DNA from: a virus
Virus record (IMG/VR): IMGVR_UViG_3300032053_000048
Coordinates: 8,898-72,897 of that record
Length of the DNA: 64,000 nucleotides
Direction: 5' to 3' (one strand)
The notes beneath the pieces were generated by a model. That model did not search any database, had not been told where the DNA came from, and saw only the letters and a program-made list of their open reading frames with translations. The number at the start of each line of letters is the position of its first letter. Position 1 is the stretch's first letter. A program made the translations under genes and the position numbers. Shown in pieces: positions 1-64,000 of the stretch.

Positions 1-84
1 CTTGGAATCAGGGTTAAGGATGGCAAACTGGTTATTGATATCTACAAGGATGGAACTGTTGAGGTTGGCGATCTCCGTAAAGCA

Positions 85-3000
85 ATGGAGATCATTGATA
101 AAGGATTCCCAAAACGTATCACTGAACGCAGGTTGCTTGAAGGCCCAAGTAAACCAAAAGGAAGACAGATCAGGGCAATAGCAGAGTCTCTTGGAAGTCT
201 TGAGGAAGCTCAGCGAAGGGTTAAGGCTGCTGAACAGAACATAAAAGAGGCTAATACTCCCGGACTAAAGAAGATTATGCAGGAATATCTGGATGAGGCC
301 AAAACTGTTCTGGCTGAGGCAAAAGATATCGACTATGAAGGTATAGCTCTCAAAACAAAGATCAGTGGCGATGAGGAGTTTCTTGATCTTTTTGAGCGGA
401 TATCAGATCGGATATATTTCTACGACCTAAACAAGGCAGCTCTTTACGAGATAATTGAAAAGAACAGACCAGCTGAGTTGACTGTAGAAAGCGTACTTCC
501 GCTTATTGTTCAAAACAGACTTGATGAGAAAAGTCAAACCCTGGACGAAAGAATTAAGGAAGTTAGTGACGAGATTCAGAATAAGGAATCGGAACTCACC
601 GAGAAATTTGGACATAAGGATGGTAAAGGCCTGCGCAAACCAAAGAACAACCGGGAGGAATATGATCTTCGTTATCTCAATAGTGCAATCAACCGATTAA
701 TAGCAGAATTAGAGGACTTAGAAACCGTAAAACCCAAGTTAAATGTCAAAGGAAAAACTGAAGAACCAATTCGACCGGCTGGTCCTGAAAGAGGCAAGGG
801 AACAGAAGATATCATACCCGGAGGCACAGAAACGGCTCCTGAACCGACTCCGCCAAAAGGTCCTGCGCCAGAATTCGCAGGAGAAACTGTAAAATATATT
901 CCGCATGACGAGTGGGACAAGAATCTCATTAAAGCCAGAATGTATGCTGCCAAAGGTGGGTTGTTCGACCCCGATGAGCTTGCTATACTTGGTAAAGAGC
1001 ACTGGACCGATCTTGATTACCTGGTAAAGGCTATCAAAGCAAAGCTCGGGGAACCGGCATTTGTCGGCCCTCCGCAATGGGATGAATTAACAAAACATCT
1101 GAAAGCTATACCTGGGATGAATACCGAGGCAGCCAAGGCCTATGATATCTATTTCAAGAATGGCACCATAACTGACCCTCAGAATTTCCGAATACACCTT
1201 ATGAGCAGGGTGAATCCTATTATTACTGACTATTGGGTTAATCATTTCCAGCAGCTACGCAAGGATTACGGACCTATCGAGATAACCGCAGATGTTATTG
1301 AGAAAGTCACCGATATGCTGCAGAAACAGTTCCTGCCTCAGTACAAGACGATGGGAGAGCTGATTCAACAAATTAACCAGGAGAATATTTCACAGTTAAT
1401 GAGTGGTGGTCGTGCCGGAGTGTTGAAACCGGAATCTGAGGTTAAGCTTGAAGCATGGAGCCGGTATATAAACCAGTTCGCAAAACCGACTGAGTTTGCT
1501 GGAGAGAAGATCGAGACCGTTCAACCCCAGGTAAGTGTTAAGGAACTTTCTTTGACACACAGGATTCCTATTGGAGCCGAAGGATATGATTATCCGAACA
1601 AAGCATTGGAACCAGTTATCAAACGTGATGTGACTGCGTATGCCAAGGAAGTAGGCCGGGTACTTGGTTGGGAACATGAGACTGATAAGAAAGGGAAGAT
1701 CGTTTATTCTCATGTAAATCTTCCACCTGCAGGTGGCGAGGCTACGTTCAAGTTATTCAAGCCAGGAAGCGATATAGGAATTTATGTCAAGATTCCTTAT
1801 GAACCAACCGAGATACTTCCATCAGGAGAATATGGAAGTATTTATTCAATCCAAGGCACCTTAGAAAAGCAGGGTTTTGGGCCCATCTTGTACCGACTCA
1901 CCAGCAGGTCAACCGGGAAAGATAATGCTAATCACTGGATTGGGGTTGTCGATGCCGGGGAGATGGCCAACCAGATCAGGAAACTTGCTGAGTCATTTGA
2001 GAAAGCCACTCCCGAGGTGATCGCTGAAAAACCAATGACAGCTGAGCAGAAGATCATAGAGCAGAATAAAAAAACCCTGCCTAATATGAGCATCGGGCGG
2101 AGGGGAGCAATAGCCTATAAGTCTATCCTTAAAGCAATACCTATCCTTCCGCAGCTCAAACCTGGCGACTATTACAGGTCTGGTGAGAGAGGAGATGCTA
2201 TAATGCCGTTCTCGATAGAGGCAGTGCCAATAGAGGCCGGTCAGAGGATATTCCCGGACCCGGACGCATATATTCTGACTCTTGCCCATACTTACGAGCA
2301 GATGGGTGATCTGATGTGGGACCCAAGGATAGATGTTGCTGTTTATCCTGCTTATGGAATTGTGATACCGGTATATTATACCATGAGTGGCCTTGGAATT
2401 GCAAGGGAGTATGTTGTTGATGGTAAGATCGATGAAAAAGGCATGAACGATACTTTTGCTTTCATCCCTCAATGGATGAATAACATCGTGGCCCAGGGAA
2501 GATCAATAACCGGCGAAAATAAGGAGAAGATTCTGCCTGATCTCGAATATGAACAGAGACCGATAACAGACCGGGAAATCATAAAGGTTCCAAGTGCAGA
2601 AGATTGGACATATACCGGTGGAAAGGTAATCTCAATAAAGGATACCCCTATCGGCACTGAATATAAAGTCCGATATGATATACCAGGGAAAGGATCATAC
2701 ACAGCTGCGTTTTATTCAGATAATAAAAACCTGCAGATTCCTGAGGCATTCGAGACAGACGCAGAACTGGAGGCCTTTAGAAGCTCCCTGGTATCTGATA
2801 CAAAAGAGCCCAAGAGCCCACAGGACAGGCTTGTCGATATGGTCAAAACCGAACTCGAAGCAGGCCAGAAGATCACTAACACACCTCAGCTGGTTAAGAT
2901 AGCAGAGGCAGCCGGAATGAAGATAGGCGAACATTATACTGATATCAAAGAACTTTACGATATCGCATCTCTGGCACTTAACAGGTATATCAACGAGGTT

Positions 3001-6000
3001 GGTGAAAGGTTCAATCCTTTCAGGATGGACCAGGCTCAGGCTAAGAATATTGTCGAGGAACTGATCAACCTGCAGGACCTGCTCCCTACCGAAACTCAAA
3101 GATCGAGAACACAGGTAGAGCTGCAGCAATACAGTACGCCTCCGGCACTGGCTTTCCTCTCGAACTGGATTGCCGAGGTAGGCCCGGGAGATACTATGCT
3201 CGAACCATCAGCAGGTGAGGGTAACATAGCAATATTCGCAAAGAATACCGGTGCCAGGGTGGTAGTCAATGAATACGACCAGAACCGTATTAATCTCCTG
3301 AAGATGCTCGGCTTTGATAAGATCACCAAGGAAGATGCCAAGTATGTATTTGCCGTCAATTCGCTGAAATCGGACAAGATCACTGTTGTTGTGATGAACC
3401 CGCCTTTCTCGAAAGATGTTGCTCTTGGTGGGAAAATGGACCTTCATGGAGCCGAGAAACATATCTCAGGTGCGCTCAAGAAGCTGGAACCTGAGGGTAG
3501 GCTGGTAGCCATTGTTGGCAAGGGTATGGGGTTTGATAGCCCTACTCACCGGGAATGGTGGGATAAGATCAAGAAAGGTTATAATGTAAAGGCCAATATC
3601 CTCATCTCCGGTGATGCCTACGCTAAGAAAGGAACCTCCTTTGATAACCGGCTGGTTGTAATAGACAAAACCGGTGAAACCCCTCAAAATGCGGTAATTT
3701 TGACAGGATATGCCGAAAACTACTCAGATTTAACAGATTTATTAGCTCAGATTCCAAATAAAGTTCGTAATTTTGAAAGAGATGAAAACGTTACTGGATA
3801 TAGCAAGGGAAAAACTGCACCAGTTTCACGCCCCGGCGAACCCACTGGTCCCGGTCCTGCCACAACTGATGTTGGTGGTATTCAACGAGGAGACACCGGA
3901 CAACCTGGACCTATCGATATACGACCGGCAGGAGATGGAAAACCAGATACAGGACCTTCTGACATCAACAGACAAGGCGGTACTCAACTGGCTAAACCTG
4001 GTGGACCAGGACAGGTCGGAGGAGGTATCTCAAAAACTGGAACAGGCGGGGACAGTCGAAAGGGTAAGGCAGGTCCTGGTAGAGGAGGTATTGTTCGAGG
4101 CAATGCAGGACCGACTGGAGGACTTCCCGAACAATACAAGAATAAGCCCGGCGGAGAAATACCGGGGAGAGGCATTTCTGTAGTTCGCTTACCTAAAAGC
4201 GAGGCCCATAACCTCACCAATAGAGGTTATGATAAATACACACCAGAAATTACCATTGAAGGAGCTAAAGATCACCCGACACCACTTGTCGAGTCTTCTG
4301 CTATGGCATCTGTACCACTTCCAGAGACAGACTACTCACCAGCACTTGCAAAATCAACAGTAGATTCAGGAGCATTAAGCAGCGCTCAACTTGAGGATAT
4401 CATACTTGCCGGTAATGCAAATGAACAGATATTACCATCGGGAGAGCGTAGGGGATTCTTCCTGGGTGCCGGAACGGGATACGGTAAAGGACGTACAATA
4501 GCCGGAATTCTTCTCGATAACTGGAACAAGGGTCAGACTAAAGGAGTATGGATTTCTATAAATGATAAAGCTCACAGAGATAGCCCTGACTACTGGACAG
4601 CAGTTGGAGGCGATGAAAAGGTATTGATCAAGACTACTCCCAATGCTAAAGGACCTATAAAGATCGAGAAAGGGATATTATTAACAACCTACGGGACCGT
4701 AAGATCAAAATTTAATCCTAAACTCCGAAGGACCGAGGATGATCTGAAAAACTATTTCTCAGAACCATTTACAAGCAGGGTTCAGCAACTTGCTCAGTGG
4801 CTTGGCAGGGATTTCAGTGGTGTGATAGTTTTTGATGAAAGTCACAATATGGCAAATGCCATATCAACAAGGGGAACGAGGGGTCGTAAGAAACCATCAA
4901 ATACTGCTCTTGCTGGTATGGAATTACAACGTATGCTACCCAATGCAAAGATCATCTATTCATCAGCAACAGGAGCAACGGAGGTTTCAAATCTTGTGTA
5001 CGCTCAAAGATTAGGACTTTGGGGTGACGGTACTGCCTTTGAGAAAGCAGATGATTTCATAAATGCCGTTGATACAGCCGGGGTATCCGGTATGGAGATA
5101 ATATCAAAGGACCTCAAATCAATGGGACTCTATACTGCTAAGACTCTTTCTTTTGATGGGGTTGAATATGACACCCTCAGGCATAATCTGGTCCCTGCAC
5201 AGGTGAACCTTTATAACCAGGTAGCCGATGCCTGGCAGATAGTATTAAAAAATATTAATGCTGCCATAGAGGTTAATGAAACAAGCAAGGAAGCCAAGGC
5301 TGCAGCAATGTCAGCTTTTTGGGGTGCTCATCAGAGGTTCTTTGGCCAGATCATCAATGCGATGCAGATGCCGACTCTCATCAAGGATATTCAGAAGAAT
5401 CTTGATGAAGGTAATGCGGTTGTAGTTCAGCTTGTGAATACAAATGAGATGCAACTCGAAAGAGCCCTCGCAGAAGCAAGAGAGGAATCAGAAGGAGAAC
5501 TCGATCTTGAGGACCTGGACCTTTCGCCCAAAAGTATAATTCTGGATTTTCTTTATAATAGTTTTCCGGTCCAGCAATTTCAGGAAGCAACCGATCAGGA
5601 TGGGAATATAGTCAAAGTTCCGGTTATAGATTCCGAAGGTAAACCAGTTCTGAATCCTGAATCAGTTGCGAAACGAGACAAATTACTTGAGGAACTTGAT
5701 AAGTCAATAGTTCTTCCAGAGGCACCTATCGATATGTTATTGAATACATTTGGTATTGATAATGTTGCGGAGGCTACAGGAAGGGGAAAGAGAGTTGTTC
5801 TTAAACCAGGCAAGGATGGTAAATTAACCAAACAGGAAGAAACCAGGACTGACTCTAATGTCAAACAGGACGTAAATAACTTCATGGATGGTGAGAAGAA
5901 TATGTTAATATTCTCTAAAGCCGGAGGAACAGGAGCATCTTATCACTCTGATCTTTCAAGAAAGAATCAGAAAAGACGTGTTCATTATGTTTTGCAGGCC

Positions 6001-9000
6001 GGATGGCAGGCTGATGCAGCAATCCAGGGATTTGGCCGTAGTCACCGAAGTAACCAACGAGTACCACCGCTATTTAAACTGGTGACTACCGATCTTAGGG
6101 CACAAAGAAGATTTCTTTCGTCAATAGCTCGCAGACTGGAACAACTTGGGGCCCTTACTAAAGGCCAGAGAGATACCGGAGGTGCAGGAGTTCTTGACGG
6201 TTCCTATAATCTCGAAGGCCGTTATGCAAAACAGGCTCTTTTTGAATTCTATCAGGACGTTGAAAATGGCAGGGTCCCTGGAGTTGATATGGCTACCTTG
6301 GAAGATCAGATGGCACTTAAAATTTATCGGGAGGACCAAAGCGGAACAAGGGTTTATAACGAGAACGTTATCTTCAATACCAAACAGTTCTTGAATCGCC
6401 TGATGTCCCTCAGGGTTGATCTCATGGATAAGGTTTTCGATGGGTTTATCAATAAACTTGATGAGGAGGTCAATGCTGCTATTCTGTCGGGGTCGTATGA
6501 TGCAGGTATTGAAAATGTCAAGGCCGAAAAGATCAGAGTAGTTGACGAGCAACTAATATATACCGACCCGAGAACCAAAGGTAAAACCTATATAACAACC
6601 TTTGAACTTACGCTAAAGAACGACAAACGGGACTGGAAACGGATAATGGCTGAAACAGCAGCCTACGATCAGTTAGGCAGGTTTATGGGTTATTATCAGG
6701 AAAAAAACTCAGGTAAGATTTATGCTATGGTTCAGCAGAGGATAATGGATGCTGATGGCTCGACAGAGACAAAGATAAAAAGAATGAGTGTTATTGCTGA
6801 TCATCATATCGACTACAGAGAGCTCAGGGAGAAGTACAATGAACTGAAAAAAGATGTGGCTAAGGAAATATGGGATAAGGATTTTGCCGAATATCCTGAT
6901 TTTCGTAACCGTACCGAAACTATTGTCAAGGGTCTCATCTTGCCGATCTGGAATCGACTACCAAACAATATCAGTGTCAAGAGATATATCGATGAAAAGG
7001 GACAGGCTCATCTTGGCAGGTATTTTCCACCCAAGGATATACAGAGGATAGTCAAGGACTTTGAGGTAGCAAGTACTCAGAAATACTCACCGGAACAGAT
7101 CAAGAAGATCGTGAAAGATGGTGGCATGGTCCGTATGGCTAACGGTTTTGAATTTACCAAGGGCAAATACCAGGGAATACCGGTGATAAAGATTGAGAAT
7201 ACAAGGTCATACAGAGATGGCGAAAGGCTTGAACGGTCTGGTGCAACTTTCGTTGTATCCAGTTCTATGACGATGGCTGGTGATTATTATATCTCAATGG
7301 ACAAGGCCTCTGATGTGATCAGTGAGATAGAGAGGCTATTCGGAACTACAGTTGTTCATGCCGAGGACTCGGACGGTAACTTTATAATGGCTAAACCCGA
7401 GGGACCGGCTTTCATGCGCAGGCCCAAGGACCTGAGGGGAGAACCTTCAATATGGGAAGACCCGAGATTTAAACGTTATGAACTGGCCCCGGGAGAATTC
7501 GCCGAAGGTCAGATGAAGGCACTTTTCGAGAGCGAGGTAATACGCAGGGCCAGGATAATGATGGCTCACTCCAATGTCAATATCAATGTTGTTAAGACAA
7601 AAGCCGATCTACCTCAGGAATTACAGGATTATGCGATAAGACAATTTGGAGATCTCTCCAGTAGCGAGATTCCTTCCGTATATGACCGTAAGAACAAGGT
7701 TATCTACATCGTAGTCGAGGATACAAAAAGCATTTCCGATCTGACAAGTAATATGGCGCATGAGGTTGTTGCTCATTATGGACTTGAAAGATTACTTGGT
7801 AAAGACGCTTATCTCGATGTTCTGAAACTGACCTACCGGGGAATGTCACCGGTCGATGCTGTGGAGCTGGCAGCAAGGTACAAGGTTGACCCTGAGGACT
7901 GGAAGACGATAGCCGAGGAATACATAGGCGATACCGCAGGAGCCGGGAAGATGAACCCTTCATTATGGCAGAGAATAATAACCAAAATCAGGGAATGGAT
8001 TCGTAAGTTGTTTAATATTCCAATGTCAAAGGCCGAGATCATTGTACTACTTAACAAGTCCCGGGAAGCCCTAAGACGCAACAAGTATGTTCCCGAACCA
8101 ACAGAGGAGCAACTTGCAGGTGATTATATGAAGACTCTCACAGGGTTTGCAGCAAGAAAAGAACCTCAGCCTACCAAACACGCATACGGTATTAAGGTTA
8201 GCGGTTCTCAGACTCTTGAGACGGATATTGCAAAAGGTAACCAGGACTATCAGACCTATTTCGCAGCTGCTACGCCGGTAATAGGCAGTAAAGCTGTTCG
8301 CTGGATTGAGAGAGCAATGGTTAGGGCTGGATTCGATCAGGAGAATATTGTAAATTATCTTAATTCAAAGATACTCCGTTATAAAGGCGATGACAAACTG
8401 CAGAAACCCTTTATTGATGCTCTTGAATACGTTGAGGCTAATCCACCAATGAAACCAGAACCACTCTACCAGGTTATGATCGGAAAGGGCAAAACTCCTA
8501 ATGATCTTAACCTTATCGACAAGGACCATTCGGTTACAGAAGATAATATGGAGAGTATAATGAACCAGCTGGACGTGGAAGGTAAATTCGACCCCACGTT
8601 TAACTATCGCAATATCCAAAGTGGAGCTGATCTATACCGCAAGATGGTTGGTATCTATGGAAGCGACCGGGAGGCATCGCTGGCTCTTTCCAGGGCAGGT
8701 ATTGACGGAATGAGGTTTATTGAACAGGAAATGGGGAACGCTCAGCCATTTAAGGTCGATTCATATATCATTTTTGATAATACACCCATTGATGTACTTA
8801 ACCAGATCGCTTTCAAGCGCAGGAATAAACCTGTATTTGCCGGGGAACATATAGCCAGGGCAGGCCAGAGATATACCCTGAAACAGACCAAGCGGAACTG
8901 GAATAAGATTCTTACCGGGATGCGGGAGTTCATTCAGGATATGGACTTACCGATTCGTAAGTTTGAGGAGGAGGTACTTAAACGTGGAGGTTTCCAGACT

Positions 9001-11817
9001 AATGAGATGAAGCCCTACCGGGATAAAAGCCTTACTTTTGGTCGCCAGGAAACTCTTTATAAGGAGTTCCTTAACCTTATGGAGGGAGTTACCGGAACCT
9101 CAGTCAAGATATCTCAGGCAACAGGACTGCCTATTGAGAATGTTCTGGCCTACACAATAGCCAAACACGCACCGGAGAGGAACTTATATCTTCGCACAAA
9201 AGAGTTCGATGAGATAATGAAGGTTGCCGACCCAAACCTAACCCAGGCAGAGATTGATGAGATAAAGGATTTTCTCGCTCAAAAAGACTACGCTGGTGTG
9301 ATGCAGTTCGACACCGATGAGGCAGGTGTAGCACTCGGTAATTATGAATATCCTGATGAACTTGCGAAAGTCATTACTGATGAATTCGAGTCCGTTGTAC
9401 CGGATAAGATGACAAAGGAATTATGGTCAAATATCCGCAAGGCATCAACAAAAGTACTTGATTATTGGGAGATGGGAGAGCAGATTTCTCCTGAAATGAA
9501 GCAGGAATATCTCGACAGGTACAACTATTTCGTGCCACTCCGGGGCTGGAGGCATGGTTATGCCAAGTACCTCAGGTTTGTAAGGGGCCAGGGAGTTTCG
9601 AGATCACTGATTCATGCCGAAGGTCGTCAATCTCTGGCAGACAACCCGTTTGTTTACCTTCAGGAAACAGCTTTCAAGGCTATTGGCGAGATGATAGATA
9701 ACGAGGTTAAGACAGCAATGCTGAAGCTCATCATGCGTAACTTGTCGAGTTCAGAGCTCTACGATATGGTAACAATCAAAAAGCTTTATTATGTTGCCAA
9801 TGAGCTACCTGATGGAACCTACGAATGGGAGCCGACTATTATACGGCCACCGCAGGCAATGTTTAATGCCGGAACCGCAACTATGAAAATCTATAATCAG
9901 CATCACAGGCTCAGAACACCAGGACAGGCCAAGGAATCGGAGGTTATTGTACACCGGCCTAATGGTGATATTGTGATGATTTTCAAGGACCCGCAAATAT
10001 CGGTCGCTCAGGCACTCAACAAGCGCAATTATATGTTCAAAAGCATCTTTGGAGGCATCCATGATGCCAGATCAATGAATGATGCTGTTATTCCATTGTC
10101 GTACATGACAAACTTCCTGAAGGCCACAATGACATCATGGAACGTGGTTTTCCCGTTTACTAACTTCCTTCGTGATGCACCAGAGGCTGCCCTGACACAG
10201 CTCATCAAAGGCGAGCATGGTCATAATGTAATCTTAAATTATCACAGAGCCTTCCCTTCATTAGTGAGATTTATGAGGGGTAAACTTAACCTAAATGACC
10301 CAAATGACGTTGAGCTCCTTAACTTTTATCGTGCTGGTGGAGCAACGGGATTTACTCATCCAATGACTTCTGAGGACGCAGAAAGAAAGATGATGGTCAA
10401 AATGGAGAGAATGTTAGGTCGGGGAACCGTAAGGGGAGCGGCTGTTCATTATGGACAAACCCTTGTTGAGGCAGTTTCGATGTGGAATCAGCTCTTTGAG
10501 GATGCAACCAGGTTCTCGGTATATCTGACCAGCCGGGGTCTCGGAAAAACCATTGAGGATTCTGCCTATGATGCCAAGGAAGCTTCAATTAACATGAACC
10601 GTAAGGCAAAGTCCAGTAAGTTCTTTGATGCCATCTATGCTTTCTGGAATGTAGCATGGCAGAGTCTTCAGAAGAACTTTAAGCTCGCTAAGGATTTCCC
10701 GAAACGTTTCTCCCAGGTTGCATTGGCATGGATGGTACTTGGATTTCTTGATTCACTGTTAAACTACTCAACTGATGATGAGGACGAGGAAAGCAAGTAT
10801 TATAATATCAATCCCTGGATGCGAGAGAACTACCTTATAATCCCGAACCTTCCTAAGATACTCTCTGGTGAACCTAAAGGACCGAAATATCTCAGCATCC
10901 CGTTACCTCATTTCTGGAGGGGATTCAAGAGTATTGGTTCGTTACTATTTGATGTTATCAATGGCCAGATCGAACCTGGTGAGGCAATAAGAAAGGCAAT
11001 TACGAACTTCGGAGCTGCTATGTCACCAATAGATATCGGAGGATTCTGGAGCGCAACAGGAGAATTCAGTATAGCCCCCTTGATTCCGACAGTGGCTAAA
11101 CCGTTTTATGAGATTTCTCAAAACCGTAACTATATGGGATTTACTATTGCCCGGGAGCCTTTTGATAAACGTCAGGAGAAACTACTTGCTGAGGCACGTC
11201 TTGGTAAAGATAATGTAAACCCTGCAGCTAAGTTCTTTACTGATCTGTTGTTCCGTTGGGGCGGTGGAGATAATGCTACCAAGTTCTATACCGATGATAT
11301 GGGTATGCGTAAGAAAGTCTGGTCTGAGAACCTTCCAAAGGGACTTATTAATCCCTCGTATGTTGAACATATCTTTAAAGGGGTTACTGGTGGTACTGGT
11401 ACCGTTGTCAGTGATCTGATGACGACAATAGGACAGACCATTAATCCTGAGGAAGAAGTAAACTTCCGTAATGTACCATTCATTAACAGGTTCATCAGAA
11501 TGACCCCTGAATCAAAATGGAGGATAATGTCTGAATACTACAAGTTGAAGGAAGGAGTTACTGAGCATAAGGCCCTGAAGAAAGAATATAAGAAAAAGGC
11601 AGAGGCCGGACTTGGAGAGGAACAGATAGCCAAAACAGAAGGAAGCGCATATTACGAGACCTATCAGGATATTCTTGATAGTTATGATAAGGATATCAGC
11701 GATATGTCGGCTGAACTTGACTTCAAAGATACAGAAGGAACTAAGCCTATGTGGGACTTAATGCAGCAGTGCATCAATGATATAAAGGCCCTGAAACAAG
11801 AATATAAGGTCAAATAA
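85..11817 (+). CDS. Giant polyvalent (DarB-like) virion/ejection protein: N6-adenine methyltransferase + Strawberry-notch SF2 helicase + zincin-like peptidase + LPD38-like C-terminus; probably 5'-truncated by the window
   Basis: Motifs QQYSTPP, LEPSAGEG and NPPF (MTase, ~3124-3408); GAGTGYGKG Walker A, FDESH, YSSATG and QGFGRSHRSNQ (Strawberry-notch helicase, ~4460-6060); HEVVAH (~7759). The frame has no stop from base 1, so the true start may lie upstream. Confidence 0.85.
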   Translation: MEIIDKGFPKRITERRLLEGPSKPKGRQIRAIAESLGSLEEAQRRVKAAEQNIKEANTPGLKKIMQEYLDEAKTVLAEAKDIDYEGIALKTKISGDEEFLDLFERISDRIYFYDLNKAALYEIIEKNRPAELTVESVLPLIVQNRLDEKSQTLDERIKEVSDEIQNKESELTEKFGHKDGKGLRKPKNNREEYDLRYLNSAINRLIAELEDLETVKPKLNVKGKTEEPIRPAGPERGKGTEDIIPGGTETAPEPTPPKGPAPEFAGETVKYIPHDEWDKNLIKARMYAAKGGLFDPDELAILGKEHWTDLDYLVKAIKAKLGEPAFVGPPQWDELTKHLKAIPGMNTEAAKAYDIYFKNGTITDPQNFRIHLMSRVNPIITDYWVNHFQQLRKDYGPIEITADVIEKVTDMLQKQFLPQYKTMGELIQQINQENISQLMSGGRAGVLKPESEVKLEAWSRYINQFAKPTEFAGEKIETVQPQVSVKELSLTHRIPIGAEGYDYPNKALEPVIKRDVTAYAKEVGRVLGWEHETDKKGKIVYSHVNLPPAGGEATFKLFKPGSDIGIYVKIPYEPTEILPSGEYGSIYSIQGTLEKQGFGPILYRLTSRSTGKDNANHWIGVVDAGEMANQIRKLAESFEKATPEVIAEKPMTAEQKIIEQNKKTLPNMSIGRRGAIAYKSILKAIPILPQLKPGDYYRSGERGDAIMPFSIEAVPIEAGQRIFPDPDAYILTLAHTYEQMGDLMWDPRIDVAVYPAYGIVIPVYYTMSGLGIAREYVVDGKIDEKGMNDTFAFIPQWMNNIVAQGRSITGENKEKILPDLEYEQRPITDREIIKVPSAEDWTYTGGKVISIKDTPIGTEYKVRYDIPGKGSYTAAFYSDNKNLQIPEAFETDAELEAFRSSLVSDTKEPKSPQDRLVDMVKTELEAGQKITNTPQLVKIAEAAGMKIGEHYTDIKELYDIASLALNRYINEVGERFNPFRMDQAQAKNIVEELINLQDLLPTETQRSRTQVELQQYSTPPALAFLSNWIAEVGPGDTMLEPSAGEGNIAIFAKNTGARVVVNEYDQNRINLLKMLGFDKITKEDAKYVFAVNSLKSDKITVVVMNPPFSKDVALGGKMDLHGAEKHISGALKKLEPEGRLVAIVGKGMGFDSPTHREWWDKIKKGYNVKANILISGDAYAKKGTSFDNRLVVIDKTGETPQNAVILTGYAENYSDLTDLLAQIPNKVRNFERDENVTGYSKGKTAPVSRPGEPTGPGPATTDVGGIQRGDTGQPGPIDIRPAGDGKPDTGPSDINRQGGTQLAKPGGPGQVGGGISKTGTGGDSRKGKAGPGRGGIVRGNAGPTGGLPEQYKNKPGGEIPGRGISVVRLPKSEAHNLTNRGYDKYTPEITIEGAKDHPTPLVESSAMASVPLPETDYSPALAKSTVDSGALSSAQLEDIILAGNANEQILPSGERRGFFLGAGTGYGKGRTIAGILLDNWNKGQTKGVWISINDKAHRDSPDYWTAVGGDEKVLIKTTPNAKGPIKIEKGILLTTYGTVRSKFNPKLRRTEDDLKNYFSEPFTSRVQQLAQWLGRDFSGVIVFDESHNMANAISTRGTRGRKKPSNTALAGMELQRMLPNAKIIYSSATGATEVSNLVYAQRLGLWGDGTAFEKADDFINAVDTAGVSGMEIISKDLKSMGLYTAKTLSFDGVEYDTLRHNLVPAQVNLYNQVADAWQIVLKNINAAIEVNETSKEAKAAAMSAFWGAHQRFFGQIINAMQMPTLIKDIQKNLDEGNAVVVQLVNTNEMQLERALAEAREESEGELDLEDLDLSPKSIILDFLYNSFPVQQFQEATDQDGNIVKVPVIDSEGKPVLNPESVAKRDKLLEELDKSIVLPEAPIDMLLNTFGIDNVAEATGRGKRVVLKPGKDGKLTKQEETRTDSNVKQDVNNFMDGEKNMLIFSKAGGTGASYHSDLSRKNQKRRVHYVLQAGWQADAAIQGFGRSHRSNQRVPPLFKLVTTDLRAQRRFLSSIARRLEQLGALTKGQRDTGGAGVLDGSYNLEGRYAKQALFEFYQDVENGRVPGVDMATLEDQMALKIYREDQSGTRVYNENVIFNTKQFLNRLMSLRVDLMDKVFDGFINKLDEEVNAAILSGSYDAGIENVKAEKIRVVDEQLIYTDPRTKGKTYITTFELTLKNDKRDWKRIMAETAAYDQLGRFMGYYQEKNSGKIYAMVQQRIMDADGSTETKIKRMSVIADHHIDYRELREKYNELKKDVAKEIWDKDFAEYPDFRNRTETIVKGLILPIWNRLPNNISVKRYIDEKGQAHLGRYFPPKDIQRIVKDFEVASTQKYSPEQIKKIVKDGGMVRMANGFEFTKGKYQGIPVIKIENTRSYRDGERLERSGATFVVSSSMTMAGDYYISMDKASDVISEIERLFGTTVVHAEDSDGNFIMAKPEGPAFMRRPKDLRGEPSIWEDPRFKRYELAPGEFAEGQMKALFESEVIRRARIMMAHSNVNINVVKTKADLPQELQDYAIRQFGDLSSSEIPSVYDRKNKVIYIVVEDTKSISDLTSNMAHEVVAHYGLERLLGKDAYLDVLKLTYRGMSPVDAVELAARYKVDPEDWKTIAEEYIGDTAGAGKMNPSLWQRIITKIREWIRKLFNIPMSKAEIIVLLNKSREALRRNKYVPEPTEEQLAGDYMKTLTGFAARKEPQPTKHAYGIKVSGSQTLETDIAKGNQDYQTYFAAATPVIGSKAVRWIERAMVRAGFDQENIVNYLNSKILRYKGDDKLQKPFIDALEYVEANPPMKPEPLYQVMIGKGKTPNDLNLIDKDHSVTEDNMESIMNQLDVEGKFDPTFNYRNIQSGADLYRKMVGIYGSDREASLALSRAGIDGMRFIEQEMGNAQPFKVDSYIIFDNTPIDVLNQIAFKRRNKPVFAGEHIARAGQRYTLKQTKRNWNKILTGMREFIQDMDLPIRKFEEEVLKRGGFQTNEMKPYRDKSLTFGRQETLYKEFLNLMEGVTGTSVKISQATGLPIENVLAYTIAKHAPERNLYLRTKEFDEIMKVADPNLTQAEIDEIKDFLAQKDYAGVMQFDTDEAGVALGNYEYPDELAKVITDEFESVVPDKMTKELWSNIRKASTKVLDYWEMGEQISPEMKQEYLDRYNYFVPLRGWRHGYAKYLRFVRGQGVSRSLIHAEGRQSLADNPFVYLQETAFKAIGEMIDNEVKTAMLKLIMRNLSSSELYDMVTIKKLYYVANELPDGTYEWEPTIIRPPQAMFNAGTATMKIYNQHHRLRTPGQAKESEVIVHRPNGDIVMIFKDPQISVAQALNKRNYMFKSIFGGIHDARSMNDAVIPLSYMTNFLKATMTSWNVVFPFTNFLRDAPEAALTQLIKGEHGHNVILNYHRAFPSLVRFMRGKLNLNDPNDVELLNFYRAGGATGFTHPMTSEDAERKMMVKMERMLGRGTVRGAAVHYGQTLVEAVSMWNQLFEDATRFSVYLTSRGLGKTIEDSAYDAKEASINMNRKAKSSKFFDAIYAFWNVAWQSLQKNFKLAKDFPKRFSQVALAWMVLGFLDSLLNYSTDDEDEESKYYNINPWMRENYLIIPNLPKILSGEPKGPKYLSIPLPHFWRGFKSIGSLLFDVINGQIEPGEAIRKAITNFGAAMSPIDIGGFWSATGEFSIAPLIPTVAKPFYEISQNRNYMGFTIAREPFDKRQEKLLAEARLGKDNVNPAAKFFTDLLFRWGGGDNATKFYTDDMGMRKKVWSENLPKGLINPSYVEHIFKGVTGGTGTVVSDLMTTIGQTINPEEEVNFRNVPFINRFIRMTPESKWRIMSEYYKLKEGVTEHKALKKEYKKKAEAGLGEEQIAKTEGSAYYETYQDILDSYDKDISDMSAELDFKDTEGTKPMWDLMQQCINDIKALKQEYKVK
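743..892 (+). CDS. Putative 49-aa gene nested in the +1 frame of the giant gene (MSKEKLKNQFDRLVLKEAREQKISYPEAQKRLLNRLRQKVLRQNSQEKL)
   Basis: ATG at 743 to TAA at 892. Helical, amphipathic-looking product that coincides with a P/G-rich linker of the giant protein. Confidence 0.4.
   Translation: MSKEKLKNQFDRLVLKEAREQKISYPEAQKRLLNRLRQKVLRQNSQEKL
3782..4183 (+). CDS. Putative 133-aa acidic helical protein nested in the +1 frame of the giant gene
   Basis: ATG 3782 lies 6 nt after a TAATTTTG box (3768-3775). The ORF spans the G/P/R-rich linker between the MTase and helicase, and its composition looks like a folded protein. Confidence 0.55.
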   Translation: MKTLLDIAREKLHQFHAPANPLVPVLPQLMLVVFNEETPDNLDLSIYDRQEMENQIQDLLTSTDKAVLNWLNLVDQDRSEEVSQKLEQAGTVERVRQVLVEEVLFEAMQDRLEDFPNNTRISPAEKYRGEAFL

Positions 11818-11838
11818 CGAAATTTAATATAATTTCCT

Positions 11839-13833
11839 ATGATACGGAACTTTACAGAAGAAACCATCAAATCGAGGACTCTCTCTAAGATCGGTGGTAA
11901 ACAGGAGCGGATACTCATGCCGGAGATCAATAATGACAGGGTGGTATTGGCTGAGAATATGAAGCTGCTTGAGATTTGTCGAAATGACTGGCAAAGTCTA
12001 AGAGACGCCCGTACTCGCAGACGCAGGAACCGAAAGTACTATAGAGGCGATCAGTGGAGTGATCTTATCAAGGACCCGGATAAGAGTGACGGTAGTGTAA
12101 TAACTGAGGAAACCTACTTGAAAAAACAGGGGAAGGTCCCATTAAAACAGAATCAGATACGCCAGCTAGTTAAGAACCTTATTGGTCAATACCGGTCCAA
12201 TCCATCAAAGGCAGTTATTATAGCCAGGGACAGGGCAGATGCCAAGACAAGCGAGATGTTGACAAATGCCCTGCAAGCAGCAGAGACCGTCAATAAGGTT
12301 GCAAGTCTTGATCCGAGGTCTTTTGAGGAATTCAGTCTATCGGGTGCTCCAATCCAGAAACTGAGTTATCGGTACTGGAAGCAGTATAATCGTCCTGATC
12401 TCTTTATAGAAAACATCAATTTTAACCGTATATTCTTTAATTCAGACGTTCAGGATATAAGACTAACTGATCTTCGCAGGATTGGTGAGATAATCGATAC
12501 TACAATAGATGATATCGTTGCTACATTTGCGAAGAACAAGGCTGACGAAGCCTATATCAAACAACTCTACCGGACTATCATAACCGAGGATTTCCTTTCT
12601 CAGAGAGGACTTGACCCGACAAAGATGGACAGTCTTGACTTCTTTATTCCCCGGGACCCAAGCAAATGTAGGCTTATTGAGGTATGGGAACTAAAAGGCG
12701 AGTGGAGAACCAAGGCGCACGATCTCATGGATGGGTCCTACAGTATTGTCAAGGAATCATTGAAGGAAATAGCAAAGATTAACCGGCAACGTATTACAAT
12801 GGGAACCAAACTTGGAGTTCCTGAGGAAGAAATAGCTCTGATCGAGGCCGAAGAAATATTCGAGCAGTTCTGGTATGTTAAGTTCCTTACTCCTTATGGT
12901 CATGTACTATTTGAGTCAGAGACCCCTTATAAGCACGAATCACACCCTTATGCTCTGGTACTTTACCCTTTACTGGATGGCGAAGTTTGGGGATTTGTGG
13001 AAGATATCATCGATCAGCAGAGGTATATCAACCGCCTGATCATTCTTATGGACTTTATCATCAATGCCTCAGCCAAAGGAGTACTGATGATACCGGAAGA
13101 TTCAATACCTCCGGGAATGAGTGTCAAGCAGTTTGCTGATGAATGGACCAGGTTTAATGGTGTGATAGTATTCAAGCCAAACAAAATGGGAGTTCTCCCT
13201 ACGCAGATACATAATAACTCTACGAACATAGGGATACATGAGATGCTGGCCCTGCAGATGCAGTTAATCACCCAAATTTCAGGTGTACATGAAGCCATGC
13301 AGGGACAAACAGCCAAGTCTGGTACTCCGGCTGCTCTATATGCTCAGGAAGCACAGAACGCATCCCTTAATACCCTGGACTATATTCAGACCTTTAACCA
13401 ATTCATTCAGGATAGGGATACCAAGGCACTAAAGATCATCTGTCAGTATTATGACGAGCCGAGATTTCTGGCAGTTAGTGGTAAGTCATACTCCCAGGAA
13501 GCTAAGATGTGGGACCCGGAGAAAGCCCGGGATATCGAATTTGAATTAGTTGTGGTTGCTGGTAATGATACTCCTGTTTACCGGAGCATGATAGATCAGA
13601 CCCTACTTGAGATGCTGAAAGCTCAGATGATCGATCTTGAGATGTATCTGGAAAGTTCTACTATGCCTTTTGCTGATCAACTACTGGAAAGCATAAGAAG
13701 TAAGAAACAGTCTGCAGAACAGGGACAGGCACCAGCTGTAAATCCGGGCGACCCGCTTGCTGTTGAGGCATCAAAAGCAAATCCTGATGTTATGTCAAGA
13801 TTGATTCCTGCTATGAACGGTCAGGCAGCATAA
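11839..13833 (+). CDS. Portal protein (P22-like)
   Basis: 664 aa; YYRGDQW, N.IR.LV..LIG and IIDQQRYINR motifs typical of P22-like portals; next to the terminase. Confidence 0.85.
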   Translation: MIRNFTEETIKSRTLSKIGGKQERILMPEINNDRVVLAENMKLLEICRNDWQSLRDARTRRRRNRKYYRGDQWSDLIKDPDKSDGSVITEETYLKKQGKVPLKQNQIRQLVKNLIGQYRSNPSKAVIIARDRADAKTSEMLTNALQAAETVNKVASLDPRSFEEFSLSGAPIQKLSYRYWKQYNRPDLFIENINFNRIFFNSDVQDIRLTDLRRIGEIIDTTIDDIVATFAKNKADEAYIKQLYRTIITEDFLSQRGLDPTKMDSLDFFIPRDPSKCRLIEVWELKGEWRTKAHDLMDGSYSIVKESLKEIAKINRQRITMGTKLGVPEEEIALIEAEEIFEQFWYVKFLTPYGHVLFESETPYKHESHPYALVLYPLLDGEVWGFVEDIIDQQRYINRLIILMDFIINASAKGVLMIPEDSIPPGMSVKQFADEWTRFNGVIVFKPNKMGVLPTQIHNNSTNIGIHEMLALQMQLITQISGVHEAMQGQTAKSGTPAALYAQEAQNASLNTLDYIQTFNQFIQDRDTKALKIICQYYDEPRFLAVSGKSYSQEAKMWDPEKARDIEFELVVVAGNDTPVYRSMIDQTLLEMLKAQMIDLEMYLESSTMPFADQLLESIRSKKQSAEQGQAPAVNPGDPLAVEASKANPDVMSRLIPAMNGQAA

Positions 13834-14238
13834 CTAACCTCTAAGGTAAAGGTCAATGATTCTTTTACATTCGTCAAACCCAATCCCGAAATGGCATTTG
13901 AAGTTGCGGTCTGAGAGTTTGAGCATGAAGTCATTCTGTTGTGCAGTATGTTCATTAATGAACGCTCCATTTATCTTAAATATCTTGGAGTCCTCAGATT
14001 TGATCTCAATGAACAGACCATGATACTTAAAATCCCTACTTGGCTCTATAATAAACAAATCAGGATAACCTTTGCCTCCTTGTATGGACTTGAGTATCCC
14101 TGACTGTGTTTTCGTAAGATTTAATCCTGTAGGGTCAAAATGATACAGAACATTCGGATACTGCAGTTTTAGGTATAAGGCTATGTTCCGATAGATTTGT
14201 GTTTCCCGGTACTCTTTCATTTTGTAGGTATCCCCCAT
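13834..14238 (-). CDS. VRR-NUC / PD-(D/E)xK nuclease (putative resolvase)
   Basis: GYPDLFI...GLFIEIK...Q..F motif pattern. Confidence 0.8.
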   Translation of the reverse strand: MGDTYKMKEYRETQIYRNIALYLKLQYPNVLYHFDPTGLNLTKTQSGILKSIQGGKGYPDLFIIEPSRDFKYHGLFIEIKSEDSKIFKINGAFINEHTAQQNDFMLKLSDRNFKCHFGIGFDECKRIIDLYLRG

Positions 14239-14513
14239 ATTGCATCAAATTGTCTCTGTTGTAGTTCGAGTTGAGCTGCTATATCAGCATCTTTCCATGT
14301 TACATGGCTTGCCGGACGTGGCCCTTTGTAAATAATGGACCCTGATCTTCTCCACTCGTCAATAAATTGTTTCAATGACATTCCATCTGGAATATCAACA
14401 ACATCGACTTTAAGAATACCGGTTGGGCCTCCCTGTCCTTCAAGTATCTTAGGAGTTACAGCTACGGCTGCAGCTCCGACAACCAGTTTTGAAAAGAATG
14501 ATCTACGATTCAT
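14217..14513 (-). CDS. Small protein with twin-arginine (Tat)-like signal and a portal-like segment
   Basis: MNRRSFFSKLVVGAAAVAV leader; IPDGMSLKQFIDEW resembles the portal's IPPGMSVKQFADEW. Confidence 0.6.
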   Translation of the reverse strand: MNRRSFFSKLVVGAAAVAVTPKILEGQGGPTGILKVDVVDIPDGMSLKQFIDEWRRSGSIIYKGPRPASHVTWKDADIAAQLELQQRQFDAIWGIPTK

Positions 14514-14958
14514 GGTTTAGTGATTTAAGTTCTTCTGTTTGTATGTTACTTACAGCCTCTATATAAGATTTGCGCTGTATTTCATTACTTGTTACTATAG
14601 CAAAACACTGTGATATCATGTGCTCGTAATCCCTGTACTTTGGAAAGTAAGGTATATTCTTATGCTTGAGTTTCTTTAAGCCTTCAGAATTAACCTCATC
14701 GAATCCACCTGCTAAGTTACGAAGAATATAATAAGTCCGACCATCGGTTTTATTTCTCATCTTGGCCCGGTAAATAGCTCTATTGATAAGCTTTTCATCT
14801 CGCCTTACATTCCAGACAGATGTTTTAAAACCCCTCCATTCCTGCCAGTCTATCTTTAACCTGGTCCAGATATCCCTGAGGTATCCTGTTACTGCCAGAA
14901 ATACCACTAAAACGAGCAATACTGCTCCTGCGATGATGTAATAAACGTACTTATTCAT
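14503..14958 (-). CDS. Hypothetical protein with N-terminal transmembrane helix
   Basis: Hydrophobic YIIAGAVLLVLVVFLAVTG; tightly packed in the operon. Confidence 0.65.
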   Translation of the reverse strand: MNKYVYYIIAGAVLLVLVVFLAVTGYLRDIWTRLKIDWQEWRGFKTSVWNVRRDEKLINRAIYRAKMRNKTDGRTYYILRNLAGGFDEVNSEGLKKLKHKNIPYFPKYRDYEHMISQCFAIVTSNEIQRKSYIEAVSNIQTEELKSLNHES

Positions 14959-14967
14959 ATTTAGAGC

Positions 14968-16965
14968 TTATGAAAAACTTGCTTCTGATTGAACTTCTCT
15001 TTCCTTGCCTGGCTTATATTCCTCGACAATGATCGGCATATCCATGTATTTGAGTGCCATCCATACCCCTCCAGCTCTTGTGATAGCTATGTCATCGTGA
15101 CTGCCCTCAACGGCACCAATAGAACCATCGTCTTTGTATTCCAATGTATCCATTTCGTCACAGGCTTTATCCCAACGCTCTAAATAAAGATCGTCTCTAA
15201 GGGCAGCATTATGAGTATTGATGATCAATGATTTCGTACCCGAGTTTGTATGGAATCCCCACTTAATAGGAGCTTTCTGTTTTATCTTTTCTGGGTCTGT
15301 TCGGGCAAAGAGATTATTGTAATACTCCGCAATCTCATCAAGTACAGTTACAAAGTGATCACCCTCCGTATCTTTCCGGGACCTCAGGGAATTAGTTTCT
15401 ATTGCCAGCAGGCCCATTCCCCAAAATGAACCTAACTGTGCGCACTTCCAGGCAAAGATATCCTGATCAAGGTGCCCCCACCAGGTAGCAACAATTTCCG
15501 GTTTACCTCCTTCCATCATCCAGTATCTGTCAATAATAGTCAGACATGAGAAGTCTGAGCCGTCTGATCTGCCTCCGATGTCACCAAAGAGAGCGTACCT
15601 GTTCTTGATGTTAACTGTCAAATCCGGCAGGGCCCAAACAAAAAGACTACCCCTGCCATTCTCCTCCAACCTTAGATTTTTAAGACTGTCTGGACCTGTC
15701 TGAGCATCACCCATAATTTCGCCAGTGAACTCCGGCGCTTTACAGTTAACCCTTGCCTTGGCAACATATTCGGCCCGGAATACCCTGCGACCTGTTGATT
15801 GAAATGCCTCAATATCATTTGACGGATATTCTGACTTCATTCGCCAGTCGTCATAGTTCTCACCATTCTTAAAGTCATAATACCACTTGATGCCTTCCAG
15901 GGTGGCCCCTGCCAGCCATAGGTATTTAGCGTAAGATTCCTTTGTTATGGCCCAAGTAATGAAGTCATACAGATCGGATAACTTGATCTTCTTCTGGTAT
16001 CTCTCGATCTCGAACCATGCCACAAAGATCGGGATATATGAACTGGTACCTTTCTTGGCAGCCTGCCATTCCCTGTGAAAGAAATTACCGACTCCCTTGG
16101 CTGTAGATTCCATTACTATAAGGCTATTGGCTATTGTAGGAACTGTTCCTCTAAGTGTCTGAGCCAGGTCCTCTGCGGATTTCATAGCCGTTGATTTCCA
16201 GAGTCCAACCTCAGAAAGGTGCAGCATAGCAAAGTCGTATGATCTAAGATTCTCCGGTTCCTGGGCCGAACCAACTCCGACTATACAGTTCCGCTCCTTG
16301 ATAACCTTTGTCTTTGTCGAACCTTCGTAAGGTACAAATGTAATTCTACCGAATTCCTTAGGATAAAGATTCGCAAGTCTCTTATACATTCCCCGGATAT
16401 GTTTCGACTGGTCCTCAACATCTGCAATAATAGCCGAGTGCCAGTTAGTTTCCTGAATTTGTTGCATCCAGGCCATGTATATTTCTACAAGTGTAGAACC
16501 TCCCCATTGACGTGCTTTCAAAAGAATTATCCGTATTGGCACACCCTCTATCCGCATCTTTTCAAGCTGCTTGAGGAGTTTTCGTTGCGCCTTATTAAGA
16601 ACAAATGGGACCTCCTTTTTGGTAGTTTTGTGTTGAATCTTTGCACAGACATAAGCCCAAAATTCAAAGTCATATATGAACCTGATCTTGGTTAGTTCGT
16701 GCATGAAGGTGGCGGTTGTTACCGGGTCCTCGGAATTCAGAGCTTTCTCTATTGAGCCGAGACGTTTGATCTTACGGACAATAGATTGCTCCATATACAT
16801 TCTCTCCGGCAAAAAAAGTGAGTAATGGTTAGTATGGTAGAAGAAATCAACCTTAATGCGTTTAATAGGAGAACCAAGGCCTGTACCGGGATTATAGGGA
16901 GAGTTGAGTCGTTCCTTACGAAGGTCGTTTTCCTTTATAATATCTTCTATTTCTTCTTTCGACAT
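14968..16965 (-). CDS. terL: Terminase large subunit
   Basis: LKARQWGGST Walker A, LHLSE Walker B, ESTAKG coupling motif; RNase H-like nuclease with GDIGG, IETN and HDD. Confidence 0.92.
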   Translation of the reverse strand: MSKEEIEDIIKENDLRKERLNSPYNPGTGLGSPIKRIKVDFFYHTNHYSLFLPERMYMEQSIVRKIKRLGSIEKALNSEDPVTTATFMHELTKIRFIYDFEFWAYVCAKIQHKTTKKEVPFVLNKAQRKLLKQLEKMRIEGVPIRIILLKARQWGGSTLVEIYMAWMQQIQETNWHSAIIADVEDQSKHIRGMYKRLANLYPKEFGRITFVPYEGSTKTKVIKERNCIVGVGSAQEPENLRSYDFAMLHLSEVGLWKSTAMKSAEDLAQTLRGTVPTIANSLIVMESTAKGVGNFFHREWQAAKKGTSSYIPIFVAWFEIERYQKKIKLSDLYDFITWAITKESYAKYLWLAGATLEGIKWYYDFKNGENYDDWRMKSEYPSNDIEAFQSTGRRVFRAEYVAKARVNCKAPEFTGEIMGDAQTGPDSLKNLRLEENGRGSLFVWALPDLTVNIKNRYALFGDIGGRSDGSDFSCLTIIDRYWMMEGGKPEIVATWWGHLDQDIFAWKCAQLGSFWGMGLLAIETNSLRSRKDTEGDHFVTVLDEIAEYYNNLFARTDPEKIKQKAPIKWGFHTNSGTKSLIINTHNAALRDDLYLERWDKACDEMDTLEYKDDGSIGAVEGSHDDIAITRAGGVWMALKYMDMPIIVEEYKPGKEREVQSEASFS

Positions 16966-17162
16966 TCGTTATGGCGAAGATTTTTTGTAATGAGTATCTG
17001 AACGTAACTTGAGGTGTACTGTGTACGTTTAGCAACCTCATCGTACAGAAATTTCTTGGTATATTGCTTGGCAGTTTCTCCATATTCAGCGATAACATCA
17101 TCGTAGGCCTGGAGTACCTTATTGTTCCGTAACCTGGTAGTAGCATGGACCGGTTCAGCCAT
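16947..17162 (-). CDS. Small helical DNA-binding protein (HTH-like; possible terminase small subunit)
   Basis: Directly upstream of and overlapping terL; LYDEVAKRTQYTSSYVQILI resembles an HTH. Confidence 0.45.
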   Translation of the reverse strand: MAEPVHATTRLRNNKVLQAYDDVIAEYGETAKQYTKKFLYDEVAKRTQYTSSYVQILITKNLRHNECRKKK

Positions 17163-17184
17163 TTTACAGAAGATTTGGTTTTGG

Positions 17185-17192
17185 CAAATATA
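17185..17192 (-). promoter_or_regulatory. Bacteroidota -7 promoter box (TATATTTG) for the terminase cassette
   Basis: Matches TAnnTTTG, 22 nt upstream of ATG 17162. Confidence 0.6.
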
Positions 17193-17248
17193 TTATAATT
17201 TATCAGATAGTCGTGATAATTACACACCTTTTTACGAACTTATTGAAT

Positions 17249-17256
17249 TAGTTTTG
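17249..17256 (+). promoter_or_regulatory. Bacteroidota -7 promoter box (TAGTTTTG) for the head operon
   Basis: Matches TAnnTTTG, 30 nt upstream of ATG 17287; divergent from the terminase promoter. Confidence 0.55.
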
Positions 17257-17286
17257 AATAACGATTTTAAATCAAAAACTTAATTT

Positions 17287-18276
17287 ATGGGAGAAGGTGG
17301 AAGTTCATCAGGTGCATCAGCAGGTTCAGGCGCAGTAGCAGCAGCAACCAGCGAGGGTGCAGTGGCAACCTCTGATGGTGCAAAATCATCAAAAGAGGGA
17401 GTATCAGAAGGAACAAAAGAGGCCTCGCCGGAGGCAAAGACTGAGAAAGTGGGTGCGGTTATAGATGCCAAACCTGTGACTGTCGAGGAAGTCAAAGACA
17501 AATCGACTATAAACAAAGATGCTGTTGAAAAACCAAAACACAAACACGCCGAGAGGCTTGCCAAGGCATATCCAGATCGTCAGTTCTCTGGCGATGAAGA
17601 TTACGATAAAGCTCTTGACGAACATCTCAGTGATCTTGAAGGATACAGGGAGCGAGGTACGAAAGCAAATGCTCAACTCGTTCAGCTCTTTGATGCTGAA
17701 CCCTGGGTGGCTGATCTTGTAAGGTCAATGATCAATGGTGAATCAGGCAGGGTAGCAATATCAAGACATTTCAGTGCTGAGGATTTTATATCGGAGCCGG
17801 GAGATGAGGACCATGAAGCTCTTGAAAAGAACAAGAAGGAAAGAGCCGAAAGGATTGAGAAATCAAACAAGTTCAATCAGCAGTTTAATGAGAACGTTGA
17901 GTTTTCAACAAAGACTATTGATGAGTTTGCTAAGGAAAATAACCTGAAACCGGAGGAAGCTCAGAAGTTCTTTGATGATTTTGATTTAATATTGGCTGAC
18001 ATATATGCCGGTAAGATCACCAAAGAGACACTTACAAAGATTATGAGGGCAGTTAAGCATGATGAGGCTGTTCAGGCAGCAAAGGAAGAAGGAGAGATAA
18101 AAGGCCGAAATGAGAAGATTACTATTGAGAAAGAGAAGGAATCAGCTATTAAAGAAAAAACAGATGGCCTTCCGGTGTTAGGAAAGACTGGTGAGGAAAG
18201 CAAGGAAGAAGAAGTAAGGCCTGTAAGCAAGATCGACCAGATTCTTGAGAATACCAAGCGAAGAACAAATTTTTAG
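17287..18276 (+). CDS. Capsid scaffolding protein (putative)
   Basis: Low-complexity N-terminus, charged coiled coil, immediately upstream of the capsid gene. Confidence 0.65.
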   Translation: MGEGGSSSGASAGSGAVAAATSEGAVATSDGAKSSKEGVSEGTKEASPEAKTEKVGAVIDAKPVTVEEVKDKSTINKDAVEKPKHKHAERLAKAYPDRQFSGDEDYDKALDEHLSDLEGYRERGTKANAQLVQLFDAEPWVADLVRSMINGESGRVAISRHFSAEDFISEPGDEDHEALEKNKKERAERIEKSNKFNQQFNENVEFSTKTIDEFAKENNLKPEEAQKFFDDFDLILADIYAGKITKETLTKIMRAVKHDEAVQAAKEEGEIKGRNEKITIEKEKESAIKEKTDGLPVLGKTGEESKEEEVRPVSKIDQILENTKRRTNF

Positions 18277-18313
18277 TGTGACAGTTATATATATTAACCA
18301 AATTTTTTATCAA

Positions 18314-19699
18314 ATGAAGAAGAACCTTTTTTACTACGGGTCCAAAATATTAGGGGTGACATTTATCTGCGCCCTGATTTTCATATTTAATGGACTACTG
18401 GCCATTGGGTCAGGGATTGCTTATGCTACCGTTACCGGAGCTGTCGTTGATGGAACCGCTGTATCGGTGGAGAAAGTGAAAGCCGGTTCTACTATTGACA
18501 GGGATTATGTGAGCAAGAAGATTACGGAGATGCGCCCCGCAGCCACTCCTCTTGATACAATCCTTAGATCGATAGAGAACCAGGTAAGTGTCAGTTCGTT
18601 TAAGACAGAGTTTTACGCTGTTTCATCCAGGGAACTTATTGATACCGTTAATACAGCATATACCTATGCTGGCGATGGTGTAACAAGTTACGACCTGATT
18701 GTTAATAACGTAACTGCATGGACTGATGATGATACTTGTGTATTCCCCGGGCTTGTCGGCGCAACGGTCGGCTCAGGTACTGGTGATGGCAAGGACCTTG
18801 TTTGTTTTGTAGTCTCCCGTAACGTATCCGCAAACACTATTAAGATTCAGCCTATTAATAGTCAGTTCGGTACTGGTGCCAATGCTGCCAAGGTTGTATT
18901 ACCTGCAGCAGGAATCGCAATCAACCAGACTATCGTTAGGATGGGAACCTGTAAGAACGAACTTGATGCTCAGACTGCAGCTTATGGTATCGTTCCTGTA
19001 AAAGCTTATAACTACCTTCAGATATTCATGGCACAGGCCGAAGAAGGTACATTCCAGAGACTGCATGAGAAAGAAGTTGATTTCTCGTTCTCTGACTATG
19101 AAGCTCAGAACATCTATGACATGAGAGCCCGTATGGAGTATTCATTCCTGTTCGGTGTTCGTGGATTGTTCTATGATGTTACCAACAACAAACAGCGCTA
19201 TATGACTGGTGGTATTACAAGATCAATTACCACAGCTCTTGAGTATGGCGTAGGTTCCGGTGACAGGACCATTGATAATCCAACGGTTATCAACTGGACC
19301 AAATCAATATTCACCGGGAACTCAGGAAGTGACCGTAGGATTATGTTCATGGGTAATGCTTTTGCTGCCTACATGATGGGTGCTGATACAGTTCAGCGTC
19401 AGATCGATGCCAAGAAAACCGAAAGGGTTTATGGTATCACATTCAATCTTGTTGAGACTAACTTTGGTCAGTTGCTTTGTAAACATCACAACCTGCTTGA
19501 TATTGCCGGTTGGGGAGAGAAAGCAATCGTTATCGACCTTAACTATCTTGAGAAACATACATGGAAGCCGATGGCAATTCGTGAACTCGACCTTCTTAGT
19601 TCAGGAACACGTAATGTAAAGGCTACAGTTATCGAAGAAACAACCGGACCTGTTTTAAGGTATCCGAGTGTTCATGGAATAATTAGTCCTAAAGCCTAA
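18314..19699 (+). CDS. Major capsid protein (HK97 fold, DUF5309/SU10-like) with hydrophobic N-terminal leader
   Basis: TPLDTIL, NYLQIF, MEYSFLFG, RYMTGGI and TNFGQL motifs; follows the scaffold and precedes a terminator; ATG 18314 preferred as start. Confidence 0.8.
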   Translation: MKKNLFYYGSKILGVTFICALIFIFNGLLAIGSGIAYATVTGAVVDGTAVSVEKVKAGSTIDRDYVSKKITEMRPAATPLDTILRSIENQVSVSSFKTEFYAVSSRELIDTVNTAYTYAGDGVTSYDLIVNNVTAWTDDDTCVFPGLVGATVGSGTGDGKDLVCFVVSRNVSANTIKIQPINSQFGTGANAAKVVLPAAGIAINQTIVRMGTCKNELDAQTAAYGIVPVKAYNYLQIFMAQAEEGTFQRLHEKEVDFSFSDYEAQNIYDMRARMEYSFLFGVRGLFYDVTNNKQRYMTGGITRSITTALEYGVGSGDRTIDNPTVINWTKSIFTGNSGSDRRIMFMGNAFAAYMMGADTVQRQIDAKKTERVYGITFNLVETNFGQLLCKHHNLLDIAGWGEKAIVIDLNYLEKHTWKPMAIRELDLLSSGTRNVKATVIEETTGPVLRYPSVHGIISPKA

Positions 19700-19707
19700 G
19701 TAAACCT

Positions 19708-19737
19708 GAAAGAGGGAGATAACCTTCTCCCTCTTTC
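19708..19737 (+). terminator. Intrinsic terminator after the capsid gene
   Basis: GAAAGAGGGAGA-taacct-TCTCCCTCTTTC 12-bp stem followed by TTT. Confidence 0.8.
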
Positions 19738-19752
19738 TTTAATATAAACTAT

Positions 19753-20205
19753 ATGAAAAAAGTATCAAAAACTTACCAGGCAATCTCGTATGTACAGTTA
19801 GACACTTATGTCATGGCAAACGGGATGAAGATTTTAATTGCTTTTCGGGGAGGGACTTTTGAACCACCAAGGAACGGAACCTTTACGACCAACGAACCCG
19901 GAATCATTGAGGCTATGGATAAGCCAGAGAACGGACTTGGAAAGTCATATCATCTTTTAAGCGTCACTGAATATGACGATCAGCCAGTAACTAAAACCGC
20001 TGGTCTGCCCTCTGATGCTGGTGAGCAGTACCAGATAGTACCGGGGATTAATTCTGTTGCAAAGGCAAGAGAGTATCTTATAAAGGCCTCAGAAGATGGT
20101 AATATCAAATCGGGTATTACGGCATCACTTCTGAAGAATAGAACGCAGGTACTCGCTATTGCTGAGGACGTGAGAATCAGATTTATTGATCTACCTAAAG
20201 AATAA
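19753..20205 (+). CDS. Hypothetical virion-associated protein
   Basis: 150-aa ORF in the structural operon. Confidence 0.6.
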   Translation: MKKVSKTYQAISYVQLDTYVMANGMKILIAFRGGTFEPPRNGTFTTNEPGIIEAMDKPENGLGKSYHLLSVTEYDDQPVTKTAGLPSDAGEQYQIVPGINSVAKAREYLIKASEDGNIKSGITASLLKNRTQVLAIAEDVRIRFIDLPKE

Positions 20206-20210
20206 CAACC

Positions 20211-21038
20211 ATGAACCGGGAAGGAATTCTCAATATGGTGCATATCAAAATGGATGAGTTCACTCCTCCCGGGGTGGACCTTCCCTTTGATGATTTCATT
20301 GGACCCATACTTGATGAGTGCGCCAAGGAAATTGCAGAGGTTTGCCCTCTGCACTTGCTTATTCCGGTCCCTATGGTATGTTATACTACAAAGCGAAAGA
20401 TCGATACAAATATTGCGACACTCACATTCAACTCATCTCATAATTTCCAGTTGGGGAGTGTTGTTAACATCTCAGGTATTACAACTCATCTTGAATACAA
20501 TGGAACATTCACAATCACTGCCGTAACAACGGACTCTATAAGTTATGCACTTACTCATGCTGATGAGACCGAGGCCACAGATACCGGTGGAATTGTAATG
20601 TTCAAAACAATATTTACTGACAATAAGGCTTATATCTCCAAGCCGTCAGACTTCTTACGCCTCTATGCCCTCAGATTCCCTTTATGGCAGAGAACGGTAA
20701 TAGAGACCACTAAGCCAGACACAGACGCTGGAAGAAATCAGGATAATCCTTACCTGGCATCAGGAATAGGAAGACCGTCTGTAGTGATCAAAACAGCAAT
20801 GCCAACAGGAGGGAGCATGGGAGAATATCTGATCTGCGGTAAGGTTGAGACAAGTACCATACCATCGACAGCTCTCTACATCAAAATTAAGGCCCCTGAG
20901 GAATTACCCGATTCCCTTATCCCTGCTCTCTCTTATCTGGCAGCTGCCAAGGTACTCGCTATATCGAAGGAATTCGATCTGGCAAAGTCAGCAATGGACC
21001 AATATGGGTTATCGCTAACGCAGTTAGCTCAATCATAG
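20211..21038 (+). CDS. Putative head-tail adaptor with inserted FCCH-like beta domain
   Basis: Helical N- and C-termini (LIPALSYLAAAKVL) flank a beta-rich insert also found in 30182..30919. Confidence 0.55.
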   Translation: MNREGILNMVHIKMDEFTPPGVDLPFDDFIGPILDECAKEIAEVCPLHLLIPVPMVCYTTKRKIDTNIATLTFNSSHNFQLGSVVNISGITTHLEYNGTFTITAVTTDSISYALTHADETEATDTGGIVMFKTIFTDNKAYISKPSDFLRLYALRFPLWQRTVIETTKPDTDAGRNQDNPYLASGIGRPSVVIKTAMPTGGSMGEYLICGKVETSTIPSTALYIKIKAPEELPDSLIPALSYLAAAKVLAISKEFDLAKSAMDQYGLSLTQLAQS

Positions 21039-21071
21039 TTCTATTATTAATCGTATCCAAAACTTAAAATT

Positions 21072-21629
21072 ATGCCAATCTGGGATCGTGATTTAGAAGT
21101 AGTAAAATGGACTCCAAAGTTCATACTTCGCAGTTTAAAATTTGCAGTCCGCCACTATGTCGGCGCATCTGCTACTCAGCTTACTCATTATCCACAAGGA
21201 GGGACTGAAAGACAGTTCTCCAATGTGAAGTGTGTTAAAAAAACTATTGGTGTGTATGGTAAAGCCGGTTGTGACTTCAATTTCACTAACCCCGTCAATA
21301 CCACAGCTCAGAACATAGACCTTGGTTCAATAGTCCCTGCTTTCGCAAGAGTACTTGAAACAAGGGTAGTGTGTGATGAATCACCAACAGGATTAGTTTC
21401 AATGGCTCTTACAGCTGGTAACGCATCAGCAGGAGCTCAGTTTATGGCTTCAGTACAGTGCTTTACCTTGAGTACAGTTGTTGCAACACTGGTGGCCCTT
21501 CTGTGGACCGTAGCGCCCACAAACGCTGCATCAAAGGTATGGATTGGAGCTACACCAGGAGCAAACTGGTCACTCGACACAACTAATGTTGGGAAATGGA
21601 GCGTCTATACTTATTTCACTGAAATCTAA
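21072..21629 (+). CDS. Hypothetical structural (decoration/spike-like) protein
   Basis: Beta-rich 185-aa ORF in the late operon. Confidence 0.55.
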   Translation: MPIWDRDLEVVKWTPKFILRSLKFAVRHYVGASATQLTHYPQGGTERQFSNVKCVKKTIGVYGKAGCDFNFTNPVNTTAQNIDLGSIVPAFARVLETRVVCDESPTGLVSMALTAGNASAGAQFMASVQCFTLSTVVATLVALLWTVAPTNAASKVWIGATPGANWSLDTTNVGKWSVYTYFTEI

Positions 21630-21641
21630 AATCATCATCCC

Positions 21642-22034
21642 ATGTCAGGTATTTACGCAGGGAGCTCCCCTAAGTTTTTAACCAGAATCAGGGATGAGAA
21701 CGGTGTGCAACTGGACCCGGAAGATATCAACCAGATCATTGAAGTAAAAATCTGGATTTATAACGCTATCTCCGGGACCGTAGTTGCCAAATTCTATCTT
21801 AATACAGCTCCTACTCCTCTTGGAACATGGAGGCAGGCTGAGGTGAAAACTATTGGACCATCAGATAAAAGAATACTTCTTACTCTCTTGCCAGCAGAAA
21901 CACTTGCAGCACCAGTTAATAAGAATGAGATACAGGTTACGGTAACTGTGCCGGATGCCGACTTCGATAGTGGAGAAAGGGAAATAATTAAGAAAGGTAG
22001 ATTTGCCGATATCAACCCCGCAAAATCCTCATAA
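21642..22034 (+). CDS. Hypothetical structural protein (BppU-like beta sandwich possible)
   Basis: 130-aa beta-rich ORF before the fibre genes. Confidence 0.5.
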   Translation: MSGIYAGSSPKFLTRIRDENGVQLDPEDINQIIEVKIWIYNAISGTVVAKFYLNTAPTPLGTWRQAEVKTIGPSDKRILLTLLPAETLAAPVNKNEIQVTVTVPDADFDSGEREIIKKGRFADINPAKSS

Positions 22035-22037
22035 CCT

Positions 22038-23960
22038 ATGGCCAGCGATATTATTATCGATGTATCAAGCCAGGGTTATGATATCGATGTGACTCTGGAT
22101 GCTACCTTCCTCGTTCAACCGGGAGGAGGTGGTAATTCTGTTTTATATTCAGGAACACCTCAGGCGAACGAGATACCTGTATTTGTATCACAGAATACCG
22201 TTGTTGGTAATGCCAATCTTGTATATGACGGTTCATACCTGGTCACACCTCAGATCAAAACAGTAAACCTACAGGTTGATCATATCGCTGAGCGCAATAG
22301 TGCTCATGGAATCATTGTGGATAATACAATGAGCAGCGATGATATAAAGAATAAGGGAACGTTCGTTTCAGGCTTCTCCGGTAGTGGTTATAATCTTAAA
22401 TATACCGGAGGATACGCAAGTCTTGAACTTGATTTTCTAACTGTACGCCGTAAGATGTGGGCCTATGAACTTGAGATCAGGGAGGTTAACAGTATCGGAG
22501 GTACTCTTGTTATCTCAGTAGCCAATGGTGTTGCTAAGAACGTGGTTGGTAACACTATCTATTTTGATGTTGATGGAGGCGCAAACCCCATTCAGTTTGT
22601 AACCGATGATATTGTCCGGGCTCAGGCTTATACGGGAAGATCAATAGCTTATTTCCAAGGCAGGGTTACTGCCGTAAGCTCAGATAACATAACAGTTCAG
22701 CCTGACGGTGGTTCTGACTCACCCTGGAATGGAATGAAACTCGTACAGGTGGGTCATGTATCTAACGCTGCCAGACAGAATCTCATCTATCTCACTGCGT
22801 CAGACAGTAATAATCCGTATATCGATATGCTTGCAGGTGTTACGGATGGCAGTTTTGCAGGAAAGCAGAAACTCAGGATAGGGAATTTAACTGGAATTAC
22901 AGATGCCGACTTTGGTGGTGCTCTCTCAGGATATGGTCTGTATTCTAATAACATATATCTCAAAGGTCAGATCATAATGACCGGTGGTTCGGTAGCATGG
23001 ACCGCAGTTAGTGGTAAGCCTTCATATTTCTCAACTCCAACAGGGTCGGGACTTTTTCTGGATGCTACTCACATGGGTTATTATTCTGCCTCAGCATGGA
23101 AGACATACATGGATAGCTCGGGCAACTTCGTTCTTGGTGATTATGGAGGAGGAAACGCAGGCATTGGATGGAATCAGGGAACCGGTACGCTCACAATAAG
23201 AGGAACGATAGCCATGACTGCCGGTAGTGTTGACTGGTCACTGGTCGGGGGTAAACCATCATATCTTGGCACTCCAGTATCGACTCCGGGCCTTTATATA
23301 ACTTCTACATATTTAGGTTATTTTGATGGCAGTGGTTTTACCTCTTATATTGATAGTTCCGGTAACTGTGTATTTACAGGAGTGAGTTTGTTTGGAAGCG
23401 ACCCCGGAGCCGGAGGAGCTGTCACAATAGAGGAAAACACTCTGACTGAGAGAACAGTCAATGGCCTGTCTTACCTGGTATTCAACAATGCTGGTTATAA
23501 CGGAGGAACAACCAAATACCGGGGATTTATTGTAAATGATGGCAGGGGCGAGGGGCCTGGTCATAATCTTCTTTATATTTTACCATCAGCCGGGGCACAG
23601 TCAATAACAATGGGTGATATCGGAGTAACTGAAAGTACCTTGTTATTTGAAGTTTTTGGCTCACAAAAGGTTTATAATGATCTCACAGTCTATGACAACC
23701 TCATTGTTTCAGGATACACAGAGATCGGAGAATACCTGCAGGTTTCAGATGGAATTAAAGTTGGTGGTAGTGGAGGGCCTGATTCAAGTACTATTCTTGA
23801 TCTTATCTCCACAACAAAGGCACTATTGGTCCCAAGAATGACAACAACTCAAAGAAATGCTATTTCAAGCCCGGTTAACGGGATGATAATATATGACACT
23901 ACTGCTCATCAATTTTCAGGCAGGGTTAATGGTGCCTGGTCTTACTTTACAATGCACTAA
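22038..23960 (+). CDS. Tail fibre / tail-associated protein
   Basis: G/S/T-rich; LELDFLTVRRKM motif; internal duplication (GSVAWTAVSGKPSY / GSVDWSLVGGKPSY); C-terminal LLVPRMTTTQRNAISSPVNGMIIYD. Confidence 0.7.
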   Translation: MASDIIIDVSSQGYDIDVTLDATFLVQPGGGGNSVLYSGTPQANEIPVFVSQNTVVGNANLVYDGSYLVTPQIKTVNLQVDHIAERNSAHGIIVDNTMSSDDIKNKGTFVSGFSGSGYNLKYTGGYASLELDFLTVRRKMWAYELEIREVNSIGGTLVISVANGVAKNVVGNTIYFDVDGGANPIQFVTDDIVRAQAYTGRSIAYFQGRVTAVSSDNITVQPDGGSDSPWNGMKLVQVGHVSNAARQNLIYLTASDSNNPYIDMLAGVTDGSFAGKQKLRIGNLTGITDADFGGALSGYGLYSNNIYLKGQIIMTGGSVAWTAVSGKPSYFSTPTGSGLFLDATHMGYYSASAWKTYMDSSGNFVLGDYGGGNAGIGWNQGTGTLTIRGTIAMTAGSVDWSLVGGKPSYLGTPVSTPGLYITSTYLGYFDGSGFTSYIDSSGNCVFTGVSLFGSDPGAGGAVTIEENTLTERTVNGLSYLVFNNAGYNGGTTKYRGFIVNDGRGEGPGHNLLYILPSAGAQSITMGDIGVTESTLLFEVFGSQKVYNDLTVYDNLIVSGYTEIGEYLQVSDGIKVGGSGGPDSSTILDLISTTKALLVPRMTTTQRNAISSPVNGMIIYDTTAHQFSGRVNGAWSYFTMH

Positions 23961-24361
23961 TGGATAAGAGACTTGAAATATTCATCGAACAATCGGGCCA
24001 GGATATCAATATCGATGTTGCTCTTGATGAGCACGAAGATATAGATGTTCAGTTCGAGGGTGTTGTATTGATGAACCCCGATGATATTGACCCTGAAATA
24101 AAGAATTACCTTGAGAACCCGAATGATCTGACTACGCTTTACATAGGTGATCAACAGATCAACGTAAGCTCATACCGTCATATTCAGACTGTGGCTTCAG
24201 CAACGTGGAATGTGGTTCACAATCTGGACCGGGAAGGAGTAATGATTCAGGTTTTTGATTCAAATAACATTAACGTACTCGCCGAGATCGAGAATATAGA
24301 TGAAAATAACGCTGTAATAAGATTCGCCTTTCCTGTAGCTGGGACTGCGGAATGTAGATAA
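23960..24361 (+). CDS. Hypothetical structural protein
   Basis: ASATWNVVHNL motif common in small phage tail proteins. Confidence 0.55.
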   Translation: MDKRLEIFIEQSGQDINIDVALDEHEDIDVQFEGVVLMNPDDIDPEIKNYLENPNDLTTLYIGDQQINVSSYRHIQTVASATWNVVHNLDREGVMIQVFDSNNINVLAEIENIDENNAVIRFAFPVAGTAECR

Positions 24362-27300
24362 TGATACCGGTATATCAAAATATGGATTTCAGTGGACTGC
24401 AGGCACAAAACCTTGTATTCCATTCCTCTTTGAATGTTAGTCCTCCATCAGCACCCGTAGCAGGTATGCCCTGGTGGGAGAGTGACAGGCTGGTACTTGA
24501 TATCTATGACGGTTCCGACTTCCTTCCAGTTCCAACGGGACCGGTTGTTAGTACCCCGGGGAACATACCTATATGGAGTAATAACAAAGGGAATAAACTT
24601 GAGGATGGCTATGCGGTTGAAACAACTCTTGTTGGCTCACCTGACGCAATACCTACTGCAGAGGCAGTTCTTGATTATGTTGGAGCTAACCTTTTTGAGC
24701 GCAATGCTGGCATTATATCTCCGGTTACAGTAACCGACAAACTTTCATTCGGAACGATCTATGTTGATCATCTGGCAGAGAAAACACTGAATAACGGCGT
24801 TATAATTGATCATTCTCTTACAGTGGCAGGGTCCTTTAAAGCAGCTGGCTATTTCTATTCAGGGACCAGCGCACCAACAAATACTAATCGCCTGAATTAT
24901 GACGGTAATCTTTATGCAACAAATATCTACTCAGGAGGAACACTTGTTTCAGTAGTTGGTCATACTCATTCATACGAACCAGTTTTAGGTAATCCGGCTG
25001 CAGATGGTTATATACTTTCTTCAACTGCGGGAGGGACAAGATCATGGGTTCCTAATCCTTATGTACTCCCGGTAGATGATATCCTCGACTGGTCCACTAA
25101 TAAATATACTCCATACGATGCTCAAAGTTCAGGTAAGTTAGATAACTCAACAACTGCACCTACGCATAGCACAGCCAGACTTAACTATGATGGTCAATTC
25201 TTTGTTTATAATCTAACAGCTACTGGTCCGGTACAGACAAATGAAGGAGGAGCTTATACTAAACTTTTCGGTGAATCTGCAATCGGATACCTTTCAACCT
25301 GGAATCCAACACTTAGAATTCAGGTTCATGGTGATAACATAGGAGTTATTAACCATACCAATACCGGTCATTTACTTTATCTCGACAGGATAGCTTATGC
25401 CTCAAATACTAACCTCACTTATGATGCTATTCATATCAATGACAATCCTACCACCTCAGGGACCATAGGAGGGGCTATTTTTAAGGCAACGGTCGGTGCA
25501 GATGTCAGAATAAGTTTTGAACCCAGGGTGCCAGACTCAGGCTCTGCAGTGGCTTATTTCATAGATACGCATGAAGAACTTGCTACAGCCGGTTCAAAAC
25601 TATTGTCGGTCCGTAACCAGGGAACTGAAAAGATGTTTCTGGATTACTCTGGAGTTCTACAGGTTGAATCGGATATCTACGCAGGGTTCCTGGCATCAGA
25701 GGACTACGCTGTGTTGCAATACACAGGACTGAAGGTTTACGTTACCGATACCGAGAGGTTAAATCTCGACCCAAGTGTAGGTGATAGTGCAACGGCTAAG
25801 GCATATTTCTTTGACACAGCCAATGCGCTTTCTACAAGTGGTTCCAAACTTCTATCAATATCCAACCAGGGAGTTGAGAAGTTCTATATCACATACGAAG
25901 GCGAGGCTTACGCCAATGGCGTACACCTTGGAGTCGGTGGTGGGGGTGGAGATGTTTATAAGTCAGGTACGCCTGTTGATAACCAAATAGCAATATGGAC
26001 TGATGGAACACATATTGAAGGAACAAGTAATTTAATATATAATGACCCAAGTCCTACTTATTATCCTACTCTATGGTTAGGACGAAGTTCTCCTGATGGA
26101 ACAAATTATGCTTTAAGAACTTTATCTACATCATTGCAAATAAATGGACCTACTGGAGGTTCTGTTAGTGTAAGAAATGGTTCAGCTCTTGTTGCAGATT
26201 TTATGTCTAATGGATTATATATTGAACAAATATATGTTAATCATATAGGAGAAAGAACCTCTAATCATGGAGTAGTGTTTGATAATACCATATCAATTTC
26301 TGGGACAACAAAGGCAGCAGGTTTTTTCTATGCCGGAACAACTGACCCCACAAATACGAATCGTTTGAATTATGACGGCAATTTATGGGTGAATGCTTTA
26401 TATGTAAGAAATTCAAGTAATTATTGGTTGAATGAAAACTTGAGAGTGGGAGGATTAACATTTGTTAGTAATCTTGGGACAGGCTATGATACTCTCTATA
26501 ATTATTATGACTTCTCTATTTTTGCACAAACAAATAAGGTATTAAGGCTTGGTGCAAACGGAAATCCGGCTGCAATGACATTTGCAGGAGATGGGACTCA
26601 AGTTTCATTAGCTATTCCACTCAAGGTTGATCACATTGGTGAGTATACTGCCAATCATGGGGTAGTTATAGATGCCTGTGCAGGTGGTGGAGGATATTTT
26701 TCTTTGACCGTTACCAATTCAGCTCAAGCAAATATGTGGGTTGGAACTTTAGCTGTTCAAACTGCATTTTTTACAAGAAGTGGTGGAGATGTTCAAATTG
26801 GTGCTGTTCAAACAGGATGGAAAATTAAACTTGGAGATGGTAATGCAAGTTATACTTTTACAAATACTTATGCTGAGTTCTCTGCTTCTGGTTTAAAGAT
26901 TGATCACATAGGGGAACTTACTGGAACTCATGGTGTAATAATCGGTAATTATGTTCAGATAACAGGTTCTTGTTCAGTATCAACAAATTTCTATTCACAG
27001 GTTACAACTGAGTATGGAGTTCAATATCTAATGAACGCTTATTCAGTTGGAAGTACTAATTATACTGGATTCAGGAACGAAGCCGCAGATAAATGGGCTA
27101 TTGGAACAGGAACCAGTGCAACTATAAGTACAATGTTAATGGCATGGGATAAGGCAGGAGTATTTTATTGGACGAATTATTTCGAGTTCAATGAGATTAC
27201 AGCTCCGTCCGCTCCTGCAGCCAATAAGGGTCGGTTATACATGGATACTTCAGATGAAAAGCTGTACTGGAAAACAAGTTCAACTACCTATGATCTTACT

Positions 27301-28647
27301 GCAGGTAGCGGAACCACCCCGGTAGATGATATCCTCGATTGGTCAACTGATAAATATACTCCCTGGTCTGATGCAAATAAAGCTGCAGGAAGATTATATA
27401 GCATTACAACTACATATCCTACTAATTCTACAAATCTTGCTTATGATGGTAATCTCTATGCAGTTTCATTTACTTCTGGGACAGCATCTACTAATTATAC
27501 TCAGATATTAGGTACATCAACTCAAATAGTTGTATCAAGTACTACAAGAACAAGCTTAATTCCAGGTGTAGCTGATTCGGGTTCTGGTATAGCCTATACA
27601 TTTGATACAGCTAATGTTCTTACTTCAGGTAGGAAGCTAATTTCAATAAAAAATCAGGGTAGTGAATTAGTGTATATTGATAATTTTGGTTCATACGTTG
27701 GGGCTGTTGTATATGCTACAAGTCAGTTAATCGCTGGTGCTGTGGGTGCCACTACTAACACTACAATACAGAATTCAAGTATAGTAATGAACATAAGTGG
27801 CACAACAAGATTTTCAGTACAACCTTCAGTTGCTGATGGGGGAACAGCTTATACTATCGATACCTCAACCTCATTAACAAGTGGAAAGATAGTTTCATTT
27901 TTAAGTGCAGGTTCAGAGAAATTATATATTGATTATCAGGGCTATATTTACACTCCTGCTGGTTCATTAAAACACATGAGTATATTTGCGGGTAATGCTT
28001 CAGGTGCTGCAGGAACAGATGCAGGGAATGTTGTCTTGAAAGCTGGTAATGCTATTGCATCAGATTCTAATTCCGTTAATGGTGCGATTTATTTAGTACC
28101 TGGTGACCCATATCAGGTATCTGGTACGTCAAGTTATATCTATCTTGGAAGCGATACTCACGCTACCCCTTTAATAGGTATGTATGTAAAAAGTAGTGAA
28201 AGTAACGCTTCATTATCACTATATGCAAAAGGGACAGGTTCTATAACAGTAGGAAGTGGTAATGGTGTAATATTTCTTCAAGGTACTGTTTATCTATATT
28301 CATCAACAACGATATCTGGTATAGGGGGTAATTCATCAATATCGGGTTATCCTAATGCTGCAGGTATTGGTTATGATTTAACAATAAAAGGTGGGACTGG
28401 TTATACTGGATACAATGGAGGCAACTTATACTTACAAGGTGGTACTCCTGGCGGTGGTGGTGCTTTAGGATTAATATATGCAAAAGGCAATCTCTATCCT
28501 GAAGATGATGATACTTATTATCTTGGAAAGAACAGTATATCTACGCCTAAGGCATGGAAAGCTCTTGTTCTTAAAGACACGACAAATGGTAACTATTACA
28601 GAATAACCGTAGTAAGCGGTACATTAACAACAACTCAAATAACTTAA
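24361..28647 (+). CDS. Large modular tail fibre / receptor-binding protein
   Basis: 1428 aa, G/T/S/Y-rich, with repeated modules (PVDDILDWST.KYTP x2, RLNYDG x3, (V/I)(D/N)H(I/L)(A/G)E x4, KL.S..NQG.E x3). Confidence 0.75.
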   Translation: MIPVYQNMDFSGLQAQNLVFHSSLNVSPPSAPVAGMPWWESDRLVLDIYDGSDFLPVPTGPVVSTPGNIPIWSNNKGNKLEDGYAVETTLVGSPDAIPTAEAVLDYVGANLFERNAGIISPVTVTDKLSFGTIYVDHLAEKTLNNGVIIDHSLTVAGSFKAAGYFYSGTSAPTNTNRLNYDGNLYATNIYSGGTLVSVVGHTHSYEPVLGNPAADGYILSSTAGGTRSWVPNPYVLPVDDILDWSTNKYTPYDAQSSGKLDNSTTAPTHSTARLNYDGQFFVYNLTATGPVQTNEGGAYTKLFGESAIGYLSTWNPTLRIQVHGDNIGVINHTNTGHLLYLDRIAYASNTNLTYDAIHINDNPTTSGTIGGAIFKATVGADVRISFEPRVPDSGSAVAYFIDTHEELATAGSKLLSVRNQGTEKMFLDYSGVLQVESDIYAGFLASEDYAVLQYTGLKVYVTDTERLNLDPSVGDSATAKAYFFDTANALSTSGSKLLSISNQGVEKFYITYEGEAYANGVHLGVGGGGGDVYKSGTPVDNQIAIWTDGTHIEGTSNLIYNDPSPTYYPTLWLGRSSPDGTNYALRTLSTSLQINGPTGGSVSVRNGSALVADFMSNGLYIEQIYVNHIGERTSNHGVVFDNTISISGTTKAAGFFYAGTTDPTNTNRLNYDGNLWVNALYVRNSSNYWLNENLRVGGLTFVSNLGTGYDTLYNYYDFSIFAQTNKVLRLGANGNPAAMTFAGDGTQVSLAIPLKVDHIGEYTANHGVVIDACAGGGGYFSLTVTNSAQANMWVGTLAVQTAFFTRSGGDVQIGAVQTGWKIKLGDGNASYTFTNTYAEFSASGLKIDHIGELTGTHGVIIGNYVQITGSCSVSTNFYSQVTTEYGVQYLMNAYSVGSTNYTGFRNEAADKWAIGTGTSATISTMLMAWDKAGVFYWTNYFEFNEITAPSAPAANKGRLYMDTSDEKLYWKTSSTTYDLTAGSGTTPVDDILDWSTDKYTPWSDANKAAGRLYSITTTYPTNSTNLAYDGNLYAVSFTSGTASTNYTQILGTSTQIVVSSTTRTSLIPGVADSGSGIAYTFDTANVLTSGRKLISIKNQGSELVYIDNFGSYVGAVVYATSQLIAGAVGATTNTTIQNSSIVMNISGTTRFSVQPSVADGGTAYTIDTSTSLTSGKIVSFLSAGSEKLYIDYQGYIYTPAGSLKHMSIFAGNASGAAGTDAGNVVLKAGNAIASDSNSVNGAIYLVPGDPYQVSGTSSYIYLGSDTHATPLIGMYVKSSESNASLSLYAKGTGSITVGSGNGVIFLQGTVYLYSSTTISGIGGNSSISGYPNAAGIGYDLTIKGGTGYTGYNGGNLYLQGGTPGGGGALGLIYAKGNLYPEDDDTYYLGKNSISTPKAWKALVLKDTTNGNYYRITVVSGTLTTTQIT

Positions 28648-28651
28648 AGCT

Positions 28652-28957
28652 ATGGCAATTACAGCATCAAAAACAATTCCTGAAGCAATCAAGACTCATT
28701 CAGTTGAGATGATTACTATTGACCCCAGGACACAAGTGATGGACCCTCAGGGTACTCCTACGAATCATTACTTTGCTCAGGTCGAGACAAGTGATACAGT
28801 GACAGGACAGCGTTTTCTCTTTCGCAGGGATATAACTACTGAATGGGGAAATGTATCGGCAGCAAATAAGAATGTCATTAAGGCATTCCTTAATAAAGTT
28901 GTAGAACTTTGCCTTGAGGTTGCGCCAGAAGATATCACAGGCGATATTTATTCTTAA
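28652..28957 (+). CDS. Hypothetical protein (possible fibre chaperone)
   Basis: 101-aa ORF directly after the fibre gene. Confidence 0.5.
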   Translation: MAITASKTIPEAIKTHSVEMITIDPRTQVMDPQGTPTNHYFAQVETSDTVTGQRFLFRRDITTEWGNVSAANKNVIKAFLNKVVELCLEVAPEDITGDIYS

Positions 28958-28972
28958 CCAATAATCTTAATT

Positions 28973-29569
28973 ATGATGAAAAAATCACTGTTTATTCTAA
29001 TCGTACTCTTATGTACAAGCTGCGGTTGTATGCTGTCACAGATACCACCTCAGAAAATCTATGCTACGGCAAGTTGTAATGCTGCCCTTCCTGATTACAG
29101 GTTAAAGATTACGGCTTCAGACAACTGCGAGATCGCCACTTTCACTCAGACCCCTGCGCCTGGGTATCTCTTAACATCAGCGAATAAGGTTGCAACTGTT
29201 GTTGTTAAGGCTACTGACGCCTCAGGTAACTTCAAACAGGTTTCTTTTACAGTAACCTTGCTTGATACTATCAAACCTGTTTTTACTATCGCTCCAGAAT
29301 TACTTGCCTATAGTCTTGAACAGATTGGTACTATCTATGACTATGCTGACAAGTTAATTTTTAATCAGGAGAGATTACTTTATTCTCAGACATGGATAGA
29401 CAGTATCCCTGGGTTAAGAGATAAACTCGCCAAGGATGAATACCTGAATAAGGCTATGCTTACATGGACTGGCAAAGGTCATGCGTTAACCGGATTTGGT
29501 CATAGGTATTTTACATTCTATAATGCTGAAGAAGGAGACACAATCATTTTACCAAAGTTTAATTATTAA
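28973..29569 (+). CDS. Putative lipoprotein with HYR/Ig-like domain
   Basis: Lipobox-like LLCTSC; ASDNC...TQTPAPG...ATDASGN...FTVTLLDTIKP is a HYR-type pattern. Confidence 0.65.
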   Translation: MMKKSLFILIVLLCTSCGCMLSQIPPQKIYATASCNAALPDYRLKITASDNCEIATFTQTPAPGYLLTSANKVATVVVKATDASGNFKQVSFTVTLLDTIKPVFTIAPELLAYSLEQIGTIYDYADKLIFNQERLLYSQTWIDSIPGLRDKLAKDEYLNKAMLTWTGKGHALTGFGHRYFTFYNAEEGDTIILPKFNY

Positions 29570-29587
29570 CCAAAAAGAAGAAAAGTT

Positions 29588-30169
29588 ATGACTTACAGAG
29601 AAGTTCTTATTATGAGAAAGAATCTTGACGAAGTTAATCCTATTGAGGGTGTTAACGTCAAGTTCCTTTATGCAGTTTCTAAAAACAAGGAGAAACTTGA
29701 TTCCATTATCAAGCATCTTGACGGACTCAAGAAACCTTCCGATGAGATTAATGAATTCTGGAAGAAACTCGATGAACTCAACACTAAGTATGCTGAGGTC
29801 GATGAAACCGGAACGGTTGTTTACAGTACTGCTATGGTCAATGGAGAACCCCGGAAAGCCTATAAGAAGGTAATTGGAGAGGGTAATCCTGATAGCAAGT
29901 ACACTAAGGAGGTTGAGAAGCTGAGAGAGAAACATAAGAAAGCGATTGATGCTTATGAGGAAGCTATCAGGCGTTACAATACGATGCTTGATAACGAACT
30001 GGAGGAGGATGGTTGCGATAAGGGTACATATCGCAAGCACATGATCGATCTTGATATTGTACCGGCAGGACTGCACCCTAAGGCTATGGATGGTTGCCTG
30101 CCCTTTATTAAGGATGAAGAACTGGCTGAAACAAAGCCACCCGATGATAAAACTAAAAAACAAAAATAG
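29588..30169 (+). CDS. Hypothetical coiled-coil protein
   Basis: 193-aa charged helical ORF. Confidence 0.6.
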   Translation: MTYREVLIMRKNLDEVNPIEGVNVKFLYAVSKNKEKLDSIIKHLDGLKKPSDEINEFWKKLDELNTKYAEVDETGTVVYSTAMVNGEPRKAYKKVIGEGNPDSKYTKEVEKLREKHKKAIDAYEEAIRRYNTMLDNELEEDGCDKGTYRKHMIDLDIVPAGLHPKAMDGCLPFIKDEELAETKPPDDKTKKQK

Positions 30170-30181
30170 GAGGTAATTAAC

Positions 30182-30919
30182 ATGGCATTATTCGTTCCAC
30201 CAATCGTAAAAGCATCCGGCATAAGTGTAGCTACTTATGACTTTGTTGATGCTCTGATAGCCAAAACCCTGACAAAGAAGATCAGCAGCAACCTGGCTAC
30301 AATCAAATGTGACCGTACTCACAAGAAATATGTGGGCGATCATGTTTATATCAATGGTCTGTCAACCCATTTAGAATACAATGGTTATTTTGTGATCTCG
30401 GCTGTATCGGCTGATGGTCTGAGCTTTTCTTATGCTCTCACCCATGCTGACGATACCGAGAATTCTGATCTCGGAGGGGATATACATGATCCAATGCTCC
30501 GTAAACCTAATGGGTTCTACTTACGAGTAGGTGGTAACGGTAACATCAGGTATGCTCTTATCGGCAACGAGAAAGCTCAGATAGTTCGCCGTAAGGTCGA
30601 TACTAACGTGGCTACCATTACAACCAGAGTTCCTCACTCATTTAAGGTTGGCAATACAATCCTTATTCAGGGCCTTGGAGGTACGGGTTATAATAACGTT
30701 GGATTTACTATTACAGCGATTCCTACACCAAAGACTCTGACTTTTGCACTTACTCATGGGGACGAAGACGTAACTGACTCCGGGGGAATTGTTGAGGACA
30801 CAATAGTTAAGGCATTCACAGCCGGCACTACCTTTACAGACCCGGAACTGGTCGGTAAAGTATTCAAGACAGACACGACAGCAACCAGTTTAGTTGTAGG
30901 TTATTCACCATACAGGTAA
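30182..30919 (+). CDS. Structural protein with two FCCH-like beta repeats
   Basis: Two ~65-aa repeats (N.AT...H...G...YN...I.A...ALTH.D...D.GG). Confidence 0.6.
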   Translation: MALFVPPIVKASGISVATYDFVDALIAKTLTKKISSNLATIKCDRTHKKYVGDHVYINGLSTHLEYNGYFVISAVSADGLSFSYALTHADDTENSDLGGDIHDPMLRKPNGFYLRVGGNGNIRYALIGNEKAQIVRRKVDTNVATITTRVPHSFKVGNTILIQGLGGTGYNNVGFTITAIPTPKTLTFALTHGDEDVTDSGGIVEDTIVKAFTAGTTFTDPELVGKVFKTDTTATSLVVGYSPYR

Positions 30920-31089
30920 TGGAACTGATCAATAGTTGGCGCAGTACTGTAAAACAGGCAGGCAAAATCAATGTGAAAGTAAGATTTGGTAAGATTACAT
31001 TTTTTGACATTTACATAGATCGCCAAAAGCACAGATACGGAATAACTATCTTTAACTTAGGATTGAAAAACAATACTGTTAGAAAATGA
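30919..31089 (+). CDS. Small hypothetical protein, 56 aa (MELINSWRSTVKQAGK...)
   Basis: ATG overlaps the upstream TAA (TAATG) and the ORF fills the gap; below the ORF-track cutoff. Confidence 0.55.
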   Translation: MELINSWRSTVKQAGKINVKVRFGKITFFDIYIDRQKHRYGITIFNLGLKNNTVRK

Positions 31090-31147
31090 AGATATCAGGT
31101 ATCTATAAAATACACTCTCTATGTAAGCCTAAATAAAAATAACTCAA

Positions 31148-31741
31148 ATGGGAAAGCTTAAATACTATGTTATTCACTGTGCTGAGACCTATCCTGAGAC
31201 GATAGTAACCAAGGAGGTGCTGGATGAATGGCACAAGGGCCCCCGTAATAATCCTGATGGAACAGTGACTTATCTTGGCAAGGTCTATCCAAACAGATTC
31301 CAGCTTCCGAGAGATATCCTGAACGGAAAGCCTATCTTGAATATTCAGGGCCGGGGATGGGACCGTTATGGCTATAGTGATATTTTCCACAGGGAGGGTT
31401 TTGTTGAGAACATTACTCCCTATGACGAAGATGAGATCATAACAAATACCGAAATGACCTGGGGCCAGACTGGTATTAACAGCGAGTCCAGGCACGTAGT
31501 TCTGGAGGGAGGCCTGTTACATAATAAGAAGGTTCCTTTCAATGGCGCTGAGGTACTTTTATATAGCTCTATGCAGCTTGACGCACTTACAAGGGATATA
31601 ATGATTGTCACTACTCATCATCCCGGGATTCTGATTGCAGGGCATTACCAGTTCAATAAAGACAAAACTTGTCCGAATTTCAACGTTCCAATGTTTCTGA
31701 AGAATATTAACCGGGCGCAATTCGCCTATAAACCAAAATGA
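31148..31741 (+). CDS. Endolysin, N-acetylmuramoyl-L-alanine amidase (T7 lysozyme-like)
   Basis: IHCAET, GWDRYGY, GH and KTCPNF zinc-amidase motifs. Confidence 0.85.
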   Translation: MGKLKYYVIHCAETYPETIVTKEVLDEWHKGPRNNPDGTVTYLGKVYPNRFQLPRDILNGKPILNIQGRGWDRYGYSDIFHREGFVENITPYDEDEIITNTEMTWGQTGINSESRHVVLEGGLLHNKKVPFNGAEVLLYSSMQLDALTRDIMIVTTHHPGILIAGHYQFNKDKTCPNFNVPMFLKNINRAQFAYKPK

Positions 31742-31742
31742 T

Positions 31743-31973
31743 ATGAGATCAAAACTATTTAAACTCAATGCCAAGGACTTTATTAAAGGTCTGATTGTAG
31801 CAGTTCTTACTGCAGTAATCACGTTTGCTTATGAAGCCATACAGACCGGAGAACTTTTCAGTATGGTAACTCTCAAGAAGATGGGGATGGTAGCTCTTGG
31901 AGCTTTACTTGCCTATCTGATTAAGAACTTACTGACGAATTCTCAGGACCAACCTTTGACTCCAGAGGGATGA
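31743..31973 (+). CDS. Holin (two transmembrane helices)
   Basis: Two hydrophobic helices; located between endolysin and spanin. Confidence 0.7.
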   Translation: MRSKLFKLNAKDFIKGLIVAVLTAVITFAYEAIQTGELFSMVTLKKMGMVALGALLAYLIKNLLTNSQDQPLTPEG

Positions 31974-32485
31974 GATTACTAATTGTCATATTAACCGCAC
32001 TTCTTTTGGGTTCATGTGTGACCCAAAAGAGGTGCTATACCAAATTTCCTCCAAAGACAGTTACTGTTATTAAGGATAGTTTGGTAATTAAGGATACTAT
32101 TATCTATCGTGATAGACTGGTTCCTTATAAGATCAAGGGAGATACAGTCTGGCAGGAGAAAACCATACAGGTTCCGGCCAGCCTGAATGTTTCACCTATT
32201 GTTCTTGAGAATACTTACGCTATTGCCCGGGCATGGATAGAGAATTCCAAGTTAAAGATGGAGTTGGAACAAAAGGACCAGGTTATTAACTTCAAGCTTG
32301 ATAGCGCAGACAAGGTAACGAAATATTGGGAATATAAATGGACCAACGAGAAGCAGACTATCACCCTGCCACCAGTCAGATATACTTCTAAGTTCGCCAA
32401 GTTCTGTATAGGTTTTACCCTTCTTATTGTAATTGTTATTATTGGTTGGTCTGCACTTAAAATTTACAAAACCTTTAAACCATGA
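31970..32485 (+). CDS. Unimolecular spanin (lipoprotein with C-terminal TM helix)
   Basis: Lipobox LLGSC, beta-rich middle and C-terminal TM FCIGFTLLIVIVIIGW; same architecture as T1 gp11. Confidence 0.7.
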   Translation: MRLLIVILTALLLGSCVTQKRCYTKFPPKTVTVIKDSLVIKDTIIYRDRLVPYKIKGDTVWQEKTIQVPASLNVSPIVLENTYAIARAWIENSKLKMELEQKDQVINFKLDSADKVTKYWEYKWTNEKQTITLPPVRYTSKFAKFCIGFTLLIVIVIIGWSALKIYKTFKP

Positions 32486-33324
32486 ACTATATACTCAATA
32501 CCGATGAGCTTCTGTATATCTCGATGGATGATATTATATCAAGTCCGATCACTCCCGGAACAGAAGATCAATATTTCCTGTTGTTTGTCTATCCTATAGA
32601 GGCCCTGTTCACGAAGATTCAGAGAAGATCAGCCCTTCGGGGAAAACTCGTAAAGGACAATGAGGGTAGGGCTCAGACAGATAATTTCCAGCTGACCGAG
32701 GACGAAAGAGACGCTTTCCTGGACTTTCTCAGGTCGGGAGCATCGGAGATATTCAAGCAGGTATCAGGATATTCTAAGACCATTAATTCGGCCTTTCGTT
32801 TTGATGTATATTTCGGAGTGCCGGAATTCTCAAGTTATATATTATCTACAGACCCTACAGGATTGATAATTACGGACGGTGGTTTAACAGACCCTATGAC
32901 CGTCAATCAGTATGCGGGATATAAGTTAATCATAATCAGCCCGGGGTTATTAGAGAACCAGGAGAGAACCATAGTCTCAAATACAGAAGATAGTTTTACG
33001 ATCAATGAAAGCTTTGGAGAGGAAGTTGAGTATCTTGAATATATCGTCTCGGCTCAGACAGAGAAGCACATAATGATCTATTCCCTGTTTGATGGTAATA
33101 ACTTTGATACTAATATGCTGGCAGGAATTGATTCACTGTTTGAGAAGTGTTTTATCGGCTCGGTACTAAAGGAGTGGTACTTGATTAACCGGTTCATGGA
33201 CGACTACAAGGTTGAGGAGACCTTACTGAAAGACGCTATTTCAGATTTACGGATGCACTACTTCCAGGCACTTGACGGATACAGAGCATCACAGTTTATG
33301 GCAGACGTTGATTCAGAAGTATAA
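32482..33324 (+). CDS. Hypothetical structural protein (adaptor-like, with beta insert)
   Basis: 280-aa ORF; ATGA overlap with the spanin stop. Confidence 0.55.
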   Translation: MNYILNTDELLYISMDDIISSPITPGTEDQYFLLFVYPIEALFTKIQRRSALRGKLVKDNEGRAQTDNFQLTEDERDAFLDFLRSGASEIFKQVSGYSKTINSAFRFDVYFGVPEFSSYILSTDPTGLIITDGGLTDPMTVNQYAGYKLIIISPGLLENQERTIVSNTEDSFTINESFGEEVEYLEYIVSAQTEKHIMIYSLFDGNNFDTNMLAGIDSLFEKCFIGSVLKEWYLINRFMDDYKVEETLLKDAISDLRMHYFQALDGYRASQFMADVDSEV

Positions 33325-33325
33325 T

Positions 33326-33829
33326 ATGGCAATAGGTGGTAAAATAGGAGTTCCAGATGTTCAGCCTTATCCCAGGTATATATTCTCATTGAATAACGTC
33401 TGGAGTAAAAGAACTGACTTACTCTTGTTCTTAGGAGAGACACAGAATATAAGAGACGGAAAGCTCTATAATCAAATGGTTGGTTCTTCTGATTACCTGA
33501 TTGCCACAGGTAATAATTTTCAATGCCCGGATAACCAGTCATACAGAGATGCTGACAACGATAATATCTGGTTCCTATTGAGTTCACTGATAAGAAGTCC
33601 TACTGAGTCTGAGTTAATAGGCTACGATTTTGAGCGTACTATCATTTACTATGAGGATAACGACCCGTTTACGTTAAGAATTATAGCGATCTTAAAACCA
33701 ATAGTTTTGATTCCAGATACAATGCGCAAGGATTTCCGTTTATCGTTGTGGTGGGACGATACTTTCAGTGATTATGGATATACCAAAGCAAATAGAGGTG
33801 CTGGTAAGAACATTTGGACACCATTATAA
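33326..33829 (+). CDS. Hypothetical protein
   Basis: ATG 33326 (MAIGGK) lies right after the upstream stop. Confidence 0.55.
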   Translation: MAIGGKIGVPDVQPYPRYIFSLNNVWSKRTDLLLFLGETQNIRDGKLYNQMVGSSDYLIATGNNFQCPDNQSYRDADNDNIWFLLSSLIRSPTESELIGYDFERTIIYYEDNDPFTLRIIAILKPIVLIPDTMRKDFRLSLWWDDTFSDYGYTKANRGAGKNIWTPL

Positions 33830-33840
33830 AAATCAGTCGA

Positions 33841-36081
33841 ATGAAAAAATACTTTATCATCTTGTTTTTGGTCTGTGCGTTTTCGGTTAATGCTCAGAAC
33901 ACTCATATAACATCGGGTATGTCAGCAAATACCTTCATGACTACTGTTAATACAAATCTATCGAAATATGAGGAATATTTTGGATTTCCCTTTGTAAGTA
34001 CATTGACTCTCAGGGACCCAAATTATATTTCAAAACTTAACTACAATATGGATACCCTGAGTTCTCTTTGTAGTGTTTTATACACTCCAATCACTATTGG
34101 AATGAGTGGTAGTTCTGTAAGAACAATAGTAAATAATGCTTTCGATAGTTATGTTGCTTCCAGTTTTTATCAGGCAAATGTTGCAAGATGGGATAATGAC
34201 GCAAAGAACTTTCTATCAGTTACTGGAGTTCAGACTAATGATTTCATAACCAGAGAATGTGTTAATGATCATGTCAAGATGCTTAAAGATAGTTCTCTAT
34301 GGACCAAGTTCTTAGTACTATATCCCTTAATTAAAGATAACGCAACACAACAGAAGTGGAATCTCAAAGACCCTCAGAATACCGATGCAGCTCATAGGTT
34401 AACTTATCCTTATCCTGGACTCACAACCTATTCTGATAAGGGTTTCGCAATGACTGGTGGTGCTTGGGCTGATACAAAATTCACATCTGCAGATCATCTT
34501 AACAAGAATTCAAAGACGATTTTCTCTTACATACAGCCAACGTCAGTTTATACAAGCATGGTCATAGGAAGTGGGAACTATGAAAAGGTAACTCCAACTG
34601 CCGGTAATCTTACAACTCAATTTAATCTTTCGACATTACAATGGTATGCTCCAACATATTATTTTGATATGAAAGGCTTTTGGTGTGCAACCAGAGCTGA
34701 TAAGGATACTGCAAAATTATTTCATAATACTAATCTGCTTTATAAAATCTACTATCCTGATACAGCAAGATACAATCCGTCTGACCCTATGCTTCTCGCA
34801 GCAAATGTTGTTACAACATCTTATGCTGGTATTGGTACAGGACTAACAACTCCCGAGACCAAGAAATTTTATAATGTTATCGAATATTTTGAGTCATGTA
34901 TATTAAGAAGTGTTAATCAGAATTTCCCCCCCTCAGATAGTGCAAGTTATAAGGCAATCTTAACAGTTAATCCAGCACCAGGCGAGACCTATAGTTTCAG
35001 TATGGCAGGAAAATCAACCTATGGTAAATCAGTCAGGGTTTATTTTGGCGATGGGAATATGGTTATTCTCCCGAGAGACAACCAATTGCATTATGTAATA
35101 AATACATATCAAAAATCAGCAACTTACACTATAACCGTTATGTATCCACTTGGTTTAGATCAATTGGCATGGAATGAAGGGGGGATTACAATGACCACTG
35201 ATTTCGTAAATAAGATAACTGATCTAAGGGTGCTTAACACTGCTTGGGATGGTTTAAAAGGTTCGGCTGACTTAACTAATCTTACAAAACTTGAATGGGC
35301 TTATGTGGGTTCAGCTCATACAGGTTCTATCACCAACTGGACAAGTTTAAAGACACTTATCACTTATAACAACTGTACCCTCAGTGGAGATATAACAAAT
35401 CTAACAACTATCACAAATCTGTATATTGATGGTAAGAATACAATAACAGGTAGCACCAATCTTTTAACAAAGTTACGTCAGCTTGAGGGAATGAATGGTT
35501 ATTCTACTGTATCAGGAAGTATAGTTTCTGATTCTATTCGGATAGTTTGTCTGGCTGAGTTAAATAATTTAAATTGGGATATATCTAACAAGTATAAACT
35601 TGGTTATTTATCAGTTGGAGGGACTGGAAGTGCAACCTTACATGGAAGTGTAACTAATGATACAATGCTTTTTTATATTGGAGTTGGTGGAACAGGTTCA
35701 TCTGTAACAGGGAGTCTTGCAAATTTAAAAAATCTTGCTCTGTGTTATCAATCTAATTATGATAAGCCTACGAGATTCATAAACAATCCACAACTCTGTT
35801 ATTTTGAGGGTAATCCTTCATATACATGGACCTCAGCTGAGATTAATCAGTTACTTGCCGATCTTTGGGCGAATAGAGATGTATTTAGAAGACCTGTAGA
35901 TGCATATGGTAATTATTGGCCCAATATAGGTGGAATTGGAGGAATAAGATATATTAATTTACTTGGTTCACAAAGTACTGGTGCGCCTACAGGTCAGGGT
36001 CTAATTGACTTACAGAATCTAAGGAACTATATAACTCCACCAAATTATTATAATACTACCTGGACCATACTTACAAGGTAA
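33841..36081 (+). CDS. Sec-signal-peptide protein with C-terminal LRR-like solenoid
   Basis: MKKYFIILFLVCAFSVNA/QN leader; repeated (I/L).G.(I/L)TNL..L units from ~35200. Confidence 0.6.
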   Translation: MKKYFIILFLVCAFSVNAQNTHITSGMSANTFMTTVNTNLSKYEEYFGFPFVSTLTLRDPNYISKLNYNMDTLSSLCSVLYTPITIGMSGSSVRTIVNNAFDSYVASSFYQANVARWDNDAKNFLSVTGVQTNDFITRECVNDHVKMLKDSSLWTKFLVLYPLIKDNATQQKWNLKDPQNTDAAHRLTYPYPGLTTYSDKGFAMTGGAWADTKFTSADHLNKNSKTIFSYIQPTSVYTSMVIGSGNYEKVTPTAGNLTTQFNLSTLQWYAPTYYFDMKGFWCATRADKDTAKLFHNTNLLYKIYYPDTARYNPSDPMLLAANVVTTSYAGIGTGLTTPETKKFYNVIEYFESCILRSVNQNFPPSDSASYKAILTVNPAPGETYSFSMAGKSTYGKSVRVYFGDGNMVILPRDNQLHYVINTYQKSATYTITVMYPLGLDQLAWNEGGITMTTDFVNKITDLRVLNTAWDGLKGSADLTNLTKLEWAYVGSAHTGSITNWTSLKTLITYNNCTLSGDITNLTTITNLYIDGKNTITGSTNLLTKLRQLEGMNGYSTVSGSIVSDSIRIVCLAELNNLNWDISNKYKLGYLSVGGTGSATLHGSVTNDTMLFYIGVGGTGSSVTGSLANLKNLALCYQSNYDKPTRFINNPQLCYFEGNPSYTWTSAEINQLLADLWANRDVFRRPVDAYGNYWPNIGGIGGIRYINLLGSQSTGAPTGQGLIDLQNLRNYITPPNYYNTTWTILTR

Positions 36082-36098
36082 TTAATATAAATCCTGCT

Positions 36099-36473
36099 AT
36101 GACAAAAATAATCAAAACATATCCTCAGAATTACAAAGGAGTCAACGGCAAGCAGGTTGAGCTTGGGCTCTCCGCTACTCATTTGCAGTGGAGATATCGG
36201 GAGCAGTCTGAGAATATATCAAACATAGATTATTCCTGGCATAATCTCGTACTACTTGATGATATCAAGGGAGCTGACGGGGAGATGCCTCCTCCAGAAG
36301 ATACATTAATATACAGGACAGGCGGGAAGATCACGCAGATAGTGAAAGAAACGAAGACAATAAACCTCACATATACGGATGGAGTGATCACAAGGGTAGA
36401 GGATGGCACATACAGGAAAGATATTATCAGAGTTGGTGGTTTAATAACAGAAATACAGGTATCAACAATATAA
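36099..36473 (+). CDS. Hypothetical tail-associated protein
   Basis: HLQWRY...W.NLV.L.DIKGADG motif seen in collagen-flanking fibre segments. Confidence 0.55.
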   Translation: MTKIIKTYPQNYKGVNGKQVELGLSATHLQWRYREQSENISNIDYSWHNLVLLDDIKGADGEMPPPEDTLIYRTGGKITQIVKETKTINLTYTDGVITRVEDGTYRKDIIRVGGLITEIQVSTI

Positions 36474-36492
36474 ACTTTAAAATCGAGATATT

Positions 36493-38166
36493 ATGGCAAT
36501 TTCAGCAGGTGATGTGTCCGTTGCAGCAAACGGTAACATCAGATGGACAGGTGGGGCAGCAACCTATACGGTGCTTGAACTTCACAGATATTTACAGGAC
36601 CTCGCAGACCAGGCGGCTGCTTCCGGGGATGATCTTGTTGACATAACAAGTTCAACTCCCTCAGAGCGATCGACAGATAACATTATTACCCTTCTTGGGG
36701 CTTTTAACATAGACGATACTATGGCAGAGCATCTATACGATGGTTCTATATCTCAGGGTTCAGGAGCTATCCTATATTCCGGGCTTGTCGTAGTGGGTTC
36801 TGTTTTTGGGACTACAACACTCCAGATAGTTCAGGATAATACATTGTATAAAGGTGATACACCATTCTGGGGTACTGGACTTAATGCCGATGCCACACAG
36901 AATATCCTGATGAGGTGTTTGATCAAGACAAGAACAGCTTCGGCAGATGTTGATGGTAAGAGAATCAGGATATTTGCCCGGGAGTGGACTCATACCTACG
37001 CAGAATTCTCGGTAACAATGGGACTTGGTAACTCAGTTGCTGCTATTTTTACAAACAGTGATCTGAATAACCAGACAGCATCAGGAACGGTTGCTACATG
37101 GACCACGATTACAAATACTGAAGGTTATCAGACCATTGATCTTGGTAATGGGAATGGTCCCCAGCCTTACTTCTCACAGTGGAACAGGGCTACATATACG
37201 ATCAATCAGCTTTACGAGAGAGCTAAGTATATCACCCGGAGGGGAACTACTGAAACCATTCATGGTATGGATGGCGAACTTTTCAGGGGGATAACCCATC
37301 AGTGGGCGTTTGATAATGAAGGTGGTTCGGGAACTCAATATACAGAGGACGAAATATTATCCTGGGGGACAGGAATTACAGCTGGCTCGGCAATTCTTCT
37401 TGCACTTAACGATACTGGTGCTGCCGGTACAGTATGGGTGCAGCTTACAAAGGGCGTACCCCCAACAGATAACATGGTCGTAACGGGTGCTACATCAAAT
37501 CACACAGCCCAGGTACAGGGAAGCGTTACATCAAGATCACTCTCTCCTGTATTCCTTGGTTCCTCAACCGGTTCCGCAATCATTGGAGCATTTGGTATCG
37601 GTATAGAATCTGCAGACCTGACAGTTAATGATAAGCTTACAGACTTGCTGAACGTACTTCAGCAACCGCCAAACAATGTGTCATTCACAGTAACAGGATT
37701 ATATTATACACCTGGAACTCCTGACCGGGTTCTTGTTGCACCTGCATCGGGAGGAGTAATCCTTTACAGTCAGATGACCCTTAACGGAGCATTAGGTGGA
37801 GGTGAATCAACAATAACTGTTCAGACAGGTACGATTCCCGCAGATACGCCTTCTACTGGTACGATAAGAGTTTTATCAACAGCAGGCGTTTATACAAGAG
37901 TAACATATACCGGTCATACAACAAGTTCATTTACCGGCTGTACTGGTACTCCTGCTGCAAGTAACGGAGCCAATGTGTTTATATCTTACATTGATGCAGC
38001 TGCCACTGCTACTGCGATGTCTGTGACAGTAGTTTATAATGCTGACAGGGATTTATTCGTTAGAGTAAGAAACGGAGGGGCTGCTCCTATAAAAACCTTT
38101 GAATCTCCGGCTCAGATCAAGAGTACAAACCAGTCTGTTGCTGCTATCAGGACCTCAGACTTATAA
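36493..38166 (+). CDS. Structural (tail/appendage) protein
   Basis: 557 aa, G/T-rich; YTVLELHRYLQDLAD and TPSERSTDNIITL motifs. Confidence 0.6.
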   Translation: MAISAGDVSVAANGNIRWTGGAATYTVLELHRYLQDLADQAAASGDDLVDITSSTPSERSTDNIITLLGAFNIDDTMAEHLYDGSISQGSGAILYSGLVVVGSVFGTTTLQIVQDNTLYKGDTPFWGTGLNADATQNILMRCLIKTRTASADVDGKRIRIFAREWTHTYAEFSVTMGLGNSVAAIFTNSDLNNQTASGTVATWTTITNTEGYQTIDLGNGNGPQPYFSQWNRATYTINQLYERAKYITRRGTTETIHGMDGELFRGITHQWAFDNEGGSGTQYTEDEILSWGTGITAGSAILLALNDTGAAGTVWVQLTKGVPPTDNMVVTGATSNHTAQVQGSVTSRSLSPVFLGSSTGSAIIGAFGIGIESADLTVNDKLTDLLNVLQQPPNNVSFTVTGLYYTPGTPDRVLVAPASGGVILYSQMTLNGALGGGESTITVQTGTIPADTPSTGTIRVLSTAGVYTRVTYTGHTTSSFTGCTGTPAASNGANVFISYIDAAATATAMSVTVVYNADRDLFVRVRNGGAAPIKTFESPAQIKSTNQSVAAIRTSDL

Positions 38167-38178
38167 TAACTTGTAGCT

Positions 38179-40041
38179 ATGGCTGCTCCTGTTTACGGTC
38201 ACGACCTCACAGATTGGATTGCTGACAGTGATACTACTGCCTGGGGTGAACTTGTTAATGCCATTTCAGGTGGTGCGCCTGACGAAGCAGATACAGAAAG
38301 TGCTTTACAGGCAACCAACAGTTGTTCACAATCTTGTAATACTACAGGACTATGTTCTATGTGCAGGATACTTGGCAGTCCTGTTACCTTATCTTCTGGT
38401 CAGGTATTTCTTGTATGGCATGGTCATGGTGTTGCTACAGCTATGCTTAGTTATGCTTCTGGAGGTTTAAGGCTTGCAGTTGCCGGAAGTACTCTTACAG
38501 ATTGGAAGGCATGGGCAGTAGGGGGTAATGATGTACCACCTTTCCCCTACTCTAAATGGGTAAATAACCCTATTGACCCAACATTAACTGCGGAATATAC
38601 AAATGGTACTCCACCAACAGGAGGGACGAATATTTATGGAGTTGGAAGTATGTGCCAGTTAAGTGCAGCAGTTGCGAAAGGTCAACCGCATATTGTAGAT
38701 ATAATCAGATATGGCAGGGCAGAGGCAAGGTTCAATGCAGGAGACTCAGGTACTCCCGCTACATTTACAGGTTTTGCTACATCTAATGATGCTCAAACAG
38801 CACGTTGGGGATTGATACAGGCGGTTGCTGGGGGATTCCAATGGAAAGGACTGATGACCCTTGGGTATAGTGCTACAGCGGTTTATATGACTGATAGCAA
38901 CAAGACAATATTTATTCAGGACTGCAGAAAGGTATCCAGTACATTCAATAAGATAGAGGTCAGGGTTGCAACGAGTGTCATTAACTGGACAAACATGACA
39001 TTTAATAATGTTGCCCCTTCAACAAATGCTTCCAAGGGTGATTTCGCAATGATTGATGCTGCCGATGTAAACATAGAATCATGCTCCTTCATTGACATGG
39101 GAACATTCGTATTCCTATCATCAGCAGCTATCAATAAGTCATTATTCCTAAGATGTGGTCAGGTTACTCATGGAGGAGCCGATTTTGATTCCTGTATATT
39201 CAGTGGTTATGAGGGAACTGCCGATACAGGTTATCTGGTCTATAATGTTAATGCCGACCCGGACGGAGAAATAGATAAGTGTTCGTTTGCAAAGGGTACG
39301 GCATCAACCCATGCTATCCAATTTGGAACCAATACTCCCAACACAATAACATTAAGAGGAATAGTGTTCTCTGGATATAATGCCTCAAATGGCAATACAG
39401 ATTCGACACTCTATTTCCCGGATAAGGGCAGTGATACAACATGGACTGTCAACCTGGTTGAGTGTTCCGGGAATATAAGCTATAAAAAAGCAAGGAGTGG
39501 AGATACAGTTAATCTTGTTATAAATCCTGTTACTATTGGTATAACTGTAAAAGACCTTATTACTGGAAATGCAATAACATCTCAGGATGTAAGGGTGTTT
39601 GTTTCTGTTGCAAGCGGAGTCAATTACCCATATAATGCCTCTGTAACAATTACTAACTCAGGAACAACCGCTACAGTAGCTCATACAGGGCATGGTCTTG
39701 TTACTAATGACAAGGTTTGGATTAAGGGAGCCAGTCATTATCAGAATAATGGTGTATTTACGATTACAAAGATTACTGACAACTCATACTCATATACAAT
39801 GAGTTCTGCTCCGGGAAGCGACCCAACAGGTACCATAACTTCTACATTTGTCCCATTGGAGGGGTTAACAAATTCAAGTGGATATATAAGTGCATCAAAA
39901 TCATATTCATCTGATCAGCCTGTTACTGGATGGGCGAGGAAATCATCAGGTACTCCATTGTATAAAACGGGTGCTATTTCAGGTGATATTGATAATGTTG
40001 CAGGAGTTCAGTTGACGGTTTTACTTGCTAAAGACGAATAA
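38179..40041 (+). CDS. Structural protein with beta-helix-like middle and C-terminal FCCH-like domain
   Basis: 620 aa; TATVAHTGHGLVTNDKVWIKGA...NGVFTIT segment. Confidence 0.6.
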   Translation: MAAPVYGHDLTDWIADSDTTAWGELVNAISGGAPDEADTESALQATNSCSQSCNTTGLCSMCRILGSPVTLSSGQVFLVWHGHGVATAMLSYASGGLRLAVAGSTLTDWKAWAVGGNDVPPFPYSKWVNNPIDPTLTAEYTNGTPPTGGTNIYGVGSMCQLSAAVAKGQPHIVDIIRYGRAEARFNAGDSGTPATFTGFATSNDAQTARWGLIQAVAGGFQWKGLMTLGYSATAVYMTDSNKTIFIQDCRKVSSTFNKIEVRVATSVINWTNMTFNNVAPSTNASKGDFAMIDAADVNIESCSFIDMGTFVFLSSAAINKSLFLRCGQVTHGGADFDSCIFSGYEGTADTGYLVYNVNADPDGEIDKCSFAKGTASTHAIQFGTNTPNTITLRGIVFSGYNASNGNTDSTLYFPDKGSDTTWTVNLVECSGNISYKKARSGDTVNLVINPVTIGITVKDLITGNAITSQDVRVFVSVASGVNYPYNASVTITNSGTTATVAHTGHGLVTNDKVWIKGASHYQNNGVFTITKITDNSYSYTMSSAPGSDPTGTITSTFVPLEGLTNSSGYISASKSYSSDQPVTGWARKSSGTPLYKTGAISGDIDNVAGVQLTVLLAKDE

Positions 40042-40042
40042 A

Positions 40043-40216
40043 ATGATACCAGACGGAATGTATAGAGTGGTCTGTTCGCATTGCGGAACTCCATTCATAG
40101 TGGACAAACATGAGGCTTTTTTTAGCCCCGAAAAATGCCCTGGCTGTAACTTTGAGATTATTATGCTGGAAGTACCAGATGACGGTTCAAGAGTGGTTGC
40201 AATAGTAGAGGCATGA
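40043..40216 (+). CDS. Small zinc-ribbon protein
   Basis: CSHC...CPGC; ATG 40043 follows the upstream stop. Confidence 0.5.
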   Translation: MIPDGMYRVVCSHCGTPFIVDKHEAFFSPEKCPGCNFEIIMLEVPDDGSRVVAIVEA

Positions 40217-40503
40217 AGAACAGGGAGCAGCTTGAGCAAGAAATAGTCTTGTTGAACTTACAGGTGAATAATGCCATTGCTGAGATAAGGAGGCTTATTA
40301 ATGATAATAATGTTCTGAGGAATCTTTATAATACTGAGGCTGGTCGGACAAAACAATTAAAGGACCAGGAGGTGATTAAGAATGATATTATCCAGAAACA
40401 GATGGATAGGTCCAATGCTGAAAATAATAGATTGCTTGAACAGATAGAATTTCTGACAAAAAAACTAAGGGGATATGGCTATAACGATAAATTGGGCGAC
40501 TAA
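40213..40503 (+). CDS. Hypothetical coiled-coil protein
   Basis: 96-aa heptad-rich ORF. Confidence 0.55.
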   Translation: MKNREQLEQEIVLLNLQVNNAIAEIRRLINDNNVLRNLYNTEAGRTKQLKDQEVIKNDIIQKQMDRSNAENNRLLEQIEFLTKKLRGYGYNDKLGD

Positions 40504-41005
40504 GGTAATATCGATACCAAAGAATTACCTCACTCTTATCTCCGGTACATTATATGAGCTGGACACAGAGCAGTTCCGTAGTGATCTTAAAGACTTGGAG
40601 GATGGAGCCGAGGGTATGGTATATCCTGATACCCACCGACATAATACAGAGGTTACAGTTGCCGGTGTTACTTATGCCAGGGTTATAGAGATTATAAACG
40701 GATATTCTATCACTTTTGAAGATGATCATTACACTGTGCGACTTGCAGGGTCGAATAATAACATTTTCGATGTTGAAAATGGGATACTTAATCAGAATAG
40801 TGTCAGTGTTATCGCCGGAAACTCTGCAGGGTTAATTGTTAAGACTGTTGGTTCAGGAGTGACCGAGCAGGATAAGCTTGATATTGCAGACAGGGTACTT
40901 GATGAGATTGCTGCAGACCATGAGGGTGTTGGGAGTGTAGGCAAGATACTTAAAGATACGAAGGCAGGGGTTGATGATGCACAGGGATTGATTCTCGCAA
41001 TATAA
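40475..41005 (+). CDS. Hypothetical structural protein (last gene of the late operon)
   Basis: 176 aa; ends just before the terminator. Confidence 0.6.
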   Translation: MAITINWATKVISIPKNYLTLISGTLYELDTEQFRSDLKDLEDGAEGMVYPDTHRHNTEVTVAGVTYARVIEIINGYSITFEDDHYTVRLAGSNNNIFDVENGILNQNSVSVIAGNSAGLIVKTVGSGVTEQDKLDIADRVLDEIAADHEGVGSVGKILKDTKAGVDDAQGLILAI

Positions 41006-41084
41006 CGGAAAACCCGGACCTGAATCCGGGTTTTCTTTCACTACACATCTGACGGACGAATAGCGGGAGCTTGTCGCTCCAGAG
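41004..41084 (-). ncRNA. Candidate trans-acting small RNA (~80 nt) antisense to start regions of early genes
   Basis: Own TATCTTTG box (41089-41096), 5' hairpin GGAGC-GACAA-GCUCC, unpaired seed UUCGUCCGUCAGAUGUGUAGU, terminator; seed complementary to ~9 start-codon regions. Ends are approximate. Confidence 0.6.
41008..41035. terminator. Bidirectional intrinsic terminator at the convergence of the two arms
   Basis: GAAAACCCGGA-cctgaa-TCCGGGTTTTC 11-bp stem with T runs on both strands. Confidence 0.85.
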
Positions 41085-41088
41085 GTTA

Positions 41089-41096
41089 CAAAGATA
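41089..41096 (-). promoter_or_regulatory. Bacteroidota -7 promoter box TATCTTTG driving the candidate sRNA
   Basis: Perfect TAnnTTTG preceded by an AT-rich tract; no ORF between it and the terminator. Confidence 0.6.
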
Positions 41097-41113
41097 GTAA
41101 AAATATGATTAGA

Positions 41114-41536
41114 TCATAGGTAATTTTTTACTTTCTTCCAATATTCCCACGTCTTAGGACCTGAACCATTCCAGTCCCTTGCGATCTTACCCGGGTCTCT
41201 GTAGCCTATCTCAATGGCATAGTGTAAGAATACTCTCTCTGCTTTTTGATAGTTTAGCATATCACCCAAGGTGTACTTGATTCCGGTTCGCTCGTAATAA
41301 TCATCTAATCGAACCTGCCGTATTTGAAAATACCCATAAGCTTGTTCGATCTTGTTTACTGCGAGTGTATCCATCGCTCCGGTAACAGGATTCCCTACCT
41401 CAACCATGCCGATAGCATATTTCAGGGATATGTAGGGATTGATACCTTGAGAGGTCTCCAGATAAAGAGATCTCCATTCAGGAGCGAAAACCGTCATAGA
41501 TACCAGTAGTAAAATAACTGTTAAGATTACTTTCAT
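41114..41536 (-). CDS. Signal-peptide-bearing lysozyme / lytic transglycosylase-like protein
   Basis: AIGMVE (candidate catalytic Glu), AYGYFQI, ARDWNG and YWKKVK motifs; hydrophobic leader. Confidence 0.7.
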   Translation of the reverse strand: MKVILTVILLLVSMTVFAPEWRSLYLETSQGINPYISLKYAIGMVEVGNPVTGAMDTLAVNKIEQAYGYFQIRQVRLDDYYERTGIKYTLGDMLNYQKAERVFLHYAIEIGYRDPGKIARDWNGSGPKTWEYWKKVKNYL

Positions 41537-41561
41537 CTTGGTTCTGTATTGGTTACGGGTG

Positions 41562-41569
41562 CAAATATA
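41562..41569 (-). promoter_or_regulatory. -7 promoter box TATATTTG upstream of the lysozyme-like gene
   Basis: Matches TAnnTTTG, 25 nt upstream of ATG 41536. Confidence 0.55.
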
Positions 41570-41570
41570 A

Positions 41571-42092
41571 TCATTTTCCCTCTTTTCCTTCTCCGAGCAT
41601 TAACTTTGAGTTCATCAGAGTAATGTCGATCATATTATCAACACTGTCAATAAGCCGGTCCAGAGAGGTATTACTTCCGATCTGGATTTTCAGGAGCAGC
41701 GTTTCTTTCTGAGCAAATAGAGCATCTTTCTTTTTCTGGATTTCGGCCTTTTTTGTTTCGTATTCCTCCTTTGCTTTTAAATAGGCATCAGGATAGATAA
41801 AGAGTTCATTAGCCTGTAATGACACTGAATGATACGTTTCATTATCAGAAGAATATCGGGAATACTTCTCATGCACAAGTGATTCTCCATTTCCTAATCT
41901 TAGAACCCGCTGCCTAACAGCATTTCCTATTTCTTCAATGGACCTCATCTTAACTGAGCCATCAAGTACGGCTGCAACGAGATAATTATTCAGGGAAGGT
42001 TCTTTGGGCTTTCCCTCATCGAGCTTCCTTTCCTCGTCCCTGTAGGTCTGCTCGACTCTTGCGATTAAGAATTTTCTCTGGTCTTGGTTCAT
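41571..42092 (-). CDS. Hypothetical protein
   Basis: 173-aa ORF, coupled to the upstream gene. Confidence 0.6.
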   Translation of the reverse strand: MNQDQRKFLIARVEQTYRDEERKLDEGKPKEPSLNNYLVAAVLDGSVKMRSIEEIGNAVRQRVLRLGNGESLVHEKYSRYSSDNETYHSVSLQANELFIYPDAYLKAKEEYETKKAEIQKKKDALFAQKETLLLKIQIGSNTSLDRLIDSVDNMIDITLMNSKLMLGEGKEGK

Positions 42093-42517
42093 ATCTTCTT
42101 GGATTGAATTTCAACAATGATCTTGATGTTATCCGGGACACATCTTGCAGCTTCGTTAATCAGACTCCAGAAGGTATTTTGTATAGCAGCTTCATTGGCG
42201 ATCTCCCTTTGAGTTTCTTTTTTAGGTGGGTCGTATTCTCTCTTTGGGTCTATCGGTATTTGTTCTTCAACTGACTCCGGTGGAGGACCAGCATCAATGT
42301 AATCTGCATCCGACTGATGCTTCTTGTTAAAATCCTGAATAGCTCCAAGAGTTGAAGCTCGGAGGCCTTTCAGGTCCTGAATTGGTACCGTAAGGGCTTT
42401 CACAACAGAAGGCTCTGATAAACCTATCTCTCCGGCGATCTGTTTACGTGTCATTTGCTTGCTATCTAAGAAAGTCTTGCAAATGCGTCTGAATTTGATA
42501 ATGTCATCTCTATCCAT
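42089..42517 (-). CDS. HTH (XRE-like) transcription regulator
   Basis: MTRKQIAGEIGLSEPSVVKAL HTH pattern. Confidence 0.6.
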   Translation of the reverse strand: MDRDDIIKFRRICKTFLDSKQMTRKQIAGEIGLSEPSVVKALTVPIQDLKGLRASTLGAIQDFNKKHQSDADYIDAGPPPESVEEQIPIDPKREYDPPKKETQREIANEAAIQNTFWSLINEAARCVPDNIKIIVEIQSKKI

Positions 42518-42518
42518 A

Positions 42519-43241
42519 TTATTTAGTGTTAAGTATGTGACCTATGATTCCTTCAGTGATTACCGCTCTCTGGAAGGTATATTTCCATACCCAGGGATTT
42601 GATGGCCATGAGTCAAAACCATGAATTGTTATCCATTTGTTTTGAAACATCGCCACGCAGTTATATTCGGGAGAATCACTGACTCCCTCGCACCAGGCAT
42701 CCTCATTGGTGATATCCTGTAGATGCTGTATTTCTACCTTGGTGATCTGAATAAGGTGTCTGGCAGCTCTCTCGGGCATGAATAACTTATTCTGCCATTT
42801 GTATTGAGTATAACCCCTTTCATAATGGAACTGCCTGAACAGGTCAGTATCCTTGTCGATACCGTACTTGTAGCAGAATCTCTTTGATGGACCGCTGCAG
42901 TGTTCTGGTTCCCACACGAAGAATGGTTCTTTTAGATACAGAAAATCTCCCGGCTGGTACCTTGATCTAACATAAGAGTTATCGAAATAGAACTGATCTC
43001 CCTCGAATAGTCCGTAAGTCCCTTTAAAGGTTACCAACTTCGGCTCTCCATCCTTGTCGCAGATCATTTCTCCATTCTTATCAAGTTTAAAGCAGTCTGT
43101 AGGGTCAGTCTCCATGCCCTCAAATGTAGGTTGCGACCAAAAGGTATAATCCGTATTCGGGAAGATTATCCTCCTCGTCTGTGTCTTGGACCCATTCACA
43201 ACCTTGTGGAACAGGTCCTCTTTAAAACATATTCCTTTCAT
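42519..43241 (-). CDS. ASCH-domain protein
   Basis: GSKTQTRR, LYLKEP, LFMP, EDAWCEG and NPWVW motifs. Confidence 0.75.
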   Translation of the reverse strand: MKGICFKEDLFHKVVNGSKTQTRRIIFPNTDYTFWSQPTFEGMETDPTDCFKLDKNGEMICDKDGEPKLVTFKGTYGLFEGDQFYFDNSYVRSRYQPGDFLYLKEPFFVWEPEHCSGPSKRFCYKYGIDKDTDLFRQFHYERGYTQYKWQNKLFMPERAARHLIQITKVEIQHLQDITNEDAWCEGVSDSPEYNCVAMFQNKWITIHGFDSWPSNPWVWKYTFQRAVITEGIIGHILNTK

Positions 43242-43486
43242 TCTTCTATCTCTTTAAATTCAACTTTAATAAACGGCTGTGGTCCATCCGGTAGTGGTCG
43301 GCGAGAAGGAATCCATCGGGAACCATAACGATAGCGATATTTCCCAAAGTGGCCTCCTTTATGTATTGCCATTTCCTTTTTGTGATTCTCAAAGAGTTTC
43401 TTGGCAAAGGAAAGGGCTTTTTTCTCTGTCATTGGGAGCTCAATAGTCCCCTGGTGCGTTTCAGCTTTTAACAGTATTTTCTTCAT
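43238..43486 (-). CDS. Hypothetical protein
   Basis: ATG 43486 (or 43495), preceded by GACGGAC. Confidence 0.5.
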   Translation of the reverse strand: MKKILLKAETHQGTIELPMTEKKALSFAKKLFENHKKEMAIHKGGHFGKYRYRYGSRWIPSRRPLPDGPQPFIKVEFKEIEE

Positions 43487-43682
43487 GTCCGTCATTTTTA
43501 GTTAATATTTCAAGTAGTGTTGCCTGGCAGAGCTTGTGTTCCTTTATGAATTGCTTGGCCATCACCCCGAACATATCTATTGATATCGGGAGTGGTAACT
43601 TCATGGACCGCTTACACCTGTTACACAAGAATCCTCCAGTTACGGGGTCCATCACAAGGTAGTCATACTTTCTTTTTGTCAT
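43461..43682 (-). CDS. Small Cys/His (Zn-binding) protein
   Basis: CNRC...HKLC. Confidence 0.5.
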   Translation of the reverse strand: MTKRKYDYLVMDPVTGGFLCNRCKRSMKLPLPISIDMFGVMAKQFIKEHKLCQATLLEILTKNDGHEENTVKS

Positions 43683-44532
43683 AAGGGAATTCTTTAAACC
43701 GGTGAAAAGGCGTATTTCCCATAAGGTTGATCTTGTTCCAGCTGGAGATCACTTTCTTATTCCAGTACGTTCCCCAGGACTTGAAGAAGAACGGTACATT
43801 ATGTTTCTGGCAGTCATTAAAGACTTTCAGAGCCCAATCTGGTTGCATTGGCCTTGCCTTAGGACCAGTTTCTCCACCGAGAATGACCCAATCAATCCCC
43901 AGGAACCTCTTATCATCATGCGGAGCTGTGAATATACCGGTCAAGCCATTGATGATAAAATCGCTGCTCTCCTGAGGCAGATATGTAAGGTCTATTTCGT
44001 CCAGCATTGGTTCGATGCTGATATACCTACAGACTGCAGGAGTGTTAAGCAGTATCGGTATCTTAAAGTTTGCCTCCTCCTGGTTGCAGATTGTAACTCC
44101 GATCCAGACGTTAGGCAGGACTTTACCGTACCGCTCCATGAAGATATTCATTTCTACTGGTCTCTTGGTCAGCATTTGGAATGTGTGTTGAGGACATTTC
44201 TCCATGACTTTAAATAACTCAAAGAGGTCCTGATTACCTTGGCCTGTCCGAGCATGGAAGAAAACATCGGTCATTGAACCTACAAATATCTTCCGGGATT
44301 TCTTCCATTCATAAGGCTGAAGCATCACTTCATAGTCACAATGAGTGTTCCAACTCCATGTTCCATCGAGGTCAGTTACCTCCCGGTAACGTTCTCCAAC
44401 CGTATTATTAATCGACCTGAGTCTGTTTGCCATTTTCTCAGCATAGCAGTTCTGGCATCCCGGGCTGATCTTATGACAGCCTATAATCGGGTTCCAGCTG
44501 AAATCCGTCCATTGAATAGAGCTTATTCCCAT
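43663..44532 (-). CDS. DUF5131 / phage Gp37Gp68 family (radical-SAM-like) protein
   Basis: IQWTDFSWNPIIGC...SPGCQNCYA, FVGSMTDVF, LTKRP, SIEPML, WVILGGETG and PFFFK motifs. Confidence 0.88.
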   Translation of the reverse strand: MGISSIQWTDFSWNPIIGCHKISPGCQNCYAEKMANRLRSINNTVGERYREVTDLDGTWSWNTHCDYEVMLQPYEWKKSRKIFVGSMTDVFFHARTGQGNQDLFELFKVMEKCPQHTFQMLTKRPVEMNIFMERYGKVLPNVWIGVTICNQEEANFKIPILLNTPAVCRYISIEPMLDEIDLTYLPQESSDFIINGLTGIFTAPHDDKRFLGIDWVILGGETGPKARPMQPDWALKVFNDCQKHNVPFFFKSWGTYWNKKVISSWNKINLMGNTPFHRFKEFPYDKKKV

Positions 44533-44735
44533 AGTTTTTTGATTCTATTAATTACTTTCTGCATTACGGTGCCGACAATAAAAGATGCAACTAAAAATGT
44601 TATGATTACTGCAGCTGGCAGAATCGAGTTAAACAATTCGATGTAGATTACAAACATTACCCCTGCAGCTGCAAGGATGATCGCTACCATCAATCCGATG
44701 ATAAGCAAGACAGTGATTATGATTTTATTTCTCAT
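44523..44735 (-). CDS. Small membrane protein (2 TM)
   Basis: Two hydrophobic helices. Confidence 0.55.
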   Translation of the reverse strand: MRNKIIITVLLIIGLMVAIILAAAGVMFVIYIELFNSILPAAVIITFLVASFIVGTVMQKVINRIKKLWE

Positions 44736-44768
44736 TCTGTTTTGGTTTTATTAGACCATCACGATAGG

Positions 44769-45269
44769 CTAAAAATCTATTGAATGCCATTTGAATAATC
44801 TTTCTAAAACAGTTTGTATCCTTGCGTATGCCTCCTTTTTACCTTGATAAAATTCTTTATGCTCTCCTTGTGAATTACCCACTACCATACGTCTTTTATA
44901 ATCTAAAGCATCATCCTTTACTTCTTTATAAATATCCATTAAATTACTTATAAAACTTTTTCCAATAGCAGTCTCTTCGTCACTCAAAGGAGTGTTTATC
45001 TCTTTGGCGGGTTGGTCATCATCCATGCCATCATTAATTATGATTTCATCTGATTTATCAATAATACCATGTTCGGCAATCTTTTTGAATATATCAGCAT
45101 TTGTAGGAGTATAGGGTATTGAATATTTTTTATCGTCACTCTCTTGCCCTGCGAGTTCGGATGCAATAGAATAAATGTCATTTTCATCCCATATCACATA
45201 AATATCTCCATCAGCATGAATATATTTTCGCAATATCTCAATTATTCTCTCTTTGGTTAGTGTTTTCAT
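44769..45269 (-). CDS. Hypothetical protein, MKTLT-module family
   Basis: Shares MKTLT, ELAGQESD and PAK modules with neighbours. Confidence 0.6.
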   Translation of the reverse strand: MKTLTKERIIEILRKYIHADGDIYVIWDENDIYSIASELAGQESDDKKYSIPYTPTNADIFKKIAEHGIIDKSDEIIINDGMDDDQPAKEINTPLSDEETAIGKSFISNLMDIYKEVKDDALDYKRRMVVGNSQGEHKEFYQGKKEAYARIQTVLERLFKWHSIDF

Positions 45270-45312
45270 CTCTCTCTTTATTTAGTTATTTGCTTTAGCG
45301 GGTTCATTAGTA

Positions 45313-45591
45313 TTATTTCGTTAGTTTGTTTCTCATCCATTTATTACATATCCCAAAACGTATATCAACTTCATTATAAAGACATGGTGGTTCATATATT
45401 CTGCGTTTAGGGTATTTTTTTCTGTACAATTTTTTCATTAAAATACATTGCCATCCAGGAATATAAGCACCTTCTCTACTAATTAATCCATGAATACAGT
45501 TACCACATCTTTTTTTAGGCGTAATGGGTTCGTTATAATTTAATTCAGGGAAGATGTCTTTTGGATATACCCAATAATCATCTGTTTTCAT
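45313..45591 (-). CDS. Small Cys-rich hypothetical protein
   Basis: CGNC...C...C...C. Confidence 0.5.
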   Translation of the reverse strand: MKTDDYWVYPKDIFPELNYNEPITPKKRCGNCIHGLISREGAYIPGWQCILMKKLYRKKYPKRRIYEPPCLYNEVDIRFGICNKWMRNKLTK

Positions 45592-45592
45592 G

Positions 45593-46504
45593 TTATTTAC
45601 TTTTAAATATTAAACCATCTCTATATGCCTTTGCACCAACATAACAACCGTACTGAATAAATCTTAACGTTGATGGTTCGTGATAAGTTTCTTCATCATA
45701 TTGATTTGCCCACTCTTCAATCTCTTCATCTGTTATCTCTGGTTTCCTGACTAAACTCAGATACCATTTAGCAATAGTCTCTTTATCGTGTGTCATTAAT
45801 GAATCTAAGTCTTCAAATACTGGTTGCTGAGATGCGTAATGTTCCATATACTCATGCAATAAGTACCCTGAGATATGATAAATGCCATCTTTGTCTGGTT
45901 TTTGTAATCTGCTTTTAAAAAATTCCTCTGGTGTCATTCCTTTAGTCTCTTTAGTAGGTTGCTGAGATGCGTAAATCTTCATTGCTCTTATAGCAATTTG
46001 ATAAGTAATCCTTTCAAACCCTCCTTGAACTTCATTAAGTACCTCTTCTGCCGTCTTTGCTTCAGCTTTCCAAAATGGTTTATTCCTGCCATAGTTATCA
46101 TCACCGGGGCCATAAATATCATTGTGATGATCTGGCTTTTTCTTTGCTTCATCCTTGACGGGTTCGCTCTCTGTATAACTTAATATACTTCTCGGTTCTC
46201 CACCGCAAATACGACAAAAGCCATTTCTATCAATACCTTCCCATACCTGACAATCACATTTACCTGTCTTTGTTTCAGCTTTGGCGGGTTTATTACTTGG
46301 ATGATATTCACATAAAGTACATTCCTTTGGTATTTTGTCACTCTCTTGCCCTGCGAGTTCGGCAAGAATATCAGCAATAATATCATCTACATCAATAAAT
46401 TTAATTATAGCAGTACCATTCTCTCCGTTAGGTGCAGCATATCTCCATAAGTTCTCAATCATTATGGACTTCAATTCCTGCTTATCAATGGTTAGTGTTT
46501 TCAT
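45593..46504 (-). CDS. Modular hypothetical protein, MKTLT-module family
   Basis: MKTLT, ELAGQESD, two YASQQP modules and Cys clusters. Confidence 0.6.
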   Translation of the reverse strand: MKTLTIDKQELKSIMIENLWRYAAPNGENGTAIIKFIDVDDIIADILAELAGQESDKIPKECTLCEYHPSNKPAKAETKTGKCDCQVWEGIDRNGFCRICGGEPRSILSYTESEPVKDEAKKKPDHHNDIYGPGDDNYGRNKPFWKAEAKTAEEVLNEVQGGFERITYQIAIRAMKIYASQQPTKETKGMTPEEFFKSRLQKPDKDGIYHISGYLLHEYMEHYASQQPVFEDLDSLMTHDKETIAKWYLSLVRKPEITDEEIEEWANQYDEETYHEPSTLRFIQYGCYVGAKAYRDGLIFKSK

Positions 46505-46514
46505 CTCTCTTTAT

Positions 46515-46709
46515 TTAGTTAATTGCTTTAACGGGTAATGGCGGATTATAATACACCGTATATTCAGATGAGTTTGCAATGCGTCCCTGGTACTCCCTCT
46601 TGAATGACGTATTCTTAATTTCATAATCCGTCAGCATATACGCCCGGACAAATGCCATTGCTGCTTTTTTCGTTTTTAGTGAACGTGAATATTTGTATTT
46701 ATCTTCCAT
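46515..46709 (-). CDS. Hypothetical protein
   Basis: 64-aa ORF in the operon. Confidence 0.5.
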   Translation of the reverse strand: MEDKYKYSRSLKTKKAAMAFVRAYMLTDYEIKNTSFKREYQGRIANSSEYTVYYNPPLPVKAIN

Positions 46710-46730
46710 CTTACCGGTTTTTAAGGATAA

Positions 46731-47030
46731 TCATCTAAATCTGTTTTCTGGATCAGAATACAAATCCTCCCAATCCCTATCAGATGTTAAGGGTTTTTGA
46801 TTCCTTAATTTAGTTCTGTCTCTTACCCACGAATCAATATCCCCAAGCGACACTAATTGATTTAGTTCCATTGCCGTTAATGATTCTATCTTATTCTTGA
46901 TATTCGAATCATAAAGCCTTATGTCCTCATCACGGAGTCTTTCACAGACTTTTTCGATAAGCTCTTTTCCTGTCATTTCCATATCATTTCTCTTTAATGT
47001 TAATTTCCCAATAAGTATGTAGTTCGTCAA
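46731..47030 (-). CDS. Hypothetical protein (start uncertain)
   Basis: ORF in the operon; an internal ATG is the more likely start. Confidence 0.45.
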   Translation of the reverse strand: MTNYILIGKLTLKRNDMEMTGKELIEKVCERLRDEDIRLYDSNIKNKIESLTAMELNQLVSLGDIDSWVRDRTKLRNQKPLTSDRDWEDLYSDPENRFR

Positions 47031-47451
47031 GAGTTTTTAAATTTGTTGGGATTCTATCCTCATTAGGTGATTGAAATTTTATCGAATGATCAACAGTATT
47101 TAAAACAGCTTCATAATTTGAATCCCAGCATAGCCACTCCACAAACTCCTTGCTATACATTGGATGTTCGAGGGGAAGAAGTTCCTTTAATTCTGCGAGT
47201 TCTTTATGTAGTCTATCTCCTGTAAGTAATAGTGCCATATATTTCCCCTCTGATTCAACCGTTGTAGGATCAGGAGTTACTAACTGGATTGTTAAATTTT
47301 CAATTAGTTCATCCTGTTTCTCAATTATCTTCTCTTTGGTTAGTGTTTTCATAGCTGAATTGGGTTTAAGTATCTCAGGAGAACGCATCTTCAAATCATC
47401 TATCGATGGTTTGTAGTTTCTCAATCTTTCGAGTTCATTTGGATTGTCCAT
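46984..47451 (-). CDS. Hypothetical protein, MKTLT-module family (internal MKTLTKE at 47352)
   Basis: Shared module with 44769..45269. Confidence 0.55.
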   Translation of the reverse strand: MDNPNELERLRNYKPSIDDLKMRSPEILKPNSAMKTLTKEKIIEKQDELIENLTIQLVTPDPTTVESEGKYMALLLTGDRLHKELAELKELLPLEHPMYSKEFVEWLCWDSNYEAVLNTVDHSIKFQSPNEDRIPTNLKTLDELHTYWEINIKEK

Positions 47452-47851
47452 TTTTATCGGGATTAATTGTTTTTGCTGCTTCTTTCATAAATTCATCAGA
47501 ATAAAAGTCGTCCATTCTATGTTCAAACTCCTGTTTCGTCAGCTCCTCTGCCTTCTCGAATCCAATAGAGACTTTAGTTACATTGGACTCAGGGTCATTG
47601 GGGTCAATTATTATTGCAGCTGGCTTAACATTGAACTGATAGTAAACAGTCATGTATAGATCAGGGAACTTACCAAGTACCATCTTACCCCTGCAGTCCC
47701 TTACTACAAGATGAGTGCGATACCTCCCGGAAAGAACTTTCTTGTCGAGAATGACATTTCTAAGATAGTCCTGCAGGAAGGGACCACACTTATATATCTC
47801 AACGACCTTTAAGAACTCCTCAGGACTCAATAACTTTGACATCTGCTTCAA
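47435..47851 (-). CDS. Hypothetical protein
   Basis: 138-aa ORF in the operon. Confidence 0.55.
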   Translation of the reverse strand: MKQMSKLLSPEEFLKVVEIYKCGPFLQDYLRNVILDKKVLSGRYRTHLVVRDCRGKMVLGKFPDLYMTVYYQFNVKPAAIIIDPNDPESNVTKVSIGFEKAEELTKQEFEHRMDDFYSDEFMKEAAKTINPDKNGQSK

Positions 47852-48236
47852 GTTTGGTTATTAATTCAGGAAAATTGACCTTGTTTATCTTCATCTCATA
47901 TAATACAAGCTCAGCCATAGTCAGAAACTGCCGATCTTTCATCCGCTCCTTGGCCTTCGCCACGTCATATTGCATTGATGAACGACTGTTCCCGGTCAGT
48001 GCTATGAGTTGGTGCCAGCTGTACCTCTTGATTTCCCTCATTATATAGAAATAGAGTTGCCTTGGTTTAGTGTATTTCCGCATACTACAGCCAGGGATAC
48101 CCCGGGCGAGAATCATCCCTTCCTCAACTTCAAATATCCTCGCTATTATCTCCAGAATGGGTTTTTTACCTCCATTCTCTCTCCTTATCTGGAAGGGCAA
48201 TCCGGGAACTGCATATAAATTCGGTCTGTGTTTCAT
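47820..48236 (-). CDS. DnaA C-terminal-like HTH protein
   Basis: IIARIFEV...PRQLYFYIMRE...SW..LI..TG pattern. Confidence 0.55.
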   Translation of the reverse strand: MKHRPNLYAVPGLPFQIRRENGGKKPILEIIARIFEVEEGMILARGIPGCSMRKYTKPRQLYFYIMREIKRYSWHQLIALTGNSRSSMQYDVAKAKERMKDRQFLTMAELVLYEMKINKVNFPELITKLEADVKVIES

Positions 48237-48862
48237 GGTCTGAGGGATTCACCGCTAAACTCAATGATCTTGCATAACCGATTTATCCGGTCCATAGTAC
48301 GATCTCCATACCTTTCGAGAAACTGAGCATCCGAGAGGTTTGAGGATATTATCAGGATATCGAGGTCCTGTTCAGCTTTATTGATGATCTCATTAAAGGG
48401 CTCGAATCGTTCACCGTAGTTATTTACCCGGGATTCGGTTCCGAGCTCGTCAATGTAAGAGAACTTCCAGTCACGATACTTATGGAAGTTCCAGGTTCCA
48501 TCAAGATTAAGGTTTGGAAGCTGTGAGGCATGGAAGCCTGGGAGATACTTATTAAGAGCTTTGAACATTGGTTTCAGGACTCCAAGGATGATGTTGCTCT
48601 TGCCTCTACCGCAATCACCATACATAAACAGGCCCTTTCCCTGGTTGTCGGCCATCCATTCAGTCACCTTATAATATTCCGGTAGCCATTTGAATTCCTT
48701 CAATGTTTTATCATACCTTTTGAAACACTCGGTAAATACGTCATTGAGTATCGGCAGCTTACCAAGTGAGACAACTGTATATCTTCTTTCGTAAGGCCTA
48801 CCTTCAGATAGTTGGGCGAAAGCCTTATCTATCATTTCTTTGTGTTTGGGGTCAAGTTCCAT
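48233..48862 (-). CDS. DnaC/IstB-like AAA+ helicase loader
   Basis: GDCGRGKS Walker A, IDELGTE Walker B, SSNL, YGDRTMDR and GESLR motifs. Confidence 0.85.
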   Translation of the reverse strand: MELDPKHKEMIDKAFAQLSEGRPYERRYTVVSLGKLPILNDVFTECFKRYDKTLKEFKWLPEYYKVTEWMADNQGKGLFMYGDCGRGKSNIILGVLKPMFKALNKYLPGFHASQLPNLNLDGTWNFHKYRDWKFSYIDELGTESRVNNYGERFEPFNEIINKAEQDLDILIISSNLSDAQFLERYGDRTMDRINRLCKIIEFSGESLRP

Positions 48863-48865
48863 ATA

Positions 48866-49480
48866 TTATGTTTTAAATTTAGCTGGTATTTTTCCTGAAA
48901 CAAAATTCTGTCCCGGGTGCTGGCCTCGCTCAATTCCTTTCTCATCTCGTTCCCAGGTTACAAGAGCTGACTTCCAGTTTTTCATTCTGTTTTTCCCGAC
49001 CATCCAGCCTTTTGCGTCATAGAAATGCCAGAATTTTACTGCATCAACAGAAGATTTTCGCTCCTCAACCTCCTTTTTTACCTCCTCAAGTGTCGGAGGA
49101 ACGAATATTTGCCTGGGTTGCTTGCCGTCTGCCGGGATATCATCTGGATTTTGCCTTGTAGTGGGCTTTTGCCATCGTTTTTTACCCATATTGACGTATT
49201 TCTCTCTTTCATTAACTCTTTTAACCATTGAATCTCTCAACTTAGCCTGGTAATACTTGCCGGTTTCGTTGTCTATCGTGAATTTCTTCATTATAACTTC
49301 ATCGACCTCACGCTTAATGACATTCTTCATCTCCTCGTAAGTTAATTGTCCTCCTTTGTCGTGCATGGTAAACAATAAAATAGAGTAGATGCCGACTTGT
49401 TCAAAGGTTAGTGTGCTTACTCCCTTTAGGAAAGGTCCTGTTTCTATTTCGCAGATTGGGTCCTTAATTATTTCCGTCAT
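48866..49480 (-). CDS. Phage replication initiator (DUF1376/YdaU-like N-terminus)
   Basis: LTFEQVGIYSILL; C-terminal FVPPTLEEV...FWHFYDAKGWMVGKNRMKNWK; upstream of the loader. ATG 49480 preferred. Confidence 0.75.
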   Translation of the reverse strand: MTEIIKDPICEIETGPFLKGVSTLTFEQVGIYSILLFTMHDKGGQLTYEEMKNVIKREVDEVIMKKFTIDNETGKYYQAKLRDSMVKRVNEREKYVNMGKKRWQKPTTRQNPDDIPADGKQPRQIFVPPTLEEVKKEVEERKSSVDAVKFWHFYDAKGWMVGKNRMKNWKSALVTWERDEKGIERGQHPGQNFVSGKIPAKFKT

Positions 49481-50126
49481 AGTCAAATAGTTTTTGCTGG
49501 TAAAACGTTGGTGTATCTTCGTGTTTCGGCTTGAGCTCCATATCAAGATCAGGATTGTATTGTTGCTGCATACGGCGTATATGATGGAGCAGCATATTAT
49601 ATTCATACCTCATGTCAATATATTTGTTATAGAACTTGTCGAGTAGTATCTTTGAGATATCCGGTGTCTTCTTATGGAGCCACTTGGCTGGCTTAGCCTG
49701 TTCAACCACATCTGCAAAATATTCCTCACCTCTCCAGGTTTCCTGCCTCTTGTGCTTAAAGTACAGTAATCCGGCATATCCTGGGACCTCCTCTGGCTTG
49801 ATCATATCCTCCGGGCAACAGTAATAGAATTTATTCGGTGCAAAAGGCTTTACAAAATGAACATAACAGTAATGATCATTGAGTTGGCTACCAGGCATCG
49901 TTACAAGTTCCTTCTCGGCGTTACGCATCAGGAAGTGTTTCTGAGTCTTCTGTGCGTCAGCTTTGAAATCAGCTCGTGATATCTTCACTTCGACCTCTAT
50001 GGTATAGCCTGACTTGGTTACGCAAAAGAAATCGCTCTCCCAATCGTAGATGAAAACATTGGTAAGCTTGTAATCAGCGGTAACAAACCACTTCTGGAGC
50101 TCGGTGACGATCAGGAGTTCATTCAT
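49464..50126 (-). CDS. PD-(D/E)xK nuclease-like protein (MmcB-like)
   Basis: WESD...EVEVKISRADFKAD...NKFYYCCP...YAGL motifs. Confidence 0.7.
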   Translation of the reverse strand: MNELLIVTELQKWFVTADYKLTNVFIYDWESDFFCVTKSGYTIEVEVKISRADFKADAQKTQKHFLMRNAEKELVTMPGSQLNDHYCYVHFVKPFAPNKFYYCCPEDMIKPEEVPGYAGLLYFKHKRQETWRGEEYFADVVEQAKPAKWLHKKTPDISKILLDKFYNKYIDMRYEYNMLLHHIRRMQQQYNPDLDMELKPKHEDTPTFYQQKLFDYDGNN

Positions 50127-51034
50127 AGACCACCTCTAAATTGCATCCTTTGTTGTGTCGGACTACTTGGTTGAATTGGTGTAATGCTCATTGAAATATT
50201 GTAGTCCGGGTTCTTGCCACCATATCTCTTTGATAACCAAATTAACCCCCGGGCATTTACTAATGTCTGGTAAATTATAATGTGGTAAGGTTTACCTGTT
50301 TTCTTGCTTATCCCCTTTCTTTCCTTCATCTTTCTTTCAAAGTATTGTTTGTACTGTTGATATGGCTCATTATCTTGGACCGGATTCTCGGATTTCATTA
50401 ATATTTTATCGTTCCTAAGTATCTCAAAAAGATCATTCCTTCCAATATCCAACTGTAATAACTTTGCAACTGAACCAATAGGATAGAGCCTTTTATCGTT
50501 TGATACTCTATCAGCAAACTCAACTTGATCTTTGTGATGTGATAACTTTTCATTTGTTACCTCAATTATCCTCTCTACAGTTTTCTCTGATTCCTCGGCT
50601 TTATGTTCTGCAAGCTCTTTTGCTTGACTTAATTCCTGGTTCTTCTCAAGAATCACTTTATTATTGTCAGCGAGTTTTACGATCTCTCTGGCATAATCAA
50701 GTATAGTTAATTCTTTCCTTTGCGCAACATCCTGAGCCAAGGCTTTTGTCATTACAGTTCCTGTCTGATTAGCTCTTGCGTTAATTGTCAGAATAGCAGT
50801 TAAACTAAGTGCGTAATCCTTGGCCGGCCGGCCCCTTCCTCTTTTAATCCCTGAATTTATGACATTATTTGTCAATAATTCGGAATAATCCTTATCCTTT
50901 GTCAGATTGCAAGACTCAACTTGGTAGTCAAACCAAGTGGTAAAGTTCCTTTCGCTGCCCAAATAGGCATGGAGTTCCCGGGCAGAATAAACAGTATTGC
51001 CCGAATTGTCTTTGAATTGTCTTAGGTCATTCAT
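50123..51034 (-). CDS. Phage antirepressor (AntA/AntB N-terminus + KilAC C-terminus)
   Basis: SARELHAYL...FTTWF...KDYALS; IGSVAKLL..IGRNDLFEILR...NEPYQQY...TLVNARG. Confidence 0.85.
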   Translation of the reverse strand: MNDLRQFKDNSGNTVYSARELHAYLGSERNFTTWFDYQVESCNLTKDKDYSELLTNNVINSGIKRGRGRPAKDYALSLTAILTINARANQTGTVMTKALAQDVAQRKELTILDYAREIVKLADNNKVILEKNQELSQAKELAEHKAEESEKTVERIIEVTNEKLSHHKDQVEFADRVSNDKRLYPIGSVAKLLQLDIGRNDLFEILRNDKILMKSENPVQDNEPYQQYKQYFERKMKERKGISKKTGKPYHIIIYQTLVNARGLIWLSKRYGGKNPDYNISMSITPIQPSSPTQQRMQFRGGL

Positions 51035-51197
51035 AATTTAGTTTTTGATGTTTGGAAACATATTCTTTAATTTTCTGATCGGCCCATATCTTCATAGCCT
51101 TTCTGACATTGGCCTTGGATATTTTGAAAGCGCCCCTTGTTCCTGGCTTGAAATGGCATGGATATCGTAGTCTATCAATAATCTGATCTCTTGTCAT
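51027..51197 (-). CDS. Small hypothetical protein, 56 aa (MTRDQIIDRLRYPC...)
   Basis: Fills the gap between the MBL and antirepressor genes with close start/stop coupling. Confidence 0.5.
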   Translation of the reverse strand: MTRDQIIDRLRYPCHFKPGTRGAFKISKANVRKAMKIWADQKIKEYVSKHQKLNYE

Positions 51198-51198
51198 T

Positions 51199-51945
51199 TC
51201 AGTAAGGATTTAAGTTAAACTCTATATTCGTTACATTCTTTTTACTTGCAGCTGCTGTATTAATCCCGAATTCCTCAGCGATCTCCCGGACAAACCGGGC
51301 CTCGTCACTATTCCCATCGCTAAGGTGCAGGAGAACTATATTAGTGACTGCGGAAAGATCAAGACTCCGCAGGTATTGTTTGCATTTCTCAAGTTCAAAG
51401 TGTGACAGGAGCAGTCTCTGGCGCATGATGCCAGGAAGACGGCCATTGATAATATTGTTCTCCACGATATCATCTGCAAAGTTGCACTCAATCATTATCT
51501 GGTTGAGGCGGGGAAAGGTGTAATCACACCAGAAAGTATCGGTTAGGAACAGGATGGTCCCGGATTCCTTGTGAGTGATCACGAATCCAAGACAGGGAAC
51601 ATCATGTACTACATCAAAAGGAATGATCTTAAATGACTTTAATTTATAACCATGCTGAGGGTACACCAGCTTGAAACGGTTGTCATGGCCCGTTATACCC
51701 TTTGAGGAAGCTACTGACTCACTGGATAAAACATTGATACCGTTGTCAATATATTCTCTGATGTACCCTGCATGGTCGTTATGTTGATGTGATACCAGGC
51801 AGCCAGCGATATTATCAATACGAAAACCCTGAGTCCTTTTGATCTCCCGGAGTTTCACCCCGGCCTCAATGATTAGGACCTCGTTTGATGCCTCGAGAAT
51901 ATAACTATTCCCGGAGCTGCTGCTGCCAAGTACCTTGAGTCTCAT
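51199..51945 (-). CDS. MBL-fold metallo-hydrolase (exonuclease partner of RecT)
   Basis: GSSSSGN, SHQHNDH, HDV, TDT, IECN and LHLS motifs. Confidence 0.88.
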   Translation of the reverse strand: MRLKVLGSSSSGNSYILEASNEVLIIEAGVKLREIKRTQGFRIDNIAGCLVSHQHNDHAGYIREYIDNGINVLSSESVASSKGITGHDNRFKLVYPQHGYKLKSFKIIPFDVVHDVPCLGFVITHKESGTILFLTDTFWCDYTFPRLNQIMIECNFADDIVENNIINGRLPGIMRQRLLLSHFELEKCKQYLRSLDLSAVTNIVLLHLSDGNSDEARFVREIAEEFGINTAAASKKNVTNIEFNLNPY

Positions 51946-52928
51946 CAGTACGTGGGTTCTTCGTCCTGCAGTGGCCCCCCGGCCCCCTGTGTTGGTTTCT
52001 CCCAGGGAAGATCATTGCCGGCATTCTGAGGACCTTTGGCTTCTACCATTTGTGCGTTCTGCTCTTTGACTGTTTCAGGAGATGAACCGGAAGGCTGGTT
52101 AGACACGTCCTCGTATGTAGTTTCAACAGTATCGATCTGCTTCTGTTTGCCCTTTGCGTCAGTTTTGCGCTCCCGGGTAGCCTTTGGCTTGTCTTCATCC
52201 TCGTCCAGTATCTCCGAATCGTCAGCTGACTCAATAAGTATCTTAACCGCCCTGTTGATAACAGTCTTCTTGGCCATCTCGTCAGTGAATCCCTTGTGAG
52301 CCTTGGTATCTCCGCCTCCGAATCCCATCATCCATGCCTTTTTTATCTGAGCCAGGGACATGACTGTGAGCTGTGAGGTTCCGTCATTAAAGACTACTAC
52401 CGCATAGGCACCCTTTATATCATCAATTTTCTGGTCCTCGAACTTAATAATGTGCTTGAGAAGCTTCTGCCTCCCTGTATTAAGATCAACCTCGAATCCG
52501 AACTCATCGCCTCCATAGATCACCTGAGCATTAACTTCTTTAACATCAGCGTCACGTTTGGCAAGCAGGATATGGCCTGTATATTTCGGCTGCCAGTGTA
52601 GTTCCTCTCCATAGACAATGAAATATCCCTGTTTCTTCCAGACATTCAGGCCGTCAACACACATTCCCATTATAGCATTGACTATAGATGAGGGAGTGCA
52701 GACTTCCAGGGCGAGTTTACCGTCCTTATTTTTGAGCTCGGCCAGTGCCAGGGCTGCGCCTTTGCAGGCGTTCTCAACCGAGTAATCCTTGGGAAAAACG
52801 ATGTTCCCGGTATCCATGAGGGTCTGTAAGTGCTCAAGCGTTTTATTGACGTACTGGTCGAGCTTGGCCTTAACTGTTGTTGGTGCTTGTGCCGGAACCG
52901 TAGAACCGGCTTTCTTTGGGTCTGTCAT
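51945..52928 (-). CDS. recT: RecT-family single-strand annealing protein
   Basis: CTPSSI, GLN..KKQGYFIVYG, AQVIYGGDEF, GAYAVV and EMAKKTVINRA motifs. Confidence 0.88.
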   Translation of the reverse strand: MTDPKKAGSTVPAQAPTTVKAKLDQYVNKTLEHLQTLMDTGNIVFPKDYSVENACKGAALALAELKNKDGKLALEVCTPSSIVNAIMGMCVDGLNVWKKQGYFIVYGEELHWQPKYTGHILLAKRDADVKEVNAQVIYGGDEFGFEVDLNTGRQKLLKHIIKFEDQKIDDIKGAYAVVVFNDGTSQLTVMSLAQIKKAWMMGFGGGDTKAHKGFTDEMAKKTVINRAVKILIESADDSEILDEDEDKPKATRERKTDAKGKQKQIDTVETTYEDVSNQPSGSSPETVKEQNAQMVEAKGPQNAGNDLPWEKPTQGAGGPLQDEEPTY

Positions 52929-52938
52929 AATTGAAAAT

Positions 52939-54903
52939 TTAAGTGATTATTAGTGATTTATCTTTGGTTACATATAAGCTGATTATCTGAGCAGCGCAAT
53001 CAATAAGGTTATTCACGCTCTCCCTGTTATCTATAAAGATCGGGGCTATTACCTGGTTGTGATTACTCAGGGTATTGATGATATCGAGCCCGGCATTGAT
53101 CTTTGCTGCATTATTAAGGTCCGAATACGGTACGCCATCGACAGTACATTCGCAGGTATCCTCAATGCCTCCGTTGATCTGGAAGTTAAATAATTTGAAC
53201 TTAACGTATTCAAACCTCTCATTGATCAGGCTCTCGAACATCTTTGTCTTGGTGTGGGCGAATATCGTAAGGCCGTATTCATTGTTTTCCACGTCAGCGA
53301 CCTGCTGAGCGAGACTTTCCTGCTCGGCCTCCAGCTCCAAAGCTCTGACGGTGCCTTTATCTCTGGTTTTGCGCCGTTCCTCAGACTTAGAGTTATTATC
53401 CAGCCAGGTCCTGATCTCCCTTCTCTCTGTCTCAAGTGCGCTGGTGTCCTCGGCAGCTGCCATCGGATTCTCGGCAATCCACCGACAGCAATCATCGTAC
53501 TGTTGTTTATATACAGCATGATCGGTTTTGGGAATCTCGATATTGATGAATTCCTCGGCTGTCATTAAACCAAGAAATATAATATTCTTATGTTTACCGG
53601 ACTTAACCCTGATCTCATCTAAGAGTTTTTGATCAGCCTCGATCTTGGCTTTAACCTCCTCGATCTTTGCTTTCAGTTCCTTGCCTATCTTCTCATTGGC
53701 AGCAATAGCAGTGACTTTGCTTGCCTCGAATTCCTTTTGTGCTTTCTCCTGGTCAGCACGTTTATAATCCTCCGGCAGTTCCTGACCACAGGTAGGGCAT
53801 TTACCGTCACCCTCCCATATCAATTTTTGCGCTCGGAGTTTCTTCCATTCAGCAACCTTGCCATCCTTACGGAGCTCCAAGTCCCTCTGATCGATATTCA
53901 GATTAGTTATACGCTTAGTGATTGTCTCAAATTGATAGTTGAGGGTTCGGCCTTCTTCTTCCCATATCCGATAGTCGTTCTCGTACTTATACTTATGGTC
54001 AGCATATTTGGTTTTAAGACTGTTTACTATATCAAGCAATAAGGCCTGAGTTTTATCTCTTGAGATGATCTTCTTTGTCAATTCCGAATTGGTTGCTTCT
54101 ATCCTGACTGTTGCAGACTTAGTAAGTTCGTCAATAGCTGCCAGCCTGATTGATTGGTTGGTGGCCTCTCTTTCCAGATCGTCCCACTGTTCTATTTCCG
54201 GCATCCCACGTTTCACTTCATCAATTCGGGAAGGTATCTTATCAAGATCATCCTTGAGCTTCTTTCTGGTGGCAGATAGCATTTCCCGCATCCGGGATAT
54301 GATTTTCTTTTCTGTAATGACTGTCATTAAGAAATCCCGGGCTTTCTCGCTCAGGTCGCTTGGCAGGTTGGCAAATACCTCAGTGTCGGAGAGTTCAGGG
54401 GCCAATGAGATGAGGATATTTCGCTGAACTGACCAGTTTTGGGTAGGAAAGAATTCTGGATTAGTCAGTAATTTGAACAGGGCCTCGGGACAAATAGCAT
54501 CTATTTCCTTGTTATATTCTGCCATTGTCACCGGTGCATTATCAACATAGTATAGTGTCTCGTTTCCCTGAAATACTGTTTCGGTCTGTCCCCTGGGCTT
54601 AACCCATTTCTCTTTAAGGACCCGGCGCAGCATCAGCGATCTGCCGTTGACCATCAGCTGACTGCTGACCTCATGTTCTATATAAGGTATGGCTTTCCCA
54701 TCAGGTCCGAGAGTCTTTACATTGAAGTCCTTCCGGTCTGTCGAGTCTTTGCCGAACAGTAGCCAGAGGAATCCGTCAAAGATCGTGGTTTTGCCTGTGG
54801 CATTTTCCCCACTGATCGATGTTTGATGAGTAAATTCAACGAGCAGCTGCTTTATGCCCTTGAAGTTTACAAATCCGAGTTTCTTTAATTCGATTGTTGT
54901 CAT
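52939..54903 (-). CDS. SMC/Rad50-like ATPase with zinc hook
   Basis: NFKG, GENATGKTT, long coiled coil with CPTCGQ, PIFIDNRES. Confidence 0.85.
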   Translation of the reverse strand: MTTIELKKLGFVNFKGIKQLLVEFTHQTSISGENATGKTTIFDGFLWLLFGKDSTDRKDFNVKTLGPDGKAIPYIEHEVSSQLMVNGRSLMLRRVLKEKWVKPRGQTETVFQGNETLYYVDNAPVTMAEYNKEIDAICPEALFKLLTNPEFFPTQNWSVQRNILISLAPELSDTEVFANLPSDLSEKARDFLMTVITEKKIISRMREMLSATRKKLKDDLDKIPSRIDEVKRGMPEIEQWDDLEREATNQSIRLAAIDELTKSATVRIEATNSELTKKIISRDKTQALLLDIVNSLKTKYADHKYKYENDYRIWEEEGRTLNYQFETITKRITNLNIDQRDLELRKDGKVAEWKKLRAQKLIWEGDGKCPTCGQELPEDYKRADQEKAQKEFEASKVTAIAANEKIGKELKAKIEEVKAKIEADQKLLDEIRVKSGKHKNIIFLGLMTAEEFINIEIPKTDHAVYKQQYDDCCRWIAENPMAAAEDTSALETERREIRTWLDNNSKSEERRKTRDKGTVRALELEAEQESLAQQVADVENNEYGLTIFAHTKTKMFESLINERFEYVKFKLFNFQINGGIEDTCECTVDGVPYSDLNNAAKINAGLDIINTLSNHNQVIAPIFIDNRESVNNLIDCAAQIISLYVTKDKSLIIT

Positions 54904-54907
54904 ATAG

Positions 54908-55210
54908 TTAGTTTAAGTTTTCAATAGAATAATCAGGCCTTGTCAGTTCTGCCCTTGCTTTCTCCTTCTCGCTTATAAAAAATTCATGTAGTTCCTCGCG
55001 TTCCGCATGGGTCATTCCCTCGACCAGTCCCGGGTTGAGTACGTCCATGAGCCTTATCATAAATGATCTGCTGGCAAAAGCCAGTGCAATTACTTTTTCT
55101 TCCGGGTCTGTTATAAACAGCTGGACCCGGGCTGTTCTTTTGGCATGATCTAATACAAGATCAACCAGCCGTTTCTTGATTGGTTCTAAGTTCATTTGAA
55201 TCGTCCACAA
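54908..55210 (-). CDS. Hypothetical protein
   Basis: ORF in the operon. Confidence 0.5.
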   Translation of the reverse strand: MWTIQMNLEPIKKRLVDLVLDHAKRTARVQLFITDPEEKVIALAFASRSFMIRLMDVLNPGLVEGMTHAEREELHEFFISEKEKARAELTRPDYSIENLN

Positions 55211-55421
55211 ATTTAATCCTTGTTTTGATTACTACACCATCTATCAGGGCTGATTGTCCGGCCCTGAGCTGGACCGCCGGGAGTTCCTTTGTTATCCCGG
55301 CAGCCCTCAGGGTGAACTGACCTGTTATTACTGCCTGGTATTTCTCATCGGACTCTATACGGATGATCTTAAAACTCAGGCTGGTGAATCTCTCAGTTGA
55401 TTTGGTGTACTGACGTGTCAT
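55161..55421 (-). CDS. Hypothetical protein
   Basis: ORF in the operon. Confidence 0.5.
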   Translation of the reverse strand: MTRQYTKSTERFTSLSFKIIRIESDEKYQAVITGQFTLRAAGITKELPAVQLRAGQSALIDGVVIKTRIKFVDDSNELRTNQETAG

Positions 55422-55422
55422 G

Positions 55423-55881
55423 TTAATCTTTATTTGGTTCTAAAATATGTGCCATGTAGATGAACAGTTGATTGGGTTCATCTCCCTTTGTTACTTTCAG
55501 GACGAAGAACCACTGAGGCAGGTGGCTATGATATTCGAGCATTGCAATCAGGTCCCCGGGCCTGATCTCTCCGATGTAGAATACCACTGCATGAAATACG
55601 AGATGGTTGAATGTCTCGAATATTCCGCAACTATGGCCATGTCCCTGCCAGTCCCGGAAGTCCACCAGCTTCTGATCGCTGTCGTCTATATACTCAACGA
55701 CCTCCATGAGCTCGCCGGGTGTGCAGTCAAGTACGAACTTGTTCCAGTTGCGCTTCCATAGCGGTTCCCTGTTCTTATGCCAGTAGAATAGCCATACTCC
55801 TGCTACCAGAAGTACGGCCATTGCTGATAATACTATATATCCGTTCATACTAATAGGTATCTCCGGTTTCGGTGTTCTCAA
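55423..55881 (-). CDS. Hypothetical membrane-anchored protein
   Basis: N-terminal TM YIVLSAMAVLLVAGVWLFYW. Confidence 0.55.
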   Translation of the reverse strand: MRTPKPEIPISMNGYIVLSAMAVLLVAGVWLFYWHKNREPLWKRNWNKFVLDCTPGELMEVVEYIDDSDQKLVDFRDWQGHGHSCGIFETFNHLVFHAVVFYIGEIRPGDLIAMLEYHSHLPQWFFVLKVTKGDEPNQLFIYMAHILEPNKD

Positions 55882-56038
55882 CTACCGAGAAATCCCTTCT
55901 CAGGTTATTCCCGATATTGCGCTTCTTGACCCGCTTTGCTGCCTTGCCCCAAGCCTGACGTGCATTACGGGCCTTAACTGTTACGGTCAGTTCACCCTGA
56001 AAGTAAACCTCGACTCTGAATTCCTTATTCTTTGTCAT
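55850..56038 (-). CDS. Small hypothetical protein
   Basis: V.V.A.NA..A pattern; coupled to neighbours. Confidence 0.5.
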   Translation of the reverse strand: MTKNKEFRVEVYFQGELTVTVKARNARQAWGKAAKRVKKRNIGNNLRRDFSVVENTETGDTY

Positions 56039-56358
56039 ACTCCCTCCTTTCCTTCTTCAAGGTCCTGTAGTTCCTGTTTGAGATCGTACTCATAGTTATC
56101 AAGGTGGTGCCTCATCCTTGAGATATACCTGAGTGTTTCGCTGTGCAGCTGTTCAAGTAATTCATCGGGAAGACTACACCCCGAAACTATCAATCTGTCG
56201 CCTCCGGTGCTCATGTTAGGACGTGCCGTTAATAGTCTCGATCTTTTGCTACTACTGAATTCGATCTCATTCGTTTCGATCAGTACTGCCTTAGCATACT
56301 GAGCATGATCAATCTTCTTTAAGATTTCTGCTCCTTTAATGATTGTTTCCTGTTTCAT
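56035..56358 (-). CDS. Hypothetical protein
   Basis: ATG 56358 preceded by GACGGACAA. Confidence 0.55.
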   Translation of the reverse strand: MKQETIIKGAEILKKIDHAQYAKAVLIETNEIEFSSSKRSRLLTARPNMSTGGDRLIVSGCSLPDELLEQLHSETLRYISRMRHHLDNYEYDLKQELQDLEEGKEGV

Positions 56359-56369
56359 TTGTCCGTCTT

Positions 56370-57140
56370 TTAGTTAATACTATTTTTACCTATATAATGT
56401 TCATTAGCTATTGCGAAGGCCTCAGCGAATCCCCTTGGTGTGTATGATCTCAGCTCCTTGGTTCTCTCGCTGGCTCCTCCGTATATCTGTACCGGGCTGC
56501 CCTGCCTGCATACACGAACCGGCTCAATGGGTTTTGTTGGCAGGTTGTGACAAAAGTCACCCCACAGGCCGGTCTTCTTCGTGTATGCTTCGCATCTGAC
56601 CACAAAATCTATTTCCTCCCTGTTGATATCCCGTCCATCTTTGCGCCGGATACGATCTAACTCATTGTGGTCGTGATCAGTTAGATTGAGATATCCTGCA
56701 TAGTCGCAGGGGTTAAAGTACATCGGCGGGTCCAGCCAAGGGAATAGTTTCTGAATCCTTCCCACAGGGTTCTCCAGCGCCCAAAACCAGCTCAGGCCTG
56801 CCTGTTCTGCCTCCTCGTACCAGTCCAGATCGGTAGGAGTAAACAGATCAACAATCCTGAGTACCTGACTGATCAGTTCCATGCCTTCAGCTGTTCTGCC
56901 GTCCTTATCCTTGGCGGGCCAGTACTGTGCGCCTGATACGGCCATGTGTGTGCATGGAGGGGCAGCCAGTATGCCATCGACTGAATCGAACTGTTCCAGT
57001 GTGGCCTCACAGTCTGTCAGGAGGTTAATATCCATACCCTTGTCGTGCTTCACGTCCCAGGGCCAAACGTCCCAGCCCCGGTCTGCGAATGGCTGGCCCC
57101 ATATTGTGCTGTAGTCAAAGAATGATATCAGTCTGTTCAT
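56370..57140 (-). CDS. C5-cytosine DNA methyltransferase-like protein
   Basis: ILAAPPCT (motif IV PC), LENPVG (motif VI), YTKKTGLWG and RSYTPRGFA; ATG 57140 preferred. Confidence 0.75.
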   Translation of the reverse strand: MNRLISFFDYSTIWGQPFADRGWDVWPWDVKHDKGMDINLLTDCEATLEQFDSVDGILAAPPCTHMAVSGAQYWPAKDKDGRTAEGMELISQVLRIVDLFTPTDLDWYEEAEQAGLSWFWALENPVGRIQKLFPWLDPPMYFNPCDYAGYLNLTDHDHNELDRIRRKDGRDINREEIDFVVRCEAYTKKTGLWGDFCHNLPTKPIEPVRVCRQGSPVQIYGGASERTKELRSYTPRGFAEAFAIANEHYIGKNSIN

Positions 57141-58027
57141 AGTTTTTCTGTTTTTGGCAATATCCCCTTCAGCCATTCAATGTGTGCCTGCTCCATCCTG
57201 AGGACCTCATCATAGGTATCTGTGTTGATGTTCTCCAATATGATGTTCTCCAGTATTCTATGCAGTGCTTCCGGGGGTAGTGCGTCCACCTCCCACGATG
57301 TTGGGCCATGTTTGGCTATATATTCCTTGGCCCTCGGGTCTGTGATCTTGGCCGGGTTAGGTGGAGGGTCGAACTGTTCTATCTGGTCCCACGTCAGGGC
57401 TATTGGTATGATCTCAAAGTCATAGACTCCCCTGAACTCGTTTATCCGCTCTGATATATCCCTGATCATGTCCTGTCCGCTTGGGTCGAAGTCACCAATG
57501 TAGATAACCTTACAGGTCTGGTTGTCGGTGGTTGCCAGATGCCTGACGAACCTGCGGTGTGCATCGTGCATGGCCGTTGCGCTGCTATACCCACGATTAA
57601 CCACGATATTGATTCCGTACTTCTCAGTCACCCTCTTTAATACTCCTGATAATGCGTCCTTCTCGACCCATACCTCTATATATAATGGCTGGCCTTTCAT
57701 CCGGTCGCATCTGTACTGGCTTATGCAAGCATCAATGATCTCGGCTGGTGATTCCCAGCTGGCCGGCTTATCTGGTTGCCTGAGGCGGTCCTCAATAGCT
57801 TCCCAATCTACTATGCCGGCCATCCGGCCCTCCTTGAGGAGGGTGGACAGCTTGGCATACTCTTTCACGTTGTTGGGTATCACGTCCCGGCTAACGAGCT
57901 GGTAATAGAGCTGGCGCAGGGTTAGCTTATAACCCTGTGCCTGGTAGTTCATCACGATCTGGTTGATCACGTCCAGCCTGATCTTATTGGCTGGTGATAG
58001 GCGGATTTCTCTGTACTGAATTTTCAT
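57137..58027 (-). CDS. Topoisomerase VI-A/Spo11-like (winged-helix + Toprim) protein
   Basis: LTLRQLYYQL, VWVEKDAL, RGYSS, GDFDPSG and WEVDAL motifs; ATG 58027 preferred. Confidence 0.78.
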   Translation of the reverse strand: MKIQYREIRLSPANKIRLDVINQIVMNYQAQGYKLTLRQLYYQLVSRDVIPNNVKEYAKLSTLLKEGRMAGIVDWEAIEDRLRQPDKPASWESPAEIIDACISQYRCDRMKGQPLYIEVWVEKDALSGVLKRVTEKYGINIVVNRGYSSATAMHDAHRRFVRHLATTDNQTCKVIYIGDFDPSGQDMIRDISERINEFRGVYDFEIIPIALTWDQIEQFDPPPNPAKITDPRAKEYIAKHGPTSWEVDALPPEALHRILENIILENINTDTYDEVLRMEQAHIEWLKGILPKTEKL

Positions 58028-58509
58028 ATTTTCCTTTCTTTGATTGCGTCTGTATCTGAGGCGTACATTGCTGTATTGTAGTACAGCAGATCGCCACCGC
58101 ATACTGAGGTTATGCCGACCATCAGGGGATTAAGGCCCAGACAGGCAAAGAATAGCTTGTCGTCATTTGTAAGCCTGCTATGTGCCCGGCCTGTTTCCTG
58201 CCAGCTCTTAACCATGCGGTTGATGCGTACCATCTCGGTCTCTTTGTCTGGTTCTTGGGAGTAACAGGGGAATATCTGTTCGCCATAGGCCCAATGACCA
58301 TTTGACAGGTTAACCACGCAGAACTCTTTTTGAGACCACAGGGCAGACTCTGTTTCCTCACCATACTTAGACCTCTTTTGGGTGCTGATCTCAATTCCTG
58401 AGATCACAGCACGCACCGGAGGGGCCTGATTGAAGTTTCCTCTCCAGAGGACAGTATCGCCTATGGCGAAACTGTCCTTTACTCTTACCTCGTTAATGAT
58501 CTGTGCCAT
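58024..58509 (-). CDS. Hypothetical early protein
   Basis: Start preceded by ATCTGAC. Confidence 0.6.
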   Translation of the reverse strand: MAQIINEVRVKDSFAIGDTVLWRGNFNQAPPVRAVISGIEISTQKRSKYGEETESALWSQKEFCVVNLSNGHWAYGEQIFPCYSQEPDKETEMVRINRMVKSWQETGRAHSRLTNDDKLFFACLGLNPLMVGITSVCGGDLLYYNTAMYASDTDAIKERKI

Positions 58510-58510
58510 G

Positions 58511-58876
58511 TCAGATTGAGTTAAGTGTTCGTATTATATTGCGCTGGTGGACCAGCAGGCCGATCATCATGCCCTGCCAGATGATATTGTCCTCACCCTT
58601 GAGCTGGTGACGCATAACCTCGATCTTCTCCCTCAGTGCATCGGCGATTGTACATTTCTGTTCGTAGCTAAGGGCTGAGGTCTTGATCTTGATGAGTGTC
58701 CAGTCCCACACCCCGAAGTTCTTGGCATATCTTACCTCGATGTCTTCGGGTTGGTTGCGGGAGAGCATGAGCATCTCATCATGTTCTTCTCTGCTCCAGT
58801 TGGGAGCGTCACAGGTGGATATACGGGCTGAGCCATTCTTCCTTGCCTGTTCGATTGTCTTTTGTACTGTATTCAT
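58511..58876 (-). CDS. Hypothetical early protein
   Basis: Start preceded by ACATCTGACAA. Confidence 0.6.
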   Translation of the reverse strand: MNTVQKTIEQARKNGSARISTCDAPNWSREEHDEMLMLSRNQPEDIEVRYAKNFGVWDWTLIKIKTSALSYEQKCTIADALREKIEVMRHQLKGEDNIIWQGMMIGLLVHQRNIIRTLNSI

Positions 58877-58907
58877 TTGTCAGATGTTTGGTTACTGCCT
58901 TATGGCA

Positions 58908-58954
58908 TTGCACCGGGGAGGGGAGTCGGACCCCTCACCTTTTGCCTCTCCGGT
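58908..58954 (-). ncRNA. Armless tRNA-like structure (acceptor stem + T arm) in an intergenic region
   Basis: ACCGGAG...AGGGG-TCCGACT-CCCCT-CCCCGGT-GCAA: 7-bp acceptor-like stem with one mismatch stacked on a 5-bp/7-nt T-arm. Confidence 0.4.
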
Positions 58955-59448
58955 TATCTCAATAGGTTAGTTGCAACGAATCTGAGCTCATCACTATCGA
59001 GTTTCATTCCGGCCTTGAGTTTGGAAAGTATAATCATAGCCGGGCTGAACCAGTCGGACAGGATTATATAGTTATCATCATCCCGGCAATCTTCCTGAGT
59101 TAGGGGACAGGTCACGAGTTTATCAAGTATATCCTGAAGCATACTGGTCTGTTTCTCAAGGTCGCTGCTCAGGGCCTCGATGGTGTTATCCTTGGCCCGG
59201 CATAGTCTTTCCAGATTATCAATCTTCTTGGCCTGTTCATCAACCTGTATCCTCCGGTCGTCCGGCCATACGTTCAGGAAGATCGGGAAGTCATTGTCGA
59301 TGTTGTAGTACATCTGATTGAAGTCAGCTCCGGTGAACTGTTCGGCGAAGTATCCGTCAATCGAAAGGAGATCGCCGAGGAGTTGTTTCTCCCCGGCTTT
59401 TCCTTGTGGTGTGAGTCTTACTTTCTTACTGGTTGCCATGATTACCAT
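58954..59448 (-). CDS. Hypothetical early protein (coiled coil)
   Basis: 164-aa ORF. Confidence 0.6.
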   Translation of the reverse strand: MVIMATSKKVRLTPQGKAGEKQLLGDLLSIDGYFAEQFTGADFNQMYYNIDNDFPIFLNVWPDDRRIQVDEQAKKIDNLERLCRAKDNTIEALSSDLEKQTSMLQDILDKLVTCPLTQEDCRDDDNYIILSDWFSPAMIILSKLKAGMKLDSDELRFVATNLLR

Positions 59449-59833
59449 TTATTAATGTCTCATCAACATCAGGGTTATCCACAATCTTGAAATAGGCCTC
59501 CTCTTTCTCGCTCTCAGTCATTGGGAATTCCCGGCCCCATTTTGAACGGCCGTCTTCATGTCTGTGGTGTTTCATCATGTACTCGAGCATGACTGTCTGG
59601 TTGTGGTGTGTCATATCCTGCAACCATTTTACGAGGACCTCAGGGGAGTTACATTCGATCATGTGTTTCCGGGCGTTACGTTTGCGCAGGCCGTCCAGCT
59701 TATCGCTAAAATGCTGTGAGAGGTTTGCGCCATGTGGTTGTTCTTCCTTATATCTACCTTGTTCAAAGTAGAAAAGAAAGTGCTGGTATGCGTCAAACAT
59801 ACGCAGCTGGTCAGATGTTGGTTTGTTGTTCAT
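59426..59833 (-). CDS. Hypothetical early protein
   Basis: Start preceded by ACATCTGACA; a second copy lies a few codons into the gene. Confidence 0.6.
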   Translation of the reverse strand: MNNKPTSDQLRMFDAYQHFLFYFEQGRYKEEQPHGANLSQHFSDKLDGLRKRNARKHMIECNSPEVLVKWLQDMTHHNQTVMLEYMMKHHRHEDGRSKWGREFPMTESEKEEAYFKIVDNPDVDETLINGNHGNQ

Positions 59834-59993
59834 TGTCAGATGTTTTAGTTCGTAATTTGATCATATCTTCAACTGTCTGTTTGAGGCAGTTGATCTGCAC
59901 CCATAACTGAGTTATGCGGTGGTGGGTGAAATCAGAGCCCTCGATCATTTTCGAGGTCTCTGATAACATTTTGGTTAAGTCGTCCTTCTTCAT
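59811..59993 (-). CDS. Small hypothetical protein
   Basis: ATG 59993 (MKKDDL...) just after the radC stop. Confidence 0.45.
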   Translation of the reverse strand: MKKDDLTKMLSETSKMIEGSDFTHHRITQLWVQINCLKQTVEDMIKLRTKTSDNEQQTNI

Positions 59994-60000
59994 ACCTTTA

Positions 60001-60636
60001 TTATAACAGGCCGTTATCGGCGAATGAATAGTAGTCTTTGTCACTGATCACGATATGGTCCAGCAGTTGAATATCCATGATATTGCCAGCCTCTTTAAGC
60101 TTCTGAGTTACCCTTGTATCACTCTCAGATGGATTGATATTTCCTGACGGGTGATTGTGACAGGCGATGATCGCTGAGGCCTTGAGTAAGATCGCCTCCT
60201 TCAAGATCATCCGGATATCAGTGACAGTGCCGTTAATACCGCCCTGTGACATTCGCTTACGGGCCAGAACCTTATTAGACCTGCTCATGTAAGCAATCCA
60301 GAACTCCTCATGCGCAAGATCAGCAACAATGGGCTGAAAGAGGTTGAAGATATCTTTGGAGCACATTATCTTCGGTTGTTCCTCAGCATCTTGCAGTTGT
60401 TTGCGCCTCCCGATCTCAAGAATAGCAATCAGTGATTTGGCTTCCCGCTTAGTCAGGCCAGCAGCAACCAATTCGGTCATTGTAAGCTTGGCGATGCTCC
60501 GCAGATTGTCATTAAACTGAGCGAGCAGGGCCCGGACCTTCTCAGGCTTTGAGCCCATCGCAACACTCAGCGTCTCAGAATCAGAGAGTGACAACACTCC
60601 TGAATTCTCCATCCTGTAAGTGATTTCGCTGTTCAT
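60001..60636 (-). CDS. radC: RadC/JAB-domain protein
   Basis: LSDSETL, EIGRR, HEEFW, GGINGT, HNHPSG..PS.SD and LLDHIVI motifs. Confidence 0.92.
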   Translation of the reverse strand: MNSEITYRMENSGVLSLSDSETLSVAMGSKPEKVRALLAQFNDNLRSIAKLTMTELVAAGLTKREAKSLIAILEIGRRKQLQDAEEQPKIMCSKDIFNLFQPIVADLAHEEFWIAYMSRSNKVLARKRMSQGGINGTVTDIRMILKEAILLKASAIIACHNHPSGNINPSESDTRVTQKLKEAGNIMDIQLLDHIVISDKDYYSFADNGLL

Positions 60637-60857
60637 GACATTGAGTAATAAAGTTCATACTCCACCATGATCTCAGACTCCTGCTCCAGCGGACACGTCC
60701 ACGATGCAGTCCTGAATCCCGGATGAAACAACTGGAACAACTGATCATAGCGCTTGTTCCTCGGGTCGTTGTCATCAACCAATACAAAGGATGAACCTTC
60801 AAACAGTTCGTCCTTCAGTGCTTTGTACTCCTCGTACAGTCTCTTTAAATTTGTCAT
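60633..60857 (-). CDS. Hypothetical early protein
   Basis: Start preceded by ACACATCTGACAA. Confidence 0.6.
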   Translation of the reverse strand: MTNLKRLYEEYKALKDELFEGSSFVLVDDNDPRNKRYDQLFQLFHPGFRTASWTCPLEQESEIMVEYELYYSMS

Positions 60858-61102
60858 TTGTCAGATGTGTTTAGTTTAATGTGCTTGTCTATGATATTAC
60901 AGAACTCAATGTACCAAGTCCAACTGAATATCGGATTGTAATAGGCTTCAGAGTTCTCAAGTACTCCCTTTCTCGTTAGTTCAGCGATCTTGTTTAATCT
61001 CTCAATGAAGATCATCTGATAAAACGGGTGTGCTGCAAGTATCTCCTTGATCAGGTTCTTGATCACCACGTCATTTGTCAGTTCTTTTACTTTCTTTGTC
61101 AT
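60854..61102 (-). CDS. Hypothetical early protein
   Basis: Start preceded by ACTAACACATCTGACAA. Confidence 0.6.
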   Translation of the reverse strand: MTKKVKELTNDVVIKNLIKEILAAHPFYQMIFIERLNKIAELTRKGVLENSEAYYNPIFSWTWYIEFCNIIDKHIKLNTSDK

Positions 61103-61122
61103 TTGTCAGATGTGTTAGTTAA

Positions 61123-61521
61123 TTACTTCGATACTACATTGATCAAAACAACCGTCCGGCCATTCTTTAACTCAATGGTCTCCCGGTCCGTCTCAATCCA
61201 ATCATGCTGGTCTAAATACTCTTTTACCTGCCATGCAGTTGTAAAGGTCCGACCATTGACCTTGTACATTGTTCCAAAATACTTTTTGCTCATGTCGTCA
61301 GATGTTTGGTGAATACTATCAATTAACTGTGATCTTGTTTTAGATGCCTCAGCAAATGTTCTCGCCTGTATGAAAACCCCTACCCCATCAGGCATTAGAA
61401 AGTAATAAAGACACTGCCCCGGCTTCAATCCCTGACCATACAACGCAGTAATCAGAAACCGCTCAGGCTTGAGTAATCTCTGAAGCTTTCCGTATCTGTC
61501 TGATTTTGTGGCTTTTACCAT
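61123..61521 (-). CDS. Hypothetical early protein; probable second in-frame start at 61293 (MSKKYFG...)
   Basis: First ORF after the early promoter; internal ATG 61293 is preceded by ACATCTGACGAC. Confidence 0.5.
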   Translation of the reverse strand: MVKATKSDRYGKLQRLLKPERFLITALYGQGLKPGQCLYYFLMPDGVGVFIQARTFAEASKTRSQLIDSIHQTSDDMSKKYFGTMYKVNGRTFTTAWQVKEYLDQHDWIETDRETIELKNGRTVVLINVVSK

Positions 61522-61553
61522 TGGGTTCGCTTTTCAGTCCGTCTTTCTGAGTA

Positions 61554-61585
61554 CAATATTATATAATGTCTGACACATTTCCAAA
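61554..61585 (-). promoter_or_regulatory. Early promoter TTTG-N20-TAATATTG with palindrome AATGT-N5-ACATT in the spacer
   Basis: Matches the Bacteroidota -33/-7 consensus with one mismatch and canonical spacing. Confidence 0.6.
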
Positions 61586-61608
61586 CATATTTGTAATTAT
61601 TTTTCATT

Positions 61609-61792
61609 TGGCAGTGAGCTGGCAGTTCTAAAACCCTCATTGCATGAAGCTGACCTCATATTTACTGACAGCTGTCAGTACTATCTGAAAAAAGAGCCCT
61701 TTTTCCGCTGTCAGTCCTTGGCAGTGCTGGCAGTGACGCAGCGCAAACAGTGATTAGGTGTGCTATTGTGATACTGCCACATTCCTGGCAGT
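61609..61792. repeat. Six TGGCAGT heptamers (one inverted) plus perfect 18-bp palindrome TACTGACAGCTGTCAGTA (61663-61680)
   Basis: Copies at 61609, 61620, 61719, 61728 and 61786; inverted copy at 61773. Confidence 0.7.
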
Positions 61793-61872
61793 GCTTATTC
61801 AGGTCTGGCGATCTTTCCGGCCCGGGTTCCGGTGGCACCTCACCCCTGTTGGCCTGCTCGTTTTGTCTGTTG

Positions 61873-61995
61873 TTAGCGTGCTAAGACGTGGTCATCCGGC
61901 CCGATCTTAGCGGGCTAAGATATCCGGGCCTAAAACAGTGTTAGCGTGCTAAGATATGCCTGTTAGCGTGCTAAGATCAGTGTTAGCGGGCTAAG
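61873..61995. repeat. Five iteron-like repeats TTAGCG(T/G)GCTAAG
   Basis: Copies at 61873, 61907, 61941, 61963 and 61983, partial at 62037; followed by an AT-rich tract at ~62057-62120. Confidence 0.85.
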
Positions 61996-62175
61996 AATCG
62001 AAAAAATGGGTACTGAGTATCAGTGTGTTACAAATGTTAGCGAGTGTTTAGTCCACATATATATATATAAGAATAATATTCTTTTCTTCTTCTTTCTTTA
62101 TTGTGACTTTCTTTCTTATTGATTTGTGATCTCAAAATTTTGTAACTTGGCCCTGTTAATTAACACCACATAGCT

Positions 62176-62412
62176 ATGGCAACAAAAGGAAGACCACGTA
62201 AGGAGCCGGCAACTGATCCGACTGACACAGCACAGGAGCAGTATAATCCGGCCAATGACCTTGAACTGATCAAGACTAAACTCAGGAAGAAGTACTTTGA
62301 ACTCAGGAATGACGGCCTGCAATACGATAACCGGGACGATCTCCTGAATTATGTATGCAGAATCCTTGGAATGGGCCGTCAGAAACTTGAATGGACGCTG
62401 GAGGACCTGTAA
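62176..62412 (+). CDS. Small DNA-binding protein (AT-hook-like KGRPRK plus HTH-like C-terminus)
   Basis: 78 aa; divergent from the early operon and adjacent to the repeat region. Confidence 0.5.
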   Translation: MATKGRPRKEPATDPTDTAQEQYNPANDLELIKTKLRKKYFELRNDGLQYDNRDDLLNYVCRILGMGRQKLEWTLEDL

Positions 62413-62420
62413 ACCAGTCC

Positions 62421-62603
62421 TCACTTACCTTTTTTAGCATGAGCTTTCAGGTGATCACCTGCGAACTCATGCTTCTTTTTGTGCTCTGGTAGGTCCTTGC
62501 CTTTGCTTGCATTGTTCCACTCATCAACATTAACTCCTTGTGCCTCAAGCTGTTTGCGGTGGGCATTGAAGTATTTGCGCTGTGCATCGGATTTGTATGG
62601 CAT
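62421..62603 (-). CDS. Small basic phage protein (MPYKSDAQRK...)
   Basis: 60-aa ORF with an MP(F/Y)KS.AQR N-terminus often seen in phages. Confidence 0.55.
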   Translation of the reverse strand: MPYKSDAQRKYFNAHRKQLEAQGVNVDEWNNASKGKDLPEHKKKHEFAGDHLKAHAKKGK

Positions 62604-62756
62604 GACAAAACGGATTAGTTAGGAATTCTTTTTCAGACCCCCCCCCCGTACGGCACCCGGCAAGGCATGAGGCGGGTCCGGTACCGTTCCTCGGGCCTGG
62701 TGCTCTTAAATTTAGGGGGGTGTTAATAATATGTTTTTCTTTTAGGGGCCCCATGA

Positions 62757-64000
62757 CTATCTGAGTTTTCCGGCATATCGTTTCTCAATATCAGAGATAA
62801 TCCCTGTTACAAAGGAATCATCGAGTACAAGGCCTCCAAAGACGATTATGAACTGTTTGCAGCTGAATCCTGATCTACCGAGTATCAGTTCTTCGGTTCC
62901 AACCGATATCACGTTAGAGGCTGTCTGGGAGAACCAGTTTTTCTTGTCGATTGTACCGAATAGGTAGAGTGTAAATGGGGCCTCTACTCCGGGGTTTATA
63001 AGTCCGTACAGGAGTGTTCTGTGGAGTTTTTTGAGGCTCACGTCCTCTCCGTACTTCATTGGTCGGGTTTCGGCATGGACCATTATCTCCTGTGCGGTGG
63101 TTGTACGTTCAGTGTTGAGATCATCGAGATTATGGGCGCTATCTTCGTATCTGGCACCGTAGATATTGGGAAAGTCATATACAAATGCGTCCCAGACGTT
63201 TGTGATTTTGAACCAGGCTTTGCTGGTGATGTTATAGACGTAAGAGTAAGCGTATGCGTTATTTGAGACAATGATTTCCTTGGCTATCTCGGTGTTTGGG
63301 AGGTTTACGGTGCAGTAAGCGAATATAGCACCGGCAGCGTATGTCTCGAATTCCACTGTATCCAGGAATGGTTGTATCTGGTAGGTATTCGGGTCGTTGA
63401 TGATTTTCTGGTAGTCGAGTAATTCCGAGAGCGGGGAAGTGGCTTTTCCGATCATCTGTTCGGAAATGTTTAATGGGTCCCTCCCGGATATTACCATCAG
63501 GCCCTCTGTTGACATGAAGATCACTGCTCCGTCAATTCCTATGATGGATTTGGGGTTATTGCAGACCTTTCCTGAGAGTGGGTGTATGCTGTCGATGAGT
63601 ATATCACCTCCTCCGATGTTCAGGGCCCATATTCCTCGCGAGGTAAAGACGAATATCGGGTATTGTCCGAACTGGCTGGCACCCAGGGGTACTGCGTTTG
63701 TGGCCATTCCCCGGACGAAACCATCAACTCTGTAGGAATTCAGGGCCGGGTAGTAGTAAGGGTTCTCGAATTCCGTTGCCTGTATGCGGTCAGGGTCGGA
63801 GTAGGTGTCGTCTATTGTCAGGGTTATAGAGGGCCATGAGGTAGGAACTGCAGCGAGGGTGTACCAGCCAAGTGATAGCAGAGGATATATCCAGATGCTG
63901 AAGTTCAGACCTATCATCTGTTTGATCGTCTGAGTATCTGCCCGTCTTGTCACCTGATCTGCTCCTTTGTACCAGACCTCGAAACTCTTTGCCCGACTGT
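62757..64000 (-). CDS. Tail tubular / stabilization (P22 gp10-like beta-propeller) protein, 5' part outside the window
   Basis: SQFGQYPIFVFTSRGIWAL, VCNNPKSI, VIFMSTEGLM and ETRPMK motifs; frame open to the window edge. Confidence 0.65.
   Translation of the reverse strand, partial: SRAKSFEVWYKGADQVTRRADTQTIKQMIGLNFSIWIYPLLSLGWYTLAAVPTSWPSITLTIDDTYSDPDRIQATEFENPYYYPALNSYRVDGFVRGMATNAVPLGASQFGQYPIFVFTSRGIWALNIGGGDILIDSIHPLSGKVCNNPKSIIGIDGAVIFMSTEGLMVISGRDPLNISEQMIGKATSPLSELLDYQKIINDPNTYQIQPFLDTVEFETYAAGAIFAYCTVNLPNTEIAKEIIVSNNAYAYSYVYNITSKAWFKITNVWDAFVYDFPNIYGARYEDSAHNLDDLNTERTTTAQEIMVHAETRPMKYGEDVSLKKLHRTLLYGLINPGVEAPFTLYLFGTIDKKNWFSQTASNVISVGTEELILGRSGFSCKQFIIVFGGLVLDDSFVTGIISDIEKRYAGKLR

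Follow-up and report, generated by a model that had tools for sequence, protein, structure and literature searches.

Where the two gene arms of an uncultured sediment phage converge, a short gap raises the question of what it encodes, and why a small part of it mirrors a word that stands just before the start codons of early genes. The question was approached by sequence comparison within the window (the whole 64-kb stretch of DNA that was analysed) and across related genomes. The first-pass annotation had read the gap as the locus of a small RNA that governs an early regulon in trans. The central part of that proposal stands, as the gap holds a conserved non-coding unit whose best-conserved internal stretch is complementary to an early start word, both here and in two related genomes. 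The argument from two words that tile one seed does not hold, the seed is predicted to be largely base-paired, and no covariation between seed and targets was found.

The host phylum is probably Bacteroidota. The unit follows a gene for a 140-aa protein, and 79 of 80 cellular homologues of this protein were found in Bacteroidota MAGs. According to passages of PMC7797042, Shine–Dalgarno pairing is not used by the ribosomes of this phylum.

Anatomy of the unit between the converging arms

The stop codon of the plus-strand ORF (41005) and that of the minus-strand ORF (41114) are separated by 108 nt. The minus strand of this gap carries the promoter -7 box, the first hairpin and the terminator previously assigned to it, which can be read from the letters and from the fold (Table 1), and all of the earlier coordinates for the unit are correct. 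As far as its sequence goes, 41004-41096 (minus strand) is a real unit, composed of a box, two hairpins and a bidirectional terminator. The box was compared with the Bacteroides -7 consensus taken from passages of PMC12632263, and it fits this consensus in five of five known units, which is sequence evidence for a promoter of its own.

The unit folds with an energy of -37.6 kcal/mol (z = -6.3), and none of 200 shuffled sequences was as stable. No conserved ORF was found on either strand when this phage and its homologues were compared. The unit combines an intrinsic terminator with a lack of coding potential, as is expected of a base-pairing small RNA, and the A-rich tract and the terminator are also accounted for by the need to terminate the opposite arm. 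The stretch that carries the seed had been described as unpaired, but the minimum-energy fold places 41065-41039 in a second hairpin and leaves only 41054-41050 in its loop. In the minimum-energy folds of all five units, the seed lies mostly within hairpin 2, with four to five loop bases free.

The unit is probably the gene of a putative small RNA some 80 bases long, and it has been conserved among relatives. Sediment DNA contigs from three runs that map to 40950-60949 represent the source contigs and fragments of relatives, with nothing relevant at 41004-41096.

Table 1. Features of the unit and of its putative target sites, with positions in the window
Feature	Position	Strand	Basis or remark
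Promoter -7 box and two following bases	41087..41096	-	Fits the Bacteroides -7 consensus; box proper 41096-41089
Hairpin 1, 5-bp stem and 5-nt loop	41066..41080	-	Fold
Hairpin 2, carries the seed; loop 41054-41050	41039..41065	-	Minimum-energy fold
Anti-word (seed), exact complement of the 9-11-base start word	41043..41053	-	Sequence comparison
Complement of the second 7-base word, this phage only	41051..41057	-	Chance-level counts; differs in homologues
Bidirectional intrinsic terminator, common to the converging plus arm	41008..41035	-	Sequence and fold; strong hairpin
Start word (10 nt complementary, hand count) and start codon 61293	61291..61305	-	
Start word (11 nt complementary) and start codon 61102	61100..61115	-	
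Start word (11 nt) and start codon 60857, within the end of the upstream ORF	60855..60870	-	
Start word (9 nt) and start codon 59833	59831..59843	-	
Start word (9 nt) and start codon 58876	58874..58887	-	
Shortened start word (7 nt) abutting start codon 58509	58507..58516	-	
Second word (7 nt) before start codon 56358, weak candidate target	56356..56367	-	
Second word (7 nt) overlapping first start codon 43495, abutting second 43486, weak candidate target	43484..43495	-	

Conservation of the unit among relatives

Four other sequences (G002, G054, L211 and L212) carry a homologous unit, in each case behind the same 140-aa gene. When 33 loci with relatives of this gene were inspected by eye, three carried the unit directly 3' of the stop codon. 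A covariance model run over all 93 loci recovered the same three units at 82-91 bits, and the next best match reached 22.7 bits. The fifth member, G054, carries its unit 3' of a 37%-identical homologue of the 140-aa gene. Of these relatives, G002 has a capsid protein 75% identical to that of this genome, with which it has 35 ORFs in common.

The homologues keep the box, a stretch of six to nine bases and the terminator, and hairpin 1 is wholly different. The ten box bases are kept with one C/T difference in all four aligned sequences, and G054 keeps nine of them. The nine bases 41053-41045 are identical in L291, L212 and L211, and the first six of them are identical in G054. The box and this 9-base stretch form invariant blocks; hairpin 1 cannot be aligned, although a hairpin of unrelated sequence stands at its position in each of the four homologues. 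Around the conserved stretch, a small hairpin with a loop of 4-5 nt is predicted by folding in all five units. In G054, hairpin 2 has one extra base in each arm, and these two bases pair with each other. Additionally, compensatory changes occur in 4 of the 11 terminator pairs in the four-sequence alignment. All members belong to one clade, so that their conservation counts as one evolutionary event.

Searches beyond this clade returned little. When 50 virus records of more distant kinship were screened, clustering of the word ahead of start codons was confined to G002, and none of the remaining records gave a credible covariance-model match. A match in G001 proved to be the promoter of a protein gene with the same type of box, and five others were weak. 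One in G060 was rejected as a likeness of terminators, as it lacks the seed and stands behind an 831-aa ORF in a different context. G055 has neither the start word nor a homologue of the 140-aa gene. In 80 Bacteroidota MAG loci, the model found no match, and a distant DNA search of the GenBank phage collection with 40000-44000 gave none.

Short patterns were of limited use as probes. The exact 15-base seed occurs in 41 IMG/VR stretches, in which 27-44 of 97 positions are identical, the 15 fixed ones included; they are unlike the unit outside the seed and are thus chance matches. The exact 15-base start word (at least 118 single matches in IMG/VR) and a gapped pattern of promoter plus seed (at least 113 stretches) were uninformative. 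A search for the seed with the A-rich tract gave three matches, of which G002 alone is genuine.

Early start words and their complementarity to the seed

The 9-base word complementary to 41053-41045 has six minus-strand copies in the window, beginning at 61305, 61113, 60868, 59843, 59818 and 58887, and a single plus-strand copy, which is the unit itself. Start codons (61293, 61102, 60857, 59833 and 58876) follow five of these minus-strand copies at a distance of 1-3 nt, and at 58509 a version of 7 bases directly adjoins the start codon, in agreement with the initial reading of these sites. The sixth copy (59818) lies 15 nt inside the ORF starting at 59833 and holds the stop codon of ORF 59993-59811. 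Start 61293 lies in frame inside ORF 61521-61123, and either start may be the one used. A palindromic operator array, separate from the word, is present in five copies at 61873-61999 at the early promoter.

Targets were checked in three genomes (this phage, G002 and G054), and the word was found in each. In G002, it stands at five consecutive starts (36768-38304), on the same strand as the unit of that genome and 17 kb away from it; in G054, it stands at the first three early starts. The genes that carry the word are both homologous and non-homologous, with only five homologous cross-genome pairs among 17 usable word-bearing ORFs (three ORFs of G059 were left out).

By counts, complementarity at start regions exceeds chance in this phage. 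Of 84 predicted starts, five have exact complements of at least 9 nt, and 43 of 15,000 equal-length random genome windows do as well; complements of 11 nt occur at two starts, matched by 19 of 15,000 random windows. The excess is stronger in G002 (6 of 81 start regions with at least 9 nt; 2 of 15,000 random windows). Taken by itself, G054 shows no significant excess, with one start at this length and 4,780 of 15,000 random windows reaching it. Duplex energies agree with these counts. A threshold of -19 kcal/mol is reached or passed by 7 of 82 starts in this genome and by 2.5% of in-gene windows, and none of 200 shuffled seeds brought more than three starts to it; the corresponding figures in G002 are 5 of 79 starts, 0.55% of in-gene windows and at most one start. 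The strongest predicted duplex (-25.6 kcal/mol) is formed with a spurious antisense ORF, which indicates that strong-looking duplexes can arise by chance.

The conserved seed is complementary to start regions encoded elsewhere in the genome. Compensatory change between seed and targets, which had been put forward as a check, was not found; the core is conserved as such. By hand count over six sites, the start words of this phage pair with the G002 seed at about 66 bases and with their own seed at about 57, so that for this phage these counts give no advantage of the cognate over the foreign seed. In G054, the cognate seed pairs best at three of three hand-counted sites. Taken across lineages, the hand counts do not reveal seed and targets changing together.

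A second word, the complement of 41057-41051, had also been proposed, with the argument that two words tiling one seed point to pairing between RNAs. It occurs at chance frequency: the expectation is about 3.9 per strand, and the minus strand has four copies and the plus strand two. Of the minus-strand copies, one stands at start 56358 and one at 43495/43486, both preceded by the same upstream context. The claimed overlap with the start of the replication initiator (49480) involves a 7-mer with seven minus-strand and five plus-strand copies, which is not above chance. Moreover, the part of the seed that faces the second word is unique to this phage, with other bases in all four homologues, and the word is absent at the start of the G002 homologue of gene 56358. 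The tiling argument fails on these three grounds: chance-level frequency, a seed part unique to this phage and the missing counterpart in G002.

The position of the word bears on a different view of the locus, in which a phage DNA-binding protein recognises the word in double-stranded DNA as an asymmetric site, comparable to the stoperators of cluster A mycobacteriophages (as described in passages of PMC3203893), and the copy in the gap acts on transcription from the late arm, the RNA gene being incidental. A protein can bind in either orientation, which would explain the single inverted copy, and in the relatives this copy keeps the start-codon bases, as expected of a site that reaches over the start codon. 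The early copies, however, all end 0-3 nt before start codons on the sense strand, which suggests a role in translation. Such a site also leaves unexplained the promoter box at a fixed distance, a first hairpin conserved in structure only, and the wobble pairs of hairpin 2 that form on the RNA strand only. In this phage, the inverted copy no longer includes the start-codon part, yet a hairpin is kept, and the separate palindromic operator array is already present at the early promoter. Taken together, a DNA site is an improbable explanation.

Similarly improbable is a real small RNA with its main targets among host messages or other phage messages and a secondary match to the start word. Host genes are indeed the targets of those phage small RNAs that passages of the review PMC12197685 name. 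Nevertheless, the sole stretch conserved in all five members mirrors the start word of the phage itself, and early starts retain this word in each of the three genomes checked.

Proposed control of early translation and comparison with known systems

Part of the putative RNA is the mirror image of the tag before early start codons, and for this reason the RNA probably controls the translation of these genes. The explanation that we regard as reasonably probable is a trans-acting antisense RNA that controls, and most likely represses, immediate-early translation. We infer from the sequences that the unit is transcribed, that its RNA pairs in vivo and in which direction it acts. A non-coding RNA of approximately 75-85 nt would be made on the minus strand at the meeting point of the two arms, with host RNA polymerase starting at the Bacteroidota-type promoter of the unit and stopping at the shared bidirectional terminator. 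If that promoter were not used, the same sequence would still form the 3' end of the minus-arm message. The loop of hairpin 2 would expose four to five conserved bases, complementary to the middle of the start word 0-3 nt before the start codons. Pairing may begin in this loop and extend to 9-11 bp in this phage and to 8-12 bp in the relatives, with the start codon included. The duplex would cover the landing place of the 30S subunit in a host without Shine–Dalgarno pairing. The most likely result would be joint translational repression of the immediate-early genes, possibly followed by decay of their messages, in the sense of an early shut-off or of an immunity-like silencing.

Base-pairing small RNAs that lie over a start codon are expected to occlude the 30S subunit. 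This expectation applies to a duplex covering positions -1 to -12 or the start codon, and it makes it quite unlikely that the RNA instead activates or guides initiation, for instance through the melting of a local structure or as a bridge between tagged messages and the ribosome. Nothing specific speaks for activation, and the sign of an effect is unreadable from sequence. The idea draws on start words that stand in other phages without an RNA partner, which suggest that the word itself promotes initiation. In G001, about 17 starts carry a word of their own with no good reverse copy; G006 has 12 forward and no reverse copies of its start word; in mycobacteriophage Keshu, the words are kept and the reverse copy is missing. 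Such start words without a mirror copy in unrelated phages indicate that the word needs no RNA partner, and with these three cases the idea of a mirror RNA in each phage that has start words is rejected.

It is also very doubtful that the locus is a 3' untranslated end and bidirectional terminator with a relic of an inverted early-gene start and no separate function: a terminator is required anyway and the opposite strand reads as start word followed by start codon in three relatives, but a relic should decay, and here six to nine bases and the box are invariant while the flanks cannot be aligned and the neighbouring protein is only 37-61% identical, the opposite-strand ORF having four codons in L211 and no start codon here.

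The favoured reading, an antisense RNA acting on early starts, has a near counterpart in the c4 antisense RNA of phages P1 and P7, a small phage RNA that works in trans, pairing with messages of the same phage at the ribosome landing site and blocking their translation. The likeness lies in a small phage-encoded RNA directed at start sites of the phage's own messages; there is no relationship in sequence or structure. In the present case, five to six or more genes would be controlled, each of them tagged, from a promoter of the unit's own at the far end of the arm, in a host phylum without Shine–Dalgarno use. No match to C4 or any other Rfam family reached the gathering score in the whole window. 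In 40800-41300 (501 nt), six chance-level matches remained below threshold, the best of which belongs to another family and scored 20.4 bits against a cut-off of 47.

Joint control of early messages is also known from the RegA protein of phage T4, which shuts off many of them together through a site overlapping the start codon. The repressor there is a protein, whereas here it would be an RNA, and no RegA-like protein was named among 30 window proteins scanned against PHROGs or Pfam. Small RNAs of the GcvB type use one conserved seed against many start regions that share a motif, and they end in an intrinsic terminator. Unlike the unit described here, they are chromosomal, mostly Hfq-dependent and directed at host regulons; in this phage, regulator and targets lie on one genome and the motif stands at a fixed distance from the start codon.

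The word itself is best compared with the start-associated sequences (SAS) of cluster K mycobacteriophages, as described in passages of PMC3203893. Both lie a few nucleotides before start codons, in one orientation, in the non-structural arm only and on unrelated genes. The word does not conform to the 13-bp SAS consensus (Pope et al. 2011) and is a different sequence; SAS contain a Shine–Dalgarno core, and the passages found propose no RNA partner for them. The word is an analogue of SAS and not a member. The reverse copy of SAS in phage Anaya is found between inverted repeats, within a non-coding gap of 385 bp, and Anaya shares with three of the five relatives examined a sole reverse copy placed in a conserved hairpin of such a gap. 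The function of SAS was called unknown in 2024 and 2025 (in passages of PMC11373665 and PMC12699233).

It is a tentative and rather doubtful generalisation that start tags combined with a mirror-image small RNA form an undescribed way in which many phage lineages time their first genes. In hosts without Shine–Dalgarno pairing, the tag would then be a private ribosome landing pad of the phage, and the RNA would be its switch. If this holds, the same logic might explain part of the SAS of cluster K, whose role has been open since 2011.

Full-text literature searches, together with passages of the review PMC12197685, yielded no phage small RNA for Bacteroidota, a phylum in which translation start signals are poorly understood. 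If the favoured reading is true, one RNA of about 80 nt would set the translation of the immediate-early gene set in a Bacteroidota phage, as an RNA counterpart of protein-based early shut-off. The function of SAS, a question of 15 years, would also become accessible to a concrete test, namely the search for a mirror RNA. Tag and RNA could then serve as a compact and portable pair for gene control in Bacteroidota.

The probable small-RNA unit and its relatives

The virus record comprises 72,897 bases, 64,000 of which are covered by the window, and its ends overlap by 127 bases, which indicates a circular genome of approximately 72.8 kb. Its DNA is present in sediment metagenome runs. The plus-strand arm carries structural genes and ends at 41005. 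The minus-strand arm extends from about 61.6 kb to 41114 and contains small genes of unknown function together with RadC-like, topoisomerase-like, methyltransferase, SbcC- and RecT-like, Ant-like and primosomal-like genes. For the primosomal-like gene, an in-frame internal start at 49480 may be the true one, since ORFs 50126-49464 and 49606-48866 would then overlap by 17 nt instead of 143.

The gap between the converging arms measures 108 nt, and its minus strand carries four elements, listed first in the table; the promoter box was compared with the Bacteroides -7 consensus as given in PMC12632263. With an A run before it and a T run after it, the terminator hairpin could terminate both arms. 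The predicted fold of the unit has an energy of -37.6 kcal/mol, compared with -19.3 for shuffles (z = -6.3). Owing to hairpin 2 in this fold, a stretch that the first-pass annotation had described as unpaired is mostly paired.

Features of the probable small-RNA unit and of associated regions (window coordinates)
Feature	Position	Strand	Remarks
Promoter box	41096-41089	-	Fits the Bacteroides -7 consensus
Hairpin 1	41080-41066	-	5 bp, predicted fold
Hairpin 2	41065-41039	-	Loop 41054-41050, predicted fold
Terminator hairpin	41035-41008	-	12 bp; T run after, A run before
140-aa gene	41114-41536	-	Beside the unit; no Pfam match
Repeat array	61873-61999		17-nt repeat with palindromic core, 5 copies, spacing 20-34 bp; between the early operon and the diverging 78-aa ORF; probable early-promoter operator array
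78-aa ORF	62176-62412	+	No Pfam match

The 140-aa protein is a member of a large family in Bacteroidota genomes, with 47 relatives in a large protein collection, and its conserved motifs presumably resemble those of a lytic transglycosylase. Since 79 of its best 80 cellular homologues come from Bacteroidota MAGs (Bacteroidales, Rikenellaceae and others; the other one is from Ignavibacteria), the host phylum is likely to be Bacteroidota. DNA collections scanned with an alignment of these relatives yielded 80 metagenome and 13 viral loci. A homologous unit follows the stop codon in three of the 33 loci read by eye (L211, L212 and L291, the last being the unit of phage G002), and a covariance model built from four units picked out the same three, at 82-91 bits, when run on all 93 loci; the next-best hit reached 22.7 bits. 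Among the 17 clade records returned by a capsid-protein scan, the model detected a fifth, more divergent unit in record G054, directly after a homologue of the 140-aa gene and identical to the unit of fragment G066. It found no credible unit elsewhere among 50 more distant virus records and none at the 80 cellular loci.

The promoter box is kept across the five units. All five have hairpin 1, its sequence unrelated each time, and a small hairpin 2 with a loop of 4-5 bases, and compensatory changes affect 4 of the 11 terminator pairs. Four of the five units share the nine bases 41053-41045 without change; G054 retains the first six and then has a single-base insertion, which is balanced by an additional base on the opposite arm of hairpin 2, so that the stem gains a pair. 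Reading of both strands revealed no conserved ORF: the RNA strand of the G002 unit has a possible start codon with a stop after two codons, while the opposite strand offers four codons in L211 and no start codon in the window phage. Judged from these sequences, the unit is very likely to be an authentic non-coding RNA gene that has been conserved. The Rfam search suggested in the first-pass annotation matched no family at this locus, and the scan of the window returned no tRNA and no other Rfam family.

Start words and their complementarity to the probable RNA

The seed of the unit mirrors a 9-base word of which the minus strand has six copies, always within 58.9-61.3 kb; the single plus-strand copy is the unit locus read backwards. 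A start codon lies 1-3 nt after the word in five copies, and a 7-base version abuts a sixth start. The match to the RNA extends to 11 bases at two sites and to 10 at one. The word-bearing genes are small and are the first after the early promoter region, and none has a Pfam family above the curated cut-off; the word is absent from genes further down the minus arm. This main word, proposed from the sequence at the outset, is real, both at the early starts and as its mirror in the unit. The remaining minus-strand copy (59818-59810) lies 15 nt inside the ORF starting at 59833 and includes the stop codon of ORF 59993-59811, which overlaps that ORF.

Exact complements were counted between the 54-nt unit body and positions -20 to +5 of 84 predicted starts, with 15,000 random genome windows of the same length as control. 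A complement of at least 9 nt was found at 5 of the 84 starts, a number reached by only 43 of the random windows, and one of 11 nt at two starts, reached by 19 of 15,000. The corresponding test in G002 gave at least 9 nt at 6 of 81 starts (2 of 15,000 random windows), and in G054 a single start reached 9 nt, a result without significance by itself. Duplex energies of -19 kcal/mol or lower occurred at 7 of 82 starts versus 2.5% of 9,255 in-gene windows, and 200 shuffled seeds never brought more than three starts to this level. Such energies are crude. The strongest duplex of all involves a spurious ORF lying antisense to a gene of 869 aa. That duplex (-25.6 kcal/mol; genome 820-850, plus strand, outside the window) indicates that chance duplexes can look strong.

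The relatives carry candidate target words of their own. G002 is a syntenic phage of 67,119 bp, rated complete, in which 35 ORFs of the window genome are matched, with 75% identity between the capsid proteins. In this phage the word immediately precedes the start codons of the first five early genes (starts 36768, 37035, 37439, 37709 and 38304). It shares its strand with the unit, which sits 17 kb downstream and whose seed covers the start codon too. Related words stand at the first three early starts of G054. Among the 50 more distant records, a word cluster before start codons was found in G002 only. Tagged genes form five homologous pairs across genomes and are otherwise non-homologous, so the word goes with early-operon position, not with gene family.

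A check for covariation between seed and target in related phages, which the first-pass annotation had suggested, revealed no compensatory changes when the sequences were counted by hand, a result that weighs against the model. The six window-phage words form about 57 paired bases with their own seed versus about 66 with that of G002, and the cognate seed pairs best only in G054 (3/3 sites). A second, 7-base target word had also been proposed; it is not enriched, its four minus-strand and two plus-strand copies being at chance level, and two of the four minus-strand copies stand at starts that share their upstream context. In the window-phage seed, the part covering the start codon in relatives has been replaced, and this replacement created the second-word match. 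The second word is absent from the G002 homologue of gene 56358, and the match fits a lineage-specific gain in this single case. Of the proposed small RNA acting at many starts, the conserved unit and its link to the main word have held, the link being well supported by conservation and statistics and not by covariation or expression, and the second word has fallen away.

Start words in other phages

In G059, which belongs to the clade but is more distant, four starts carry the word with a single altered base, and neither a syntenic unit nor the 140-aa gene was found in this genome. Beside its early genes (L555, ~54,322-54,400, minus strand) lies a promoter-to-terminator unit of about 75 nt, whose terminator loop is complementary to the unaltered portion of the word. 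Either an analogous small RNA at a different locus or coincidence could explain this; it is a lead at most, because chance alone should produce such an 8-mer about twice in each genome. G001 (L207), an unrelated 78-kb phage, has only a topoisomerase-like gene in common with the window genome. It carries its own 16-17-nt word directly before about 17 consecutive early starts (~6000-14730, minus strand), with no convincing reverse copy in the 94%-complete record. In the 74-kb phage G006 (the record behind L164), a C/A-repeat word precedes several start codons, occurring 12 times on one strand and never on the other. Such start words lacking a mirror copy weigh against the proposed RNA model.

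The closest anatomy is found in the start-associated sequences of cluster K mycobacteriophages. According to PMC3203893, these are 13-bp words found in front of 11-19 non-structural genes, at a distance of 3-7 bp from the start codon, in a single orientation, with one reverse copy in four phages. The same paper left open whether RNA or protein binds them, and their role was still called unknown in 2024 and 2025 (PMC11373665, PMC12699233). Mycobacterium phage Anaya (L430) has 17 matches, the reverse copy being the sole one on the other strand. It lies at 34871-34883 in the 385-bp non-coding gap gp96-gp97. A terminator-like hairpin stands upstream of it, and 6-bp inverted repeats on either side would place it in a loop. 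The surrounding stretch is present in 138 mycobacteriophage records; CrimD, Niklas and Amelie retain the reverse copy, Ekdilam has an altered version and Keshu another sequence in its place, these last two phages still carrying 14-17 forward words. The Anaya copy is a candidate mirror RNA with mixed support, and the cluster K parallel, as read from these genomes, is real but not universal. Full-text literature searches found no phage-encoded small RNA that targets a group of the phage's own early starts, and none in Bacteroidota phages; in passages of the review PMC12197685, the phage small RNAs discussed act on host targets.

Proposed action of the RNA

An RNA mirroring a start region would carry hairpins mirroring those of the message. 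Loop-to-loop contact could then be followed by duplex spreading, which is the classical antisense-RNA route. We take the c4 RNA of P1 and P7 to be the closest mechanism, with no Rfam match linking the unit to it. A duplex of 9-12 bp ending at or over the start codon would exclude the 30S subunit, the more so because ribosomes of Bacteroidota do not use Shine–Dalgarno pairing, as stated in PMC7797042. As such a duplex should keep the 30S subunit off, the balance tips modestly towards joint repression of the immediate-early genes by the RNA.

Less probable rival readings retain the RNA as an activator, give it other targets, or see the gap sequence as a relic. In a further one, the unit copy would serve as a DNA operator; the five-copy palindromic array already present at the early promoter makes a second system acting on DNA less necessary. 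Returning to repression by the RNA, the start words without a mirror copy in unrelated phages suggest that the word probably has its own role in initiation, on top of which the RNA of this clade would act.
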